From Planctomycetota bacterium (GTDB lineage Bacteria > Planctomycetota > UBA1135 > JACQFD01): a stretch of 64,000 bases of DNA. A program made the position numbers and the translations under genes. Location: positions 8,220 through 72,219 of the forward strand of contig JBJXHE010000076.1 in assembly GCA_046160785.1 (NCBI GenBank), read 5' to 3'. How positions within the stretch are numbered: position 1 is the stretch's first letter; each line of letters begins with the position of its first letter. Of the stretch, positions 1 through 64,000 are shown in pieces. The notes under the pieces are model-generated. The model had not been told where the DNA came from. It worked only from the letters and a program-made list of their open reading frames with translations, and ran no database searches.

Positions 1-33
1 CCTAAAATTAAGAATTAAGCCCTAAATAAAAAT

Positions 34-1389
34 TTAAGATTGACGCTGGGTCATTCCGCTTGGATTCAACCCGCTCTTCAGGAAGCCTTCATAATTGCGC
101 ATCACTAATTGTGCATTCAGTTTGTCGACGAGGTCGAGCGCAACGCTTACAACAATTAAAACGCTGGTTCCGCCGAGGAATGCCGAAACCTGCGCGTCAT
201 ACGCGAATTCACTTCTTACAAATCCTGGAATGACCGCAATGATCGAAAGGAATGCAGCGCCCGCGAGGGTCACCCTCATCACGACGCCTTCTAAATATTC
301 TTCAGTGCGCTTGCCGGGGCGAATCCCCGGAATGAACGCGCCGCTATCCTTTAGATTCTCAGCAATTTCTCCTGGACGAAACATAACAGTTGTCCAAAAG
401 AACGAGAAGAAAAAGATCAGCGCGGAGTACAACGTGATATATACAAAACCGTCGGGCGAATAAAATAAGTCTCTAAATTTCGTGAGGCCAAACACTTCGC
501 CGATGAACGACGGAACTAAGAATAATGCCTGTGCAAAGATGATCGGCATGACACCGGTCATATTGAGCTTCAGCGGTAAATAGTGCTTTTGACCGGAATA
601 TACTTTTCCGCCGCGAACCATCTTTTGTTGTTGAATCGGAATTCGCCGCTGTCCCTTTGTTATATAAACGATTGCCGCGACAACAACGACCCAGATCGCT
701 AATACTTCTAGAACCGACGCGAGCGCTTGGCCCGAGTTTTCGGAGACTTCAAAAAAGCTAACGATCGACTGCGGCAGGCGCGCGATGATTCCCGCCATAA
801 TAATAATCGACGTGCCGTTTCCGACGCCGTGCTCTTGTATCTGTTCGCCGAGCCACATGACGAACATCGCTCCCGCGGTCAGCGCAATAACAATAATGAC
901 TCCACCACCGAGCGTCGGCCCGTCGGGCAGAAGGCGCATGTTACCATAATCTTTCGCGATGACGCCCGTGTATACAAATGTTGCCTGAACAATACAGATC
1001 GGAATCGTAAGATACCGCGTTAATTGATTGATTCGCTTTTGCCCGGCCTGGCCTTCCTTGCTGAGCGCTTCGAGCGACGGGATTACTTTTACTAACAATG
1101 ACAAAATGATCGACGCCGAGATGTACGGCATCACACCGAGCGAAAACAGGTCGAATTGTAAAATACTCGATCCTGTCAACATTGACATCATGCCGAACAG
1201 CGAACCGCGCGCGCCCTGGGCGTTTCGCGCTTCCTCCATCGTCGAGATATCAATTCCAGGCAGCGGTATGAAATACCCGAGTCTGTAAACTAATAATATT
1301 CCGCACGTGATTAAGATGCGGTTTCGAAGCTCTGGAATCTTAAAAAGATTCAAAAACGAAAGCGTGGGGTTTTGGGTGGGAGCTGCCAT
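34..1389 (-). CDS. secY: preprotein translocase subunit SecY
   Basis: 451-aa polytopic ORF with SecY-typical stretches (NLKDSGAFIPGIRPGKRT, GGTSVLIVVSVALD). Lies at the distal end of the spc cluster directly after rplO. Confidence 0.95.
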   Translation of the reverse strand: MAAPTQNPTLSFLNLFKIPELRNRILITCGILLVYRLGYFIPLPGIDISTMEEARNAQGARGSLFGMMSMLTGSSILQFDLFSLGVMPYISASIILSLLVKVIPSLEALSKEGQAGQKRINQLTRYLTIPICIVQATFVYTGVIAKDYGNMRLLPDGPTLGGGVIIVIALTAGAMFVMWLGEQIQEHGVGNGTSIIIMAGIIARLPQSIVSFFEVSENSGQALASVLEVLAIWVVVVAAIVYITKGQRRIPIQQQKMVRGGKVYSGQKHYLPLKLNMTGVMPIIFAQALFLVPSFIGEVFGLTKFRDLFYSPDGFVYITLYSALIFFFSFFWTTVMFRPGEIAENLKDSGAFIPGIRPGKRTEEYLEGVVMRVTLAGAAFLSIIAVIPGFVRSEFAYDAQVSAFLGGTSVLIVVSVALDLVDKLNAQLVMRNYEGFLKSGLNPSGMTQRQS

Positions 1390-1443
1390 ATCGTCCGAGC
1401 CGGATTGTAAAAGTTGTCGGTATTAGCGAATTCTGATCCGAAC

Positions 1444-2040
1444 CTACTTCTTTCCGCCGCCCCCCGGTTTGCCGCCCTTGCCAGCGTCCGTTGTTTTTGT
1501 AGCTTTCTTTGCGGTCGGCGAAACTTTCGCTCGCTTCGGCTTTGCAACAGATGGAATCTTTTCGCGCGCCGCCTTCTTCTTGATGGACTTGCGCACTTTC
1601 GTTTCCTCAACGCTGCCGCCCGCTTTTTCAATCTTTGCGCGCGCCGAAGCGGAAACGCGATCCGCCACGACGGTCAGCGTTTTTGTAACTTCGCCGTCGC
1701 CGAGCACTTTTAACAAATCCGTTTCTTTGCTTGTGAGGCCGTGCTCCAGAATTGCATTTAAATCAACGCGCGCGCCATTTGGAAACGCGTTGAGATCGCT
1801 AACATTAACAATCGTGTAGCGAGTCGCAAAGTCGACATTACTAAAACCCTTTTTGGGTAATCGGCGGTAAATGGGCATCTGTCCGCCTTCGTAGCCGGGC
1901 TTGGCCGACCAGCCCGAACGAGCGCGCGCGCCTTTATGTCCGCGCGCGGAAGTCTTGCCGAGCCCGGAACCTGTGCCGCGGCCCACTCGCTTACGATCCG
2001 GAAACGCCGTTCCGGGACCAAGTACAGTATTTAAATTCAT
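1444..2040 (-). CDS. rplO: 50S ribosomal protein L15, with a Lys/Ala-rich C-terminal tail
   Basis: N-terminus KRVGRGTGSGLGKTSARGHKG is the L15 signature. Position between rpsE and secY fits. The last ~50 aa are low-complexity K/A/G. Its ATG overlaps the rpsE stop (TAATG). Confidence 0.93.
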   Translation of the reverse strand: MNLNTVLGPGTAFPDRKRVGRGTGSGLGKTSARGHKGARARSGWSAKPGYEGGQMPIYRRLPKKGFSNVDFATRYTIVNVSDLNAFPNGARVDLNAILEHGLTSKETDLLKVLGDGEVTKTLTVVADRVSASARAKIEKAGGSVEETKVRKSIKKKAAREKIPSVAKPKRAKVSPTAKKATKTTDAGKGGKPGGGGKK

Positions 2041-2546
2041 TATAGTTTTACTCCGCGAATCTCTTCCTGCTGTTCGCGCGTTCGAAGTTTGCTAACGGCG
2101 TCGACGCACGCCTTTACTAAATTTACGGCCGTCGACGATCCGTAGACTTTTGTTAAACAATCGCGCACGCCGGAAAGCTCCAATACGGCGCGCACACAGT
2201 TGCCAGCGATGATGCCGGTGCCGGGCGCCGCTGGAATGAGCTTTACGGCCGAGGAACCGAACTGGCCGGTCACCTCATGCGGAATTGTAGTACGCGTTCG
2301 CGGCACTCTTAACAAATGTTTGCGCGCGTCGCGATTACTCTTTTCAACCGCGGACGGAACTTCTTTAGCTTTGGAAAAACCAAAACCAACAATTCCATCG
2401 CGATTGCCTACAACGGTGAGTGCCGAGAACGAGAACCGGCGGCCGCCCTTAACAACGGCGGCAGAACGGTTCACTTTGACGACGACTTCCTCGAGTTGTA
2501 GTGAGGAGGCTTCTGTATGATCTAGAAATTCGACGTGAAGTGCCAA
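2040..2546 (-). CDS. rpsE: 30S ribosomal protein S5
   Basis: VVKVNRSAAVVKGGRRFSFSALTVVGN and the GTGIIAG motif. Order is rplR-rpsE-rplO. Confidence 0.95.
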   Translation of the reverse strand: MALHVEFLDHTEASSLQLEEVVVKVNRSAAVVKGGRRFSFSALTVVGNRDGIVGFGFSKAKEVPSAVEKSNRDARKHLLRVPRTRTTIPHEVTGQFGSSAVKLIPAAPGTGIIAGNCVRAVLELSGVRDCLTKVYGSSTAVNLVKACVDAVSKLRTREQQEEIRGVKL

Positions 2547-2632
2547 AGGAGTCTACTTATTCAAAAGTGAATATTCGAATGGAATTGTTAATTATTATTT
2601 ATTTGTAGTTTAAAACTTTAAACCAGCTCTTA

Positions 2633-3007
2633 CTAAAACTTTAAGCCAGCCTTGCGTGCAGCATCGGCGAGAGCCTTGACGCGGCCGTGATAACGAAACG
2701 GGCCGCGATCGAACACGACGTGCTCGATTCCTTTTTCTTTCGCGCGCTTTGCGATGGACTCGCCAATCACGCGCGACTGCTCGCTTTTTGTTAGTTTCTT
2801 GGGCGCGGCCGTTCCCATGATTTCTTTCTCATGAGTCGACGCGCACGCGAGTGTGCGCCCCGCCAAATCATCAATAATCTGAACCGAAATGTGTTTCACA
2901 GATCGGAATACAGATAATCGCGGGCGGCCAACCTGCGCGCGCAACGCTTTTCGTACAGATCGCGCGCGGCGTTCGCGGCGATCCCATTTGAGGTCTTGCT
3001 GTGTCAT
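2633..3007 (-). CDS. rplR: 50S ribosomal protein L18
   Basis: [20 protein letters not shown] and the C-terminal [26 protein letters not shown] are L18 hallmarks. Confidence 0.93.
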
Positions 3008-3066
3008 AGTAAATATTCAATAAAAATTGATCGATAATTATTTGATAAAATTAGGACTTAATAAAA

Positions 3067-3609
3067 TTAAGTCGTGCCGAACGACTTGCCCTGCTTGCGC
3101 TTGATGACTTCGTCGCTGTATTTGATACCTTTTCCGTTGTACGGCTCCGGCGGGCGAACCATGCGGATCTTCGCGGCCAGCTGTCCGACGCTCTGCCGGT
3201 CGATGCCCTTAATAATAATATTAATCGGCGCCGGTGTTTCGACGGTGACGCCCTGCGGAATCGGGATTCGCACGGGGTGGCAGAAGCCAATTGTTAAAAC
3301 AACATCTTTGCCTTCGACCTTCGCGCCCCAGCCGACGCCCGCAATATCAAGATTCTTTTCGTAGCCTGCAGATACGCCGCGAATCATGTTCGCGCACATC
3401 GCGCGAGTGAGCCCGTGGTGAACCTTCGCTTCGCGCGTATTTCCGGCGCGCTTGACGTGTAGCAACGTGCCCGCGACATCGAGCGACAACTCGCGATGCA
3501 ACGGAAATTTTAAGGTTCCTTTCGGACCCGTAACTGTAATAGCGCCCTTGTCCGTTGTTAATTTAACACCGGAAGGAATTGCTACAGGAACTTTGCCAAG
3601 CCGCGACAT
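3067..3609 (-). CDS. rplF: 50S ribosomal protein L6
   Basis: MSRLGKVPVAIPSGVKL start and the PEPYNGKGIKY motif. spc-cluster position fits. Confidence 0.95.
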   Translation of the reverse strand: MSRLGKVPVAIPSGVKLTTDKGAITVTGPKGTLKFPLHRELSLDVAGTLLHVKRAGNTREAKVHHGLTRAMCANMIRGVSAGYEKNLDIAGVGWGAKVEGKDVVLTIGFCHPVRIPIPQGVTVETPAPINIIIKGIDRQSVGQLAAKIRMVRPPEPYNGKGIKYSDEVIKRKQGKSFGTT

Positions 3610-3681
3610 GAATAACCTCTAGGATACAATTCGATGATTAATAATAGAATTTTAAAGTATTAATATAATAATTCGGCCGAT

Positions 3682-4080
3682 TTACCAAATGGTAGCTAAC
3701 AGTTCGCCGCCGACGCCCGATTCGCGCGCCTTGCGGCCGCTAATCACACCCGACGTCGTTGATAACACTGACATTCCCTGGCCATTGCGAACTTTGGGAA
3801 TATTCGTCGCGGAAACGTAGTAACGGCGGCCCGGCTTGCTTTCGCGCCGAATCTCGCGGATCACGCGCTGGCCGTCGCGATCATATTTTAGTTTTACTCT
3901 TAGTTTTCCGGGGAGAGGGTCGGCAACCACTTCGAAGTCGGCGAGAAATCCTTCTTCTTTCAGAACGATCGCCAGCGCCGTTCGCATCTTCGAAAGCGGC
4001 ATTTCGATCCATTCACGGCGGATCATATTCGCATTTCGAACATGCGTCAGAAAATCCGCGATCGGGTCGGTCATTGTCAT
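3682..4080 (-). CDS. rpsH: 30S ribosomal protein S8
   Basis: MTDPIADFLTHVRNA start and the C-terminal GGELLATIW are typical of S8. Confidence 0.95.
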   Translation of the reverse strand: MTMTDPIADFLTHVRNANMIRREWIEMPLSKMRTALAIVLKEEGFLADFEVVADPLPGKLRVKLKYDRDGQRVIREIRRESKPGRRYYVSATNIPKVRNGQGMSVLSTTSGVISGRKARESGVGGELLATIW

Positions 4081-4135
4081 TGTTAGTATCCGTTCGTTAA
4101 TCAGTTCGATTATTAGTTGAGTTCGTTATTATTAT

Positions 4136-4321
4136 TTACCAAGAAGCCTTGCGAACTCCGGGCAATTCACCCTTGAGCGCGAGGCTTCGGAAGCAAATGC
4201 GGCAGAGTAAGAATTTTCTGTAAACACCGCGCGCGCGGCCGCAAATTTGACAGCGCGTGTAGCCACGCGACGAAAATTTGGGAACGCGCTGTTGTTTTGC
4301 GATGAGTGAAGTCTTGGCCAA
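4136..4321 (-). CDS. rpsN: 30S ribosomal protein S14, type Z (zinc-ribbon form)
   Basis: 61 aa with CQICGRARG...CRICFR (two CxxC pairs) and a C-terminal PGVRKASW. Confidence 0.93.
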
Positions 4322-4377
4322 GGCAGTATTTTACTAAAAGGAGTTTTTATATATTTTTGGAAATATTGTAATATTTA

Positions 4378-4983
4378 CTATCTTCGGAACGGCATGCCGA
4401 GTTTTTCGAGAAGAGCTTCCGCATGTTTATCTTTGCCCGAGTTCGTGCAAATTGTAATATTCATACCTTGCACAAACTCAACCTTGTCGAGCGGAATCTC
4501 GGGGAACACGGATTGTTCAGAAAGCCCAAAGCTATAATTACCGCGTCCGTCGAATTTGCGCGGAAGCCCGCGGAAATCGCGAATACGCGGAATCACAATA
4601 GATACAATGCGATCGAGGAATTCATACATTCGCTCGCGGCGAAGTGTAACTTTGAGGCCGATCGGCATTCCCTGCCGGAGCCGGAAGCTCGAAATCGAGC
4701 TCTTCGCTTTTGTTATAATCGGTTTCTGGCCCGTGATCGACGCGATGTCGCGCGCGGCCTGGTCCATACGTGCGCGATTTTCAATCGACTTGCCGACGCC
4801 CATCGTCACAAGAATCTTAGTAATTCGCGGAACCGCGAATTTATTATCAATTTTCAAGTCTTTCGCGAGCGCGGACGCGATCTCGTCGCGATATCGCTCT
4901 CCGAGGCGCGGCTTCACAACAACGGTAGTTACCGGAGCGTGAGTCGCAGCCGCTGGATTCGCTTCTTTTTCTTTCTTAGCCAT
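4378..4983 (-). CDS. rplE: 50S ribosomal protein L5
   Basis: PRITKILVTMGVG, FRLRQGMPIG and GNYSFGLSEQSVFPEI motifs. Has a ~20-aa N-terminal extension. Confidence 0.95.
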   Translation of the reverse strand: MAKKEKEANPAAATHAPVTTVVVKPRLGERYRDEIASALAKDLKIDNKFAVPRITKILVTMGVGKSIENRARMDQAARDIASITGQKPIITKAKSSISSFRLRQGMPIGLKVTLRRERMYEFLDRIVSIVIPRIRDFRGLPRKFDGRGNYSFGLSEQSVFPEIPLDKVEFVQGMNITICTNSGKDKHAEALLEKLGMPFRR

Positions 4984-5042
4984 TTTAATAATATTTTTCG
5001 GTGGCCCGTGATTGAGTAGTTCTGGAATTATTACTGTTAGTA

Positions 5043-5408
5043 TTACTTTACGCCGAGCGCTTCTTTAGTTTTTACAGAAACGCGGACCTTTTCATTGCCG
5101 CGCATTTCATGCCGCACCCGGACGCCTTTGTTAGCTTTTTCGTCAAATAACAAAACATTGGACGCGTGAATCGGCGTTTCGCGTTGAATGCGCCCGCCCT
5201 TCGGATTCTTAGCATCTTTTTTCAGATGCTTCCAATGAATGTTAATGCCTTTAATCGTGACGCGCCCGCGCGTGCGATTGATAGCAATCACTTCGCCCGT
5301 TTTGCCGCGATCGTTTCCGGCGATGACTTGAACTAGGTCGCCCTTGCGGACGTGAAGTTTGCGCATCGGCGCCGGCTTCGGTTTTCTCTTAACCATTTTG
5401 TTAAACAA
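5043..5408 (-). CDS. rplX: 50S ribosomal protein L24
   Basis: KOW motif [21 protein letters not shown]. Overlaps the rplN 3' end by 8 nt. Confidence 0.93.
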
Positions 5409-5769
5409 CCTCCTGCGCGAGCGAAACGATTTTCATAAAATTCTTGTCGCGGAGTTCGCGTGCGACGGCGCCGAAAATGCGAGTGCCCTTCGGATTATTA
5501 TCAGCATCCAAAAGCACCATGGCGTTTCTATCAAATCGGACGTAGGAGCCGTCTTCGCGGCGCACGTTCGCACGTGTGCGAACGATTACGCCCTTCACTA
5601 CAGATCCTTGTTTGACGTCGCTGTTTGGGATCGCTTTTTTAACTGATGCTACAATAATATCGCCAATTGTAGCATATCGGCGGCGGCTGCCGCCGAGGAC
5701 TTTGACACACATCGCGATTTTCGCGCCGGTGTTGTCCGCGACGTCCAGGTACGTGCGCATCTGTATCAT
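5401..5769 (-). CDS. rplN: 50S ribosomal protein L14
   Basis: [17 protein letters not shown] start is near-universal for L14. Confidence 0.96.
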
Positions 5770-6128
5770 TACTGATTCTCCTTCGATGCATTCATCGCAT
5801 CCGCGAGCGCGAGTGAAGGTTCGGAAACTGTAAATTCGTCGGCGCGCTCCGATCGTTCAATAATTCGAATGAGCCTCCAACGCTTCAATTTGGAAAGCGG
5901 CCTTGTTTCCATAATTTCAACAAGGTCTCCGACGCGCGCCTGTTGATTTGGATCATCAACATAAAATCGCGTATAGCGACGGAGGTACTTTCCATACTTT
6001 GGATGGCGGACGTGGCGAATGACCTGCACGACCGCCGTCTTTTTCATTTTCGCGCTCTTCACGCGGCCCTGCACAAGCTTGCGGTTTGCGCGCTCGCCGG
6101 TTGTCGGAGCTTTTGTAGTTTCTGCCAT
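5769..6128 (-). CDS. rpsQ: 30S ribosomal protein S17
   Basis: [16 protein letters not shown]...HPKYGKY...[15 protein letters not shown]. Extended at both termini compared with the usual ~85 aa. Confidence 0.92.
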
Positions 6129-6159
6129 TGTTAGTTAAATAAAACTGTTAGTTGAATGA

Positions 6160-6408
6160 TTATTTAGTTTTCGTTGAAGCCTTAGTTTTAGACTGCGTTT
6201 TTGCGGCGCGTTCCGCGAGAATAGTATTCAGCCGCGCGACGTCGCGGCGGATTTGTGTAAATCGAGCGGGGCTCGCAACGGCCTCGGTCGCGCTTTTGAA
6301 GCGAAGCTCGAACGCCTCTTTGCTAAGTTTTTCGATCTGCGAGCGGAGTTCGATATCCTCTCGCTCTCGCATTTCGCGCACGCGGGTTCGGGAATTTAAC
6401 TTTTCCAT
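6160..6408 (-). CDS. rpmC: 50S ribosomal protein L29
   Basis: 82-aa helical ORF (LRSQIEKLSKEAFELRF, RRDVARLNT) between rplP and rpsQ. Confidence 0.88.
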   Translation of the reverse strand: MEKLNSRTRVREMREREDIELRSQIEKLSKEAFELRFKSATEAVASPARFTQIRRDVARLNTILAERAAKTQSKTKASTKTK

Positions 6409-6485
6409 GGAAAGGTAACGTTAATTAAAAGTTGTAATAATATTTTTGTGAATGGATAATGGCGAGCAGCGGCAATTTATATTAA

Positions 6486-6905
6486 TTATTGCCCCGCGAG
6501 CTGGCGCCGCACGAAGCGCGTCTTAACAGATAACTTGTGCGCGACGCGATTGAACGCCGTTCGCGCGATGTCTTCGGTAACGCCTCCGATTTCGAACAAA
6601 ATCGTTCCGGGCTTCACGACACAGACCCAGAATTCGGGCTCGCCTTTTCCGTGTCCCATGCGCGTTTCGAGCGGTTTCTTAGTAACCGGCTTATGGGGAA
6701 ATATACGAATCCAAATCTTAGCTTCGCCCGCTGCGCGCGATGCCGCGACGCGGCCCGCCTCGACTTCACGGCCGGTGAGCCACGCCTGTTCGAGCGTTTG
6801 CAAACCGAAGTCTCCAAATGCGACGCGGTTTCCGCGCGTGGCGTTGCCGCGCATCACACCGCGATGCATTTTTCGATACTTCACACGCTTCGGCATCAGT
6901 GCCAC
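6486..6905 (-). CDS. rplP: 50S ribosomal protein L16
   Basis: [13 protein letters not shown]...FGDFGL motifs. GTG start is preceded by AAGGAG; an ATG three codons in is an alternative start. Confidence 0.96.
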
Positions 6906-6980
6906 AGGGAATACTCCTTAATGATAATGAATACGTTGGTTAATATTTGGAATTGATATATATGATTCAGTAATAGTTAT

Positions 6981-7754
6981 TTAACTATTCGCTGCCGGAG
7001 CCGCGGGCGCGGCCGCTGGGCTCGCCGTGGAGCTGCTGCCCCCACGTTCAGAATTAGCCTGTCCGCCGCCTGCACTCGACCCGACGAGCGGCCGAATCGG
7101 ACCTGCGTCTGGAACGGCGTCGCGCGAACGAATGCCTTTGAAGATCCATACTTTTACGCCGACCGTTCCGTACGTCGTTTCCGCGCGCGCGATTCCAAAA
7201 TCAATTTCCGCGCGAAGTGTAGTAAGCGGAATTCGGCCTTCGAGAATCTTTTCGCTGCGCGCGATTTCCGCGCCGCCGAGGCGTCCGCCTAATTGTATCT
7301 TTATACCTTTCGCGCCGGCTTGCATGGTGGCCTGAATCGCTTTCTTAGTAACTCTGCGGAACGCGGCGCGCTTTTCTAACTGTTCCGCAATCGACTCCGC
7401 GACAAGCTTTGCATCGAGTTCGGGACGCTTGATTTCTCGAATAAACAATTCGACGTGGCGCGTCTTTCCTACAATTTTTTCCAAATCAGTCTTTAATTCA
7501 TCGACGCGCGCGCCTTTTCGGCCAACGAGCACGCCAGGGCGCGCGGTGTGAATTGTAATTCTTACAGATTCGCCGGTGCGCTCAATTTCAACTTTAGGAA
7601 CGCCCGCGGCCTTGTGCTTCGTTTCTACTAATTTACGAATCTTAAAATCTTCGAGTACGAGCTTTGCGAAGTCTTTTTGTGTCCCGTACCAACGAGACCG
7701 CCACGTCTCGGTGTAACCAAGCCGGAATCCAAGCGGATGTGTCTTTTGACCCAT
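6981..7754 (-). CDS. rpsC: 30S ribosomal protein S3, with an Ala/Pro/Ser-rich tail
   Basis: [13 protein letters not shown] start, KH domain, [10 protein letters not shown] motif. The last ~50 aa are low complexity. Confidence 0.96.
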
Positions 7755-7800
7755 AGTGTTTGTTCAGTTTTCTTTTATTTATCTTCAGTGATTAGATATA

Positions 7801-8298
7801 TTATTTGGACGCTTTTGCTTTTGTAGTCTTTTTAGCCCCTGCACTTTTTGCAGCTGGCGTTTTTGTAGCAGCAGCTTTCTTTGCGCCGGCATTCGCGGGT
7901 TCGCCCGACGCTACAGCTTTGGTCTTTGCGGCCGAGCGCTTGGTGCCGTCCTCGGCGCGTTCCGCGAGAACAATATGAATATGGCTCGTTCGCTTGCGAA
8001 TCGGGAGCGCGCGTCCCATCGGGCCTGGATTATATCTAAAACCACCTTGGATCAGCGGGCCGCCGTCGATCCAGAGTTTGCTTACAAATAAACGATTCGC
8101 GTTCACTTGTCCGTCCTGCGTCGCATTCGAGATCGCCGACTTTAACAATCGCGTCAAGAACGCCGAGCCGCGGCGGTGCGTAAACGTTAATATATCTAAT
8201 GCCGCGTTGACGTCGCGTCCGCGGACGAGATCCGCGACGTAGCGCGCTTTGCGCGCGGAGATACGGGCGAAATTGTGGTGGGCCTGAAAGCTAGACAT
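7801..8298 (-). CDS. rplV: 50S ribosomal protein L22, with a Lys/Ala-rich tail
   Basis: ARISARKARYVADLVRGRDVNAAL is an L22 hallmark. The C-terminal ~50 aa resemble AKKAAATKTPAAKSAGAKKTTKAKASK. Confidence 0.93.
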   Translation of the reverse strand: MSSFQAHHNFARISARKARYVADLVRGRDVNAALDILTFTHRRGSAFLTRLLKSAISNATQDGQVNANRLFVSKLWIDGGPLIQGGFRYNPGPMGRALPIRKRTSHIHIVLAERAEDGTKRSAAKTKAVASGEPANAGAKKAAATKTPAAKSAGAKKTTKAKASK

Positions 8299-8343
8299 AG
8301 CGATTATTGCCTTTTATTACAATATTAATTTTAATATTAGTTA

Positions 8344-8661
8344 TTATTTCTTGCCGCCGCCGGGTGAAGGCGCAGGCGCCGCCGCCGCTGCCTGGGCGTC
8401 CTTTTCTCGCTTGCTCGTGTGGCCGCGGAACGTTCGCGTCGGCGCGAATTCTCCGAGCTTGTGACCGACCATGTCTTCCACAACATAAACTTTCGCAAAC
8501 TTGCGGCCGTCATGAACGAGGAACGATTTATTAATAAAATCGGGTGTGATCGTCGACGCGCGCGACCACGTTTTAATAGCATCCGAATTCGGACGGATGG
8601 CGAGAACTCGCTTCATGAGTCGTTCCTCGACAAACGCGCCTTTCTTACTACTTCTACTCAT
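8344..8661 (-). CDS. rpsS: 30S ribosomal protein S19
   Basis: [11 protein letters not shown] start and the [16 protein letters not shown] motif. Short Ala/Pro/Gly/Lys tail. Confidence 0.95.
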
Positions 8662-8754
8662 ATTTGATACGTATGGTTAAATTGCAGTTACAATTCAGAA
8701 TTTATATTTGGATTGTTAGTATATTAAAAGGTTATTATAATTAACCAATTATGA

Positions 8755-9603
8755 TTAGCCTTGGCGGTAATGCGGTCCGGCTGGCCGGCGCCGAAGGATG
8801 AAGCGAGTGCTTGGATTCTTGCGCGCGCGCGTCTTTCCGCCTTTTGATAGAACGCCCGTCGGCGAGCACGATGCGCGGCCGCCCGCGGAACGTCCTTCAC
8901 CACCGCCCATTGGGTGAGCAACCGGGTTCTGAGCCACGCCGCGAACCTTCGGGCGGCGGCCCATGTGGCGCGCGCGTCCCGCCTTTCCTAACGATACGTT
9001 TTGGTGGTCGAGGTTGCCGACGCGTCCAATTGTAGCGCGGCACTCAACGTGTACTTTTCGAAGTTCGCCGCTCGGCATAACTAATAATGCGTAGTCCCCT
9101 TCGCGCGCTGAAAGGCGCGCGGCCATTCCGGCCGATCGCGCTATTTTTCCGCCGGAGCCCGGGAATTGTTCAATGTTATGAACTTCGAGACCCATCGGAA
9201 TCTTAGAAAGAGGCATCGCATATCCAATCTTAGGTTCGACCTCGAGACCGGAAAGAAGCGTATCGCCAATATTGAGTCCGACCGGCGCGAGAATATAACG
9301 TTTCTCGCCGTCCGCATAATTTAACAATGCGATGCGCGCCGAACGATTTGGATCATATTCAATATGCGCGACGGCCGCGGGAATATTATCTTTATCTCGG
9401 CGGAAATCGATCATTCGATACATCCGGCGGTGGCCGCCGCCGATGTGACGAGCTGTGATATGTCCGTGATTATTGCGTCCGCCTGTCTTGCGCGCGGGCT
9501 CAACGAGCGAGCGCTCAGGAGACGTTTTTGTTACTTCCGCGAAGTCGAGCACAGAGCCGTGCCGGCGCGCCGCGGAAGTCGGTCGATAGAATTTGATGCC
9601 CAT
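8755..9603 (-). CDS. rplB: 50S ribosomal protein L2
   Basis: [36 protein letters not shown]. Confidence 0.97.
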
Positions 9604-9673
9604 AGGTTGTTAGTATTTTTTCGGGCTAGGTGGATTAGTAGTTAAGATTCGTTATATTATTTGTTTATTAATT

Positions 9674-9970
9674 TTAAACGTATTCGATAGCCTGTCCGGC
9701 CTGGAGTGAAACAATCGCGCGCTTCGTGTCGGGAAAGTGGCCCTTCAGGTAACCGCGACGCAGTTCCTTTCCCATCCGGCGGACGGTATTCACACTTAAT
9801 ACTTTAACGTTAAAAATCGCCTCGATCGCGCGGCGGATTTCAATTTTATTAGCATTCGCCAGCACTTCGAAATGATAGGCGTTTCGCTTGCCTTGATCGA
9901 AGTGCGACTTTTCTGTAAACAACGGGCGCTTGAGCACTTCGCGGTAGCGCTTCAGGGATTCTGTATTCAT
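9674..9970 (-). CDS. rplW: 50S ribosomal protein L23
   Basis: 98 aa with KIEIRRAIEAIFNVKVLSVNT, between rplD and rplB. Confidence 0.92.
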   Translation of the reverse strand: MNTESLKRYREVLKRPLFTEKSHFDQGKRNAYHFEVLANANKIEIRRAIEAIFNVKVLSVNTVRRMGKELRRGYLKGHFPDTKRAIVSLQAGQAIEYV

Positions 9971-10020
9971 ATCAATTCAGTTTTCTGTTTTGTTTATTAT
10001 TAGTTTATTTCTTTTATTTA

Positions 10021-10713
10021 TTATTTGGCCGCCGACTTCGCCGCGACGCCGCGGAAGCCGCCCTTCAGTTTTGTCGCCGCTTCTTCTGTTAATAAAACGA
10101 GCCGATTGCGAAGAATGTCATCCGCGTTGAGATCGGCTGCGGTCCGGACGGAAATCTTGGGGAAGTTGCGCATCGAATTCCATGTCGTCGGGTCGTGTTC
10201 CGGAACGACAACAATACAACTCGCTTCACTCCCGATCGCTTTTGTTCCAATGCTGTCTACAATTCCCGCTTTTGATAAATTAGCAAACATCTCGCGCGCG
10301 GACTTCGACGACGCTTTTGGAAATTTAAGATTCGCAACGAGCGCGACTTCTCGATCCTTTAACTTGCCGAACAACGCGCCGCGTAATGCTACAATTAATT
10401 CCTGGCGCGGGCGTGCGTAACCAAAGTCGCGCGGGTGCGGGCCGAAGATCGTGCCGCCGCCTCGCCAAATGGGAGACTTCGCGGATCCGGCGCGCGCGCG
10501 GCCCGTGTGTTTTTGTTTCCACGGTTTTTTAGTAGTACCCGCGACGAAGCTGCGTTCGCGCGTGTCCACCGTGCCCTGGCGCAGATTCTTAGCATACATC
10601 AGCGCCGCTTCGCGCAGACATCGCACGCGGGCGCGGTCGCCAAAAACCGTCTCGTCGAAGTCGACGTCGGAAAGCGTCTTGGCGCCGAAATCGTAACGTT
10701 TTATCTTAACCAT
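10021..10713 (-). CDS. rplD: 50S ribosomal protein L4
   Basis: KPWKQKHTGRARAGSAKSPIWRGGGTIFGP motif. S10-cluster position fits. Confidence 0.92.
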   Translation of the reverse strand: MVKIKRYDFGAKTLSDVDFDETVFGDRARVRCLREAALMYAKNLRQGTVDTRERSFVAGTTKKPWKQKHTGRARAGSAKSPIWRGGGTIFGPHPRDFGYARPRQELIVALRGALFGKLKDREVALVANLKFPKASSKSAREMFANLSKAGIVDSIGTKAIGSEASCIVVVPEHDPTTWNSMRNFPKISVRTAADLNADDILRNRLVLLTEEAATKLKGGFRGVAAKSAAK

Positions 10714-10774
10714 GATTTGTATCGTTTTGAATATATGTATTAAATTATTATAGAATTGTATTTTACTTATGATC

Positions 10775-11542
10775 TCACTTCTTCTTCACGGGTCCGCCCT
10801 TTTGCGACGCTTTCTTCACAGCGGGCTGCGCCTTCGGCACCGGCGGCGGCGAAGTCGCCGCGCGTAACATAACAAATCCGCCGGTCGGACCCGCGACGGG
10901 TCCGTTTAGATATATCAAATTCTTTTCAGCGTCGACGTCGTGAACTTTAATATTCTTCGACGTGCTGCGAACGGCGCCCAGGTGCTTGCCCATGCGCGTT
11001 CCGCGGAATGTATGCGATGGGTCGGCGGACGATCCTACAGATCCGGGCTGGCGAATATTCATGGAGCCGTGGCTCGCGGGTCCGCGGCTGAAATGGTGCG
11101 CGCGGATCGTGCCCATGAACCCCTTTCCCTTGCTGGTTCCAATGATGTCTACTAATTCGCCCTTCACGAAGGAAGCTACAGTTACGGTATCTCCAATATT
11201 AGCTTCCGGTAATTGTTTAACGCGCGCTTCGCGGATGAATCGCAGCGATTTGCCGACGCGCGCCTTTTCCGTTTTATTAGGGTCGCTTTTCTTAGCTTCG
11301 GCGCCATTCTTAGCAACACCCAATTCGCCAAGAACGGGTCGCGACAAAACCTTCGGGCGGCATTCTTCGTACCCGAGCTGGATCGCCGCGTACTTTTCGT
11401 TTTGTTTAGATTTGCGAAGCGCCAATACATAACACGGACCCGCATCGACGACCGTGACCGGAACTACAATTCCGTCTTCGGTGTATCGCTGCGTCATTCC
11501 GCGCTTGCGGCCAAGGATATATTTTAACGCGAGTTCAGCCAT
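10775..11542 (-). CDS. rplC: 50S ribosomal protein L3, with a Pro/Lys-rich tail
   Basis: GRKRGMTQ start region and GKGFMGTIRAHHFSRGPASHGS motif. C-terminal PPPVPKAQPAVKKASQKGGPVKKK. Confidence 0.95.
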   Translation of the reverse strand: MAELALKYILGRKRGMTQRYTEDGIVVPVTVVDAGPCYVLALRKSKQNEKYAAIQLGYEECRPKVLSRPVLGELGVAKNGAEAKKSDPNKTEKARVGKSLRFIREARVKQLPEANIGDTVTVASFVKGELVDIIGTSKGKGFMGTIRAHHFSRGPASHGSMNIRQPGSVGSSADPSHTFRGTRMGKHLGAVRSTSKNIKVHDVDAEKNLIYLNGPVAGPTGGFVMLRAATSPPPVPKAQPAVKKASQKGGPVKKK

Positions 11543-11627
11543 GGGAAGTCTTAGTATTTTCGATTGCTATATTAGCTAATGACTATAGTGTATATTTAGC
11601 TTTTGTTATTAAGCCTTGATGCGCCCT

Positions 11628-11933
11628 TTAAGCTTTGATTCGGATGTCGACGCCAGCCGGCATATTTAGTTTCGAAAGCGCGTCGACCGTCTTGCTCGTC
11701 GGCTCCGAAATGTAAATTAAACGTTTGTGAGTGCGGATTTCGAATTGCTCGCGCGACTTCTTATCCGTATGCGGCGATCGCAAAACTGTGTAACGCTCAA
11801 TTCGGGTCGGAAGCGGAATCGGTCCGGACACACGAGCCCCCGTACGCTTGGCAGTCTCGACAATATCAACTGCCGATTGATCCAGCGTTTCGTGATCGTA
11901 AGCCTCCATTCGGATTTGTATCTTCTCCTTCAT
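11628..11933 (-). CDS. rpsJ: 30S ribosomal protein S10
   Basis: [14 protein letters not shown]...GPIPLPT...[14 protein letters not shown]. Confidence 0.96.
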
Positions 11934-12185
11934 GGGGTGTCGGTGTGGTTAATTGTAGTGTTGGTTTTGTTTAGAAGTTGGGCGGACGAATTGGCAGACG
12001 AAGTTTCAAAGGTCAGCGACAGTTCGAATAACGGCGCGCCGACAATTGCAGCATTCCGTCAATAAATAGCGCGCTTGGTTTGATCGCGACTTCCGGGATA
12101 TCCCGGTGCCAAAAAGGGCCGAGGAATTTATCGGGGCTCCGCTACGCGGTCAACAGGGTCTCGTGCCCCTGCTATGAAATCTTAA

Positions 12186-14261
12186 TTATGCGCCCGTGAC
12201 TTCGCGTCGAATTCTGTCGGGAACCGGAGCATAACGGTAAGGTTCGAGCGAGACAGCCGCGCGCCCCTGCGAGAGAGAGCGCAGCGCAGTTGTATAGCCG
12301 AATGTCTCGCCGGCAGGCACCGTTCCCCTCACGATGCGCAGCGAATCTTCGACGTCGAGGTTTTCTACAATTCCGCGGCGCGTCTGCAGATCATTAAGAA
12401 CGCCCGAGAGAAATTCGCCCGGGCAGCGCAGCTCAAAACGCAAAATTGGTTCTAACAAATCGCCCTTTGCCTCTCGCATCGCTTTTTGTAGTGCTTCCGT
12501 GGACGCTGCCTGCGCGGCCACATCTGTAGTATCGACGGTCCATACTATTTCTTCGAGAACAACTTCAATATTCACCGCAGGAAAGCCAAAATTAGCTCCC
12601 GACTGCACCGCCTCTTCCAGCGATTGTTGCAATCCGCGCGACGCGGCGCGCAGCGGCATATTCGATGATATTACAATTTCGTTGCGAATGCTTACTTTCG
12701 GTTTTGTTTCATTCGACGGGCGCACCGACACCGTCGCGCTTGCATACAATTTTCGGCCGCCGATTTCGCGATCGAATACATACGTTGCCTTCGCCTCGTT
12801 CAGCACCGTTTCGCGATAGGATACAAATGGCTTTCCCGCATTTGTAGCAACACGCTGTTCGCGTTCGAGCCGGTGGCGCAGCACTTCTAAATGTAATTCC
12901 CCCATTCCTGCAATAATAACCTGCGCGGTTTCCGCGTCGGTGCGCGCGCGAAAGGTAGGATCCTCGCGTTCGAGGCGTTTCAGCGCTTCTAACAATTTGT
13001 CGCGGTCGGCGGTGCTCTTGGGTTCGAGCGCCATCGAAATCACGGGCTCCGCGAATTGTGATTTTTCAAGAATGATAGCTTTGCCGCGCTCGTGGAGCGT
13101 GTCACCGGTTACGGTTTCCTTGAGTCCGGGAATTGCAACAATATCGCCGGCGTAGGCCTCTTCGATTTGTTTGCGATCATTCGCATGCATTCTAAATAAA
13201 CGATTCGCGCGCTCGGGTTTTCCCGTCCGGGCATTATAAACTAAGTCGCCCGACTTTAACGTTCCCGAATAGATACGAACGTAGGAAAGGTCGCCGTGTG
13301 CGTCGCCGAATATTTTAAAGACTAATGCGCTGAGCGGCTCGCCAGGGCTGCACTTGCGCATGACCTCTTTTTCTGTAACAGGATCGAAACCCTTCACAGG
13401 CGGCACGTCGAGCGGCGACGGAAGATAAGCTACAATTGCATCGAGAAGCGGCTGAATGCCTTTATTACGAAACGCGGCGCCCATCAGCGTCGGCACCACA
13501 AGGCCTTTTATTGTAGCACGGCGAATGGCGGCTTTTAGCGTTGCGGCGTCGACTTCGGTTCCATTAATAAACATTTCCATAACAATTTCGTCGACCTCGC
13601 CAATTTTCTCGACGAGCTCCGCGCGCGCGTCATTTGCAATATGAACAAACGCTTCGCTGACCGGCGAGACCACCGGCGCGGCGCCGAGGTCATCGATCGA
13701 ATATCGAATTTCTTTAAATTCAACAATATCGACGACGCCTTCGAATTCCTTTTCTTTACCAATCGGCAATTGTAACGCGACGGCATTTGCGCCGAGACGC
13801 TTTCGTATATCTTCAATACATTTCGACGGCACGGCGCCGGGCCGGTCGAGTTTATTCATAAATATCATTCGAGGCACATGATACTTATTCGCCTGCCGCC
13901 AGACCGTTTCGCTCTGCGCCTCGACGCCATTTAAACAATCGAATACTATAATTGCGCCGTCGAGCACGCGCAGCGACCGCTCGACTTCAGCTGTAAAATC
14001 GACGTGGCCGGGCGTGTCGACTAATTGTAGTCGATGCCCCTGCCACGGACAGTTCGTCGCCGCGGCCGTAATGGTTATACCGCGCTGCTGCTCCTCCTCC
14101 ATCCAGTCCATCGTGGCCGTGCCCTCGTGCACTTCGCCGAGCCGGTGTTCAATTCCGGTATAATATAATATTCTTTCCGAAACTGTAGTCTTCCCCGCGT
14201 CGATGTGCGCCGCGATACCAAAGGTTCGTATTTTATCTAGCTCAGGGGATTTCGCTGCCAC
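12186..14261 (-). CDS. fusA: translation elongation factor G
   Basis: GTPase motifs AHIDAGKTT, DTPGHVDF and NKLD, plus EF-G domain IV/V stretches. Lies in the str operon. Followed directly by rpsJ, not tuf. Confidence 0.93.
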   Translation of the reverse strand: MAAKSPELDKIRTFGIAAHIDAGKTTVSERILYYTGIEHRLGEVHEGTATMDWMEEEQQRGITITAAATNCPWQGHRLQLVDTPGHVDFTAEVERSLRVLDGAIIVFDCLNGVEAQSETVWRQANKYHVPRMIFMNKLDRPGAVPSKCIEDIRKRLGANAVALQLPIGKEKEFEGVVDIVEFKEIRYSIDDLGAAPVVSPVSEAFVHIANDARAELVEKIGEVDEIVMEMFINGTEVDAATLKAAIRRATIKGLVVPTLMGAAFRNKGIQPLLDAIVAYLPSPLDVPPVKGFDPVTEKEVMRKCSPGEPLSALVFKIFGDAHGDLSYVRIYSGTLKSGDLVYNARTGKPERANRLFRMHANDRKQIEEAYAGDIVAIPGLKETVTGDTLHERGKAIILEKSQFAEPVISMALEPKSTADRDKLLEALKRLEREDPTFRARTDAETAQVIIAGMGELHLEVLRHRLEREQRVATNAGKPFVSYRETVLNEAKATYVFDREIGGRKLYASATVSVRPSNETKPKVSIRNEIVISSNMPLRAASRGLQQSLEEAVQSGANFGFPAVNIEVVLEEIVWTVDTTDVAAQAASTEALQKAMREAKGDLLEPILRFELRCPGEFLSGVLNDLQTRRGIVENLDVEDSLRIVRGTVPAGETFGYTTALRSLSQGRAAVSLEPYRYAPVPDRIRREVTGA

Positions 14262-14304
14262 GGCCGTATTAATAAATTAAGACTGGATTGTTATAGTTAG
14301 ATTC

Positions 14305-14775
14305 TTAAGAATTCAAGACTGAAAATTTATTAGCGTTGAGTTCGAGGAATTGATTTCGAAAATGATACGGTTCAAGGATGTCATCGCGGCGGCCGCCCAG
14401 AATTGTAAGCGCGATGTAGAGCGCCTCAACGCTTGCGAGCCCGCTTTGTGGATCTTGATAGATTCGCGATTTGCGCGGATAAGCCGACACGAACCCGGCT
14501 GGAATCGATCGTTTAACATGCCGGCCGGTGAGATCATTCATAATTTGCGCGAGATGATGCCATGAAGAATCGACTATTAGTAACGGCCGATCCGCATCGG
14601 CCAGAGTCAGCGCATCGCCGCCGGGATGCAAAAACGTCGTTCCCGAAATATCGATCGGCGTGTCGCGCTGCCAGCCGCGAATTGTAATATTAGGAAGCCC
14701 GCGCAGCGCTGCAATTGTACATTTGCGCGGCGACTCGCGCGCGTCGCGAATGATCAGAACGGGAACCGGCGGCAT
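14305..14775 (-). CDS. Tsr3/DTW-superfamily putative aminocarboxypropyl (acp) transferase
   Basis: By-eye full-length resemblance to archaeal/eukaryotic Tsr3: ESPRKCT, IVDSSW (D-x-S/T-W), LASVEALYIAL, FLELN. ATG at 14775 preferred. The ORF track begins at a TTG at 14817, which would add 14 aa. Confidence 0.6.
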   Translation of the reverse strand: MPPVPVLIIRDARESPRKCTIAALRGLPNITIRGWQRDTPIDISGTTFLHPGGDALTLADADRPLLIVDSSWHHLAQIMNDLTGRHVKRSIPAGFVSAYPRKSRIYQDPQSGLASVEALYIALTILGGRRDDILEPYHFRNQFLELNANKFSVLNS

Positions 14776-14862
14776 TTGATAATTACACTTGTGAAAATGA
14801 CATTTGTTAAAACACAAACGGACCCTTGCGGGTCCGTTGAAATTAGCAAACGAATGCTAAAT

Positions 14863-15336
14863 TTACCAAGCGAAGTGGCTGTACGCTTTGTTGGCTTCCG
14901 CCATTTTGTGAACGTTTTCTTTTTGTAATACCGACGCCCCGGTATTGTTATAGGAGTCGACGAGTTCTTCCGAAAGGCGGATCGACATCGGCTTGCCTTT
15001 CTTTTTTCTAGCATTGTCGACGACCCAGCGCACGGCCAGTGATTGTTGGCGATTCTTGCGGACTTCGCGCGGCACTTGATAGGTCGCACCACCGACTCGG
15101 CGGCTGCGCACTTCAACCTGCGGCTTCACGTTCTCAATCGCTTTTGTAAAGATTTCGAGCTTGTCGACGCCGTTCAGTTTTTTTGATGCAAGTTCGAGCG
15201 CATCATAAAACACTTTTTGTGAAGTCGTCTTCTTGCCATCGTACATCATCTTATTAATGAGTTTCGAGGCGAGCTTCGAATTAAAAATCGGATCGGGCGG
15301 AATCAGCGGGTCGGTGCTTTTGTAACGTCGCGGCAT
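14863..15336 (-). CDS. rpsG: 30S ribosomal protein S7
   Basis: MPRRYKS...DPIFNSKL start and a C-terminal ANKAYSHFAW. Confidence 0.96.
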   Translation of the reverse strand: MPRRYKSTDPLIPPDPIFNSKLASKLINKMMYDGKKTTSQKVFYDALELASKKLNGVDKLEIFTKAIENVKPQVEVRSRRVGGATYQVPREVRKNRQQSLAVRWVVDNARKKKGKPMSIRLSEELVDSYNNTGASVLQKENVHKMAEANKAYSHFAW

Positions 15337-15392
15337 AGCTAAAAAGTAAGATTAGTTAATATTTGTTTTCGCTAGAATGTTAGTAAGTCGAT

Positions 15393-15440
15393 TATTTAGG
15401 ACGCCCAAACTATTTAGGACGCCCAAACTATTTAGGACGC
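15393..15440 (-). repeat. 18-nt tandem repeat (2.7 copies) spanning the rpsL stop codon
   Basis: Plus strand reads tatttaggacgcccaaac twice (15393-15410, 15411-15428), then tatttaggacgc (15429-15440). In rpsL sense this is ...CGTCCTAAATAG TTTGGGCGTCCTAAATAG TTTGGGCGTCCTAAATAA. Confidence 0.9.
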
Positions 15441-15799
15441 TTCGCGCCGTATTTCGATCGGCTCTGGTGGCGGTCTTCGACGCCTGATGTATCTAATGTT
15501 CCGCGCACGACGTGATAGCGCACGCCGGGCAGGTCGCGGACGCGGCCGCCGCGAACAAGAACAATCGAGTGTTCCTGTAAATTGTGCTCTTCGCCCGGAA
15601 TATAAGCCGTGATTTCTTTACCATTCACGAGGCGCACGCGCGCTACAGATCGGAGCGCCGAGTTGGGTTTCTTTGGTGTTTGCTTTTTTACTGCAATACA
15701 AACGCCGCGCTTCTGCGGGCAACCCTGCAAAACTGGCGACTTTGTGCGACGCCGCTGGACGACGCGCGGTTTCTTAACAAGTTGATTGATTGTCGGCAT
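15428..15799 (-). CDS. rpsL: 30S ribosomal protein S12
   Basis: [12 protein letters not shown] start at the internal ATG (15799); the ORF-track start at 15847 adds 16 non-conserved aa. KPNSALR motif present. Confidence 0.96.
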
Positions 15800-15948
15800 T
15801 GATACTAATAACAAAACGTTAAAACTGGCAAACCCGTAACGCAGCAAACAGAATTGTCGGCCGTCCTGGGTTTCTAAAATTTAGGGCGAGGAGTGTATGC
15901 GATTTTCCCCCGCCGCCGCAAGACAGCGGGAGAAATGTATGAAATAAA

Positions 15949-18900
15949 CTATGCGGGAAGCGGCATGGCTGACGACATCGGACCGCCCGCAAGCGGACCA
16001 AAATCGCTGCCCGGCGGCAGCAGTCCGGCCATCGTCGTGACGTCGGGAGCCGGCGAGAACGGGCGGTACTTCGTTCCCATCGTTTCGAGGTCGACGTTTT
16101 TCTTAACAATGGTTCTGTAGTGAGAACGGAAGCCGGTGCCGGTCGGCACCATGTGGCCGAGCACCACGTTTTCCTTGAGGCCGATCAGGAAGTCGACGCG
16201 TCCGGCGATCGCCGCTTCGGTCAACACTTTTGTAGTTTCCTGGAACGACGCCGCGGAAATAAACGAATCGGACGACAGCGCGGCTTTGGAAATTCCTAAT
16301 AATAAACCGCGCGCGCGGGGCGACTTTTTCTTATCTTTGCGAAGCCGGTCCTGCTCGTCGCGGAAACGGAATTTATCAATTACGGCGCCCGGCAAAAGGT
16401 TGCTTTCTCCCGGATCTTCGACCTGCACTTTTCGCATCATTTGTCCAACGATAATTTCAATATGTTTATCGTCGATTGTCACGCCTTGTAAACGATAAAC
16501 GCCTTGAATCTCATTTAACAAATAATTTTGAACGGCCTCTTCACCTTGGATTCTTAATATATCATGCGGGACGAACGGACCTTCTGTGAGCGGATCGCCC
16601 GCACGCACGCGGTCGCCGCGGTGTACGCGCAGGTGGCGGCCGACCGGGACAAGGTGTTCGCGCGATTCGTTAGCATCTTCATCCTTAACAACAATGGTGC
16701 GCTTGCCGCGCGACTTGCCGCCAAGTTCAACGATGCCGTCGATTTCAGATACTACAGCTGGATTCTTAGGCTTGCGCGCTTCAAACAATTCCGCGACGCG
16801 CGGCAGACCACCTGTAATGTCCTGTGTGCCGCCGAGTGTGCGCGGCGACTTTGCTAATACTGTTCCGGCGGTGATCCACGCGCCCTGTTCGACTTCGACG
16901 TACGCGCGCTCGGGAATTGGATAAAACGCGATGCTCTGGCCCTTGTCGTCCTGAAGCACAATGTTCGGGTGGAGATCGCCTTTATGTTCAATAACCTGGC
17001 GGCGCTTATGGCCAGACTTAGCATCCTTTTCGACGCGCAGAGTCTTGCCTTCCTCGAGGTCTTCGTATGTAACCATTCCGTCCTTGTCCGCAAGAACGGG
17101 AACGAAGTGTGGATCCCAACGCGCGAGCACCTGGCGCAACGTAACGTCGCTGCCTTCGGATACTAAGATTTCGGCGCCGGCCGCAACTTGATAACGATCG
17201 AGTTCGCGTCCTTTTGCATCATTGAGGACCATTTCGCCGTTGCGATTTAATACAACGTTTTTGCCTTCGCTATTCTTAACGATGCGCAAATTGTCATATT
17301 TAATCTTGCCCGGGCGCTTTGCTTTAATATCGCTTTCTTCAACCGTGCGGCTCGCCGTTCCTCCGATGTGGAACGTGCGCATGGTTAATTGTGTGCCCGG
17401 TTCGCCGATCGACTGCGCCGCGATCATGCCGACCGCGAGACCCTGTTCGACGAGCGCGTTGCGCGAGAGATCCATACCATAACAGCAACCGCAAATACCG
17501 AGGCGCGCTTCGCATGTGAGCGGGCTTCTTACTAATATCTTTTCGTATTGTAAGTCTTCAATTCGCTTTGCGATATCTGTTGTAATAATTTGGCCTTCGC
17601 CAACAATAACATCGTCGGTGATCGGATCGACAATCGTACGAAGCGACGTGCGGCCTTTGATCGCCTGCGCGAGCGTGACCGCCACTTTTTCGCCGCGATA
17701 AACAACCGCTTTTGTAACACCGTTCAACGCGCCGCAATCGTGTTCTGTAACAACCACGTTTTGCGCGACGTCGGCGAGTTTTCTTGTTAAATATCCCGCG
17801 TCGGCCGTCTTGAGCGCCGTGTCCGCGAGACCCTTGCGCGCGCCGTGCGTGGATGAGAAGTATTCTAATACTTTCAATCCTTCGCGGAAGTTACCTTTAA
17901 TTGGCGTTTCGATAATTTTACCATTCGGCTTCGCCATGAGTCCGCGCATGCCGGATAATTGTCGTATCTGATCGACCGAGCCGCGCGCGCCCGAGTGGGC
18001 CATACAATAAATAGGATTGAGGTACGGCTGGCCATCGCGCACGTCGTTTTTCAATTCTTCCATGAGCGCGATACCGGTTCGCTCGCGCGCGGAGGTCCAG
18101 AGGTCGACGATTTTGTTATATCGCTCGCCATCTGTAATAATACCTTTCGCGTATTGGTTGCGAACTTTATTAGCTTCGGCTTCAGCAGCATTAATAATGG
18201 TCGTCTTGCTGCCGGGAAGCTTCATATCATCTTTCGAGAATGAAAGTCCTGCGCGAGTCGCCCATTTGAAGCCGAGTTCCTTAAGACTGTCGAGGAGCCC
18301 GATCGTCGTGCGGCGCCCGAGAAGCTGGTGGCAATCGCTAATGATTCCCTGGATGCCTTTCTTATCAACTTCGTAATTGTAATAACCCATTCCTTTCGGA
18401 AGGATATCATTCAAAATCGCCCGGCCAGGAGTTGTAACAACGGGTTCGCCGAGTTTTTTCGTCGAATCGTTGGTTGTTACATATCCGTGCTGGTTAATGA
18501 CGGCTTCGCGTCCGGTGCGGTCCATGCGGATGCGGCGGCCGGCCTCAAATTTAACTTTAACTTTCGCGTGCGTCGAAACTTTGCCCTGGGAGAATGCTAA
18601 GAAAAGCTCGTCGAATGATGCGAATAATTTGCCTTCGCCCACTTGCGGACCGCGGTCGGCGGATAAGTAGAATAGACCGAGAACAATATCCTGCGACGGA
18701 GCGATGATCGGATTGCCATTCGACGGCGAGAAAATGTTATTTGTAGATAACATTAACGTGCTCGCCTCGATTTGCGCTTCATAGGAAAGCGGAAGGTGTA
18801 CCGCCATCTGGTCGCCGTCGAAGTCGGCGTTAAAGCCCGTGCAAACGAGCGGATGGATTTTGATCGCGTTGCCTTCTATCAATACCGGTTCGAATGCTTG

Positions 18901-20214
18901 AATTCCCATGCGGTGAAGCGTGGGCGCACGATTTAACAATACTGGGTGATCGTTAATAACCTCTTCGAGAATATCATAAACTTCCTCGTCGCGGCGCTCG
19001 AGCATCTTCTTCGCGGATTTGATCGTATCGGCGAGCCCGAGTTCACGAAGTCTGCGAATAATAAAAGGCTGGAAGAGTTCGAGCGCGATCGCCTTCGGAA
19101 GTCCGCACTGATGCAACTTTAATTCTGGACCTACTACAATTACGGAACGCGCCGAATAGTCGACGCGCTTTCCTAACAGGTTTTCGCGGAAACGGCCTTG
19201 TTTACCTTTAATCATGTCCGTCAGCGATTTGAGCGGACGGTTGCTCGAACCGAGCACGGGACGGCGGCATCGGCCGTTATCAAATAACGCGTCGACCGAT
19301 TGTTGTAGCATTCGCTTTTCGTTGCGAATGATCACTTCGGGAGCATTGAGGTCGAGCAGCTTCTTCAGACGATTATTACGATTAATTAGACGGCGATACA
19401 AATCGTTCAAGTCGCTGGTTGCAAAGTTTCCGCTATCTAACAAAACGAGCGGGCGCAGATCCGGCGGAATCACCGGAACGACTTCGAGTATCATCCATTC
19501 GGGGCGATTGCCTGAGTCACGTAACAATTCGACGACCTTGAGGCGTTTAATAATATCCTTAAGGCGTTGTTTACTTTTCGTCGTTGTTAATTCTTTTCGC
19601 AGGCGGATCGAAAGTTCGTTTAATTCTAACTTCTTCAGAAGTTTGCGAATCGCCTCCGCTCCCATGCCCGCTTCAAATTTATTAGCAAATTCGACGCGCG
19701 CCTGGCGGTATTCCTCTTCGGTCAAAAGCTTATATTCGCGGTCTTTCTGCTTCGGGCGAAGCCGCTCGATTCCGCCATCTGTAATAACCACATAATCCTG
19801 GAAATATACAACTCGCTCCAGGTCGGAAACCTTCATATTTAATAGGTTTCCGATGCGCGACGGCGTCGATTTGAAAAACCAAATATGAGCAACCGGCGCG
19901 GCAAGATTAATATGGCCCATGCGCTTCCGGCGCACGCGGCTATGTGTAATCATGACGCCGCACTTATCGCAAACGATACCTTTGTGTTTGATACCTTTAT
20001 ATTTGCCGCACGCGCACTCCCAGTCCTTTTCCGGACCAAAAATGCGTTCGCAGAACAGACCGTCCTTTTCGGGGCGGTACGTTCGATAGTTTATCGTTTC
20101 CGGTTTCTTAACTTCGCCGTACGACCAGGAGCGAATGTCTTCCGGAGAAGCGAGTTTTATCGTGACGGACGCAAAATCGTTAATTCGATCGTAATTAACG
20201 TTAACTTCGGCCAT
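15949..20214 (-). CDS. rpoC: DNA-directed RNA polymerase subunit beta'
   Basis: 1421 aa. Zn-finger CECGKYKG...CDKCGV, catalytic NADFDGDQM, trigger-loop and bridge-helix regions. Confidence 0.98.
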
Positions 20215-20300
20215 GGGAATGGGTTTCCTTGGTTAGCCTTGGAGTTTAATTAAATTATTTAAGGTTTAATAAATCGCCGGTTTAGTAATTTTAGTAATTT

Positions 20301-24086
<3,786 letters not shown>

Positions 24087-24198
24087 ATTATAATTCGACA
24101 GTTCTTCGGGGCGGCGGTGAACAGATTCGAAAGTTAGTTCCGCAGAAATGTTAATGAACGTAAACGAAGTAATTTCGGATACGGGATTCGTCCAGCCA

Positions 24199-24365
24199 TT
24201 TACAGCCTGTGGAAAAAGCGCTTCTCAATTCAATAATAGAAGTTTTTTGATAGATCGAGGAAAACCGATCGAGGCGTAGCCAAGAGTTACGTCGAAATCG
24301 GTTTGACGAAGAGTTATCAAAAAAGAACATTTTTGAAATGAATGACTTTTGTCACAGGCTGTTAA
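24199..24365 (-). promoter_or_regulatory. long nested inverted repeat (extended RNA stem-loop) in the rplL-rpoB spacer
   Basis: Three concentric arm pairs: tttacagcctgtggaaaaag (24199-24218) / cttttgtcacaggctgttaa (24346-24365); ttttttgata (24243-24252) / tatcaaaaaa (24315-24324); aaaccgat (24262-24269) / atcggttt (24297-24304). Confidence 0.5.
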
Positions 24366-24421
24366 AGGTTGGTACTCATTCTGTGAGTTTTATACACGGA
24401 AAGTACCGAGCCCCCGTTTGG

Positions 24422-24448
24422 TTGAATTCGTTCGACGAACGAATTCAA
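24422..24448 (-). promoter_or_regulatory. perfect 27-nt palindrome (13-bp arms) in the rplL-rpoB spacer
   Basis: ttgaattcgttcg a cgaacgaattcaa. Forms a strong hairpin on either strand with no flanking U-tract. Confidence 0.5.
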
Positions 24449-24500
24449 ACCGCGCAGGGGCGTGAGTTGCGTTTTGAAAACGCTATCAATTCGGCGCATC

Positions 24501-24528
24501 CGTTTGCCAACGATTTCGCTGGCAAACG
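24501..24528 (-). terminator. hairpin just downstream of the rplL stop (possible attenuator or mRNA stabiliser)
   Basis: cgtttgcca (24501-24509) pairs with tggcaaacg (24520-24528), with a 10-nt loop. Sits ~25 nt after the rplL stop. No U-run, so not a canonical intrinsic terminator. Confidence 0.35.
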
Positions 24529-24553
24529 AAGTAGCTGTCTCGCGCGCGAATGT

Positions 24554-24952
24554 TTATTTGATGCTTGCGGCAGCGCCGGCTTTCGTGAGCTGATCTTTAA
24601 TTTTCGCGGCGTCGTCCTTGGAAACGCCGGTCTTGACGGGCTTCGGTGCGCCCTCGACAAGATCCTTAGCTTCCTTGAGGCCGAGTCCGGTGATCGCACG
24701 AACTTCTTTAATAACGTTAATCTTTTGGGTTGCATCCGGAACCTTATCCAAAACGACATCAAATGCCGTCTTTTCTTCGGCAGGAGCCGCGGCTGCGCCG
24801 CCACCCCCGGCAGGCGAACCTGCCATCATCGCGACGGGAGCCGCCGCGGTTACGCCAAATTTAGTTTCGAACGCGTCCTTGAACTCTTTGAGTTCGAGAA
24901 GAGAGATCTTCTCAAACTTACTAATGAGTTCTTCCACCAGTGCACTTGTCAT
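24554..24952 (-). CDS. rplL: 50S ribosomal protein L7/L12
   Basis: N-terminal dimerisation helix, Ala/Gly/Pro hinge, C-terminal [31 protein letters not shown]. Confidence 0.95.
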
Positions 24953-25080
24953 GGAATTATTAAAAGTAGAAAAATTGTGGTGAAACGGGAATTGTAAAAA
25001 CGGGTTTTATTGATCGGTATTTGTAGTGAAAGCAATCTTTCAATTGACTTCAATACAATTGAATTCGCGCAATCTTACAG

Positions 25081-25641
25081 TTATTCCGCCTGCGCGGGCG
25101 CGGCACCTCCCTCTTCCTTCTCGCGCTTCTCGATAAGAGCGGCGGCGAGGCGGGCGGGAACAGCCAGCGCCGACTGGGCGAGGCTCGGAACATTAGCAGC
25201 GGTTCCGGTGATCGCTCCAAGAACCATACTTAACAATTCTTTCTTTCCGGGAAGGCCGGCGAGCGCGCGAACCTGTTCTGGGCTCAAAACCTTGCCTTGC
25301 AGATATCCGCCGCGAACTTCAATTCCGGGCATATTCTTATTCTTTCGCGCGGTTTCAAAAACCTTCGCCGCCGCAAGCACTTGCTCAATATTACCAAAAG
25401 CAACCGCTGTCGGCCCTTTTAACAAATTGAGAGCCTCGGGCGTGACGTGCTTTTCCATCGCGCGCCGGGCCAGCCGATTCTTAATAACGTTGAACCGGAC
25501 GTTTTCTTTACGAAGCGTCTTGCGAAGCTCGCGATCGGGCGCCGGAGCGTGTTTCTCGTATTTTACAAATATTGCGGATTCGAGCGACGAGAACTTCTTC
25601 TCGTACTCGGACAGCATCTTTGTATTGATGAAATTAGGCAT
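25081..25641 (-). CDS. rplJ: 50S ribosomal protein L10
   Basis: 186 aa immediately upstream of rplL. L10-like LRKTLRKENVRFNVIKN and FGNIEQVLAAAKV stretches. Confidence 0.93.
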   Translation of the reverse strand: MPNFINTKMLSEYEKKFSSLESAIFVKYEKHAPAPDRELRKTLRKENVRFNVIKNRLARRAMEKHVTPEALNLLKGPTAVAFGNIEQVLAAAKVFETARKNKNMPGIEVRGGYLQGKVLSPEQVRALAGLPGKKELLSMVLGAITGTAANVPSLAQSALAVPARLAAALIEKREKEEGGAAPAQAE

Positions 25642-25697
25642 TTCTATAAAATTCGAAAACTAATATTCTTTTGGGAATTGTTTTTTTAGTATTTAGA

Positions 25698-26384
25698 TTA
25701 TGCGTGGAATTCGAGCGCGATCCCGGGGCCCATCGTCGACGAGATAACAATTTTACGAATAAAAATGCCTTTCGCTGAGGGCGGGCGCATGTGGCGGATA
25801 TGATCGACAAAAGAATTAATATTCGATTCTAAGTCTTCCGGCTGGAACGAGCGCTTGCCGACGGGCGCGTGAACGGTGCCGCCTGCGTCGGTGCGGAATT
25901 CAACCTTTCCAGCTTTAAACTCGCGAACGGCCTGCGCGACGTCGGGTGTTACAGTTCCTGACTTCGGCGACGGCATTTTTCCCTGCGGACCGAGCACCTT
26001 TCCTAACTTTCCGACGTGTTTCATCATATCGGGCGATGCGATGACGACGTCGAAGTCGGTCCAGCCATCATTAATTTTCTTTGCTAAGTCTTCGGATCCG
26101 ACGAAATCAGCGCCCACGGCTTTCGCTTCCTCAGCGCGAGCGCCTTCCGCGAAAACGGCAACTTTCACTGACTTTCCAAGTCCCTTTGGCAATGAAACGG
26201 CGCCGCGAACTAACTGATCCGATTTCTTAGGATCAATACCGAGGTGAATTGCAACATCGACGGTTTCATCAAATTTCACCGGCGGAATTGATTTTAATAA
26301 ATTGACGCCGTCGCGCACCGGGTAGACCTTCGTGCGGTCGACTTTTTCGGCGGCTTTTCGGAATCGTTTGCTGGCTAGGACCAT
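25698..26384 (-). CDS. rplA: 50S ribosomal protein L1
   Basis: FDETVDVAIHLGIDPKKSDQLVRGAVSLPKGLGK and MPSPKSGTVT motifs. Confidence 0.95.
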   Translation of the reverse strand: MVLASKRFRKAAEKVDRTKVYPVRDGVNLLKSIPPVKFDETVDVAIHLGIDPKKSDQLVRGAVSLPKGLGKSVKVAVFAEGARAEEAKAVGADFVGSEDLAKKINDGWTDFDVVIASPDMMKHVGKLGKVLGPQGKMPSPKSGTVTPDVAQAVREFKAGKVEFRTDAGGTVHAPVGKRSFQPEDLESNINSFVDHIRHMRPPSAKGIFIRKIVISSTMGPGIALEFHA

Positions 26385-26456
26385 TGTTATATTAATTAGC
26401 GCTAAATAATGTTAGTTGCTTAATTGTTGTATTATATCGTTGTCTTAATTGTAATA

Positions 26457-26882
26457 TTAGCCTTCGATGGCGATGCCGCTCGAACGCGCGGTGCCTTCGA
26501 CCATGCGCATCGCGGCTTCAACAGTGTTAGCGTTGAGGTCGGCCATTTTTTGTTGTGCAATTTCGCGAACCTGCGCGCGTGTTACTTTTCCTGCGACCTC
26601 TTTCCCAGGATTGTGCGCAGCTGTAGCAAGCGACGCGGCCTTCTTTAACAAAACTGCCGCGGGCGGCGATTTTGTTATAAACGTGAAGGTGCGATCTGTA
26701 AAAACCGAAATCTCGACCGGGATCGTGATTCCACCGGCGGTTTTTGTACGATCGTTAAATTGGCGAACAAAATCACCAATATTGACGCCGTGCGCGCCGA
26801 GGGCGGGACCCACCGGCGGAGCCGGTGTTGCCTGGCCGCCAGGGCACTGCAACTTAATCTTAACTTTTAGTTCTTTGGCCAC
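26457..26882 (-). CDS. rplK: 50S ribosomal protein L11
   Basis: [26 protein letters not shown] motif. Confidence 0.96.
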
Positions 26883-27034
26883 GATGATGGATTGTTAATT
26901 TTACGGGTGTTTCGAGATCCGCGGTGATTCCGGGAAAAAGGGCGAGCACGATACCGAAGCGTCACAATTTTTGCGAGCGCGGAGTTTCGACTCTCTTTGA
27001 AATTAGAGCCGGGGAGTTTCCTCTCCCTTCGAAA

Positions 27035-27586
27035 TCAGACCGGCTCCACTTTCCAGTATTCGATCTCAACTGGGTTTGCGCGGCCAAAGATCGTGACCAT
27101 CACGCGGACGCGGCCGCGCTCGGCATCGACCTCTTCAACGACGCCTTCGAAGCCTTCGAAGGGTCCTTCCTGAATCTTAACATGATCGTTTTTGGAGAAG
27201 CCGATGGAGAGCGTCGGGCTTACGTCGGACCGCTCCATTTGACTAAGAATCTTTCGGACCTCTTCGTCGGACATTGCCGACGGATGGCTGTGGGTGCCGA
27301 GAACGTCGCCGAATCCAGGCGTCTCGCGGACGAGCGACCAAATCTCCATCGTGCGCTCTTGATCATTATCATCAAGGTCCGCTTCGATCATAACATATCC
27401 GGGAAGGATTTTTTTATGAGTAATGCGTTTGCGGCCGGATTTGATTTCATTAACTTTCTCCGTTGGAACTAATACTGCTGGAATGCGGGTTTCCATTCCG
27501 GAAGCTTTAATGCGTTTTGTTAAACTTTCACGAACTCGGTCCTCTTTTCCGGACTGAACTCGAACGACGTACCAACGGAGCACCAT
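27035..27586 (-). CDS. nusG: transcription termination/antitermination factor NusG
   Basis: WYVVRVQSGKEDRV (NGN domain), LPGYVMIEA, and a C-terminal KOW (NDHVKIQEGPFEGFEGVV). Conserved secE-nusG-rplK context. Confidence 0.93.
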   Translation of the reverse strand: MVLRWYVVRVQSGKEDRVRESLTKRIKASGMETRIPAVLVPTEKVNEIKSGRKRITHKKILPGYVMIEADLDDNDQERTMEIWSLVRETPGFGDVLGTHSHPSAMSDEEVRKILSQMERSDVSPTLSIGFSKNDHVKIQEGPFEGFEGVVEEVDAERGRVRVMVTIFGRANPVEIEYWKVEPV

Positions 27587-27678
27587 TTTCGTCTCTCAGG
27601 GTTTGACGGGGAAACTACGGAGACAATTGATAAGATCAAGCCGCGGCGCATTTGTTAAAATTAACGACGCAGCACAAG

Positions 27679-27702
27679 GGGCATTATAATTATAGAATGC
27701 CC
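27679..27702 (-). other. 7-bp hairpin between secE and nusG
   Basis: gggcatt (27679-27685) / aatgccc (27696-27702), AT-rich 10-nt loop, ~10 nt after the secE stop. No U-tract. Confidence 0.3.
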
Positions 27703-27711
27703 GCTTCATTA

Positions 27712-28209
27712 TTATTTTCCGAAGAAAATGACATCAAACGACTTTCCAATTGCCATGTCATAAACGCCGAGCAAAATAAACAAAATGAGCACGCAAACAA
27801 GGACAACGATCGACGCGCTCATCGTGTCGCGAAACGTCGGCCATGTTACTTTTCGAAGCTCTCCTTCCGTTTCGATGAGAGAATCAGCAATTTTTTGTTT
27901 ATTAAGTATGATTTGGAGCCCGGCGATGCTCAGTAAGAATACGGCAAATGCAACTAATGACGCCGCAATAAACGATGTTTCGACGAGCGGCAGTTCGTTA
28001 ATAATCGGCCGGCGCAGCCATTCTGCCCAGCCATAGCGCAAGTCGGCCAGCGTCTCGGAAAGCCGGTAGCAGCCGTAACCTATTAAGAATGTTAGTATCC
28101 AAAAAGTAGCCATTCGGACGTACCGGCCCTGGTCGGGCTTGTACATCTTCAGCTTGCTAAGGATACCTGTTCCGTTTTCGATCGTCGCCGCGTGGGATTC
28201 CACGTTCAT
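27712..28209 (-). CDS. secE: preprotein translocase subunit SecE (three-TM long form)
   Basis: C-terminal ELRKVTWPTFRDTMSASIVVLVCVLILFILLG is the conserved SecE TM/hinge. Two extra N-terminal hydrophobic segments. Position between rpmG and nusG fits. Confidence 0.8.
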   Translation of the reverse strand: MNVESHAATIENGTGILSKLKMYKPDQGRYVRMATFWILTFLIGYGCYRLSETLADLRYGWAEWLRRPIINELPLVETSFIAASLVAFAVFLLSIAGLQIILNKQKIADSLIETEGELRKVTWPTFRDTMSASIVVLVCVLILFILLGVYDMAIGKSFDVIFFGK

Positions 28210-28292
28210 TACCTAAAGGATTGTTAAAGAATTGCCGGAAGGTTTCGGGCAAAAAAAAGAATAGATATACTCCGAAATGTTACAGTGAATTA

Positions 28293-28451
28293 TTACAGTT
28301 TCTTTTCTTTGTGCATCTGATGAGATCCACAAAAACGACAAAACTTTCGAAGTTCGAGCTTATAGCCCGATTTTTGTCGTTTAAAAGTTGTATAATTTCG
28401 GTTGCTACAAACCGAACATTCTAAGAAAACGTAGCGTTCCTTGTTTTTCAT
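28293..28451 (-). CDS. rpmG: 50S ribosomal protein L33 (zinc-ribbon form); below the ORF-track size cutoff
   Basis: Hand translation: MKNKERYVFLECSVCSNRNYTTFKRQKSGYKLELRKFCRFCGSHQMHKEKKL (52 aa, ATG 28451, TAA 28293). L33 pattern C-x2-C..RNY..KLEL.KFC.xC..H..HKE. Classic tuf-rpmG-secE context. Confidence 0.88.
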   Translation of the reverse strand: MKNKERYVFLECSVCSNRNYTTFKRQKSGYKLELRKFCRFCGSHQMHKEKKL

Positions 28452-28580
28452 GGCAGGAGGTTTTTCATAGCGCGGACATTAAAAGTTAAATGAGTCGAGT
28501 TGTCCCGTCGGTGCAACAGGCCTGCCGCATCCCTTTGGATTTCGACAGGCCCGCAAGCGACATAACGGTCAAAACTACTA

Positions 28581-28630
28581 ATCGCAAAGTTTTGAATCGT
28601 CGAGCGGTTCGAGAGTCGAACCGTTGCGAT
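28581..28630 (-). other. compound stem-loop immediately after the tuf stop
   Basis: Perfect 8-bp hairpin cggttcga-gag-tcgaaccg (28605-28623), stacked on a 7-bp outer helix atcgcaa (28581-28587) / ttgcgat (28624-28630). No U-tract. Confidence 0.35.
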
Positions 28631-28639
28631 GCAAAGCTA

Positions 28640-29839
28640 CTATTCGAGAATCTTAGTAACGACGCCGGCGCCGACCGTTTTTCCACCTTCGCGGATAGCG
28701 AAGCGTGTCTGGTCTTCCATAGCAATCGGCGAGATGAGCGTTACTTCAACTTTAACATTGTCGCCAGGCATGCACATTTCCGCGCCGCCGAGCAACTTTA
28801 CAGATCCGGTCACGTCCGTTGTACGGATGTAAAACTGCGGACGGTAATTGTTAAAGAACGGCGTGTGGCGTCCGCCCTCTTCTTTCGAGAGAACGTACAC
28901 TTCCGCCTCAAACTTAATATGCGGCGTGATCGATCCGGGCTTCGCAACGACCATTCCGCGTTCGAGTTGTTCCTTTTCAATTCCGCGCAAGAGAATACCA
29001 ACGTTGTCGCCGGCCATGCCCTCGTCGAGAGTCTTTTGGAACATTTCAATTCCGGTAACTGTAGTCTTTAACGATTCTTTCGTGAAGCCGATGACTTCCG
29101 CGGGATCGCCAACTTTACATTTGCCGCGCTCGATACGCCCGGTTCCTACAGTTCCGCGACCCTTGATCGAGAACACGTCTTCGATCGACATTAAGAATGG
29201 CTTTTCGTCTTCGCGCTTCGGATCGGGAATAAATGTATCAAGAGTCTTTACGAGCTCAGCGATACATTTCGACGCCTCTGGATCCTTAGGATTCTGGTAC
29301 GCGCGCAGCGACTGGCCGCGAATGATCGGAGTCGTTTCGCCAGGGAATCCGTACTTTGTTAACAAATCGCGAATTTCAGCTTCGACGAGTTCTAACAAAT
29401 CCGGGTCGTCGACGAGATCGACTTTGTTTAAGAATACTACAATTGCAGGAACGTTAACTTGGCGCGCTAACAATAAGTGTTCGCGCGTCTGGGGCATCGG
29501 GCCGTCCGCCGCGCTCACGACGAGAATCGCGCCGTCCATCTGTGCTGCGCCGGTGATCATATTTTTGATATAATCGGCGTGTCCCGGGCAATCGATGTGC
29601 GCGTAGTGGCGCTTATCGGATTCATATTCAACGTGAGCCACCGCGATCGTCACGGTTTTTGTAGCGTCACGCTCAGTACCGCCCTTGGCGATATCTTTAT
29701 AATCCTTTGCCTTTGCCTGTCCTTTGGCGGCCTGAACGGCACACAGCGCGGCCGTTAAAGTAGTTTTGCCATGGTCAATGTGACCAATCGTACCCACGTT
29801 GACGTGCGGCTTCGTACGCTTGAAGACCTCTTTTGCCAT
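28640..29839 (-). CDS. tuf: translation elongation factor Tu
   Basis: [25 protein letters not shown] and the full EF-Tu domain II/III sequence. Confidence 0.98.
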
Positions 29840-29984
29840 CGCCTTATCAGTAGTTAGTTGGAGAGAGTTTGTTATAGATAGGAAAACATGAATGCTGGTT
29901 CTGACGACAACCGCCGTTTGTTAACATCCTGCCGCAGCATTTATTACTATAGTTTGCTTCTATAGTCTCATTTGCCGAAGCTGA

Positions 29985-30060
29985 TGGAGCTGCAGATGGG
30001 ATTTGAACCCATGACCTCCTCCTTACCAAGGAGGTGCTCTACCAACTGAGCTACTGCAGC
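29985..30060 (-). tRNA. tRNA-Thr (anticodon GGU), CCA encoded
   Basis: Minus-strand read GCTGCAGTAGCTCAGTTGGTAGAGCACCTCCTTGGTAAGGAGGAGGTCATGGGTTCAAATCCCATCTGCAGCTCCA folds as a cloverleaf by hand (7-bp acceptor, TTGGTAA anticodon loop, TTCAAAT T-loop). Confidence 0.93.
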
Positions 30061-30081
30061 AGGTTGTTAATAATCAAAGGC

Positions 30082-30157
<76 letters not shown>

Positions 30158-30232
30158 CCGTTGATTGACGCAAGGAAACAAATAATAAATATTAAAGATC
30201 GTTAGTGTTCGAGTGTCGGATTAGTTACAAAT

Positions 30233-30318
30233 TGGTGGGCACAGAAGGATTCGAACCTTCGAAGGCATAAGCCACCAGATTTACAGTCTAGCCCCTTTGG
30301 CCACTCGGGTATGTGCCC
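30233..30318 (-). tRNA. tRNA-Tyr (anticodon GUA), long variable arm, CCA encoded
   Basis: GGGCACATACCCGAGTGGCCAAAGGGGCTAGACTGTAAATCTGGTGGCTTATGCCTTCGAAGGTTCGAATCCTTCTGTGCCCACCA. Anticodon loop CTGTAAA. Confidence 0.92.
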
Positions 30319-30355
30319 GCTCCGATGCTACCGCCAATACTACAGTTAACGCACT

Positions 30356-30430
30356 TGGAGCCGGCGGCGGGATTTGAACCCGCAACCACCTGATTACAAA
30401 TCAGGTGCGCTACCGTTGCGCCACACCGGC
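30356..30430 (-). tRNA. tRNA-Thr (anticodon UGU), CCA encoded
   Basis: GCCGGTGTGGCGCAACGGTAGCGCACCTGATTTGTAATCAGGTGGTTGCGGGTTCAAATCCCGCCGCCGGCTCCA. Anticodon loop TTTGTAA. Confidence 0.93.
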
Positions 30431-30483
30431 TTGGGGTTCGCCCGGATGAGAGCGCGACGAAGATAGGGGCGCGCAAAGAGCGG

Positions 30484-31659
30484 TCAAGGACTTTCTACTT
30501 TTGCGCCGGGCGGCGGTGTTCCCTCAAGATTAAGAATCCGGGATTTCCATTCGTTAAACGAAGCGGCCATCGCGCCCATCGTGTCGCCGCCGAACTTTTC
30601 AATAAACGCTTTTGCTATTTCAAAAGCGACGACGCTTTCGGCTACGACACTCGCGGCTGGCACCGAGCAAACGTCGGATCGCTGATACGTCGCTGGCGCC
30701 TGCGCGCGCGTTTTCAAATCTACAGATCGAGCGCCCTTTTTCATTGTTGGTATTGGCTTCATCGCAATTCTAACAATGACGGGTTCGCCGTTCGTCATTC
30801 CGCCTTCCAGGCCGCCCGCGCGATTTGTATTTCTATAAAAACCGCCGTTCGGCTTATTCTTATCATAACAAATCTCGTCGTGGACCTCGCTTCCCATCCG
30901 CCGCGCGGCATCGAATCCAAGCCCGATTTCGACGCCCTTCACGGCGGGTATCGACATGAGCGCGCTTGCAAGGCGCCCGTCCAAACGCAAATCACTACTC
31001 ATAAAACTGCCGAGTCCGGCCGGCGCGCCAATCACTACAATTTCGATGATTCCGCCGAGCGAATCGCCGCCGGCCGTAGCGGCTTCTATCAATTGTAAAA
31101 ACTTCGCGTCGGCGTCCGAATCTAAACTATAAAACGGCGACGCGTCGCGGATATTTTTAGCATTCGCCTCGAGCGCGCCGCCCGACGTTACAATTCCTCC
31201 GATTTCGCGAACGTATGCAAAAACGTCCATATTAAATTCGCGCAGCAACACCATCGCGAGCGCGCCGGCCGCGGTGCGGGCGGCGGTTTCGCGGGCGCTT
31301 GCTCGTTCGAGCACGGCGCGAATGTCGGTATTTGTAAATTTTAAGATTCCGGAAAGGTCCGCGTGCCCTGGCCGCGGAACTGTTGGATTCGGCAGCGATT
31401 CGATCAGCGCGTCCTGGTTTTGTATCATCATCGCGATCGGCGAACCGAGCGTCACTCCCCCCTTTAGTCCGCTCAATATTTGTATAATGTCTTTTTCGAT
31501 CGCCTGGCGTTTGCTGCGGCCGGGGCCCTTCTGGCGCCGCGCCAGCTGTAGATTTATCAAATCCGCGTCAAACCGGAGGCCCGCCGGCAAACCTTCAACG
31601 ATTGTTAGTAATGCGGGGCCGTGCGATTCCCCCGCCGTTTTGTAGGAAAGGTTGGTCAC
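30484..31659 (-). CDS. aroC: chorismate synthase
   Basis: TAGESHGPALLTIVEGLPAG start region, RPGHADL and GRSSARETA-like (LERASARETAAR) motifs. Length fits the family. Confidence 0.93.
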   Translation of the reverse strand: MTNLSYKTAGESHGPALLTIVEGLPAGLRFDADLINLQLARRQKGPGRSKRQAIEKDIIQILSGLKGGVTLGSPIAMMIQNQDALIESLPNPTVPRPGHADLSGILKFTNTDIRAVLERASARETAARTAAGALAMVLLREFNMDVFAYVREIGGIVTSGGALEANAKNIRDASPFYSLDSDADAKFLQLIEAATAGGDSLGGIIEIVVIGAPAGLGSFMSSDLRLDGRLASALMSIPAVKGVEIGLGFDAARRMGSEVHDEICYDKNKPNGGFYRNTNRAGGLEGGMTNGEPVIVRIAMKPIPTMKKGARSVDLKTRAQAPATYQRSDVCSVPAASVVAESVVAFEIAKAFIEKFGGDTMGAMAASFNEWKSRILNLEGTPPPGAKVESP

Positions 31660-31669
31660 GTTTAAGAGT

Positions 31670-33757
31670 TTATAAAACTTCGTACCAGGTGAGTTCGTCG
31701 AAGCGAACGTCCGTGGGAACGTCGCCGACCATAACAGTTACAATTTTTCGATCGCGCTGAATCCGGCGAACCTGGCAGCGCCGCCGGAATTTTGGAACGT
31801 AAACAATCGCGTCGCGCTTCAGCCGATCGACAAATTGCGCGCGCTTTTGTTCGATCGGATCTGTAGTGATCGCCGTTTCGAGTTCCGTGCGCAGATCGCG
31901 CAGTTTTGTATCAAAGGGTTTCGGCGCGCCCGCGATGAGCGTCTCGAATTGTTCTTTTAACAATACGCGCAACTTTGTTAACGATTCGTCCACCTGCCTT
32001 TGCGCCTCAGCCGCGAGCGCCGCGGAACGTTGCTCGACCGCGCGTTCGTGCTCCTCGATTTGTAGTCTCTTCTGATCGGCGGAATGTTCCAAATCGTCGG
32101 CGCGTTTACGCGCCGCGTCGGCTTCGATTCTTGCATTTTGAATCGCGGCGATCACGGCGTCGTGGTGCTGGTCTTTTCGCTCGATTCCTAAATGTGCATT
32201 TTCAAGAATAGACGCGGGAATTCCAACGCGCTTTGCTACGGCGAGCGCCTGCGACGACCCGGGCATTCCTACAATAATTCGATACTTCGGCTGCAGCGTG
32301 TCAGGGTCGAATTCTACAGTTCCGTTTTCGGCGCGCGAATGTTTGTAGGCTAATTCTTTAAGTTTGCCGAGGTGCGTCGTCGCGATCGTTCGAATTCCGC
32401 GCGAAAGGTAATATTCAAGTATCGCCTCGCCGAGCGCGGCACCCTCGGCGGGATCGGTTCCTGCGCCGACTTCATCGACCAAGACTAACGATTCGCGCGT
32501 CGCGTATTTGATAGAATGCGCGACGCGGACCATGTGCGACGAAAACGTCGACAGCGATTGTGATATTTCCTGTTCGTCGCCGATGTCTACAAATATCGCG
32601 TCGAAGCCCGGAATTTCCGCGTGCCGCGCCGGAACCGGCAGACCCGAAAGCGCCATCGCGGAAAGCAGGCCAACGGTTTTTAATGCTACTGTTTTTCCTC
32701 CGGTGTTCGGGCCAGTAATAACAAATAAATCATACTCGCCGCCGATCTCCATGTCGATCGGAACGATATCGTGCAACACCACCTTTCCCGCTTCTTCAAG
32801 CGACCTCTCTAACAATTTCGGATGACGCGCGCCGGAGATTTTTAGTTTTCGGTTTTTTGTTATTTCAGGAATGCAACAATGAAACAGCTCCGCGAAACGC
32901 GCTTTGGTAAATTCAATTTCAAGATCGGCGAGAAATTCCTGCGAGCGCAGAATGAGTTCGCCGCGCGACAAAAGCGTTTTTGATAATTCGAGCAAAATTA
33001 ATGAAACCTCGCGCGCGATCACTACGGATATTTCCGCGAGCTCGTTCCCGATCTCGACGACTTCCTCGGGCTCAATGTAAACCGTGCTTCCCGTCGACGA
33101 TCGATCTAACAATAAACCGGGCACGCGGCCGCGGAACTCCGAACGCACGGCGAGCGCCGGCCGGTAGTTTCTATAAATAGGTTTTAGTGAATTTAATGAT
33201 TTACGGACTTCCGCGCGCGAAAGCACGTGATGCAGCACGCGTTCGACCTCGGCTTCCGCGGCGCGCCTTTTCGCGTGGGCTTCTGATAATTTAACACTCG
33301 CGTTTTCATATATCTCGCCGCGCGGGTCGATCGAGCGGTCGATTTCATCGCACAATTCGGTGAGATCGGGAATCGCCGCGGCAAGCGAGCCGAGAAGCGG
33401 CGCGTCTTTTATTAAATTTAACAGATGTTTCTTAATATCCATTCCGCGCCGCACGGAGTTTGCAATTCGCGCAACGTCCTTCGGCTCGAGCGGCCGGCCG
33501 CCGCCCGAAAGATGGCGAACGAGGTCGCGAACGTCTTCGGCGGCGCCAAACGCCGGCGCGCGTCCGGTTTTTGTTAGTAAAATCGCCTCGGTTGTTTTTT
33601 GTAAATGATCGCGGGTTTCGGCGGGCAAACGAAACGGTGCAATATTCCGGGCGCGGCCGCGGCCGAGTCCGGTCAGCGCAAGAGAGGCGACGCGTTCCCG
33701 CACGACTTCGAATTCGAGCGCGCCGAGGGAAAATGGATCGTCGAATGGTAAAAACAA
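31670..33757 (-). CDS. mutS2: MutS2-family ATPase (endonuclease MutS2/RqcU-like) lacking a C-terminal Smr domain
   Basis: Walker A ITGPNTGGKTVALKTVGL, DE box LVLVDEVGAGTDP, THLGKLK, long coiled-coil. Ends after a short KOW-like segment at 695 aa. Confidence 0.88.
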   Translation of the reverse strand: MFLPFDDPFSLGALEFEVVRERVASLALTGLGRGRARNIAPFRLPAETRDHLQKTTEAILLTKTGRAPAFGAAEDVRDLVRHLSGGGRPLEPKDVARIANSVRRGMDIKKHLLNLIKDAPLLGSLAAAIPDLTELCDEIDRSIDPRGEIYENASVKLSEAHAKRRAAEAEVERVLHHVLSRAEVRKSLNSLKPIYRNYRPALAVRSEFRGRVPGLLLDRSSTGSTVYIEPEEVVEIGNELAEISVVIAREVSLILLELSKTLLSRGELILRSQEFLADLEIEFTKARFAELFHCCIPEITKNRKLKISGARHPKLLERSLEEAGKVVLHDIVPIDMEIGGEYDLFVITGPNTGGKTVALKTVGLLSAMALSGLPVPARHAEIPGFDAIFVDIGDEQEISQSLSTFSSHMVRVAHSIKYATRESLVLVDEVGAGTDPAEGAALGEAILEYYLSRGIRTIATTHLGKLKELAYKHSRAENGTVEFDPDTLQPKYRIIVGMPGSSQALAVAKRVGIPASILENAHLGIERKDQHHDAVIAAIQNARIEADAARKRADDLEHSADQKRLQIEEHERAVEQRSAALAAEAQRQVDESLTKLRVLLKEQFETLIAGAPKPFDTKLRDLRTELETAITTDPIEQKRAQFVDRLKRDAIVYVPKFRRRCQVRRIQRDRKIVTVMVGDVPTDVRFDELTWYEVL

Positions 33758-33782
33758 CGTTTGTTCATAATACTCGACGGCT

Positions 33783-34949
33783 ATGGCTGATCACCCCGAA
33801 TCATTTGCATTTGATACTTTGTGCGTCCACGCGGGCCAGGAACCCGATCCGGCGACGGGCGCGATCATGACACCTGTTTATATGACTTCCACGTACGTGC
33901 AGGCGTCGCCGGGGCAACATAAAGGATTTGATTATTCGCGAACGAGCAATCCAACGCGCGCCGCGCTCGAACACAATCTCGCCGCGCTTGAAGGCGGTAA
34001 ATATGGATTGGCGTTCTCATCGGGAATGGGCGCGATCAACACAGTCTTAAATTTACTAAAAGCGGGAGACCACGTCGTCGCGGGCAACGACCTCTATGGC
34101 GGGACCTATCGAATCCTAAAAACCCTCTATGAAAAGTTCGGACTGGCCACGACTTTTATTGATACAACAAATCTGAAGGAACTCGAAACGGCGATCCGGC
34201 CGCAGACCAAACTTATATTATTTGAAACGCCGACGAACCCTTTGCTGCGCTTGACCGACCTCGCCGCGGCGTCGGCGATTGCTAAGAAACACGGAATCTT
34301 AACGTGTTGCGATAATACCTTTGCGACGCCCGCGCTGCAGCGGCCGTTATTGTTAGGTTGCGATCTTTCCCTTCATTCGACGACGAAATACCTGGGCGGA
34401 CACAGCGATGTCGTCGGCGGCGCCATTCTTACCAATAATCAAGAATTGTATTCTAAACTGAAACATTACCAAAACGCGGTCGGCGCAACGCCGGGCCCGA
34501 TGGATTGTTTCCTCGTTCTGCGCGGCGCGAAAACACTACATTTGCGCATGGAACGCCACGTTCAAAATGCACAAAAAGTGGCGCTTTTCTTAGCAAGCCA
34601 TTCAAACGTCGAGCGCGTTTATTATCCCGGCCTCCCCTCGCATCCGCAGCATGCGCTCGCAAAACAACAAATGTCTGCCGCGGGTGGAATTGTATCGTTC
34701 GAGTTGAAAGGCGGAGTCGAGGAAGGGATGCGCTTTGCATCAAAAACCAAACTCTTCGCTCTCGCCGAATCGCTCGGCGGCGTCGAATCGCTTATTGACC
34801 ATCCCGTGTCGATGACGCACGGTTCGATTCCGCGCGACGAGCGCATGAAAGCCGGTTTGAACGACGGATTATTACGATTATCCGTCGGCGTCGAGAATGT
34901 TAACGATCTGATTCGCGACCTCGAACAGGCGTTCGCGGCGATTCGTTAG
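33783..34949 (+). CDS. Cys/Met-metabolism PLP enzyme (cystathionine gamma-synthase / beta- or gamma-lyase family)
   Basis: DTLCVHAG, YSRTSNPT, PLP-lysine context SLHSTTKYLGGHSDVVGG, C-terminal LRLSVGVE. Subfamily not resolvable by eye. Confidence 0.85.
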   Translation: MADHPESFAFDTLCVHAGQEPDPATGAIMTPVYMTSTYVQASPGQHKGFDYSRTSNPTRAALEHNLAALEGGKYGLAFSSGMGAINTVLNLLKAGDHVVAGNDLYGGTYRILKTLYEKFGLATTFIDTTNLKELETAIRPQTKLILFETPTNPLLRLTDLAAASAIAKKHGILTCCDNTFATPALQRPLLLGCDLSLHSTTKYLGGHSDVVGGAILTNNQELYSKLKHYQNAVGATPGPMDCFLVLRGAKTLHLRMERHVQNAQKVALFLASHSNVERVYYPGLPSHPQHALAKQQMSAAGGIVSFELKGGVEEGMRFASKTKLFALAESLGGVESLIDHPVSMTHGSIPRDERMKAGLNDGLLRLSVGVENVNDLIRDLEQAFAAIR

Positions 34950-34961
34950 TCTTCTCGTTTA

Positions 34962-35309
34962 TTACTCTTCGCTTCCGTAACGATGCGGATCCAGCGGAGA
35001 GTTAGGAATCTCGCCCGAAACGACTCCGCGCATCAAACGCCCAACTTTAAATTTAACAACTCGCTTCGCTGGTACGTCGACCTTCTCTAGCGTTCGCGGA
35101 TTCTGCGCGCGGCGCGGCGCACGTTCCTTTACTTCAAATACGCCGAACTCGCGGAACTCGAGGCGGTTGCCATTGCCGAGTTCAAGAATCATAGAATCGA
35201 GAAAACGCTGAAGGATTTCCTTAACAACAACCTTTGTCTGTCCGGTTGCGTCGGCGATACGATTCACCAATTCCTTCTTTGTTACAGTTCGACCTTTAGT
35301 TTCGCTCAT
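34962..35309 (-). CDS. HU/IHF-family DNA-binding protein with a C-terminal extension
   Basis: TKKELVNRIADATGQTK...FGVFEVKERAPRRAQNPRT...VPAKRVVKFKVG is the HU/IHF fold signature. Confidence 0.85.
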   Translation of the reverse strand: MSETKGRTVTKKELVNRIADATGQTKVVVKEILQRFLDSMILELGNGNRLEFREFGVFEVKERAPRRAQNPRTLEKVDVPAKRVVKFKVGRLMRGVVSGEIPNSPLDPHRYGSEE

Positions 35310-35462
35310 TCCAGTTCTCCGGAGGTATTTGGTTACGAAGAATCGCTCGAGGGATTATTAGTTTGGACGGGAAATTATTTGTGTGCTCGCAGCCGTAAGA
35401 CCTTGAGGCGTGAGGTTTATCGACGCTTTAGCCTCCAGGTCAATAAGGCTTTTTTCGCGCGC

Positions 35463-35921
35463 CTACGAAAATGACCCCCGCCGAGGGCGTTCCAGGACAA
35501 ACGTGGCCGGCCCTTCATTCACGAGTTCCACCTCCATGTCCGCTCCGAAGATGCCCGTTTCAACGCTTAGACCCTTCGTACGAAGGACTTCGACAAGCCG
35601 GTCGACGAGCGCTCGTCCGGCGTCCGGCGAAGCGGCGCGGTCGAACGACGGCCGCCGCCCTTTCTCGCCGTCGGCAGCGAGCGTGAACTGACTTACTACA
35701 AGTACGGAACCGTTCATATCCGCAATGGATAGATTCATTTTTCCGGCCGCGTCGGGAAATATTCGATATTCGCTAATTTTAGTTCCGAGCGCCGCAGCGT
35801 CGGCGTCGGTGTCGCCCGTGAGCGCGCACGCTAAGACTAAGATTCCCTTTTCGATACTTCCCGCGACGCGCCCGGCAACCGTTACCTTCGCGCGCGAAAC
35901 GCGCTGAATCACTGCAATCAT
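35463..35921 (-). CDS. dtd: D-aminoacyl-tRNA deacylase
   Basis: MIAVIQRVSRAKV start, VSQFTLAAD and GRRPSF motifs. 152 aa. Confidence 0.92.
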   Translation of the reverse strand: MIAVIQRVSRAKVTVAGRVAGSIEKGILVLACALTGDTDADAAALGTKISEYRIFPDAAGKMNLSIADMNGSVLVVSQFTLAADGEKGRRPSFDRAASPDAGRALVDRLVEVLRTKGLSVETGIFGADMEVELVNEGPATFVLERPRRGSFS

Positions 35922-36967
35922 TATATTATTAATTTTCGAATTGTTACAACGTTCGCGGAGCCGCTTTCGGTCTCGGCGTCGACGGCTTCCAACTCCTGCA
36001 AGCGGACGCGCGCGCGCGTTTGATATAAAAACGGCTGTCCTTCGGCACGGCTCAAGTATCGTTTAAAATGGAGTATCGCCGCTTCTTTATCATTCTCGCA
36101 CTTGTCGGCGACGACCGCTAGATTAAATTCCGGCGTAGGATCATCGGGATGTTCAATTAAAAGTCTTTGATATATCTGTTTCGCCGCGCTGACGTCTTCC
36201 GGTTGCGGAGTTACATTTTTAGTTAGTATCGCTTTCGCGAGGCCGAGCCAAGCCTGCGCGTCGCCCGGTTTTTCGTCCGCCAACTTTCGAAACTCCTCTT
36301 CAGCTTCTTCAATTTGTTCAATATTCTGGCGCAACGATGCTAAGAAAAGCCTCTCCTCACGCCGCCCGGGATAGCGACGAACGTACTGTTTAATCGCGTC
36401 CACCGCTTCTGTAGCATCCGAATCCCGGAGCAATATTGCATACGCGCGCATCGCTGGAAAAAAGTCGGGGTGCAAGTCGAGAGCGTGGCGAAACCAAACA
36501 TTAGCATTCTTGGGTTCACTGCCTTTTGCCTCCCAAAATCCGCGCGCGTACCACGCCCACGGAAACTGGTCGTCGCGATCGATCGCTTTCATAGCATTCG
36601 CGAGACCGTCGGCGGGCGATTCTTGCAGTCGCGATAATAATGTTAAATGCAGCGCCGTAGGCTGCGCCTCCGCTAATTGTAAATATTCTAATTCGACTTC
36701 CTTTTTCTTCCCGCCTGCGATCATCGCGTCCTGATACATCTGGTGGACATAAATATGATCCGGAAACTTTGCGCGTAACAATTGTATTGATTGGATTGAA
36801 GCTTCAGTTTGTCCGCTCGCAAATTTTTCTTTAACTCGTGCCCACTCGTCCTCGGCGGCCGCATCCCCGCCGAAACCCTCGTATTTTAAAATATAACTTT
36901 TCGGCCGCGCGATGCCGCAGCCGGCGGATATAAGGAATATTAATATTAGCGAAGCGAACCGTCTCAC
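35921..36967 (-). CDS. TPR-repeat lipoprotein
   Basis: Lipobox LISAGC after a hydrophobic N-terminus. The rest is helical with TPR-like A/Y/W periodicity. GTG start overlaps the upstream stop (GTGA); its stop overlaps the dtd ATG (TAATG). Confidence 0.6.
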   Translation of the reverse strand: MRRFASLILIFLISAGCGIARPKSYILKYEGFGGDAAAEDEWARVKEKFASGQTEASIQSIQLLRAKFPDHIYVHQMYQDAMIAGGKKKEVELEYLQLAEAQPTALHLTLLSRLQESPADGLANAMKAIDRDDQFPWAWYARGFWEAKGSEPKNANVWFRHALDLHPDFFPAMRAYAILLRDSDATEAVDAIKQYVRRYPGRREERLFLASLRQNIEQIEEAEEEFRKLADEKPGDAQAWLGLAKAILTKNVTPQPEDVSAAKQIYQRLLIEHPDDPTPEFNLAVVADKCENDKEAAILHFKRYLSRAEGQPFLYQTRARVRLQELEAVDAETESGSANVVTIRKLII

Positions 36968-37494
36968 GGCGTCCGGCGGATGGAGTATCTATCGTCGTCA
37001 ACGTCGACCCGCGAAATGTTTTGATGCTTTTGCGAGTCGCGGAAAAGTAGAGAAACGCCCGTTGCGCGGATGCGCGCCGCGGCCGCGTCTTTTTCTGTTA
37101 TAAATAATATTTCGATCGGTCCGTGCGACGCAAGGCGCCATTCACCACAATTCACGCGCGCAGGCGTCTTCACCGGCACGCCGTCCGCGGGCGGTTTTAT
37201 GGATATACGACGCCCGTACTCTGTTTGGAATTCGTCTTGTTTATGTACATTCGGCGCAATTGTTAATTCGGAGTACAGCGCCGGCGGCAGAAACAATTCA
37301 ATTTTGTTAGCTAAGATTTCGGTCCGTATCGCCACCGCCTTGCGCGCGCGCGAGTCGTACTCCGGATTTTCGGGCATCGTGATGCGGCGCGTCGCGGGCG
37401 CCGACTCGGGGCCGCCCGGCGATTTGCACGAAAACGCAGCCGGGATACAACAAAAAGAGACAACGAATATTTTTTGTAGTAAATTGAGACTCAT
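36964..37494 (-). CDS. hypothetical lipoprotein
   Basis: N-terminal hydrophobic segment with Cys (IPAAFSC). No recognisable family. Translationally coupled to the TPR gene. Confidence 0.5.
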   Translation of the reverse strand: MSLNLLQKIFVVSFCCIPAAFSCKSPGGPESAPATRRITMPENPEYDSRARKAVAIRTEILANKIELFLPPALYSELTIAPNVHKQDEFQTEYGRRISIKPPADGVPVKTPARVNCGEWRLASHGPIEILFITEKDAAAARIRATGVSLLFRDSQKHQNISRVDVDDDRYSIRRTP

Positions 37495-37737
37495 TTTACA
37501 GTTGATAGAATTGGCGACGACGAGCGCGTTGCCGGCGTGGACTCAACTAAGCTGGACGCCGCGCCTGGAGGTTGCTTATTATATCAACTCAACTTCGCCG
37601 GCCGTAGAGTTGGTTTCAAAGTCGGAACAACACTTCGCGCCGCGCCTTCGTTACATCTCTGCGCGGCCGCCGCAGACGCGGCGCGCGAAACGGCGCCGGT
37701 TGTTGTCTACAATCGGAGCCTCCCCGGTCCCGCGCCG

Positions 37738-39264
37738 ATGCCGACAGTCCCAAAAAGTTTATTAATAATTCTCTTATCAGTCCTCGCCGCAGGGTGTGCG
37801 GTGCCACCGGCGGATCTACATCTTGCGCCGCTTTATTCTTATCATCAAATCGCGGGCGGCGGATACGCACATGAGGCGCTCGGTGGAATTGTAGAATACC
37901 GGCGCGAGGAGCCGCGCAGCGGAACAACCTCCGCGCGAGAATTTGGGATCCATCCATTGTTTCGCCATCGAAGTGAAGTGAATCCGAATAGTGCATTTCC
38001 CGGAGAACGCGAAACAAGCGAAACGGATGTCATTTGGCCGCTCGGACATTTCCGTTCCGACCTCGAAGAAACCTACAGCCGGTTTTTCCCGTTTTGGTGG
38101 TATCAAAAACATACTAATGAAAAAGGCGAGTCGGAAACCGACTGGTCTGTGTTTCCCATTCTCTTCGGCGGCAGCGGAACTCCCGAGAATAGTTATTTTG
38201 CATTCTTTCCATTCTTTGGAACGATTCGCGACTTTCTTACTTATGACGAAGTAAACTTTATATTATTTCCAATCTTTGCATCGACTGTTAAGAATCCGGG
38301 CAATCAGAAGAGTTATGCAATCCTGTTTCCGTTCACCGGCTGGGGAAGCGGCGACGGCGGATGGTCGTGGTGGCGCGTCTGGCCGTTGTATGGACACTCG
38401 GAATACCCCGGTCACTACGACCGAAAATTTGTGATGTGGCCGTTCTGGCATTCCGAGCGGAATTATTTAGATACGGGAAGCCCTTCGGATGAATGGATGC
38501 TTTGGCCTTTTTATGGTGAAGCCGATCGCGGCGCAACCCATTCGCGAACCGTCCTTTGGCCGCTTTTTGGTTGGAATTGGAATGATGAAACGAACTATTC
38601 CGGCTGGGACGGCCCATGGCCATTCGTTAAGTTCATTCGCAACGGGAGCGGAACGCCTTACTCACATTCGCGCGTGCTTCCGTTTTATAGTAATTACAAA
38701 GGTGATGAAATCGATTCAGTAAATTATCTTTGGCCAATTGTATGGTTGCGCGAGGAGACGGGGCCCGATTATTACAGAAACGCGACGTACGTCGTGCCGT
38801 TTTTTTATCATTCAAAATCCAAACGTAAAATTCGAGACAACAATTCCGGGAATATTGTTGAAGAGAGCGGTTCGTCGGCGCTGATCTGGCCGCTCTATCG
38901 TTATGAACACAAACCCGGCGGCGCGACGCACGCCGAAGCGCTGTGGCCCCTTCCGTATCCAAAACTTCGCGGATTTCGCGAAAACTGGTGGCCGTTCTTT
39001 TCGTTATACTCGCACGACGCCCGCCCCGATGGCAGTTCTTCCACACGATTATTCTTAAACTTGTTCCGGCACGAAAGCGACAACCTCTCCACGCGATGGT
39101 CAATCCCCATTCTCGGCGGACGCGCAAGCTACGCGGACGGATCGTCGGAGTGGTCGGTATTGTTAGGATTGCTGCGGTGGAGATCACAAATAGACGGTTC
39201 GAGCTTTTTGTTACCTGCGTTTCCTGGGCCCGGCTTTAACGCTACAGAACGCGGCGGACGCTAA
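37738..39264 (+). CDS. Trp-Pro repeat lipoprotein (about 20 [aromatic/aliphatic]-P-[LFI] repeats), first gene of the mla-like operon
   Basis: Internal ATG at 37738 gives MPTVPKSLLIILLSVLAAGC (lipobox). The ORF-track start at 37537 adds 67 non-signal aa. There are 10 exact W-P-[LFI] cores plus ~10 related ones. Ends 24 nt before mlaE. Confidence 0.6.
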   Translation: MPTVPKSLLIILLSVLAAGCAVPPADLHLAPLYSYHQIAGGGYAHEALGGIVEYRREEPRSGTTSAREFGIHPLFRHRSEVNPNSAFPGERETSETDVIWPLGHFRSDLEETYSRFFPFWWYQKHTNEKGESETDWSVFPILFGGSGTPENSYFAFFPFFGTIRDFLTYDEVNFILFPIFASTVKNPGNQKSYAILFPFTGWGSGDGGWSWWRVWPLYGHSEYPGHYDRKFVMWPFWHSERNYLDTGSPSDEWMLWPFYGEADRGATHSRTVLWPLFGWNWNDETNYSGWDGPWPFVKFIRNGSGTPYSHSRVLPFYSNYKGDEIDSVNYLWPIVWLREETGPDYYRNATYVVPFFYHSKSKRKIRDNNSGNIVEESGSSALIWPLYRYEHKPGGATHAEALWPLPYPKLRGFRENWWPFFSLYSHDARPDGSSSTRLFLNLFRHESDNLSTRWSIPILGGRASYADGSSEWSVLLGLLRWRSQIDGSSFLLPAFPGPGFNATERGGR

Positions 39265-39288
39265 ATTATTCATTATGAGATTTTCATC

Positions 39289-40122
39289 GTGGAAATAACT
39301 CAAAACACGCCCAAGACCGGGTTCTCCATATTTGATTGGTTCCTGCGTGTAACGTACGGCGCTGGGGAAGTTATATTTTTATTATTTAATACAGCTAAAC
39401 GGCTCAATCATAAATCTTTTACAAAAGCGCGCGTACTCGCAACGGTGGAACAGATGTACGCGGGCGGCGTCCTGGCCGTTCCTATCGTCATGATGGTGAG
39501 CCTTTTTGTAGGAATGGTGCTCGCGCTGCAGACGGGTATCGAGCTCGGAAAATTCGGCCAGCAGGATTTGATAGGAACGATTGTTAGCGTTGCAATGTGC
39601 CGCGAAATGGGCCCGCTCATCACGGGAATTATATTAGTTGCCGCGGTCGGATCGGCGATGGCCGCGGAACTCGCGACGATGTCCGTCTCCGAAGAACTCA
39701 CGGCCCTCGACGTCATGACCGTTGATAAGATTCGGTTTTTAGTCGTTCCGCGCGTGATTGCGCTCGCGCTGATGTGTCCGATATTAACATTAATTTCGGA
39801 TCTGATCGGAATCGCGGGAGGCGGTTTTATTGCTAGCGAGCGGCTCGGCGTTTCCGGGCATCTTTATTTAAATACTACGATTGAAGCACTGCGGCGCGAG
39901 TCGCTGTTTGGATTTCCAAAGGATATCTACGTCGGCGTTTTTAAATCATTCATATTCGGAATTGCCATTGCCAGTATCGCGTGCGCGGCGGGAATGCACG
40001 CGACCAACGGCGCCCGCGGCGTGGGCGATGCAACGCGGCGAGCGGTGCGCACGGCAATATTACTGATCGTAGTATTAAATTATCTGATCACCGGCCTCTT
40101 CTTCGGGTTGCTCCCGGATTAA
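39289..40122 (+). CDS. mlaE: Mla-type ABC transporter permease (MlaE family)
   Basis: 277-aa polytopic protein. MlaE-like core (GPLITGIILVAAVGSAMAAELATM, LTALDVM). GTG start. Confidence 0.85.
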   Translation: MEITQNTPKTGFSIFDWFLRVTYGAGEVIFLLFNTAKRLNHKSFTKARVLATVEQMYAGGVLAVPIVMMVSLFVGMVLALQTGIELGKFGQQDLIGTIVSVAMCREMGPLITGIILVAAVGSAMAAELATMSVSEELTALDVMTVDKIRFLVVPRVIALALMCPILTLISDLIGIAGGGFIASERLGVSGHLYLNTTIEALRRESLFGFPKDIYVGVFKSFIFGIAIASIACAAGMHATNGARGVGDATRRAVRTAILLIVVLNYLITGLFFGLLPD

Positions 40123-40142
40123 TGCTCGAGTAGGAGCGCCGC

Positions 40143-40880
40143 ATGATCGAATTCCAAGACGTTTACCAGAACTTCGGCAAGAACGAAGTATTAAAAGGCC
40201 TTTCGTTCAAAGTTAACGATGGCGATTGTTATGTTTTGATGGGGCCGTCCGGCTCCGGCAAGAGCACGACGTTATTACATATCGTCGGCGTGCTCAAACC
40301 CAAGAAGGGCCGCATCATCGTGCATGGTGTCAATGTTAATGATGCCGACGAAGAAGTATTGCAAGAGTTGAGGCGAAAGGTAGGAATGGTGTTTCAAGGC
40401 GGCGCTCTCATCAACTGGCTCAACGTTTTTGATAATGTTGCTCTGCCGCTACGAGAGACGCAGGATCTCCCCGAGGATGAAATTGAAAAAAGAGTTATAG
40501 AGTCGCTGGCGAGAGTATTATTAGATAAAGAACTTACTAAACTTCCGTCGGAGCTTTCGGGTGGCATGCGAAAACGCGTTGCGCTCGCTCGCGCGCTCGT
40601 CACGGCCCCGCCGCTGATTCTTTATGATGAACCGACCGGCGGCCTCGACCCTGCGATGTCGGTACAAATCGCAAATCTTATACTTGAATTCAAACGCCAC
40701 GGCGTCACGTCCGTGGTTGTTACACATGACGTGGAATGCGCGCGCCGCGTCGCCGATCGGATTGGTATATTATCCGAAGGCAAAATTATAGTCGAAGGCG
40801 GCGTGAGCCTCCTCGATAGTAATGATCCGCACGTCCTCGAATTTCTCGGCCATAAAGCTCCAACTGGAGGATCACGGTGA
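40143..40880 (+). CDS. mlaF: Mla-type ABC transporter ATPase (MlaF family)
   Basis: Walker A GPSGSGKST, signature LSGGMRKRVALARAL, Walker B LILYDEPTGGLD, H-loop VVVTHD. Confidence 0.88.
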   Translation: MIEFQDVYQNFGKNEVLKGLSFKVNDGDCYVLMGPSGSGKSTTLLHIVGVLKPKKGRIIVHGVNVNDADEEVLQELRRKVGMVFQGGALINWLNVFDNVALPLRETQDLPEDEIEKRVIESLARVLLDKELTKLPSELSGGMRKRVALARALVTAPPLILYDEPTGGLDPAMSVQIANLILEFKRHGVTSVVVTHDVECARRVADRIGILSEGKIIVEGGVSLLDSNDPHVLEFLGHKAPTGGSR

Positions 40881-42106
40881 CCGCCGGCAAAACTAGCAAA
40901 CCTGCTCAATATATATTTGTAGGGCTCATTTTCTTTGGCGTCCTCGCCCTTCTCATCGGAGCTACAGTTTTTCTCTCCGAGCGAGTCTACGGATCGACCG
41001 ACGCCGTATATGTTATATTCGAAAAAGCGCTCGGCGTCCGGAAGGGCGATCCCGTGATGGTCGCGGGCGTAACGGAGGGTTACGTTCGCGAAATTGAGCT
41101 TCTCGCGAATGTTATGGAAAAGCCGGATCCATCAAATCCGGGAGTTACATTTAAGAATCGCGTGCGCCTTCGATGCGAATTGCGGCGCGCCGATGCGGAC
41201 CGCGTCAAGGTCCACGAAGGCTACAAAATTTTTATTGAATACGCGTCGGTTCTCGGCGGCCGCGTCGTGGCGATCGATCCCGGCGAACTAACAAGACCGG
41301 TAGTTGTACATTCTAAAGATAATCCGCTTCAGGGGCGCGTGCGCCCTGATCCGCTCGCTGCACTCGGCGAATTGATAGAAGAAAACCGCGCCAGCATCCG
41401 CGAAGCGATTGTTGAAATACGCGACACGTTCCGCGACGTGCGCACCGGCAAGGGACTGCTCGGCAAGATCATTAGTGATCCTGAAGTTGCTCAGAAGTTT
41501 GATAAGATTGTATCCGATATCGAAAAAGTAACAGATAACTTGAGCACGGGCAAAGGCGCGCTCGGCATGGCAATTAGCGACCCGGAAGTCGCGCGGCAGT
41601 TCCGCGATATTATTAAGAATATCGACGATGTAACGATTAAATTAAATAGTAGCGACGGCACGCTCGGCCGCTTGATCAACGATACGACCTGGGCAGACCG
41701 AATTGATAAAGTTACGCTCGACGTGTCCCAGATCACTGGAAAGTTGAATAGCCCGGAAGGCACGCTCGGGAAACTTATTAATACAAACGAACTCCACGAC
41801 CGCATCGTTCGAATTGTAGACAAGCTCGACGTCGCGATGGAACGCATCAACGACGGCACAGGCCTGCTCGGAAAAATCATTCATGACAAAGAAATGGGCG
41901 ATGATGCAAAACAACTCGTCCACGATATTAAAGAAACGTTTGCAACCATAAATCGCGGCGAAGGAACGCTCGGCCGGCTTGTTAAAGATGATTTGTTAAT
42001 TCGGCAGCTCGAAAGACTCTTCCGCCAGGTCAGCCGCTCGATCGAAGACGCCCGCGAGGCGGCTCCAATTGCTACATTCTCGTCGGTGTTGTTTGGCGCG
42101 TTTTGA
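40877..42106 (+). CDS. mlaD: MCE/MlaD-domain substrate-binding protein with six C-terminal ~34-aa repeats
   Basis: N-terminal TM then MCE core (VYVIFEKALGVRKGDPVMVAGVTEGYVREIEL). GTG start overlaps the mlaF stop (GTGA). Repeats are of the G-x-L-G-[KR]-[LI]-I-x-D type. Confidence 0.8.
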   Translation: MTAGKTSKPAQYIFVGLIFFGVLALLIGATVFLSERVYGSTDAVYVIFEKALGVRKGDPVMVAGVTEGYVREIELLANVMEKPDPSNPGVTFKNRVRLRCELRRADADRVKVHEGYKIFIEYASVLGGRVVAIDPGELTRPVVVHSKDNPLQGRVRPDPLAALGELIEENRASIREAIVEIRDTFRDVRTGKGLLGKIISDPEVAQKFDKIVSDIEKVTDNLSTGKGALGMAISDPEVARQFRDIIKNIDDVTIKLNSSDGTLGRLINDTTWADRIDKVTLDVSQITGKLNSPEGTLGKLINTNELHDRIVRIVDKLDVAMERINDGTGLLGKIIHDKEMGDDAKQLVHDIKETFATINRGEGTLGRLVKDDLLIRQLERLFRQVSRSIEDAREAAPIATFSSVLFGAF

Positions 42107-42110
42107 TAAT

Positions 42111-42136
42111 AGGGGACAGGTATAAACCTGTCCCCT
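42111..42136. terminator. 10-bp hairpin between the convergent mlaD and lptG genes
   Basis: aggggacagg-tataaa-cctgtcccct, followed by a third cctgtcccc copy at 42139-42147. No U-tract on either side, so function is uncertain. Confidence 0.4.
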
Positions 42137-42327
42137 AACCTGTCCCCCATAACGCGCGCAGCGCGCATCGGTGTGCGGAAGAAGGCGTCACGTAACGCCG
42201 AGCGCGGCAGTGGTCCAAGCGCGTTTCGTTTAACTAATATTCTGGCGCCACGGTTATGCGCGCGAGCACACGATACACACCGGGGCCTCGCGGCAGCGAG
42301 CCATACACCGGCGCCGCCCGCGGAGGG

Positions 42328-43449
42328 CTAACTCCTCATCGACTCAAAAAACGTGATCCCCAAACTTCCAAAGACTACAGTTGGAAGCCACGCCGCGAAA
42401 ACCGCGCCCACGGCGCCCTGTTCGCCCAATTGGAAACATATTAACGTTGCGGCGTAGTATGCGATCACGAGTCCAAATGCAATGATCGCGCCTTCGAGCG
42501 TCGACCGGCGGTCGGAGCGAAGCACGCACGGCAAACCCAGCAATGGTAATATCAAATTCGCAATCGCGAACGCGAACGCCGAGTGAAGTGCGATTTGATA
42601 TTTGATAGATCCCTTCATTCGCCCCGCGTACATATCCAATTCGGAAATAGATAAATATCCCGGATCGCCTTGGGCGCGCGCGGCAACTTCGCAGTCGCGG
42701 GATGTTAACGTAAACTCCGCGGGCAGCGTCTCGATCGCCTTCGATTCGCTCGATTCCGGCATGAGCCGCGCGATACTTTTTAATTTGCCATTCGTGAGCG
42801 CGAGCGGCCCATCGCCGCCGCCAACTGTAAACTTCCCATCGCTCGCCGAAATATTCTTAAACTTCTGGCCGTCGCTCGAATTGCCCTGAAATCCCGTCCC
42901 CGACTCCGCCTTCGGATCATACAATTCCCATGTATAGCGATTGCCGCGCGAATCGACGACCGCGAGATTCTTAACAACATGCCGCGGCTCCGCTTTGAAT
43001 AGGATTGTTTGCAGCACGGCCTGGTCGCGCGCGATTCCCGGAAGTAAATATTCGCGAAACGACAATTGAATCCCAGCGATCAAAACAGCCCCCGCGAAAA
43101 TGGCTACAAATCCGCGCTGGAGGCTCGTTCCGCTCGCGAGCAATGCTACTGTTTCGTGATTGCGATGGAGGCGCGCCGCCGTGAACACCGCGGCGAAGAA
43201 TGTAACAAATGGAGCAAATTGAAAGAACCGAATCGCGATTTCGAAACTATAATATTTCACGGCCATCGGAAAAATCGCGCGCGCGAGTTCGGGCTCGCCC
43301 TTCTGCCGCAGTTTTTTTGATGCAACAATTAAATCGTCGAAGTGTTGAAACTGGTCCGTTAATAATAACAATCCGGTCGCAAATAAAACGCCGACCGCGA
43401 GCGATCCCAGAAACACGCGGAAAACGTAGCGATCCGTCCTGCGGATCAA
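42328..43449 (-). CDS. lptG: LPS export ABC permease, LptG-like (YjgP/YjgQ family)
   Basis: LIRRTDRYVFRVF start is typical of the family; six TM segments plus a periplasmic beta-jellyroll region. TTG start at 43449 overlaps the lptF stop (TTGA). The ORF-track extension to 43695 overlaps lptF. Confidence 0.75.
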   Translation of the reverse strand: MIRRTDRYVFRVFLGSLAVGVLFATGLLLLTDQFQHFDDLIVASKKLRQKGEPELARAIFPMAVKYYSFEIAIRFFQFAPFVTFFAAVFTAARLHRNHETVALLASGTSLQRGFVAIFAGAVLIAGIQLSFREYLLPGIARDQAVLQTILFKAEPRHVVKNLAVVDSRGNRYTWELYDPKAESGTGFQGNSSDGQKFKNISASDGKFTVGGGDGPLALTNGKLKSIARLMPESSESKAIETLPAEFTLTSRDCEVAARAQGDPGYLSISELDMYAGRMKGSIKYQIALHSAFAFAIANLILPLLGLPCVLRSDRRSTLEGAIIAFGLVIAYYAATLICFQLGEQGAVGAVFAAWLPTVVFGSLGITFFESMRS

Positions 43450-44684
43450 CGGCGCACCAATCGATAAAAGAATGCACAACTCAGAATCGCGAGCAGCGCG
43501 GATGCCGGCCACGCGCAGAGCGCCACCGGAATATGTTGTTTTTGAATCAGCGCGTCGCCCGCCTTCGTGAGCGGAAAATATAATATAAATACAATTCCGA
43601 GCGCCGCGACGATTGCAAACAACCGCGTGCCGCGCTTCAGCCAGATCGCGATCGGCGCGCCGATCATTCCAAATAATAACGATGCGAACGACCACGCGAT
43701 GCGCCGCTCGAATTCATACCAATTAACCCGCGATTCTTTAAAATCGTATTCATAACGTTTCTTTTCCGCGGGATCTTTACTATTTTTTGAAAGCAGCGTT
43801 AACCTGCGGTCGGCGCGCCGCGCGATTCCTACCAATTCGTCCGACGTCATGAATTCCCGCCTATCGCGGAAGTTTGATTTGTTGCGTAACGCTAACTTTT
43901 CGAGAAGTATCGAAAAACTCGCCTGGCCAAACGAACGCTTTTCGCCCGCGTGAAAACCTGTAAAAACAAGCCGGTATGTCAACGGTTCATTAACAATTTC
44001 GAGCCGCTCCGCGAAACCCTGCAAAACAGATTTATCATCATTGGATTTATCATGAACAGGATTCGTCGCGGACGCGGGATCGCCCGTTTCTATTGTTACA
44101 TCGCCGGGCTTCGAAGCAGTCTCTCCGCTCTTCGAAGCAGCGCCTTCCCCCTTCGACCCGCCGCGAAAATCAATATAAACATCTTCGAGGACGGCGCCCT
44201 CGCGCCGCTGCCAAGATAAATATAAACGTATCTCCGGAATGTCAATTTCGTTTCTGCCGGAGTCGAGATTCATAATCGACTGCGAGGCCAAATCATCAAA
44301 TATCCGGTCGCGCGCAATCCATAGATTCGGCACGACGAATGCTAATAAATACGATTGAAGCGCGGACAGCAGCAGGCCTGTTAATAATACGGGCGCCAGG
44401 ATGCGAAATGGATGGATTCCGCACGCCTGCGTCGCGAGATATTCATTTTCCGCCGAGATGCGGCCGTACGTAAACAAAACGGCGACGAGAAACGCGAACG
44501 GAGTTAACAATTCGCTGCGCGATAGCAGCGCCATCGGCGCGAACGTTAACGAAATGAGCAGCGGAACTTCGCGGTGTGTGAATAGTTGTATAACAGTTCC
44601 AATGGTAGCGATCGAATAGATCACAATCATTGCAAATAAAAAATTTACAATGAGTTCGCGCAGGAGAAAGCGTTCGAGACGCAA
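43446..44684 (-). CDS. lptF: LPS export ABC permease, LptF-like (YjgP/YjgQ family)
   Basis: MRLERFLLRELIVNF start (TTG). Same architecture, with a Ser/Gly/Asp-rich insert in the periplasmic domain. Confidence 0.75.
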   Translation of the reverse strand: MRLERFLLRELIVNFLFAMIVIYSIATIGTVIQLFTHREVPLLISLTFAPMALLSRSELLTPFAFLVAVLFTYGRISAENEYLATQACGIHPFRILAPVLLTGLLLSALQSYLLAFVVPNLWIARDRIFDDLASQSIMNLDSGRNEIDIPEIRLYLSWQRREGAVLEDVYIDFRGGSKGEGAASKSGETASKPGDVTIETGDPASATNPVHDKSNDDKSVLQGFAERLEIVNEPLTYRLVFTGFHAGEKRSFGQASFSILLEKLALRNKSNFRDRREFMTSDELVGIARRADRRLTLLSKNSKDPAEKKRYEYDFKESRVNWYEFERRIAWSFASLLFGMIGAPIAIWLKRGTRLFAIVAALGIVFILYFPLTKAGDALIQKQHIPVALCAWPASALLAILSCAFFYRLVRR

Positions 44685-44826
44685 TGCGGCCTTCTGGAAT
44701 TGTTAACTGCAGAGTATATTGCGGAATACGTAATTCATGTTGCCTGCGCGCGCCCAGTATGTGAATAGAGATAGCGGATCACCAGTACGCATCCTTCGCC
44801 CCGAGAAGAAGTGTTCCGCGTACTTT

Positions 44827-45795
44827 ATGTTAGAAGTGTTGATAAGTACTTCGCAGACTGGCCCCCGAGTGAAACGATCGCACCGATTGAAATACGCCGC
44901 GCAGGGCATCGCTCTGCGCGCGGGATTCTTTGCGTGTCGCGCGATCCCGTTTCGCGCGCGCGTCGCGTTTTTCTCAGGCGTCGCGCGCCTCTGCGAATCA
45001 TTGGTATTTCGGGGAATGGCAAAAAAGAATTTAGAAACGGCCTTTGGTAATGAACTTTCAAAAACGGAACAGCGCAATATTCGGCGCGCCAACGCACGCG
45101 CAGTCGGACAGATGGCGGCGGAGTGGGTTGATTTTAATCATGACCATGGCGCGCTCGTCGAACGGCGAATTATTGTTGATGATACTATTTCGCTTCTCGA
45201 AGAAACGATGAAACTACAAAAAGGCGCGATCATGATCACGCCGCATTTCGGAAATTGGGAATTGATACCTGCCTATCTGATACGCCGCGGCTACCTCGGC
45301 GCCGTCGTCGCGCGCATGCCCGCGAATCCAATCTTAGCAAAGTTATTAGTAGATATTCGCGCGCGCGCAGGCGTGGAATCGCTCGACGCGCTCCTGCAGC
45401 GGCGCCGGATCGTTCGAGTATTGCAATCCGGCGGAATTGTAGGAATCCTCCCCGACCTCGACAGCAAACGCGCCGCGGGCGTATTTGTTAATTTCTTCGG
45501 AAAACCCGCGTGGACTCCCACCGGCCCCGCTCACCTCGCGATTCTCTCGGGCGCGCCGATTATTCCAACCTATCTGCTCCCCGAAGACGGCCGCTACCGC
45601 CTCATTTTTGAACCAGCGATTCTTCCGAATCTTAATATTGATAAACAAACCGAAATCCTAAGATTAACGCAGGCGTGGTGCGAGCGATTCGAAGCCCGCA
45701 TTCGCGCGAATCCCGAACACTGGGTGTGGATGCACGATCGCTGGTCGACCACACCCGAAAAAGCGATCGAGCGCAGAAACCGCCGCGCGCGGTAG
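44827..45795 (+). CDS. lipid A biosynthesis late acyltransferase (LpxL/HtrB family)
   Basis: Catalytic motif ITPHFGNWEL (H-x4-E), NLETAFGNELS and ILPD motifs. ATG at 44827 chosen; the ORF track starts at 44737. Confidence 0.75.
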   Translation: MLEVLISTSQTGPRVKRSHRLKYAAQGIALRAGFFACRAIPFRARVAFFSGVARLCESLVFRGMAKKNLETAFGNELSKTEQRNIRRANARAVGQMAAEWVDFNHDHGALVERRIIVDDTISLLEETMKLQKGAIMITPHFGNWELIPAYLIRRGYLGAVVARMPANPILAKLLVDIRARAGVESLDALLQRRRIVRVLQSGGIVGILPDLDSKRAAGVFVNFFGKPAWTPTGPAHLAILSGAPIIPTYLLPEDGRYRLIFEPAILPNLNIDKQTEILRLTQAWCERFEARIRANPEHWVWMHDRWSTTPEKAIERRNRRAR

Positions 45796-45853
45796 AGTGT
45801 GTTGCAAAAGCGATTGCTAACAACCCAGGCAAACGTACAACTCCATCATTCTC

Positions 45854-47878
45854 ATGTATACAGTTTTCGCCGCCGCCGCCCTCGCGTTTTGTTGGAATAT
45901 ACAGAATGACGCGCCCAAGGAAATTACTAAAGAAGTTACATTTGATAAATTAGTAACGTCGCTCGCCGATTTGAACTGGCTCGCGGAAACGCCAACACCT
46001 GGCGAAAAATGTATCCAATTTTCGAGCTACGATCGCGCAAGCCACAAAGATAGTAAAGACGACGCGGGCTGGTTTGCTAACAATGACGCGGGGCAATTCA
46101 TCCGCGAAGAGAAAGTCGGCGACCGGATTGAATACGTCATGGCCGACGTCGACGGACCCGGCGCGGTCGTCCGCATCTGGTCGGCGAATGCTAACGATGC
46201 GGGAGATTTAAGATTCTATTTTGATAACGAAAAGGAAGCGAGTTTTACAATTCCGTTTGTGGATTTAGCGGGCGGAACGAAAGCGCCGTTCATCGAGCCG
46301 TTTTGCGGCGTCCACGCGCGCGGTTGGAATTGTTATATACCGTTTCCGTTCGCCAAGCATCTCAAGATTACGGCGTCGAAGAAGGGATTTTATTATCAAG
46401 TAAACATTCGTCAATTTGGACACGCTGCGACTGTTAAGTCCTTCTCGAAAGAATTGTTATTGGATCCGATCCTAAAGAAAACCGCTACAAGACTGCTGAA
46501 CGATCAAATTCTCGACGGCCTGCCAATCGATAGTTTTGCCGTCGGTAAATCCGTTTCGCTCCCCGCTGGAGGATCAAAAACAATATTGAGACCCTCGTCC
46601 GGTGTCGTGAACTATTTTACTTTGACGCCTGGCAATGCAATGACGCGCAACGACCTGCGATCATTGCGTATTCAAATTTTATTTGATGGATCGGATCAAC
46701 CTGCCGTCGATTGCCCTTTTGTTGACTTCTTTGGAACGGCGCCGGATTTTGTTAAATATAAGACTTACGTGATCGGAATCGACGGCGCAGGTTCCGGTTA
46801 TTGTAAATTTCCTATGCCGTACCAGAACGGGGCTGTTTTTCGCTTTTTGAACGAAGGGGCCACGGCGGTTCAATTTGAGTATCGCATCGGAAATCGCGAT
46901 TCCACCGACGACGATGTAAAGATTCCCCCCCTCCGCTTCCACGCGAAATATATCCAAAAGAATGCTATTAAAACGCAGCCGCGATCGGATTATTTAATAT
47001 TAGATGCCGACGGGCCCGGTCGATTTGTAGGATGTTCACTCATGGTAAGGAATCCGGTTCGCGTTTGGTGGGGCGAAGGCGATGAACATATCTTTGTCGA
47101 CGGCGAATCGTTTCCGAGCACATTCGGCACCGGAACCGAAGATTATTTTGGTTATGCGTGGTGCGATCCGACGCCGTTCTCCGCGGCGTTTCATAGCCAA
47201 AGCCGCTGCGACGGGCCCGGCAACCGCGGTTTCACATCGGTTAACCGATTCCACATCGGCGATTCGATACCATTCCAGAAGATACTAAAATTCGACATGG
47301 AAGTGTGGCATTGGGCGAACACGGAGGTTGACTACAGTTCCGTCGCCTATTGGTATGCTCCGGCGAATGCTAAGGATCGAATGCCGCCGCTTCCGCCCGC
47401 GAAGGAGCGCCTCGTGCGCGAACTGCCGGCGGCCGAAAGTAAATATAAAGATTCGTTCGAAGGCGAAGCGTTATTAAAAACATTAACAAAAACCGGCGGC
47501 GGCGTGATGATCCAGGACATGGCCGGCTTCGGCGAACATTGGAGCCGCGAGGAACAATTGTGGTGGACCGGCGCAAAACCCGGCGACCAGCTCGACCTGC
47601 CATTTGATACAAAAGAACTTGGCGCGGTTACGCTTCGCGCGCAATTAACAAAAGCAGCCGACTACGGAATTGTACAATTCCTGCTCGACGGCGTCGCGAT
47701 CGGCCAGCCCTTCGATGGTTACAATAACGGCGTCGTCGCGAGCGGCGACATCGAAATCGGCCGTGCTCATCTCGGCGCCGGCAAGCACACGCTCTCTATT
47801 AAAATCACCGGCGCGAATCCGAAAGCCTTCCCGCAGCACATGGTTGGAATCGACTATTTTCGAATTGCCCAACAATAG
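45854..47878 (+). CDS. DUF2961 / GH172-like protein with an extra C-terminal beta-rich domain
   Basis: FSSYDRAS near the N-terminus and WWGEGDEHIFVDGESFPSTFGTGTEDYFGYAW match my recollection of DUF2961. N-terminal hydrophobic signal-like segment. Confidence 0.7.
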   Translation: MYTVFAAAALAFCWNIQNDAPKEITKEVTFDKLVTSLADLNWLAETPTPGEKCIQFSSYDRASHKDSKDDAGWFANNDAGQFIREEKVGDRIEYVMADVDGPGAVVRIWSANANDAGDLRFYFDNEKEASFTIPFVDLAGGTKAPFIEPFCGVHARGWNCYIPFPFAKHLKITASKKGFYYQVNIRQFGHAATVKSFSKELLLDPILKKTATRLLNDQILDGLPIDSFAVGKSVSLPAGGSKTILRPSSGVVNYFTLTPGNAMTRNDLRSLRIQILFDGSDQPAVDCPFVDFFGTAPDFVKYKTYVIGIDGAGSGYCKFPMPYQNGAVFRFLNEGATAVQFEYRIGNRDSTDDDVKIPPLRFHAKYIQKNAIKTQPRSDYLILDADGPGRFVGCSLMVRNPVRVWWGEGDEHIFVDGESFPSTFGTGTEDYFGYAWCDPTPFSAAFHSQSRCDGPGNRGFTSVNRFHIGDSIPFQKILKFDMEVWHWANTEVDYSSVAYWYAPANAKDRMPPLPPAKERLVRELPAAESKYKDSFEGEALLKTLTKTGGGVMIQDMAGFGEHWSREEQLWWTGAKPGDQLDLPFDTKELGAVTLRAQLTKAADYGIVQFLLDGVAIGQPFDGYNNGVVASGDIEIGRAHLGAGKHTLSIKITGANPKAFPQHMVGIDYFRIAQQ

Positions 47879-47917
47879 CTTTACTGCAATAACAATAAAT
47901 TTAATATAGAAACCGAA

Positions 47918-48775
47918 ATGTTTACATCGCTTCTGTCTCTGCGTTCATTACTTTTAGCGGCCGGACTTTCCGCGATCGCGTTTTCTCAGGATTCAAAACC
48001 CGCCGAAGTTAACAATCCGGTTGCTACAAAACCAAACCCCGAAGCCGCCGCGGCCGCCCTCAAGAAGGCAGCCGCTGCCGCGAATGTTAAGGAAGCGCGC
48101 GAGTCGGAAATTGTAGTCAGTTTGGCGGTCGGCGCGGGAATCAACCAGGCGCGAGGCGCGATTACCATTGCGGCCGACGGCTCGCGAACGTCGATCCGCG
48201 TCAAGGCCGACAATGATGCTATTGATAAAATTGATGCAAAATCGATATTTGATGGAAAGGATTTGTGGATTCAGGATCGCGGAATGACAATGAAAGGAAC
48301 CGTCGAGGAAATTGAGTTATTGATGCGTCTGAATCCACAGCTCGCAATGTTTCTCGGCGCGCCGGCGCGCGTGATAGCAGGCTACCAAAAATGGTATCAA
48401 TTCGACCGCGTGGAGAATATTGAAAAGGACGGCAAGAAGTACGTGGCCGTTTCGGGAAATATGATGAAAGAAAAAAGAAAACTGATCGTTCAAAAGTTTA
48501 CGCGCGATTTGTGCTCGACGGCCAAATTGTATTTTAACCAATCCGACTCTTCGCTCGCGGGCGTGGAGCTACTCAACAAATCCGGAGCGATGTCGTCAGG
48601 TTATTTTTATACCGAGTGGAAAAAACTCGAAAAGGCCGGCGACAGTCTTTTTAGTTATATTCCGCCGCTGGGCGCGAACATTATCACGCCGCAGGATTTG
48701 ATGAATCAAAGCATCGGCAACGCGGTCGCGGAACCCGACGACGACACCCCTGCTTCGAAACCCGCGGAAAAGTAA
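47918..48775 (+). CDS. hypothetical secreted protein
   Basis: Signal-peptide-like N-terminus (LLLAAGLSAIAFSQD), Ala/Pro-rich linker, no motif I recognise. Confidence 0.5.
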   Translation: MFTSLLSLRSLLLAAGLSAIAFSQDSKPAEVNNPVATKPNPEAAAAALKKAAAAANVKEARESEIVVSLAVGAGINQARGAITIAADGSRTSIRVKADNDAIDKIDAKSIFDGKDLWIQDRGMTMKGTVEEIELLMRLNPQLAMFLGAPARVIAGYQKWYQFDRVENIEKDGKKYVAVSGNMMKEKRKLIVQKFTRDLCSTAKLYFNQSDSSLAGVELLNKSGAMSSGYFYTEWKKLEKAGDSLFSYIPPLGANIITPQDLMNQSIGNAVAEPDDDTPASKPAEK

Positions 48776-48858
48776 CTGTTAAATTTAATATAACGGTCGT
48801 TGCTGGTTATTGTCGCCGGCGGCAGGAGAAGCGGTTTCAAACGTGCTTCGCAAGCCGG

Positions 48859-48961
48859 GCGCGCAAGATTTTTTGTTATATCGAGGCGGTGCGCCCGAGG
48901 CGTATCCAGGAGATACGCCGAGGCCGCAGCAACGATGATATAACAAAAAAGATTCGCGCGC
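48859..48961. repeat. nested inverted repeat in a convergent intergenic spacer
   Basis: Outer arms gcgcgcaagattttttgttatatc (48859-48882) and gatataacaaaaaagattcgcgcgc (48937-48961): a 14-bp perfect core plus a GC clamp. Inner hairpin ggcgtatc-cagga-gatacgcc (48899-48919). Confidence 0.55.
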
Positions 48962-48987
48962 GGCTCGAATGACGTATGAAACCGTTT

Positions 48988-51570
48988 CTACTGACGCCAA
49001 GCTTCGTTTTGTTTATATTCGTCGCCGATGCCGAAATTCTGCGTCCAGTATTGAGCAGACACGCCGATGCCAAATTCGGTGTGGCCCGGCATTAACATAT
49101 TTCGATGGTGGCCGCTCGAATGAGCCCAGCCCATGAACGCGCCGCCCGCGCCGCTCGCAAATGCACAATTCTCGCTGATGCCCTTTAAGTAGTCTTCAAG
49201 GCGCATGCGGTCGAACGGCGTGCGCGTTTTCGGATCGGTCTGAAAGTGAGAGACCTGGCCCACGTCGGACATCCATTTGGAGTGCTTCTGCGAGGCGCGC
49301 GTGAGTTTATCGTTATATGCTAATAATTTGCGGCCGAACATTTCGCGGTATTGATTGGTGTACTGCGCGCACAGCTCCTCTTCCTTCGTCATTCCCGATT
49401 TTACCATTGCGTTGAACAATACAATTCGGCGATTGTAATCATGAATATTCTTTCGTTCGGCCTGCGACGCGAAAAGGTTGCGCACCGTGAGTTCGGAAAC
49501 CGACGGGTCGAGCGATAAGTACAATTCCGTTTCGTCATTATCATCAATATCAAAAATACGCATCGAGATGCGGCGCGCTTCGATTTCGTGCAGCGCCTTC
49601 AGCGGCGCGGCCGCGGAGCCGAGTGCAATTGATAATTCTGAATTCCAGACTTCCTCGACTGCTTTCACACGCTTCGCAACTTCGGCCTGGACGCCCGGAT
49701 AAAATTTCGCTTTCTCGGGCGGACACTCTGGAACTCGATACGGATAAAAATATTTAACTTCATCAAATATCAAATCGAGCGCGTGCTTGCGCGCGGATTG
49801 TAATTTTACCAATTCGGCGCGGAGCGGTTCGAGTTTTCGCGCGAAGCCGAGTCCGTGGAGGCGTTTTGTTAATTCGGCGCGTTTTTCTTTAATTGCAATC
49901 GCAAACGCATCCGCCGCCTCTTCGCCTAATTTTACTAATTCTTCTGTAAATTGATCGCGTTCGCGCGCGGTTCTTGCGATTTCAATTCGTTCGAGCGTCG
50001 ATTTGATTTTCTCCGCCAATTTGTAGGTTTCGCGCTCCTTGAACGTCACCCATTTTTCGTTAAACCATACAAATCCGTACGCCGGCACATCGATCCCCGA
50101 GCGGCGCGCGAGCACGCGGTTCACGTCGGCGGCGATCGCAGGCTGCTCGTCGACGGCTTCTTTTAACAATTTATCCGACTCTTTAATAATCTTCGCTTTT
50201 GCTAATAATGTCGCGACGCCCAGTTTTTCGTCCAATACTAATGAACCGGCTTTGTCGAGAATCACTTTCCAGGCGGCGGAACTAATCGCGTTCCATTCGA
50301 TCGTCTCGACGCCCGCGGCGGTTTCAAGCACGACGCCGCGCCCCGTACCTGTTAATAATTTTCCGCGGCGCGCCGTTCCGGGATTGAAATCGGAAACCGG
50401 CGCGGCCGCGAGCGCGTTTTGTAATTTTACAATAAACGACGCGATCCGCGACGACTCTACAGTTCGTATCTTAGCTTCGATCTTTGCAGTTTCCGAAACG
50501 GCGGCCTTGAACGCCCGTTCATACAATTCCGCCGCGGCCGTGAATTCGCCCGCCGAAAACGCGGTGTCGGCTTGCCCGAACAATTCCTCGACGGCCGGCT
50601 CGGCCAGATAATTGTTATTAATAAGATTCGGCTCGGGCGGATTTGTAGGAATCGTGCGCGGGTTGCGATTCACCACGTCCGTGAGCGAGAGGTCGCGCGC
50701 GCGGCCGTATCCTAATAATACCGATTCTAAGTTTGTCTTGAGTTCCGCCGACATCGCGCCCGGCGGAAAATCGTCGAGGCGCGAATATAACTTTTCGAGC
50801 GCTTCTTCATTACTACCAATCGCCGAATCCGCCGCCGTAACGAGAGCCGCGAGCTCTCGGCTCGCGGCATAATTAATTTCTTCGATTCGTTCGCGCAGAA
50901 AATCGCGCTCGTGCGGCGATATTTCATTTCCGGACATTGTTAATACTTCAACTGCCTGCTGAAAGTGTCCGCGGCTCAACTCGAATGCTGCAAATTCGAT
51001 CGCGTCTTTAACTTTCGGCGACGGCGCGAGCGCTTGTTTCTTTTTTAAACTATCCTCGGGCGGCTTTTCATCAATATAACGTTTCGCGGGCTTAGGGTCG
51101 GGTGGCTCCATCACGCCTTGCCGCGGAACGTTAGGATTCACCGGCGGCGGCTTCGGCGCATTCGCGTAAATAGTATCAAGCTGTTTTAGCGCCTTGTCGG
51201 CCTCGTTTCTTACATTTCGGTCGAGCGTCGACTTTCGTATCGATTCGAGTCGCGAAGTTGTATTCTCGCGGCCATCGTCGTACGCGTGGCTAACTGTATA
51301 TTTAATATCAGCGAGTTCCGTCTCCGCCTTCTTCTGCCGCTCGTCGATGAGGTTAATAAATTGATATTTTTCGCTATTGTTAGAATCGAACGCAAGCGTC
51401 TTCGCCTTCGCGTAATTCCCGTCGTCGAGCGCGAGCCGCGCTTCATCGAGCGACGCCGAGCCTCGCTTCGAACATGCTATAAAACCGAAACTCAGAATGA
51501 ATATCAGTAGTAATGGATGAAACGCGAACGCACGGGTTCGCCGGCCGATTGCAATTTGCGTCACTGGCAT
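48988..51570 (-). CDS. large lipoprotein with a C-terminal CAP/SCP (YkwD-like) domain
   Basis: Internal ATG at 51570 gives ...LLLIFILSFGFIAC (lipobox). About 700 aa of helical region. C-terminal GWAHSSGHHRNMLMPGHTEFGIGV...YWTQNFG is CAP-like. The ORF-track start at 51894 overlaps the divergent gene. Confidence 0.65.
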   Translation of the reverse strand: MPVTQIAIGRRTRAFAFHPLLLIFILSFGFIACSKRGSASLDEARLALDDGNYAKAKTLAFDSNNSEKYQFINLIDERQKKAETELADIKYTVSHAYDDGRENTTSRLESIRKSTLDRNVRNEADKALKQLDTIYANAPKPPPVNPNVPRQGVMEPPDPKPAKRYIDEKPPEDSLKKKQALAPSPKVKDAIEFAAFELSRGHFQQAVEVLTMSGNEISPHERDFLRERIEEINYAASRELAALVTAADSAIGSNEEALEKLYSRLDDFPPGAMSAELKTNLESVLLGYGRARDLSLTDVVNRNPRTIPTNPPEPNLINNNYLAEPAVEELFGQADTAFSAGEFTAAAELYERAFKAAVSETAKIEAKIRTVESSRIASFIVKLQNALAAAPVSDFNPGTARRGKLLTGTGRGVVLETAAGVETIEWNAISSAAWKVILDKAGSLVLDEKLGVATLLAKAKIIKESDKLLKEAVDEQPAIAADVNRVLARRSGIDVPAYGFVWFNEKWVTFKERETYKLAEKIKSTLERIEIARTARERDQFTEELVKLGEEAADAFAIAIKEKRAELTKRLHGLGFARKLEPLRAELVKLQSARKHALDLIFDEVKYFYPYRVPECPPEKAKFYPGVQAEVAKRVKAVEEVWNSELSIALGSAAAPLKALHEIEARRISMRIFDIDDNDETELYLSLDPSVSELTVRNLFASQAERKNIHDYNRRIVLFNAMVKSGMTKEEELCAQYTNQYREMFGRKLLAYNDKLTRASQKHSKWMSDVGQVSHFQTDPKTRTPFDRMRLEDYLKGISENCAFASGAGGAFMGWAHSSGHHRNMLMPGHTEFGIGVSAQYWTQNFGIGDEYKQNEAWRQ

Positions 51571-51692
51571 CGTGTTCAAAAAAATAGTAGTCGTCAGACT
51601 GCGAAGGTTGATTTCGAGAACCGGGTCGGGTGGAGTGAATTTCTTTTTGTAACCCCCTAGGGCGCCGAACGAAAGACGTAACCATTCCGCCG

Positions 51693-53498
51693 ATGACAAT
51701 TCGACAGCCGTTACCCGCGATTGCGGCGTGCGCAGTTGTAGTGACTGCGCTCGCGGGATTTCTCGGGAACTACGGATTTCACCCCGAGGAAGCGCGATAC
51801 GCGGAGATCGCGCGCGAAATGCTAACGAGCGGCGACTGGCTGCGGCCGCGGCTGAATGGCGCGCTTTACTTCGAAAAACCGCCGCTCGCGCCATGGCTCG
51901 GCGCGTTTTTATTACAACTATTTCCGCAGTCGCCTGAATGGGCGCTGCGGCCGGTGACGGCCGCGTCTGGATTATTAGCGATCGGATCGTTAGCGTATTT
52001 TTGTTATAAAACCGCCGGGCGCGCGTCCGCGATCGCCGCCGCGCTTTTGTTAGCTACAATTCCGCTCGCGACCGCGTTTTCGCGAACGTTTGCGACCGAC
52101 GGCCTCTTTTACGGATTACTCACTTTCGCGCTCGCGATGCTCGGAGTCGAAACGCTACAAAAACGCGCGCGCGCCATTCCGTTATTATTAGCGGGCGCGG
52201 CGCTCGGCCTTGCCTCGCTCGCGCGCAGCCCTATTGTAGCCTTCGCGATTTACGGGCCGGTCGCGTGCTTCGCCGCGCTCGAGCACGCCGGGTGGCGGCC
52301 GCGGCAAAATTTCGGAGCCGCGCTGCGTTTTATTATAATATCAATTGCGCTGCCAGCCGCCGCGGCGGCCGCGATCGCGGGGCCGTGGTTTTATCAAATC
52401 CAAAGAGCGGAGCCAGCGTTTTTTGATGACTTTTTTGTTAAACATCATTTCGGCCGCATTGATGCTCCCGAAAACGAAAAGGCGCTGCACCGCGAGCCAT
52501 TCTGGTTTTATTTACCGGCGCTGCTCGGCGCGCTCGGACCGCTCGCGCTCGCGTTTTTGTATAGTTGCGTTTCGCTGCGCTCAAAAATATTCAACTGGAG
52601 CGGAGGCGCGGAATCGAAGCATCTTCGTTTCGCGGCGTTCGCGACGGCCTGGATTTTTGTATTATTTACAATACTTTCGGGCAAGCGCTCGCCGTACATT
52701 CTCCCGGCGCTTCCGTGGTGCGCCGTATTGTTAGCTTCAACCGCGTGCGCCGCGATCGTCGATCGAAAGGTAAGCCGAATGTTAGCGATTTGCCTGCTGC
52801 CGGCGTGCGCGGCCGCAGTGGCCGTTTTCGTATTGTTAAATTTAATGACAACGGGCCTCGATCCGGCTTTTCCAATCGCAGTGCGCGGGTTGTTTCTGGC
52901 AGCGGCGCTCGGTGCGACCGCATGGCCGGCATTCGAACTCTGGCGCGGGCGCACGGTCATCGCGGGATATATCTATTCCGGATTTGTAGCCATTTTGTTT
53001 TGTATTCTTTCGATCCAATTGCAACGTTTGGAGCGCGTCGAAGAATTGACTATAAATATCGGATCGAAAGCACGGGAATTCGACCTGTCGGACTCCGGAC
53101 AAAAAATGTTAGCCAACGAAATCGCCGCGCGCGCGGGAGCCGGCGACATCATTGCACAGCACGGCCGCTTCCGGCACGCCCTCAATTTTTATACAAATCG
53201 CCGCACGATGATTTTCGGTTCGCTCGGAGAATTAGCGTTTGGCTACGAGCGGAACCTTGCCAAATCCACAGGAGGCGATCCGTCAATCCCGCCGAGATAT
53301 AAAGAAAAAGAATTCTTACCATTTCTCACGGGCAAGCAGCGTCTTTTCGCGATCGGCTCGTGGAACGATTTTTTTGATACTCCGCCTCGCGCGGATCCCG
53401 CGCTCGCGCAACTTTGCACAAAAAATCATAACAACGCTTTTGTTTACGTTCTCGCGCGGCGTGGCGGCCTGATCGCGTTTACGAATCGCGCCCCGTAG
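51693..53498 (+). CDS. ArnT/PMT-family (GT-C) lipid-linked glycosyltransferase
   Basis: EARYAEIAREMLTSGDWLRPRLNGALYFEKPPLAPWL is the typical first periplasmic loop of this family. More than 10 TM segments plus a soluble C-terminal domain. Confidence 0.8.
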   Translation: MTIRQPLPAIAACAVVVTALAGFLGNYGFHPEEARYAEIAREMLTSGDWLRPRLNGALYFEKPPLAPWLGAFLLQLFPQSPEWALRPVTAASGLLAIGSLAYFCYKTAGRASAIAAALLLATIPLATAFSRTFATDGLFYGLLTFALAMLGVETLQKRARAIPLLLAGAALGLASLARSPIVAFAIYGPVACFAALEHAGWRPRQNFGAALRFIIISIALPAAAAAAIAGPWFYQIQRAEPAFFDDFFVKHHFGRIDAPENEKALHREPFWFYLPALLGALGPLALAFLYSCVSLRSKIFNWSGGAESKHLRFAAFATAWIFVLFTILSGKRSPYILPALPWCAVLLASTACAAIVDRKVSRMLAICLLPACAAAVAVFVLLNLMTTGLDPAFPIAVRGLFLAAALGATAWPAFELWRGRTVIAGYIYSGFVAILFCILSIQLQRLERVEELTINIGSKAREFDLSDSGQKMLANEIAARAGAGDIIAQHGRFRHALNFYTNRRTMIFGSLGELAFGYERNLAKSTGGDPSIPPRYKEKEFLPFLTGKQRLFAIGSWNDFFDTPPRADPALAQLCTKNHNNAFVYVLARRGGLIAFTNRAP

Positions 53499-53532
53499 GA
53501 ATACGCGATCGAATAGATAGATTCCGGAAAGT

Positions 53533-54282
53533 TTATTTTAACGCTAACATCGCGCGAATCTCGGCGGTCGACGGCCGCACCGCTTCCGCTGCCATCGACG
53601 AAAACATATTACAAATGTGATCGGCCTCGTGCGAATCGTAAATCCACGTCACGCGCGTGCGGCGAAGATCATATTTCTTTTGCCAGACAATTTTAGCTTC
53701 GCGCCGATCTAACAATTCAACTTCGAATTGCAGCGTGCAACGCAGTGTTCCCTCGGGAAACGCCACGAAATGTAACAACATCGAAAACGCCGAAACGCCG
53801 TACGTTAAGTAGCCTTCGGAAACGTGGCTATCAAAAAGGCGGCCGCGCAGCTCGTACCGCGAGCCGTGCGACGACGACGCGCCCGTTCTTGAATCATGAG
53901 ACGGGCTCGAATCATAATAATGAACCGACTTAAAGATTCCTTGCCCCTCGATTTCTGTAGCAAATGCGCGCGCGAGATCCGCGACGGGCTCGAATCCATT
54001 CAGGTTTTTTGAATCATCAAAATACGTGCGCTCGGGAAGATCACGAAACGACGTTGCGAACGGAATCAGCGGAATCAGCGCAAGATTTTTAAGATTATGA
54101 TTGAGCGGCTTTTTTCCGCGCAAGTCCTCAAACGTTAATATCGCAACCGAATCATTACAAATCGGTTCGCCCGTGATCCGCGGCGACGGCTGAAAGTTAA
54201 ACACCGTGCGGCTCGCGCACGAAGCGAGCGGCGCCGCGATCAGTAAACTAATGACGAATACTTTATATTTAATTGCGGACAT
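53533..54282 (-). CDS. hypothetical lipoprotein
   Basis: Lipobox PLASC after a hydrophobic N-terminus. Overlaps the upstream sigma-54 activator gene by 14 nt. Confidence 0.5.
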   Translation of the reverse strand: MSAIKYKVFVISLLIAAPLASCASRTVFNFQPSPRITGEPICNDSVAILTFEDLRGKKPLNHNLKNLALIPLIPFATSFRDLPERTYFDDSKNLNGFEPVADLARAFATEIEGQGIFKSVHYYDSSPSHDSRTGASSSHGSRYELRGRLFDSHVSEGYLTYGVSAFSMLLHFVAFPEGTLRCTLQFEVELLDRREAKIVWQKKYDLRRTRVTWIYDSHEADHICNMFSSMAAEAVRPSTAEIRAMLALK

Positions 54283-55210
54283 CGACGCTCAAGTCTCCAA
54301 AATCAATGGTATCATCGCAGAGCGCGACGCCGCGACGGATTTCGTTTTCCAGCTCGCGCACATTTCCGGGCCAGCGGTGTTTTTGTAATACTTTCATGGC
54401 AGCGGGTGTAACGGTTAATTCACGATTTGTTTCAATCGCGGCTTTTCTTAAGAAGTGGTCGACGAGAAGAGGAATATCTTCTTTTCGTTCGCGCAACGGC
54501 GGAAGGTAGATGGTTATAACATTTAAACGAAAATATAAATCTTCGCGGAAAAGTTTCTTTCCTACTAATTCGCGCAGATCTTTATTGCTCGCCGCGATGA
54601 CGCGAACGTCGACGTGAATCGCTTTGTCGCCGCCCACCGCGCGCACTTCGCCGTCTTGCAATACTCGCAATAATTTTGTTTGCATTGCGGCCGACATGTC
54701 TCCGATTTCATCTAAAAAAATCGAGCCTTTGTCCGCCGTTTCGAAGTGTCCTTTTCGATCGACGACTGCGCCCGTGAACGCGCCCTTTTTGTGTCCAAAC
54801 AACTCGCTTTCTAACAATGTCTCGGGAATCGCGGCGCAGTTATCGCTAACAAACGGTTTGCCATGGCGCGGGCCGTATTTGTGTAATGCGCGCGCGACGA
54901 GTTCCTTGCCCGTGCCGCTCTCGCCTTGTATCAAAACGGGATAGCTGCTCGGGAGAACTTTAGAAATTAACTCATAAACTTTCTTCATCGGGCCGGACGT
55001 TCCAACAATATCATATTCCCCCTGTTTGCCAGTTGAGCCGGGCCGCAGCTCGCCGCGCTTGATTTCGGAACGTAACAAATCGAGAGCCTGATGTTCGTTA
55101 AACGCGTCGCGAATCGTCTTGGCACAGGCCGAGAGCGCATCGCGGCCCTGCGCGGCGCCGCGCTGAATCAAATCTTTTATTTGTAATAATTCGTCGTCGA
55201 AGCCAGTCAA
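54269..55210 (-). CDS. sigma-54-dependent AAA+ activator (bEBP) lacking receiver and HTH domains
   Basis: Walker A GESGTGKE, sigma-54 contact loop GAFTGA, Walker B FLDEIGDM, WPGNVRELEN near the C-terminus. About 75-aa helical N-terminus; the protein ends ~25 aa after GNVREL. Confidence 0.85.
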   Translation of the reverse strand: MTGFDDELLQIKDLIQRGAAQGRDALSACAKTIRDAFNEHQALDLLRSEIKRGELRPGSTGKQGEYDIVGTSGPMKKVYELISKVLPSSYPVLIQGESGTGKELVARALHKYGPRHGKPFVSDNCAAIPETLLESELFGHKKGAFTGAVVDRKGHFETADKGSIFLDEIGDMSAAMQTKLLRVLQDGEVRAVGGDKAIHVDVRVIAASNKDLRELVGKKLFREDLYFRLNVITIYLPPLRERKEDIPLLVDHFLRKAAIETNRELTVTPAAMKVLQKHRWPGNVRELENEIRRGVALCDDTIDFGDLSVDVRN

Positions 55211-55258
55211 TTTATGATCATTCCTTTTTATTTTCGAGTGTCGTGTCTATTGCTAAAA

Positions 55259-57511
55259 TTAAACGAGTTCAAGCCGCGCGTATTGTAATAATAACTGTTT
55301 CTCGCCCGCGCCGCGAAAATGAACGACCGCGCGCGTGTTCACGCCGCTGCCGCGCAATTCCACGACGCGGCCTTCGCCGAATTGTGCATGGCGAACGCGC
55401 GCACCCGCCTTGAATTTTTGTAGTGAAGAATTCGCCGGCGGCGCTTCGGGCAGCTCGGGCGCCACCTGCGACGCGTCGTGCGCGAAATCTGTAGTATTTT
55501 CGTATTCATAACGATCAAAGTTAGAATGCAACTTTGAATTGTGAGTTTCGCGCCAGTTTAATACTTCGCGCGGAATCTCGTCGAGAAATCTCGAATGATC
55601 GGTTTCTATATATAACGGCCCGTTCGCTCCGAATTGTGAACGATGGCGCGCGCGCGACAAAAAGAGGCGCTCCATCGAGCGCGTAATTCCTACATAAAAA
55701 AGCCGGCGCTCCTCTTCGACGCCGCCCGCTTCGTCGATGGAACGCCGGTGCGGAATCAGCCCTTCCTCGACGCCCACAATAAATACAATTGGGAATTCGA
55801 GCCCCTTCGCGGAGTGCAGCGTCATTAATGTTACATAATCGGTTTTGTTATCAAGCTTGTCGGTATCGGATACTAACGCTACTTCGGACAGAAATCCGCG
55901 CACGCCGCCTTCGGAATTGCGAGTATCAAATTCACGGCCCGCGACGACGAGCTCTCGAATATTTTCGACGCGGTCCGCATCGCCCGATTCGCCGAGATCG
56001 CCGCAGTATTGTTCATATTGCGTCGCGCGGATAATCGCTTCGAGCGCGGCTTCGGCGCCGCCGTCGACTTTTTGTTGTAACGATTCGAGCAATTGTACAA
56101 ATGCTTCGAGCGAACGGCGCGGCCGCGACGGCAAGAGCGCTCGAACGCTACTATTCTGCGCGGCTACGAGCAGCGGCGTCATTCGGCGCGACGCCTCGTC
56201 GCGCAGTTTTTGTAACGATGCGTCGCCGAAGCCGCGCCCCGGAACATTAACAACGCGTTCGAACGCGACGTCGTCGTTCGGGTTCACTAACAATCTTAAA
56301 TAGGCAATAATATCTTTAATTTCACGGCGCTCGAAGAATTCGACGCCCGACGCGATACGGTACGGCGTCCCCGTCTCGCGCAGCACTTTTTCGAGAGCGC
56401 GCTGTAGAAAATTAGCACGATAAAAGATGGCCATGTCGCCGAGCCGCGCGACGCCGCCGGTTTTGTTGATATATACACTTTTGCCGAAAAGCTCGCGAAT
56501 TCGCGAGACGACCATGCGCGCTTCGTCGAGTTCGTTTTCACATTCTAATACTTCAATTTTCTCCCCTTCCGGCGCGAACGATTTTAATAATTTAGCTTTT
56601 CGCTGGGTGTTGTGCTCAATCACGCCCTGCGCCGCAGTTAATATATTGCGCTTCGATCGATAATTTGTTTCCAGCCTAACTACTTTTACAGGCGCATAGT
56701 CGCGTTCGAAATCGAGAATGTTGCGAATGTCGGCGCCGCGCCACGCGTAAATGCTTTGATCCGGATCGCCGCAAATACAAAGGTTGTTATGGATCTTCGC
56801 AAGCGCATTCGTAATTTTATATTGCAACCGATTTGTATCTTGATATTCGTCGACAAGCACGTGTTCGAATTTGTTTGCGTAACGCTCCGCGATCTCGGGC
56901 CGCGTTTCGAATACTTCCATTAATTTTAATAATAAATCGTCGAAGTCGAGCGCCTGGTTTTGTTGCATTCGCTCGGCGTACGCCTTCTCGATTCTTGCAA
57001 ATACGGGATCGATGTAATCTAGGAGTGGATCGGGATCACCCGGCTTCAAGCCGCGGTTCTTGCGCGCGGAAATTTGGTGGGCGATCGAACCCGGTTTATA
57101 CAATTCGTCGTCGAGCGAAAGATCGCGAATCACGCCGCGCAGCGCCTGCGCGCGATCGTAAGTATCATAAATTGTAAAATCCGATTTATAACCAATCGCG
57201 GCGGCTTCGCGGCGCAGAATGCGAGTCGCCATCGAATGAAACGTTGAAATCCACAAATCCGTCCGCGGCACGAATTGTTGCACGCGATCCTTCATCTCGC
57301 GCGCCGCTTTGTTAGTAAACGTGATCGCTACAATTCGCAGCGGATCGACGCGGCGTTCCAGAATTAAATATGCTAATCGCCGCGTGATCACGCGCGTCTT
57401 CCCCGAACCCGCGCCCGCCAGAATCAAAAGCGGACCGCCCTCGTGCAGCACGGCGTCGCGCTGCTCGTCGTTCAAATCGGACAGAAGTGGGTTTTCTATT
57501 GGTTGCGTCAC
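55259..57511 (-). CDS. ATP-dependent DNA helicase UvrD/PcrA (SF1)
   Basis: Motif I AGAGSGKT, II VDEYQDTN, III CGDPDQSIYAWRGA, V/VI LMTLHSAKGLEFP...RRLFYVGITR. Confidence 0.92.
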   Translation of the reverse strand: MTQPIENPLLSDLNDEQRDAVLHEGGPLLILAGAGSGKTRVITRRLAYLILERRVDPLRIVAITFTNKAAREMKDRVQQFVPRTDLWISTFHSMATRILRREAAAIGYKSDFTIYDTYDRAQALRGVIRDLSLDDELYKPGSIAHQISARKNRGLKPGDPDPLLDYIDPVFARIEKAYAERMQQNQALDFDDLLLKLMEVFETRPEIAERYANKFEHVLVDEYQDTNRLQYKITNALAKIHNNLCICGDPDQSIYAWRGADIRNILDFERDYAPVKVVRLETNYRSKRNILTAAQGVIEHNTQRKAKLLKSFAPEGEKIEVLECENELDEARMVVSRIRELFGKSVYINKTGGVARLGDMAIFYRANFLQRALEKVLRETGTPYRIASGVEFFERREIKDIIAYLRLLVNPNDDVAFERVVNVPGRGFGDASLQKLRDEASRRMTPLLVAAQNSSVRALLPSRPRRSLEAFVQLLESLQQKVDGGAEAALEAIIRATQYEQYCGDLGESGDADRVENIRELVVAGREFDTRNSEGGVRGFLSEVALVSDTDKLDNKTDYVTLMTLHSAKGLEFPIVFIVGVEEGLIPHRRSIDEAGGVEEERRLFYVGITRSMERLFLSRARHRSQFGANGPLYIETDHSRFLDEIPREVLNWRETHNSKLHSNFDRYEYENTTDFAHDASQVAPELPEAPPANSSLQKFKAGARVRHAQFGEGRVVELRGSGVNTRAVVHFRGAGEKQLLLQYARLELV

Positions 57512-57626
57512 GGGCGAATTGCAAACACTAACAATTTTTCAATGCTTCGAACACTGCGCGCGCGAAACGCCAAGCGGCTCACGGAAATTTCTCGAAAACT
57601 ACCAATCCAATGCGGACACTTGCGGC

Positions 57627-58010
57627 GTGATTGTTTCAATCGGCACCGACCTCATGGAGGTTCCGCGCATGCGCAGCGCGCTCGAGCGGCTCGGCGCGAG
57701 GTTTGAGCGGCGGATTTTTACGGCCGCCGAATCCGCCTATTGCCGCAAACGCTACAATTTCGCCGAGTCATTCGCCGCGCGTTTCGCTGCAAAAGAAGCC
57801 GTGATGAAAGCTCTCGGGACGGGATGGCGGAGCGGCGTACGGTGGGTGGATATTGAATTATCGCGCGCGCCCGGGCAGGCGCCCACGATATTGTTACATG
57901 GCGCGGCGGCCGAGCACGCGAAGCGGCTCAAGATACAAAAGTTTTTATTAACGTTGACGCATACGTCCGAACTCGCGCAGGCGATCGTGCTTGCCGAGAG
58001 CAATGATTAG
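57627..58010 (+). CDS. acpS: holo-[acyl-carrier-protein] synthase
   Basis: (V/M)IVSIGTDLMEVPR...FAARFAAKEAVMKALG...THTSELAQAIVLAE is AcpS-like. In-frame GTG at 57627. The ORF-track start at 57309 lies inside uvrD on the other strand. Confidence 0.85.
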   Translation: MIVSIGTDLMEVPRMRSALERLGARFERRIFTAAESAYCRKRYNFAESFAARFAAKEAVMKALGTGWRSGVRWVDIELSRAPGQAPTILLHGAAAEHAKRLKIQKFLLTLTHTSELAQAIVLAESND

Positions 58011-59346
58011 TATGGGTTTTATAACCTTTGAAGGCGCCGCGCCGCCCGTGCCGCTGTGGACGGCGGCTCCGTTCGTGCTGCTTTTGTTATTGATCGCGAC
58101 GGGGCCTCTTTTATTTAAGCATTTCTGGCATCATCATTATCCGAAAATCTCCCTTGCGCTCGGCGCGCTGGTTGCCTTTTATTATATTGCCTTTCGAAAC
58201 GAGGGCGGCCATGGCGTTCACAAAGTAACGCACGCCGGAATTGAATACTTCGCATTTGTAGCGTTGATCGGGTCGCTCTTCGTCGTCGCGTCGACAATAC
58301 TACTTAAAATCAACTCCGCCGGAACGACCGCGGCCAATGCAACATTACTGGGTTTTGCGAGCGTGCTCGCGAATCTGGTCGGAACGACGGGCGCGTCGAT
58401 GTTACTACTGCGGCCGTACCTGCGCATGAACCGCGGCCACTTCGCGTCGCACCATCTCGTTTTCTTTATATTTATTGTAGCGAACGTCGGCGGCGCGCTC
58501 ACGCCGATCGGCGATCCGCCATTATTCTTAGGATATCTAAAAGGGATTCCATTCTTTTGGACCGCCGAGAATCTTGCGCTCGAATGGATGGTGACGAATG
58601 GCGCGCTCCTTCTTCTTTTTGTTATTTTCGACCGGATCCACGACCGCCGCAGCCGGCGTGAAATAACAAAAGTCGAAAGGTTTGGCCTCGAAATAACCGG
58701 GCTGCGCAGCTTCGTCTTTTTGTTTGCAATCCTCGGGCTCGTATTTGTGCAAAACGAACCGATGGTCAAAAGCCACCAGCCCGTGTCGACGGTCGTCGTT
58801 GCGGCGCTTATGATACTATTAGCCGCGATTGCTTTTGTAGCGGCCAACAAAGATATCCTGCGCGCGAACGAATTTACATTTGATCCGATTAAGGAAGTCG
58901 CATTCCTTTTCGCGGGCATTTTCTTAACAATGATTCCCGCGCTCGAATATTTAGAACAAAACGCGACCGCGCTCGGAATCGAATCTCCACTACAATTCTA
59001 TTTCGCGACGGGAATCCTGTCCGCGTTTCTTGATAATGCACCGACGTACCTGACATTCTTAACAACGGAGTGCGCGGTAAATAACGTTTCGTTCGACGAT
59101 ACAAAAGGTTTTATTGAACACTTACAATCCGCGAAAGGCTCGCTCAATATCCAGGCCATTTCATGCGGCGCTGTTTTCTTCGGCGCGATGACGTACATCG
59201 GAAACGGCCCGAATTTTATGGTTAAATCGATCACGGAAGCCGCGGGTCACAAGTGTCCGTCGTTTTTTGGATATTTACTAAAATGGGCCGTGCCGGTTCT
59301 GCTGCCTGTGCTCGTGCTCGTTGGAATTGTTTTTTATTATCTATGA
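57991..59346 (+). CDS. polytopic ion transporter (NhaD/ArsB/CitMHS-type, commonly annotated sodium:proton antiporter)
   Basis: 451 aa, ~11-12 hydrophobic segments, HFWHHHYPK near the N-terminus as I recall in this family. Overlaps the acpS end by 20 nt. Confidence 0.55.
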   Translation: MPRAMISMGFITFEGAAPPVPLWTAAPFVLLLLLIATGPLLFKHFWHHHYPKISLALGALVAFYYIAFRNEGGHGVHKVTHAGIEYFAFVALIGSLFVVASTILLKINSAGTTAANATLLGFASVLANLVGTTGASMLLLRPYLRMNRGHFASHHLVFFIFIVANVGGALTPIGDPPLFLGYLKGIPFFWTAENLALEWMVTNGALLLLFVIFDRIHDRRSRREITKVERFGLEITGLRSFVFLFAILGLVFVQNEPMVKSHQPVSTVVVAALMILLAAIAFVAANKDILRANEFTFDPIKEVAFLFAGIFLTMIPALEYLEQNATALGIESPLQFYFATGILSAFLDNAPTYLTFLTTECAVNNVSFDDTKGFIEHLQSAKGSLNIQAISCGAVFFGAMTYIGNGPNFMVKSITEAAGHKCPSFFGYLLKWAVPVLLPVLVLVGIVFYYL

Positions 59347-59374
59347 GTCTTATGACTGATAAATTATATTACCT

Positions 59375-60202
59375 ATGAAGTCTTTTTGTGAAACTTCAAA
59401 TTGCATGCTTCAAGAGCGGTGCAACGCGGCGAAAACGCGCGCATACACCGTTCTCGGCGAATGCGGAACGCGCGCGTCGCTCGTGCCGCCGTTCGCGGCG
59501 GGGCCGGTTCCATCTTTAGATACCGAGCACGTGTCGCGAATTGTAAATAGTATCAAAAAAGAAAATTCCGACACCGTGGCGCTGCTGTGCGCGACACGCG
59601 ACGATCTCGGCGACAGCGGCGTTTCTGTATTAATACAAATCGCGCGCGAGCTGCGAGCCGCGTTGCCGTCGCTCAAAATTGAATTTCACATTTCCGACCT
59701 CGGCGGTTCCATTCGCGCGCTGCGCGAATTGTTAAAAACAAGTCCCGCGCTCGTGCACCACGCCATTACGGCGCCGCCGCGATTATATAAAACGGCGCTT
59801 CCGGGTTTTGATTACGTTCGCAGCCTCGACGTGATGCGTATTGTTAAAGAAGAATTTGATACGATTCAATTGCGGTCCACGTTCTGCCTCGGGCTCGGCG
59901 AATCACGCGACGAGATTATTGCATCGCTTGCCGATTTGAAGAGTGTGCGTTGCGACGAAGTATTCTTAGTTCCCGCTGATCTTGTTCTGAAAAACCCGAT
60001 GCCTGCGCCCGAGTCGCTGGAGCGCGTTCGGTCGATCATGGAAAAACTAACATTTTCACGGATTGAATTCCTACAATTCCCGCGAAGCTGCGCGGCGGCC
60101 GTCGCGCCCGGCGCAGCTGCAGTTTCGCTGCCCGCAGCAAGCGCACCCGCGATAAAAGTAAAGAAAGCGCGCAAGCAAATAGATAAGAAACCCCAATCAT
60201 AA
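59375..60202 (+). CDS. lipoyl synthase (LipA) homologue lacking the radical-SAM CxxxCxxC motif
   Basis: Collinear by eye with E. coli LipA from its CEEASCPNLAEC motif onward: CETSNCMLQERC...TVLGECGTRASLV...ATRDDLGDSGV...LGLGESRDEI. Ala/Lys-rich tail. Confidence 0.7.
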   Translation: MKSFCETSNCMLQERCNAAKTRAYTVLGECGTRASLVPPFAAGPVPSLDTEHVSRIVNSIKKENSDTVALLCATRDDLGDSGVSVLIQIARELRAALPSLKIEFHISDLGGSIRALRELLKTSPALVHHAITAPPRLYKTALPGFDYVRSLDVMRIVKEEFDTIQLRSTFCLGLGESRDEIIASLADLKSVRCDEVFLVPADLVLKNPMPAPESLERVRSIMEKLTFSRIEFLQFPRSCAAAVAPGAAAVSLPAASAPAIKVKKARKQIDKKPQS

Positions 60203-60225
60203 ATTAATACATCATATAACTCATC

Positions 60226-60771
60226 ATGCCCGCCAAAATGGAGCCGGCGCCGCCCCGTCCGGAATATAAACGATACGCGCCGCGGCGCGCGTTCCCGATC
60301 TATCGATTCGTGCCGGGCCTGAATCCGCATCCCGTCTCCGATCCGCGCGGACATAGTTATGAAGGAGGAAAGCACGGGCCGCCGCCCGCGTACGTCGCAC
60401 CCGAGAATTGGCAACAAAACGAGGAGTATTTGTTAGGTTGCGATTTGTATAATTTTGCGTATTGGTGGGAAGCGCACGAGGCGTGGGAAGGTCTGTGGCA
60501 CCTCACGCCGAAGAACAATACCGAGGGTTTATTCCTGCAGGGATTGATACAGATCAGCGCGTCGAATTTAAAGCGCCACATGGGCGAACCCGAGGGTTCG
60601 AAGAAACTCGCAACGCTAGGATTGCAAAAACTCAAGAATGTACAAATTGCGGTTGCGCCGCGGAATCTTTACATGGGCCTCGACGTGGGCGACTTTCACG
60701 ACGCGGCCGAGCGCTATTTAATACAATGCGCCGAAACGGAACCGTTTCCGTTGATACAACTCGAATTTTAG
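60226..60771 (+). CDS. DUF309-like protein
   Basis: LYNFAYWWEAHEAWEGLW matches the F-x-x-G-x-[YF]-[WF]-E-A-H-E-x-x-E-x-x-W core I recall for DUF309. Confidence 0.6.
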   Translation: MPAKMEPAPPRPEYKRYAPRRAFPIYRFVPGLNPHPVSDPRGHSYEGGKHGPPPAYVAPENWQQNEEYLLGCDLYNFAYWWEAHEAWEGLWHLTPKNNTEGLFLQGLIQISASNLKRHMGEPEGSKKLATLGLQKLKNVQIAVAPRNLYMGLDVGDFHDAAERYLIQCAETEPFPLIQLEF

Positions 60772-60799
60772 TTTTTAAATCTATTACCCCGAAAATTCC

Positions 60800-62491
60800 A
60801 TGTACGCATCGCCCCGCACCGCGCGAATTTTAACATTCGCTACAGTCGCCGCCGCCGGATTATTACACTTTACGTGCAGCAAGAACGAGGCGCCCGCGAA
60901 GGCTGCCGTCCCCGAAGATTTCGCGCGGCTCGTTCCGGCCGATGCCGCGATGTTCTTTTACATTCCGAATATTGATAACTTTCAGACGAATGCAAAGAAA
61001 CTCGTCGGCGCGTTCGACCGCAGGAAAGCTAATGAAATGGATCTGGCCGTCGAAATCGCCGAAGACTTCGGCTGCGCTCCCGAATTGATACAATCTACCG
61101 GACCGCTCGCAGCCGGGTTTTCGCCGGCGGGCGGCGCAGGCGGAGAGATGAGCGATGTCACGATTGCCGAATTTAATAATGTGCCTGAATTATTTAAAAA
61201 CCAAGATAAGGATAAATCGAAACACACGGTGTCGAACGGGCGATTTGCAGCCTATTCAAGAACAAAAGAACTCGCGGCGCCGGGCGCTGCTGCGGCTTTT
61301 CATCCGCTCACGCAAAATTTAACTTCCGACCGCGTTCCGGTCGGCGATTTTATCTTTCGCGCTGATCTGAAACAAATCATCGCAAGTTACGGCCCGTTGA
61401 TCGACGGTTTTTTTAATAATATAACAGATAATCCTGCGATGGCCGGACCCGCGGCCGGCATGATCGGGCCGATGACAGCGGGCGTCAAATCGTTTACAAA
61501 AGAGCTCGAGAGTGTGGACGTCGCCGGCCAAATGCGTGGCGCGATGGCATCTATACAATTTCAAGTCAAGGCGGGATCGTATACATCCACGGCGGCGACG
61601 TCAGCGGCCAAAACCGATCTGTTAGAATTAATGAAATACTTGCCTCCGAGCCACGCGATCCGGGGAGCGATGACACTCAACTTTCAAGATATCGCCGATT
61701 GGTTCCAGCCGATGTTAGAAATAGGTTATTCACAATTCCCAGAGAAATTAAGAAAAGAATTAATACAATATATGAAACGCGCGCAAGAGGCGAACCGGCT
61801 TCTCGGCGACTCACTCGCGGTCTCGATGCAATTTCAAAAAACCGGCATGGACGCCGTTTATATTATTCCTTGCGACGACGCCGACAAGTTTGCAATTGAC
61901 TATTTTAAGGCAATTAATTCATCTCCGGAGGCAGCCTTATTTTATACAAGCGAAAAACTCGCCGATGTTCAAATTTCGGGCACAACGGTTCGCGGCATGA
62001 AATATCAAATCCACATGGATAAGTTTATTGAAATGATGAAATTGTCGCCGGAGGAATCCGCTTCAATGAAAAATGCAATGCAAATGAATCCGATGGTTGA
62101 TGCGATGGGAAAAGGCATGGAAGTTCGAATAGCCGGTTTCAAAAAATATTGCATGATAACAATTGGCGGAATCTCGGTTGTTGAGGAAATACTAAAAAAC
62201 GCACAAACAGGCGGAACGGCGCCGCATCCCGAGATCTCGCGGCTTCATAAAATGACGAGCGGTTCGCGCGGTTATTTCTTTTCGATCGATTTTCGCGGAG
62301 CCATGGGCGGAATATTCGAAATGTTAAAGTCGTCCAGCCCCATGTTTAACGATACGCTTCCGCCGATTCCCGGAGGAGAACCCGTCATGTTTACATTCGG
62401 CGGATACAGTAAAAATAACCAATGGCGCGGCGAGCTATCTGTAGACTATGCCGAACTCGGCAAACTCTTCCAGGCAACGACGAAACGCTAA
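60800..62491 (+). CDS. hypothetical lipoprotein
   Basis: Lipobox LLHFTC after a hydrophobic N-terminus. 563 aa, no motif I recognise. Confidence 0.5.
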   Translation: MYASPRTARILTFATVAAAGLLHFTCSKNEAPAKAAVPEDFARLVPADAAMFFYIPNIDNFQTNAKKLVGAFDRRKANEMDLAVEIAEDFGCAPELIQSTGPLAAGFSPAGGAGGEMSDVTIAEFNNVPELFKNQDKDKSKHTVSNGRFAAYSRTKELAAPGAAAAFHPLTQNLTSDRVPVGDFIFRADLKQIIASYGPLIDGFFNNITDNPAMAGPAAGMIGPMTAGVKSFTKELESVDVAGQMRGAMASIQFQVKAGSYTSTAATSAAKTDLLELMKYLPPSHAIRGAMTLNFQDIADWFQPMLEIGYSQFPEKLRKELIQYMKRAQEANRLLGDSLAVSMQFQKTGMDAVYIIPCDDADKFAIDYFKAINSSPEAALFYTSEKLADVQISGTTVRGMKYQIHMDKFIEMMKLSPEESASMKNAMQMNPMVDAMGKGMEVRIAGFKKYCMITIGGISVVEEILKNAQTGGTAPHPEISRLHKMTSGSRGYFFSIDFRGAMGGIFEMLKSSSPMFNDTLPPIPGGEPVMFTFGGYSKNNQWRGELSVDYAELGKLFQATTKR

Positions 62492-62498
62492 CTAACAA

Positions 62499-64000
62499 TT
62501 ACCAATTGTAGTGAACTGAGAATTTTACTTTCACTTCGCCGTCCTTCGGAATCGTGATGGGGATTTCGATATTGCGCGAATCTGTTTTTGTATATTCGTG
62601 CGAGGATTTCTTAATCTCCCAATTCTTCCAGCGGTAGAGCGACTCGCGAATGAAGACCTTCACGTCTTCGGCTTTGTGATTTCGAATGGATATTTCGATG
62701 TCTTCGTCGATTTGATGTCTTACGGTGTCAATTTTAAAGTTAGCTTGCGTGCGCGCGCCGACGACATCAAATGCTTCGCCGAGACGTATCAATACGGGTT
62801 CGTCCTTCGGAGTATGATCAATCGAATCTTCGCCGATGAATTCGAGCGAGCCGTCGGCCGGATCGAGTTTGCTGACGCGCATGCGGCCCGTCGGCAGCGG
62901 CATTCCCATGCCCGAAGCTTTAGTATTCTTGAATTTTAAGTAAATATTAATTTTCTTGTTGCCCTGCGCCATGAATTCGCGATCGATCATCGGGCTCGAA
63001 TAGTATGATCCGAAGGAGTCGTCGATTCCGCGATACACTAACACTTTCTCGCACGGCACGCCGTGCGCCGAAGGAAACAATTCCATCTGCCGCGTCGAAC
63101 GGTCGGGAATGGTCGTGGGCCGCTGTAATGTATATAAATGATATTCAAAGAAGGATTTTTCTTCGAAACCCCCGGCTTCGCCGGCGGCTTGTAATTTGGA
63201 CATTGATCGGCGGGCATCCCACGTTTGCATTTCCGGTTGTACACGATTCACGTCGCCCGCGATTAATTTTAGTTTTGCATTCGGGTAGGTGGCGCCCGAT
63301 TGGTTCAGGATGCTCACCCACGCGGCGACGTCGACGGTGCCAGCGTTAGCATTCGCCCCTTCTGTAAATATAAGATTATAATCCGCCCACCACGTGATTC
63401 CTTCGGTTTGATAGGAAACGCGCGTTTGGTGTTTTCCCGGCTTCGCAGTTTCGACGTCCCACACGAGCGTCGGTTTTGTTAATAATTCACCCGTCGAATC
63501 GGCGAGATGCACGGCGTTGTATTGTTGCAATATGACAGTTCCGTTCTCGGTCTTTACAATTAACGGCCCCGGGCCGGGGCTCAGCAGAATTCCTGTTATC
63601 GACGAGACTGCGGCCCCGACGCCTCTCTCTACAATAACTTTTTTATCGCGATACTTATCGAGCAGCCGCGTCGAATCAACAATATCAAATTGAAAACTTT
63701 GTTCGAGAACGCGCGTCGTCGCGGGATCGGTTAAGGATGTAAACAAAACCGTCGTCGGATCGATTTCGGCGGCGACGTCGGAGAGCCGGATCTCGCTTCG
63801 ATTTTTAGTAAATTCCAATTCGCGGTCTTGCCGCACGAGCGCAAATCCCGGAACTTTAGGCTTCGAGTACGGATTGGCGTACGCTGACGGACGATACAAT
63901 TCGGGCTGAACGCCCCCGGGTTGCGCGGCGCTGTAAATCGTGATCGACGTCGCGTCGTTTTGTATGAATGCGCAGAATGCGAGCGAGAGTGTGGCGGCGA
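62499..64000 (-). CDS. DUF4139-family protein (5' end beyond the window)
   Basis: VSYQTEGITWWADYNLIF...VAAWVSILNQSGATYPNAKLKLIAGDVNRV resembles DUF4139. The frame stays open upstream of the TTG at 63899 and reads ...AATLSLAFCAFIQ (signal-peptide end), so the true start lies past 64000. Confidence 0.6.
   Translation of the reverse strand, partial: AATLSLAFCAFIQNDATSITIYSAAQPGGVQPELYRPSAYANPYSKPKVPGFALVRQDRELEFTKNRSEIRLSDVAAEIDPTTVLFTSLTDPATTRVLEQSFQFDIVDSTRLLDKYRDKKVIVERGVGAAVSSITGILLSPGPGPLIVKTENGTVILQQYNAVHLADSTGELLTKPTLVWDVETAKPGKHQTRVSYQTEGITWWADYNLIFTEGANANAGTVDVAAWVSILNQSGATYPNAKLKLIAGDVNRVQPEMQTWDARRSMSKLQAAGEAGGFEEKSFFEYHLYTLQRPTTIPDRSTRQMELFPSAHGVPCEKVLVYRGIDDSFGSYYSSPMIDREFMAQGNKKINIYLKFKNTKASGMGMPLPTGRMRVSKLDPADGSLEFIGEDSIDHTPKDEPVLIRLGEAFDVVGARTQANFKIDTVRHQIDEDIEISIRNHKAEDVKVFIRESLYRWKNWEIKKSSHEYTKTDSRNIEIPITIPKDGEVKVKFSVHYNW

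What the first reader, a model, noticed from the sequence alone, without database searches (positions are those of the whole stretch)
37738..39264. Unrecognised Trp-Pro repeat lipoprotein heading the mlaE-mlaF-MCE operon
This 508-aa predicted lipoprotein (signal ...LSVLAAGC) is built almost entirely from about 20 copies of a short motif: [hydrophobic/aromatic]-[WFLV]-P-[LFI]-[FYW]-x-x. Examples are IWPLGHF, FFPFWWY, VWPLYGH, MWPFWHS, LWPFYGE, LWPLFGW, PWPFVKF, LWPIVWL, IWPLYRY and WWPFFSL. Spacing is irregular at ~13-45 aa, typically followed by polar/Gly/Asn/Asp turns.

I do not recognise this as any named repeat family. The pattern of an aromatic girdle plus turn-rich spacers would fit a many-stranded beta-barrel or beta-solenoid.

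The gene ends 24 nt before mlaE and is co-oriented with the transporter. The operon lacks MlaA, MlaB and MlaC homologues. A plausible hypothesis is that this protein is the outer-membrane partner of the MCE transporter, functionally replacing MlaA and/or bridging to the elongated MCE protein.
Basis: partly seen in the sequence, partly recalled or inferred. Interest (0 to 1): 0.65.

Follow-up and report, generated by a model that had tools for sequence, protein, structure and literature searches.

The report
Hairpin-repeat lipoprotein partnering an MCE transporter
An unnamed bacterial lipoprotein made of about 22 beta-hairpins with greasy Trp-Pro tips is almost always encoded beside a periplasm-spanning MlaE-MlaF-MCE lipid transporter. 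It is probably that transporter's docking piece at the outer membrane, which would help explain how many non-model bacteria move lipids between their two membranes.

Summary
Window 37738-39264(+) encodes a 508-aa lipoprotein with an invariant lipobox Cys20. It carries about 20 copies of a phi-[WFL]-P-phi-phi motif: 16 strict copies against 1.07 expected from shuffles.

The repeat is regular, about 20 aa, not irregular. AlphaFold2 (pLDDT 92.5, pTM 0.82) gives 45 short strands in one beta-meander. The motif sits in every second turn, so one edge of the sheet is hydrophobic and the other is polar. The strands are polar on both faces. Covariation places the N-terminal hairpin against the 434-442 hairpin, so the strip probably closes on itself.

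No Pfam, NCBIfam or PDB sequence match exists, and Foldseek finds no global fold match. The family has 2,262 clusters at 50% identity.

The gene is adjacent to mlaE-mlaF-mlaD in 64 of 64 informative genome loci and in 10 of 12 distant members. This holds in two gene orders and across Planctomycetota, Verrucomicrobiota, NC10 and a deltaproteobacterial MAG.

The partner MCE protein always has a helical needle and a conserved hydrophobic C-terminal tail.

Best reading: a non-homologous counterpart of the PqiC/PA3214 outer-membrane ring. Localisation and binding are untested. I classify it as a new variant of a known kind.

The parts
37738..39264 (+). Gene for the 508-aa Trp-Pro hairpin-repeat lipoprotein (called REP here), including the stop codon
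   Evidence: ORF and translation. 411 homologues found by word search and 2,262 50%-identity clusters by profile. No Pfam, NCBIfam or PDB match.
37738..37797 (+). Lipoprotein signal peptide ending in lipobox L-A-A-G-C20
   Evidence: Read from the sequence. Cys is invariant in 47/47 homologues and follows a hydrophobic h-region. Lipoboxes are also present in Kiritimatiellia and Lentisphaerae members. The GenBank gene call starts at V22 and misses this signal.
37816..39210 (+). Repeat region, residues 27-491: 45 short beta-strands forming about 22 hairpins of about 20 aa. Hydrophobic phi-W-P-phi-phi tips sit in the odd turns; polar Gly/Asp/Asn/Glu residues fill the even turns.
   Evidence: AF2 pLDDT 92.5, pTM 0.82. 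Strand and turn table. Wimley-White sums are negative in 21/22 odd turns and positive in 21/22 even turns. Family-wide repeat consensus with Pro at 96%.
37861..37887 (+). N-terminal clasp segment, residues 42-50, including E46 and G49
   Evidence: mfDCA pair 49-440 is the second-strongest pair overall. Pair 46-437 shows a charge swap.
39037..39063 (+). C-terminal clasp segment, residues 434-442, including R437 and L440
   Evidence: Same covariation evidence as the N-terminal clasp.
39289..40122 (+). mlaE-type ABC permease
   Evidence: Pfam PF02405, E=1.3e-66. NCBIfam TIGR00056, E=3e-61.
40143..40880 (+). mlaF-type ABC ATPase
   Evidence: Pfam ABC_tran, E=9.6e-33. NCBIfam MlaF model PRK11831, E=4e-51, below its cut-off.
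40877..42106 (+). MCE (MlaD-type) protein, 409 aa. It has an N-terminal TM helix, an MCE domain, and about 240 aa of helical-needle region with six roughly 34-aa G[TL]LG[KR]LI repeats.
   Evidence: Pfam PF02470, E=2.1e-8. Orthologues in related loci carry PF28544 Helical_needle. Repeats listed.
42065..42103 (+). Conserved hydrophobic C-terminal tail of the MCE protein, P397-IATFSSVLFGAF409-COOH
   Evidence: Motif LE[ED]xREAAP[IV]x[TS]F..[VL][LF]FG[AG]F-COOH is conserved in about 60 loci. Distant lineages carry analogous Pro-plus-hydrophobic tails.
37484..37511 (+). Sigma-70-like promoter match (TTGAGA-16-TAGAAT) in the 243-bp divergent intergenic region. Tentative only.
   Evidence: Consensus scan, 10/12 matches. 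The number of sites in the region is no higher than in shuffles.

Best explanation
REP is the distal-membrane (outer-membrane) lipoprotein component of a four-gene, periplasm-spanning MCE lipid transporter (REP-MlaE-MlaF-MlaD).

Shown:
- REP is a lipoprotein.
- It is a roughly 45-strand beta-meander of about 22 hairpins.
- All hairpin tips on one edge carry the conserved phi-W-P-phi-phi motif. The rest of each hairpin and the opposite turns are polar.
- Its gene is locked to mlaEFD across several phyla.
- The partner MCE protein always has a long helical needle that ends in a conserved hydrophobic tail.

Inferred:
- The strip closes on itself through an N-terminal/C-terminal clasp, forming a low, wide single-layer beta wall.
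[quoted passage not shown] The polar rim faces the periplasm.
- The tip of the hexameric MCE needle and its six hydrophobic C-terminal tails dock at or inside this wall. This creates a sealed lipid-exchange site between needle lumen and outer membrane.

On this reading REP does the job that the unrelated octameric PqiC/PA3214 ring does for PqiB/PA3213. ATP hydrolysis by MlaF-MlaE at the inner membrane drives lipid movement. Direction and substrate remain unknown.
For: Lipoprotein status. The signal peptide and invariant Cys20 are conserved, and distant clades also carry lipoboxes.

Fold.
- The window protein gives AF2 pLDDT 92.5 and pTM 0.82.
- A Kiritimatiellia homologue about 25% identical gives pLDDT 90.7, pTM 0.77 and the same architecture.
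- DCA independently supports neighbour-strand pairing across both kinds of turn: mean score 0.87 against a background of 0.40.

One hydrophobic rim.
- Family-mean Wimley-White interfacial energy is negative in 21/22 odd turns (sum about -31 kcal/mol).
- It is positive in 21/22 even turns (sum about +51 kcal/mol).
- Only positions -4 to +2 around the 96%-conserved Pro are hydrophobic.

Closure.
- Pair 49-440 is the second-highest DCA pair overall. It shows size swaps G-W/G-L versus A-G/F-G/W-A, and three compensatory swaps fall on single tree branches.
- Pair 46-437 has opposite charges in 78% of sequences (E-R 139, R-E 101, K-E 14, R-D 14). That is the highest fraction among all distant charge-variable column pairs.

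Linkage.
- 64/64 informative loci from a species-representative genome scan have REP followed directly by mlaE, (mlaF) and mlaD.
- 10/12 individually sampled members are also adjacent to mlaEFD. They include Kiritimatiellia, Lentisphaerae, NC10 and a deltaproteobacterial MAG, with unrelated flanks and either REP-E-F-D or E-F-D-REP order.

Partner.
- The MCE protein always carries a helical needle (PF28544 on orthologues).
- It also always carries a conserved hydrophobic C-terminal tail.

Precedent.
- In PA3211-PA3214, an MlaE/F-type ABC transporter with an MCE needle is capped by an OM lipoprotein ring. That ring binds the MCE C-terminal peptide (PMC13631591).
- MlaD of the PVC and FCB groups lacks the OM beta-barrel seen in other long MlaDs, and MlaA/MlaC are mostly confined to Proteobacteria (PMC10665443).
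Against: - No localisation or binding data exist. Lipoprotein sorting rules are unknown in these phyla, and Ala at +2 is only weak evidence.
- I could not read the AF2 coordinates. Ring closure and lumen size therefore rest on covariation from only about 343 effective sequences and on geometry, not on the model itself.
- Two distant family members (P0168, P0264) are not next to mla genes, so the fold is not exclusively an Mla accessory.
- One member (the deltaproteobacterial MAG) has a non-lipobox signal or anchor plus an acidic linker instead of a lipobox.
- A hydrophobic rim could equally sit in the outer leaflet of the inner membrane.
- Tip-tip covariation is diffuse rather than specific. 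It could reflect a buried tip core rather than a lipid environment.
Confidence: 0.55

Rival explanations
1. Inner-membrane collar. REP stays in the inner membrane and surrounds or stabilises the MlaFE-MCE base. Its rim would insert in the periplasmic leaflet of the inner membrane, for example to gate lipid entry between MlaE and the MCE ring.
For: The same sequence facts fit this reading: lipid anchor, one hydrophobic rim, and obligatory operon linkage. Sorting signals in these phyla are uncharacterised. A wide ring could in principle encircle an MCE hexamer.
Against: - It gives no role to the conserved hydrophobic C-terminal tail at the far end of the needle.
- Every characterised MCE-associated lipoprotein (MlaA, PqiC, PA3214) is at the outer membrane.
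- The +2 residue is Ala, not Asp.
- In one locus LolA is the adjacent gene.
Confidence: 0.17
2. Membrane-anchored lipid carrier or lipid-binding belt. REP would hold lipids along its hydrophobic rim and hand them to, or receive them from, the MCE needle. This would be an MlaC-like or apolipoprotein-like function rather than docking.
For: Foldseek's weak local hits include the ApoB100 beta-belt. The rim is strongly interfacial. These operons and flanks contain no MlaC.
Against: - Only the hairpin tips are hydrophobic. There is no hydrophobic groove or pocket face on the strands.
Confidence: 0.1
3. An integral outer-membrane beta-barrel supplied in trans. It would replace the C-terminal OM barrel that Veillonella-type MlaD carries in cis. 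This is.
For: The protein is all-beta with many strands. PVC MlaD lacks the barrel. Weak Foldseek hits to VDAC and TOM40.
Against: - The strands are 5-6 residues, too short to span a bilayer.
- The strands show no alternating hydrophobic/polar pattern and are rich in Arg, Glu, Ser and Asp on both faces.
- The protein has a lipoprotein signal rather than an OMP signal.
- The C-terminus is disordered and ends ...NATERGGR, not in an aromatic beta-signal.
- TM-scores to barrels are 0.15-0.20.
Confidence: 0.05
4. A surface or periplasmic repeat protein with a function unrelated to lipid transport, for example glycan or cell-wall binding like other 20-aa hairpin repeats. It would be merely syntenic with mlaEFD.
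For: The 1767-aa relative P0168 lies among glycoside hydrolases with no mla genes. P0264 lies next to a TAtT gene. A 20-aa aromatic hairpin repeat recalls choline-binding and CROP repeats (my own knowledge).
Against: - Adjacency survives complete turnover of flanking genes, a change of gene order and at least four phyla.
- Genes are tightly spaced or overlapping, which implies co-translation: a 24-nt gap here and overlapping stop/start in L074 and L076.
- There are no Pfam hits to CW_binding, YD or other repeat families at E<=1.
Confidence: 0.05

Closest known systems
PqiC / PA3214 (PqiC-like lipoproteins, Pfam PF03886), as in the P. aeruginosa PA3211-PA3214 and E. coli PqiABC systems
   Same: Both are lipoproteins encoded in the same operon as an MCE protein with a C-terminal helical needle. 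In PA3211-14 the inner-membrane part is likewise an MlaE/MlaF-type ABC transporter. In both, the MCE protein ends in a conserved short C-terminal peptide, and the proposed role is a ring-like cap at the outer-membrane end of the needle (PMC13631591; PMC10897342).
   Different: - There is no sequence relationship (no PF03886 hit at E<=1).
- REP is a single 508-aa all-beta chain of about 22 hairpins. PqiC is an octamer of protomers of about 190 aa.
- REP has a hydrophobic rim of Trp-Pro tips rather than a hydrophobic peptide-binding groove.
- The MCE tail here is about 13 mostly hydrophobic residues ending in Phe, not the PA3213 K306-P312 peptide.
MlaA (VacJ, PF04333) of the proteobacterial Mla pathway
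   Same: Both are lipoproteins that work with MlaFE-MlaD. [quoted passage not shown]
   Different: - MlaA is alpha-helical, about 250 aa, bound to OmpC/F, and communicates with MlaD through soluble MlaC.
- REP is all-beta and unrelated in sequence.
- REP's partner MlaD has a bridging needle, and no MlaC is encoded nearby.
C-terminal outer-membrane beta-barrel domain of long MlaD (Veillonella parvula type)
   Same: Both are beta-rich modules proposed to anchor the far end of an elongated MlaD at the outer membrane in MlaEFD-only systems (PMC10665443).
   Different: - That barrel has 10 strands, is fused to MlaD and is membrane-spanning.
- REP is a separate lipoprotein whose strands are too short to span a bilayer.
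- That paper reports the barrel as completely absent from PVC and FCB MlaD.
Single-layer beta-sheet proteins (OspA central sheet; CPAP/TCP10 G-box)
   Same: These are the best local Foldseek matches (4bxr prob 1.00; 4bxq TM 0.44 on the target; OspA variants). They share a meander of short hairpins without a hydrophobic core and polar residues on both faces.
   Different: The similarity is local only: query-normalised TM is at most 0.19. These proteins have no Trp-Pro tip motif, no lipid-facing rim, far fewer strands and no link to transport.
Beta-flower fold (PF21784-PF21786; Durairaj et al. 2023)
   Same: Both are shallow closed arrays of short beta-hairpins. Some beta-flowers carry lipoprotein signals and aromatic residues at hairpin tips (PMC10584680).
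   Different: Beta-flowers have 8-12 strands in about 100 aa and often enclose a helix. REP has 45 strands, gives no Pfam hit to those families, and has a different motif ([DNEQ]xxG there, phi-W-P-phi-phi here).

Membership tests
PqiC-like / ABC-type transport auxiliary lipoprotein (PF03886) | Sequence match to the family profile | tested here: not met
   hmmscan against Pfam at E<=1 gave 0 families for the window protein and no PF03886 hit for 59+8 relatives. NCBIfam also gave 0.
PqiC-like / ABC-type transport auxiliary lipoprotein (PF03886) | Lipoprotein encoded with an MCE needle protein | tested here: met
   Lipobox Cys20 is invariant. Operon adjacency holds in 64/64 and 10/12 loci.
PqiC-like / ABC-type transport auxiliary lipoprotein (PF03886) | Homo-octameric ring that binds the MCE C-terminal peptide at the outer membrane | not testable with these tools
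   No multimer prediction or coordinates were available. A conserved MCE C-terminal tail exists, but binding is inferred.
MlaA / VacJ (PF04333) | Sequence match and an alpha-helical ring fold | tested here: not met
   No Pfam hit. The model is all-beta with a single 9-residue helix.
MlaC (PF05494) periplasmic lipid carrier | Sequence match to the family profile | tested here: not met
   No Pfam or NCBIfam hit.
Integral outer-membrane beta-barrel proteins | Strands of about 9 or more residues with alternating lipid-facing hydrophobic residues | tested here: not met
   Strands are 5-6 residues. Positions outside -4..+2 of the turn are dominated by R, E, S, T, D and G on both faces.
Integral outer-membrane beta-barrel proteins | C-terminal aromatic beta-signal and a Sec (non-lipobox) signal peptide | tested here: not met
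   The C-terminus ...PAFPGPGFNATERGGR is low-confidence or disordered (pLDDT 56 for 501-508). The N-terminus is a lipobox signal.
Beta-flower (PF21784/5/6, clan CL0395) | Profile match; 8-12 strands with 4- to 6-fold symmetry | tested here: not met
   No Pfam hit. REP has 45 strands. Family description from PMC10584680.
Known 20-aa hairpin repeats (choline-binding CW_binding_1, YD/Rhs repeats) | Profile match to the repeat | tested here: not met
   No Pfam hit at E<=1 for 68 family members. Teneurin YD shells appear only as weak local Foldseek hits with TM<=0.16.
MlaFE-MlaD-type MCE ABC transporter (the operon, not REP) | MlaE permease, ABC ATPase and an MCE-domain protein encoded together | tested here: met
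   PF02405 E=1.3e-66, PF00005 E=9.6e-33, PF02470 E=2.1e-8. TIGR00056 E=3e-61.
MlaFE-MlaD-type MCE ABC transporter (the operon, not REP) | Canonical E. coli-type accessory set (MlaA, MlaB, MlaC) | tested here: not met
   None is present in the operon or in the flanks of 12 inspected loci. The rest of the genome was not available.

The most novel reading that the evidence does not exclude
REP is a new membrane-protein architecture. It would be a monomeric, roughly 40-strand, single-layer beta ring (a 'beta-crown') held in one leaflet only by about 20 aromatic-proline hairpin tips and a lipid anchor. It would encircle the tip of the hexameric MCE needle and, with the six hydrophobic MCE tails, form the outer-membrane lipid portal. 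It would then be the long-sought outer-membrane component of the MlaEFD-only, barrel-less transporters of the PVC superphylum, NC10 and other phyla.
Probability: 0.3. Interest if true: 0.85.

Novelty: new variant of a known kind. Interest (0 to 1): 0.68.

Why it matters
How phospholipids travel between the two membranes of diderm bacteria is still unsettled outside a few Proteobacteria. Grasekamp et al. 2023 (PMC10665443) showed that MlaEFD is the widespread ancestral core, that MlaA and MlaC are largely proteobacterial, and that PVC and FCB MlaD proteins lack the outer-membrane barrel. They explicitly raised the possibility of unidentified partner proteins.

REP is a concrete candidate for that partner, and it is tightly linked to needle-type MlaD across at least four phyla. 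Cultured hosts exist (Engelhardtia mirabilis, Saltatorellus ferox), so the idea is directly testable.

It also suggests convergent evolution. A ring-like lipoprotein cap on MCE needles would have arisen at least twice from unrelated folds, PqiC and REP.

Structurally, a core-less beta-meander with one lipid-facing rim of Trp-Pro turns has no Foldseek counterpart in the PDB. It would be a new way of attaching a protein to a membrane.

Practically, a family of more than 2,000 clusters, currently annotated only as 'hypothetical protein' and sometimes mis-started so that the lipobox is lost, could be named and modelled.

Tried and rejected
- **Family and structure searches by sequence.** Pfam, NCBIfam, and PDB sequence and profile searches for the window protein and 67 relatives returned nothing.
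- **Foldseek against the PDB.** Both AF2 models gave only local meander matches (propellers, OspA, TCP10, teneurin, ApoB100, VDAC) with query TM<=0.19. I rejected membership of a known fold.
- **Model coordinates.** They are not exposed, so I could not measure closure, diameter or rim exposure. I used mean-field DCA instead.
- **Beta-flower idea.** Checked in the literature and rejected on size and lack of a Pfam hit.
- **Beta-propeller idea (11 blades).** Considered because the top Foldseek hits are propellers. Rejected because TM is 0.10-0.15 even to double propellers and the repeat period is 20 aa, not 40-45 aa.
- **Two-layer fold-back sandwich.** The strand-pair DCA scores did not follow a consistent anti-diagonal.
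- **Tip-tip contacts as a buried core.** Hydrophobic-zone pairs are about 3-fold enriched among long-range DCA pairs but link all repeats to all repeats. I read this as shared environment or composition, and it remains unresolved.
- **P0016 as a REP-MlaE fusion.** Rejected as a frameshifted gene call.
- **Alignments A1 and A2 for the genome scan.** They were too diverse. The scan ran with A3 and a single peptide pattern, so it is biased to the Planctomycetota clade.
- **Promoter and terminator scans.** Uninformative: counts were about the same as in shuffles.
- **Literature searches.** No prior description of this family was found.
Full report
**1. The observation**

Window 37738-39264(+) is an open reading frame of 508 codons. 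It begins MPTVPKSLLIILLSVLAAG-C20, a lipoprotein signal peptide. In an alignment of 47 homologues at 30-74% identity the Cys is invariant and always follows a hydrophobic stretch.

In 2000 shuffles of the same protein the mean was 1.07 and the maximum 6. Degenerate copies raise the count to about 20-22.

The spacing is regular at 17-22 residues. The few 31-38-residue gaps each contain a degenerate copy. The composition is extreme: W 27, F 37, Y 28, P 41, G 48, S 50.

The gene ends 24 nt before a GTG-initiated mlaE (39289-40122; PF02405, E=1.3e-66). An ABC ATPase follows (40143-40880), then an MCE/MlaD protein (40877-42106; PF02470, E=2.1e-8) that overlaps the ATPase gene by 4 nt.

**2. Anatomy of the protein**

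AlphaFold2 with the 47-sequence alignment gives a confident model: mean pLDDT 92.5, pTM 0.82, and all five models at 91 or above. It has 45 strands of mostly 5-6 residues and one short helix at 413-421.

A Kiritimatiellia homologue about 25% identical gives the same picture: pLDDT 90.7, pTM 0.77, 46 strands, and one helix at the equivalent position.

Mapping the sequence onto the strands shows that the Trp-Pro motif is not in strands. It forms every odd-numbered turn (IWPL, FPF, FPI, FPF, LFPI, LFPF, WPL, MWPF, WPF, LWPL, PWPF, LPF, LWPI, VPF, WPL ...). Every even-numbered turn is polar (DLE, NEKGE, GTPENS, NPGN, GDGGW, PGH, DETN, GDE, GPD, DNNSGN ...).

Averaged over 361 family members, the Wimley-White interfacial free energy behaves as follows.
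- It is negative in 21 of 22 odd turns, summing to about -31 kcal/mol.
- It is positive in 21 of 22 even turns, summing to about +51 kcal/mol.

Pooling 15 repeats across 361 sequences gives the consensus [F/W]-x-L-W-P-[L/F/I]-[F/Y/V/W]-G-...-R-... followed by a Gly/Asp/Glu turn. Pro is 96% conserved. Only positions -4 to +2 are hydrophobic, and the remaining 13 or so positions are dominated by R, E, S, T, D and G regardless of parity.

In a beta-meander all odd turns lie on one edge. The protein is therefore a long single-layer sheet with no hydrophobic face, one greasy edge and one polar edge. The aromatic-Pro pair at a tight turn suggests type VI (cis-Pro) turns. That is my inference from general knowledge and was not tested.

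**3. Global shape**

The tools do not expose coordinates, so I tested topology by covariation. I ran mean-field DCA on 361 sequences, with an effective number of 343.

Sequential strands pair across both kinds of turn, scoring 0.87 against a background of 0.40. This supports a continuous meander.

One long-range contact stands out, with strand-pair z=9.8. Residue 49 pairs with 440, the second-highest pair in the whole protein. It shows small/large swaps (G-W 178, G-L 105, A-G 20, F-G 6, W-A 5), and three compensatory swaps map to single branches of a tree.

Residue 46 pairs with 437 with charge swaps (E-R 139, R-E 101, K-E 14, R-D 14). Charges are opposite in 78% of sequences, the highest fraction among all distant charge-variable column pairs.

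Both pairs share the same offset (i-j = -391). So the N-terminal hairpin (42-50) lies against the hairpin at 434-442, and the strip most likely closes on itself with an overlapping clasp.

For scale, about 40 strands at about 4.8 A each would give a circumference near 200 A. That is a wall roughly 60 A across and under 20 A high. This figure is geometric inference and must be checked on the coordinates.

Pairs between hydrophobic tips are about three-fold enriched among long-range DCA pairs. They connect all repeats with all repeats. I read this as a shared environment rather than specific contacts, and it remains ambiguous.

Foldseek against the PDB finds no global match for either model (query TM<=0.19). 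The local hits are generic meanders:
- the TCP10/G-box and OspA single-layer sheets;
- beta-propellers;
- the teneurin YD shell;
- the ApoB100 belt;
- VDAC and TOM40.

**4. Family and distribution**

No Pfam or NCBIfam model matches the protein or 67 relatives at E<=1. No PDB chain matches by sequence or profile. Every source name is 'hypothetical protein'.

A profile search of 1.84 billion cluster representatives finds 2,262 clusters at E<=1e-3 and 868 at E<=1e-30.

Named members come from the following taxa.
- Planctomycetota, including the cultured Engelhardtia mirabilis and Saltatorellus ferox. The exact window protein is from a Planctomycetota MAG.
- Opitutales.
- Kiritimatiellia.
- Lentisphaerae.
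- Sumerlaeia.
- A 'Deltaproteobacteria bacterium' MAG.
- NC10/Methylomirabilales.

**5. Genomic linkage**

A scan of one genome per GTDB species returned 66 loci. By tblastn, all 64 loci with enough downstream DNA have mlaE immediately after the repeat gene, followed by mlaF and mlaD. L064 lacks a detectable mlaF. The other two contigs end within 260 bp of the gene.

That scan used a single peptide pattern and is biased to the Planctomycetota clade, where upstream synteny (HU, Dtd, a TPR protein) is also conserved. I therefore sampled 12 members individually.

The four genes are together, with unrelated flanking genes, in these lineages:
- Engelhardtia and another Planctomycetota MAG;
- Kiritimatiellia;
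- Lentisphaerae;
- the deltaproteobacterial MAG;
- NC10;
- a further planctomycete-like contig.

In three more loci the order is permuted to mlaE-mlaF-mlaD-REP. One of these has an overlapping stop/start, and one sits next to lolA.

Two members are not linked. One is a 1767-aa giant with ten profile matches in a glycoside-hydrolase context. The other is a Cys-less protein next to a TAtT gene.

Adjacency that survives flank turnover, gene-order change and phylum boundaries argues for a functional unit. None of the inspected loci encodes an MlaA, MlaC or PqiC-type protein.

**6. The partner MCE protein**

It has an N-terminal TM helix, one MCE domain and about 240 residues of helical region containing six roughly 34-aa G[TL]LG[KR]LI repeats. 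Orthologues carry Pfam PF28544 'Helical_needle'.

Its C-terminus is strikingly conserved across about 60 loci: LE[ED]xREAAP[IV]x[TS]F..[VL][LF]FG[AG]F-COOH. Distant lineages keep a Pro followed by 12-14 hydrophobic residues, for example ...SPITTFTSIFFGAF and ...VPVSIFGTIIGTIIK.

**7. Mechanism proposed**

I first separate what is shown from what is inferred, then give the precedents and my confidence.

Shown:
- REP is a lipoprotein.
- It has a meander fold with one greasy rim.
- Its gene is tightly linked to mlaEFD.
- Its partner is a needle-type MCE protein with a hydrophobic tail.

Inferred:
- REP is sorted to the outer membrane.
- Its rim and acyl chains sit in the inner leaflet.
- The strip closes into a low wall.
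- The needle tip and its six tails dock at or within that wall. This gives a sealed path between the needle lumen and the outer-membrane lipids, powered by MlaFE.

Precedents:
- In P. aeruginosa PA3211-PA3214, an MlaE/F-type transporter with an MCE needle is capped by an octameric PqiC-like lipoprotein ring. The needle runs through the ring, and the MCE C-terminal peptide binds a hydrophobic groove on its OM-facing side (PMC13631591).
- Grasekamp et al. report that MlaEFD is the ancestral core, that MlaA and MlaC are mainly proteobacterial, and that the OM barrel of long MlaD is completely absent in PVC and FCB. They raise the possibility of unidentified partners (PMC10665443).

I put 0.55 on the outer-membrane docking role. 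I put about 0.9 on the weaker claim that REP is a dedicated component of this MCE system.

**8. Rivals**

- **Inner-membrane collar (0.17).** It fits the same sequence facts but leaves the conserved distal tail without a partner.
- **Anchored lipid carrier or belt (0.10).** This is disfavoured because only the tips are hydrophobic.
- **Integral OM barrel supplied in trans (0.05).** This fails on strand length, strand polarity, signal type and the C-terminus.
- **Unrelated repeat protein hitch-hiking (0.05).** This fails on the depth of the linkage. The two unlinked relatives show, however, that the fold has been reused elsewhere.

**9. Comparison and novelty**

Functionally this resembles PqiC/PA3214 most closely, then MlaA. 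By membership it belongs to none of them: sequence and fold tests were not met. Structurally it resembles single-layer beta-sheets locally and the beta-flower idea conceptually, but it matches neither.

The system type, an MCE ABC transporter with a lipoprotein cap, is known. The cap is a new family with an apparently undescribed fold. I therefore classify it as a new variant of a known kind, with a 0.3 chance that it is a new membrane-attachment architecture. I found no paper describing it.

**10. Caveats**

- There are no experimental data.
- The coordinates were not inspected.
- The covariation comes from a modest number of sequences and is partly confounded by phylogeny.
- The genome scan was biased to one clade.
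- The rest of the source genome was not available to check for MlaA, MlaC or PqiC encoded elsewhere.

Noticed in passing
window 42328-44684 (-) and 44737-45795 (+): Two tandem LptF/LptG-family LPS-export permease genes (Pfam E=6e-40 and 1e-33) converge on the mlaD stop codon. A lipid A biosynthesis acyltransferase gene (PF03279, E=6e-43) follows. This makes an envelope-biogenesis neighbourhood specific to this genome; related loci carry ribH, trmD, rplS and secDF there instead.
   Followed up: partly
window 35463-37494 (-): A divergent upstream unit encodes Dtd, a 348-aa TPR protein with lipobox ISAGC, and a 176-aa protein with lipobox AFSC and no family match. The block, with HU beyond it, is syntenic with the REP operon throughout the Planctomycetota lineage but not in other phyla. 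Any functional link to the transporter is untested.
   Followed up: partly
window 37738-37803: The GenBank protein identical to this ORF (P0001, 487 aa) starts at GTG/Val22. The deposited annotation therefore lacks the signal peptide and the lipidated Cys20. Homologue alignment shows that the ATG at 37738 is the real start.
   Followed up: yes
window 40877-42106, residues about 190-395 of the MCE protein: Six roughly 34-aa repeats, each beginning G[TL]LG[KR]LI, build the helical-needle region. The best NCBIfam hit of this protein is the Leptospira 'Mce' model NF047463 (E=4.7e-41, below cut-off).
   Followed up: partly
protein P0168 (JGI metagenome 3300071358; no DNA held): A 1767-aa Lys-rich giant relative with ten profile matches and a non-lipobox signal. 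It is encoded among glycoside hydrolases (GH2, GH92) and an alpha-2-macroglobulin gene with no mla genes nearby. The hairpin repeat is therefore also used outside MCE systems.
   Followed up: partly
locus L072 97-1737 (protein P0264): A Cys-less, signal-peptide-bearing relative lies directly upstream of a TAtT (PF16811) gene rather than mla genes. The contig is only 3.6 kb.
   Followed up: no
protein P0016 (ENA, 536 aa): An apparent REP-MlaE fusion carrying PF02405. It starts mid-repeat, contains a garbled stretch and reads through the REP stop. It is most likely a frameshifted gene call on an error-prone assembly and not a real fusion.
   Followed up: yes
locus L073 6001-7962 (Deltaproteobacteria MAG, protein P0201): This REP homologue has no lipobox. 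It has a hydrophobic N-terminal signal or anchor followed by about 190 aa of acidic, Pro-rich, internally duplicated linker before the hairpin repeats. It is still followed by mlaE-mlaF-mlaD. The long tether might let an inner-membrane anchor reach the outer membrane, or it may reflect a different sorting route.
   Followed up: no
locus L031 (record titled Candidatus Paceibacteria MAG): A typical Planctomycetota-type REP-mlaEFD cluster sits on a 5.7-kb contig binned as Paceibacteria (CPR, normally monoderm). This is probably a mis-binned contig.
   Followed up: no
window 45854-47878 (+) and 31670-33757 (-): A 674-aa DUF2961 protein (E=6e-69) and a MutS2-like protein (MutS_V, E=1e-34) flank the region. 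Neither is related to the finding.
   Followed up: no
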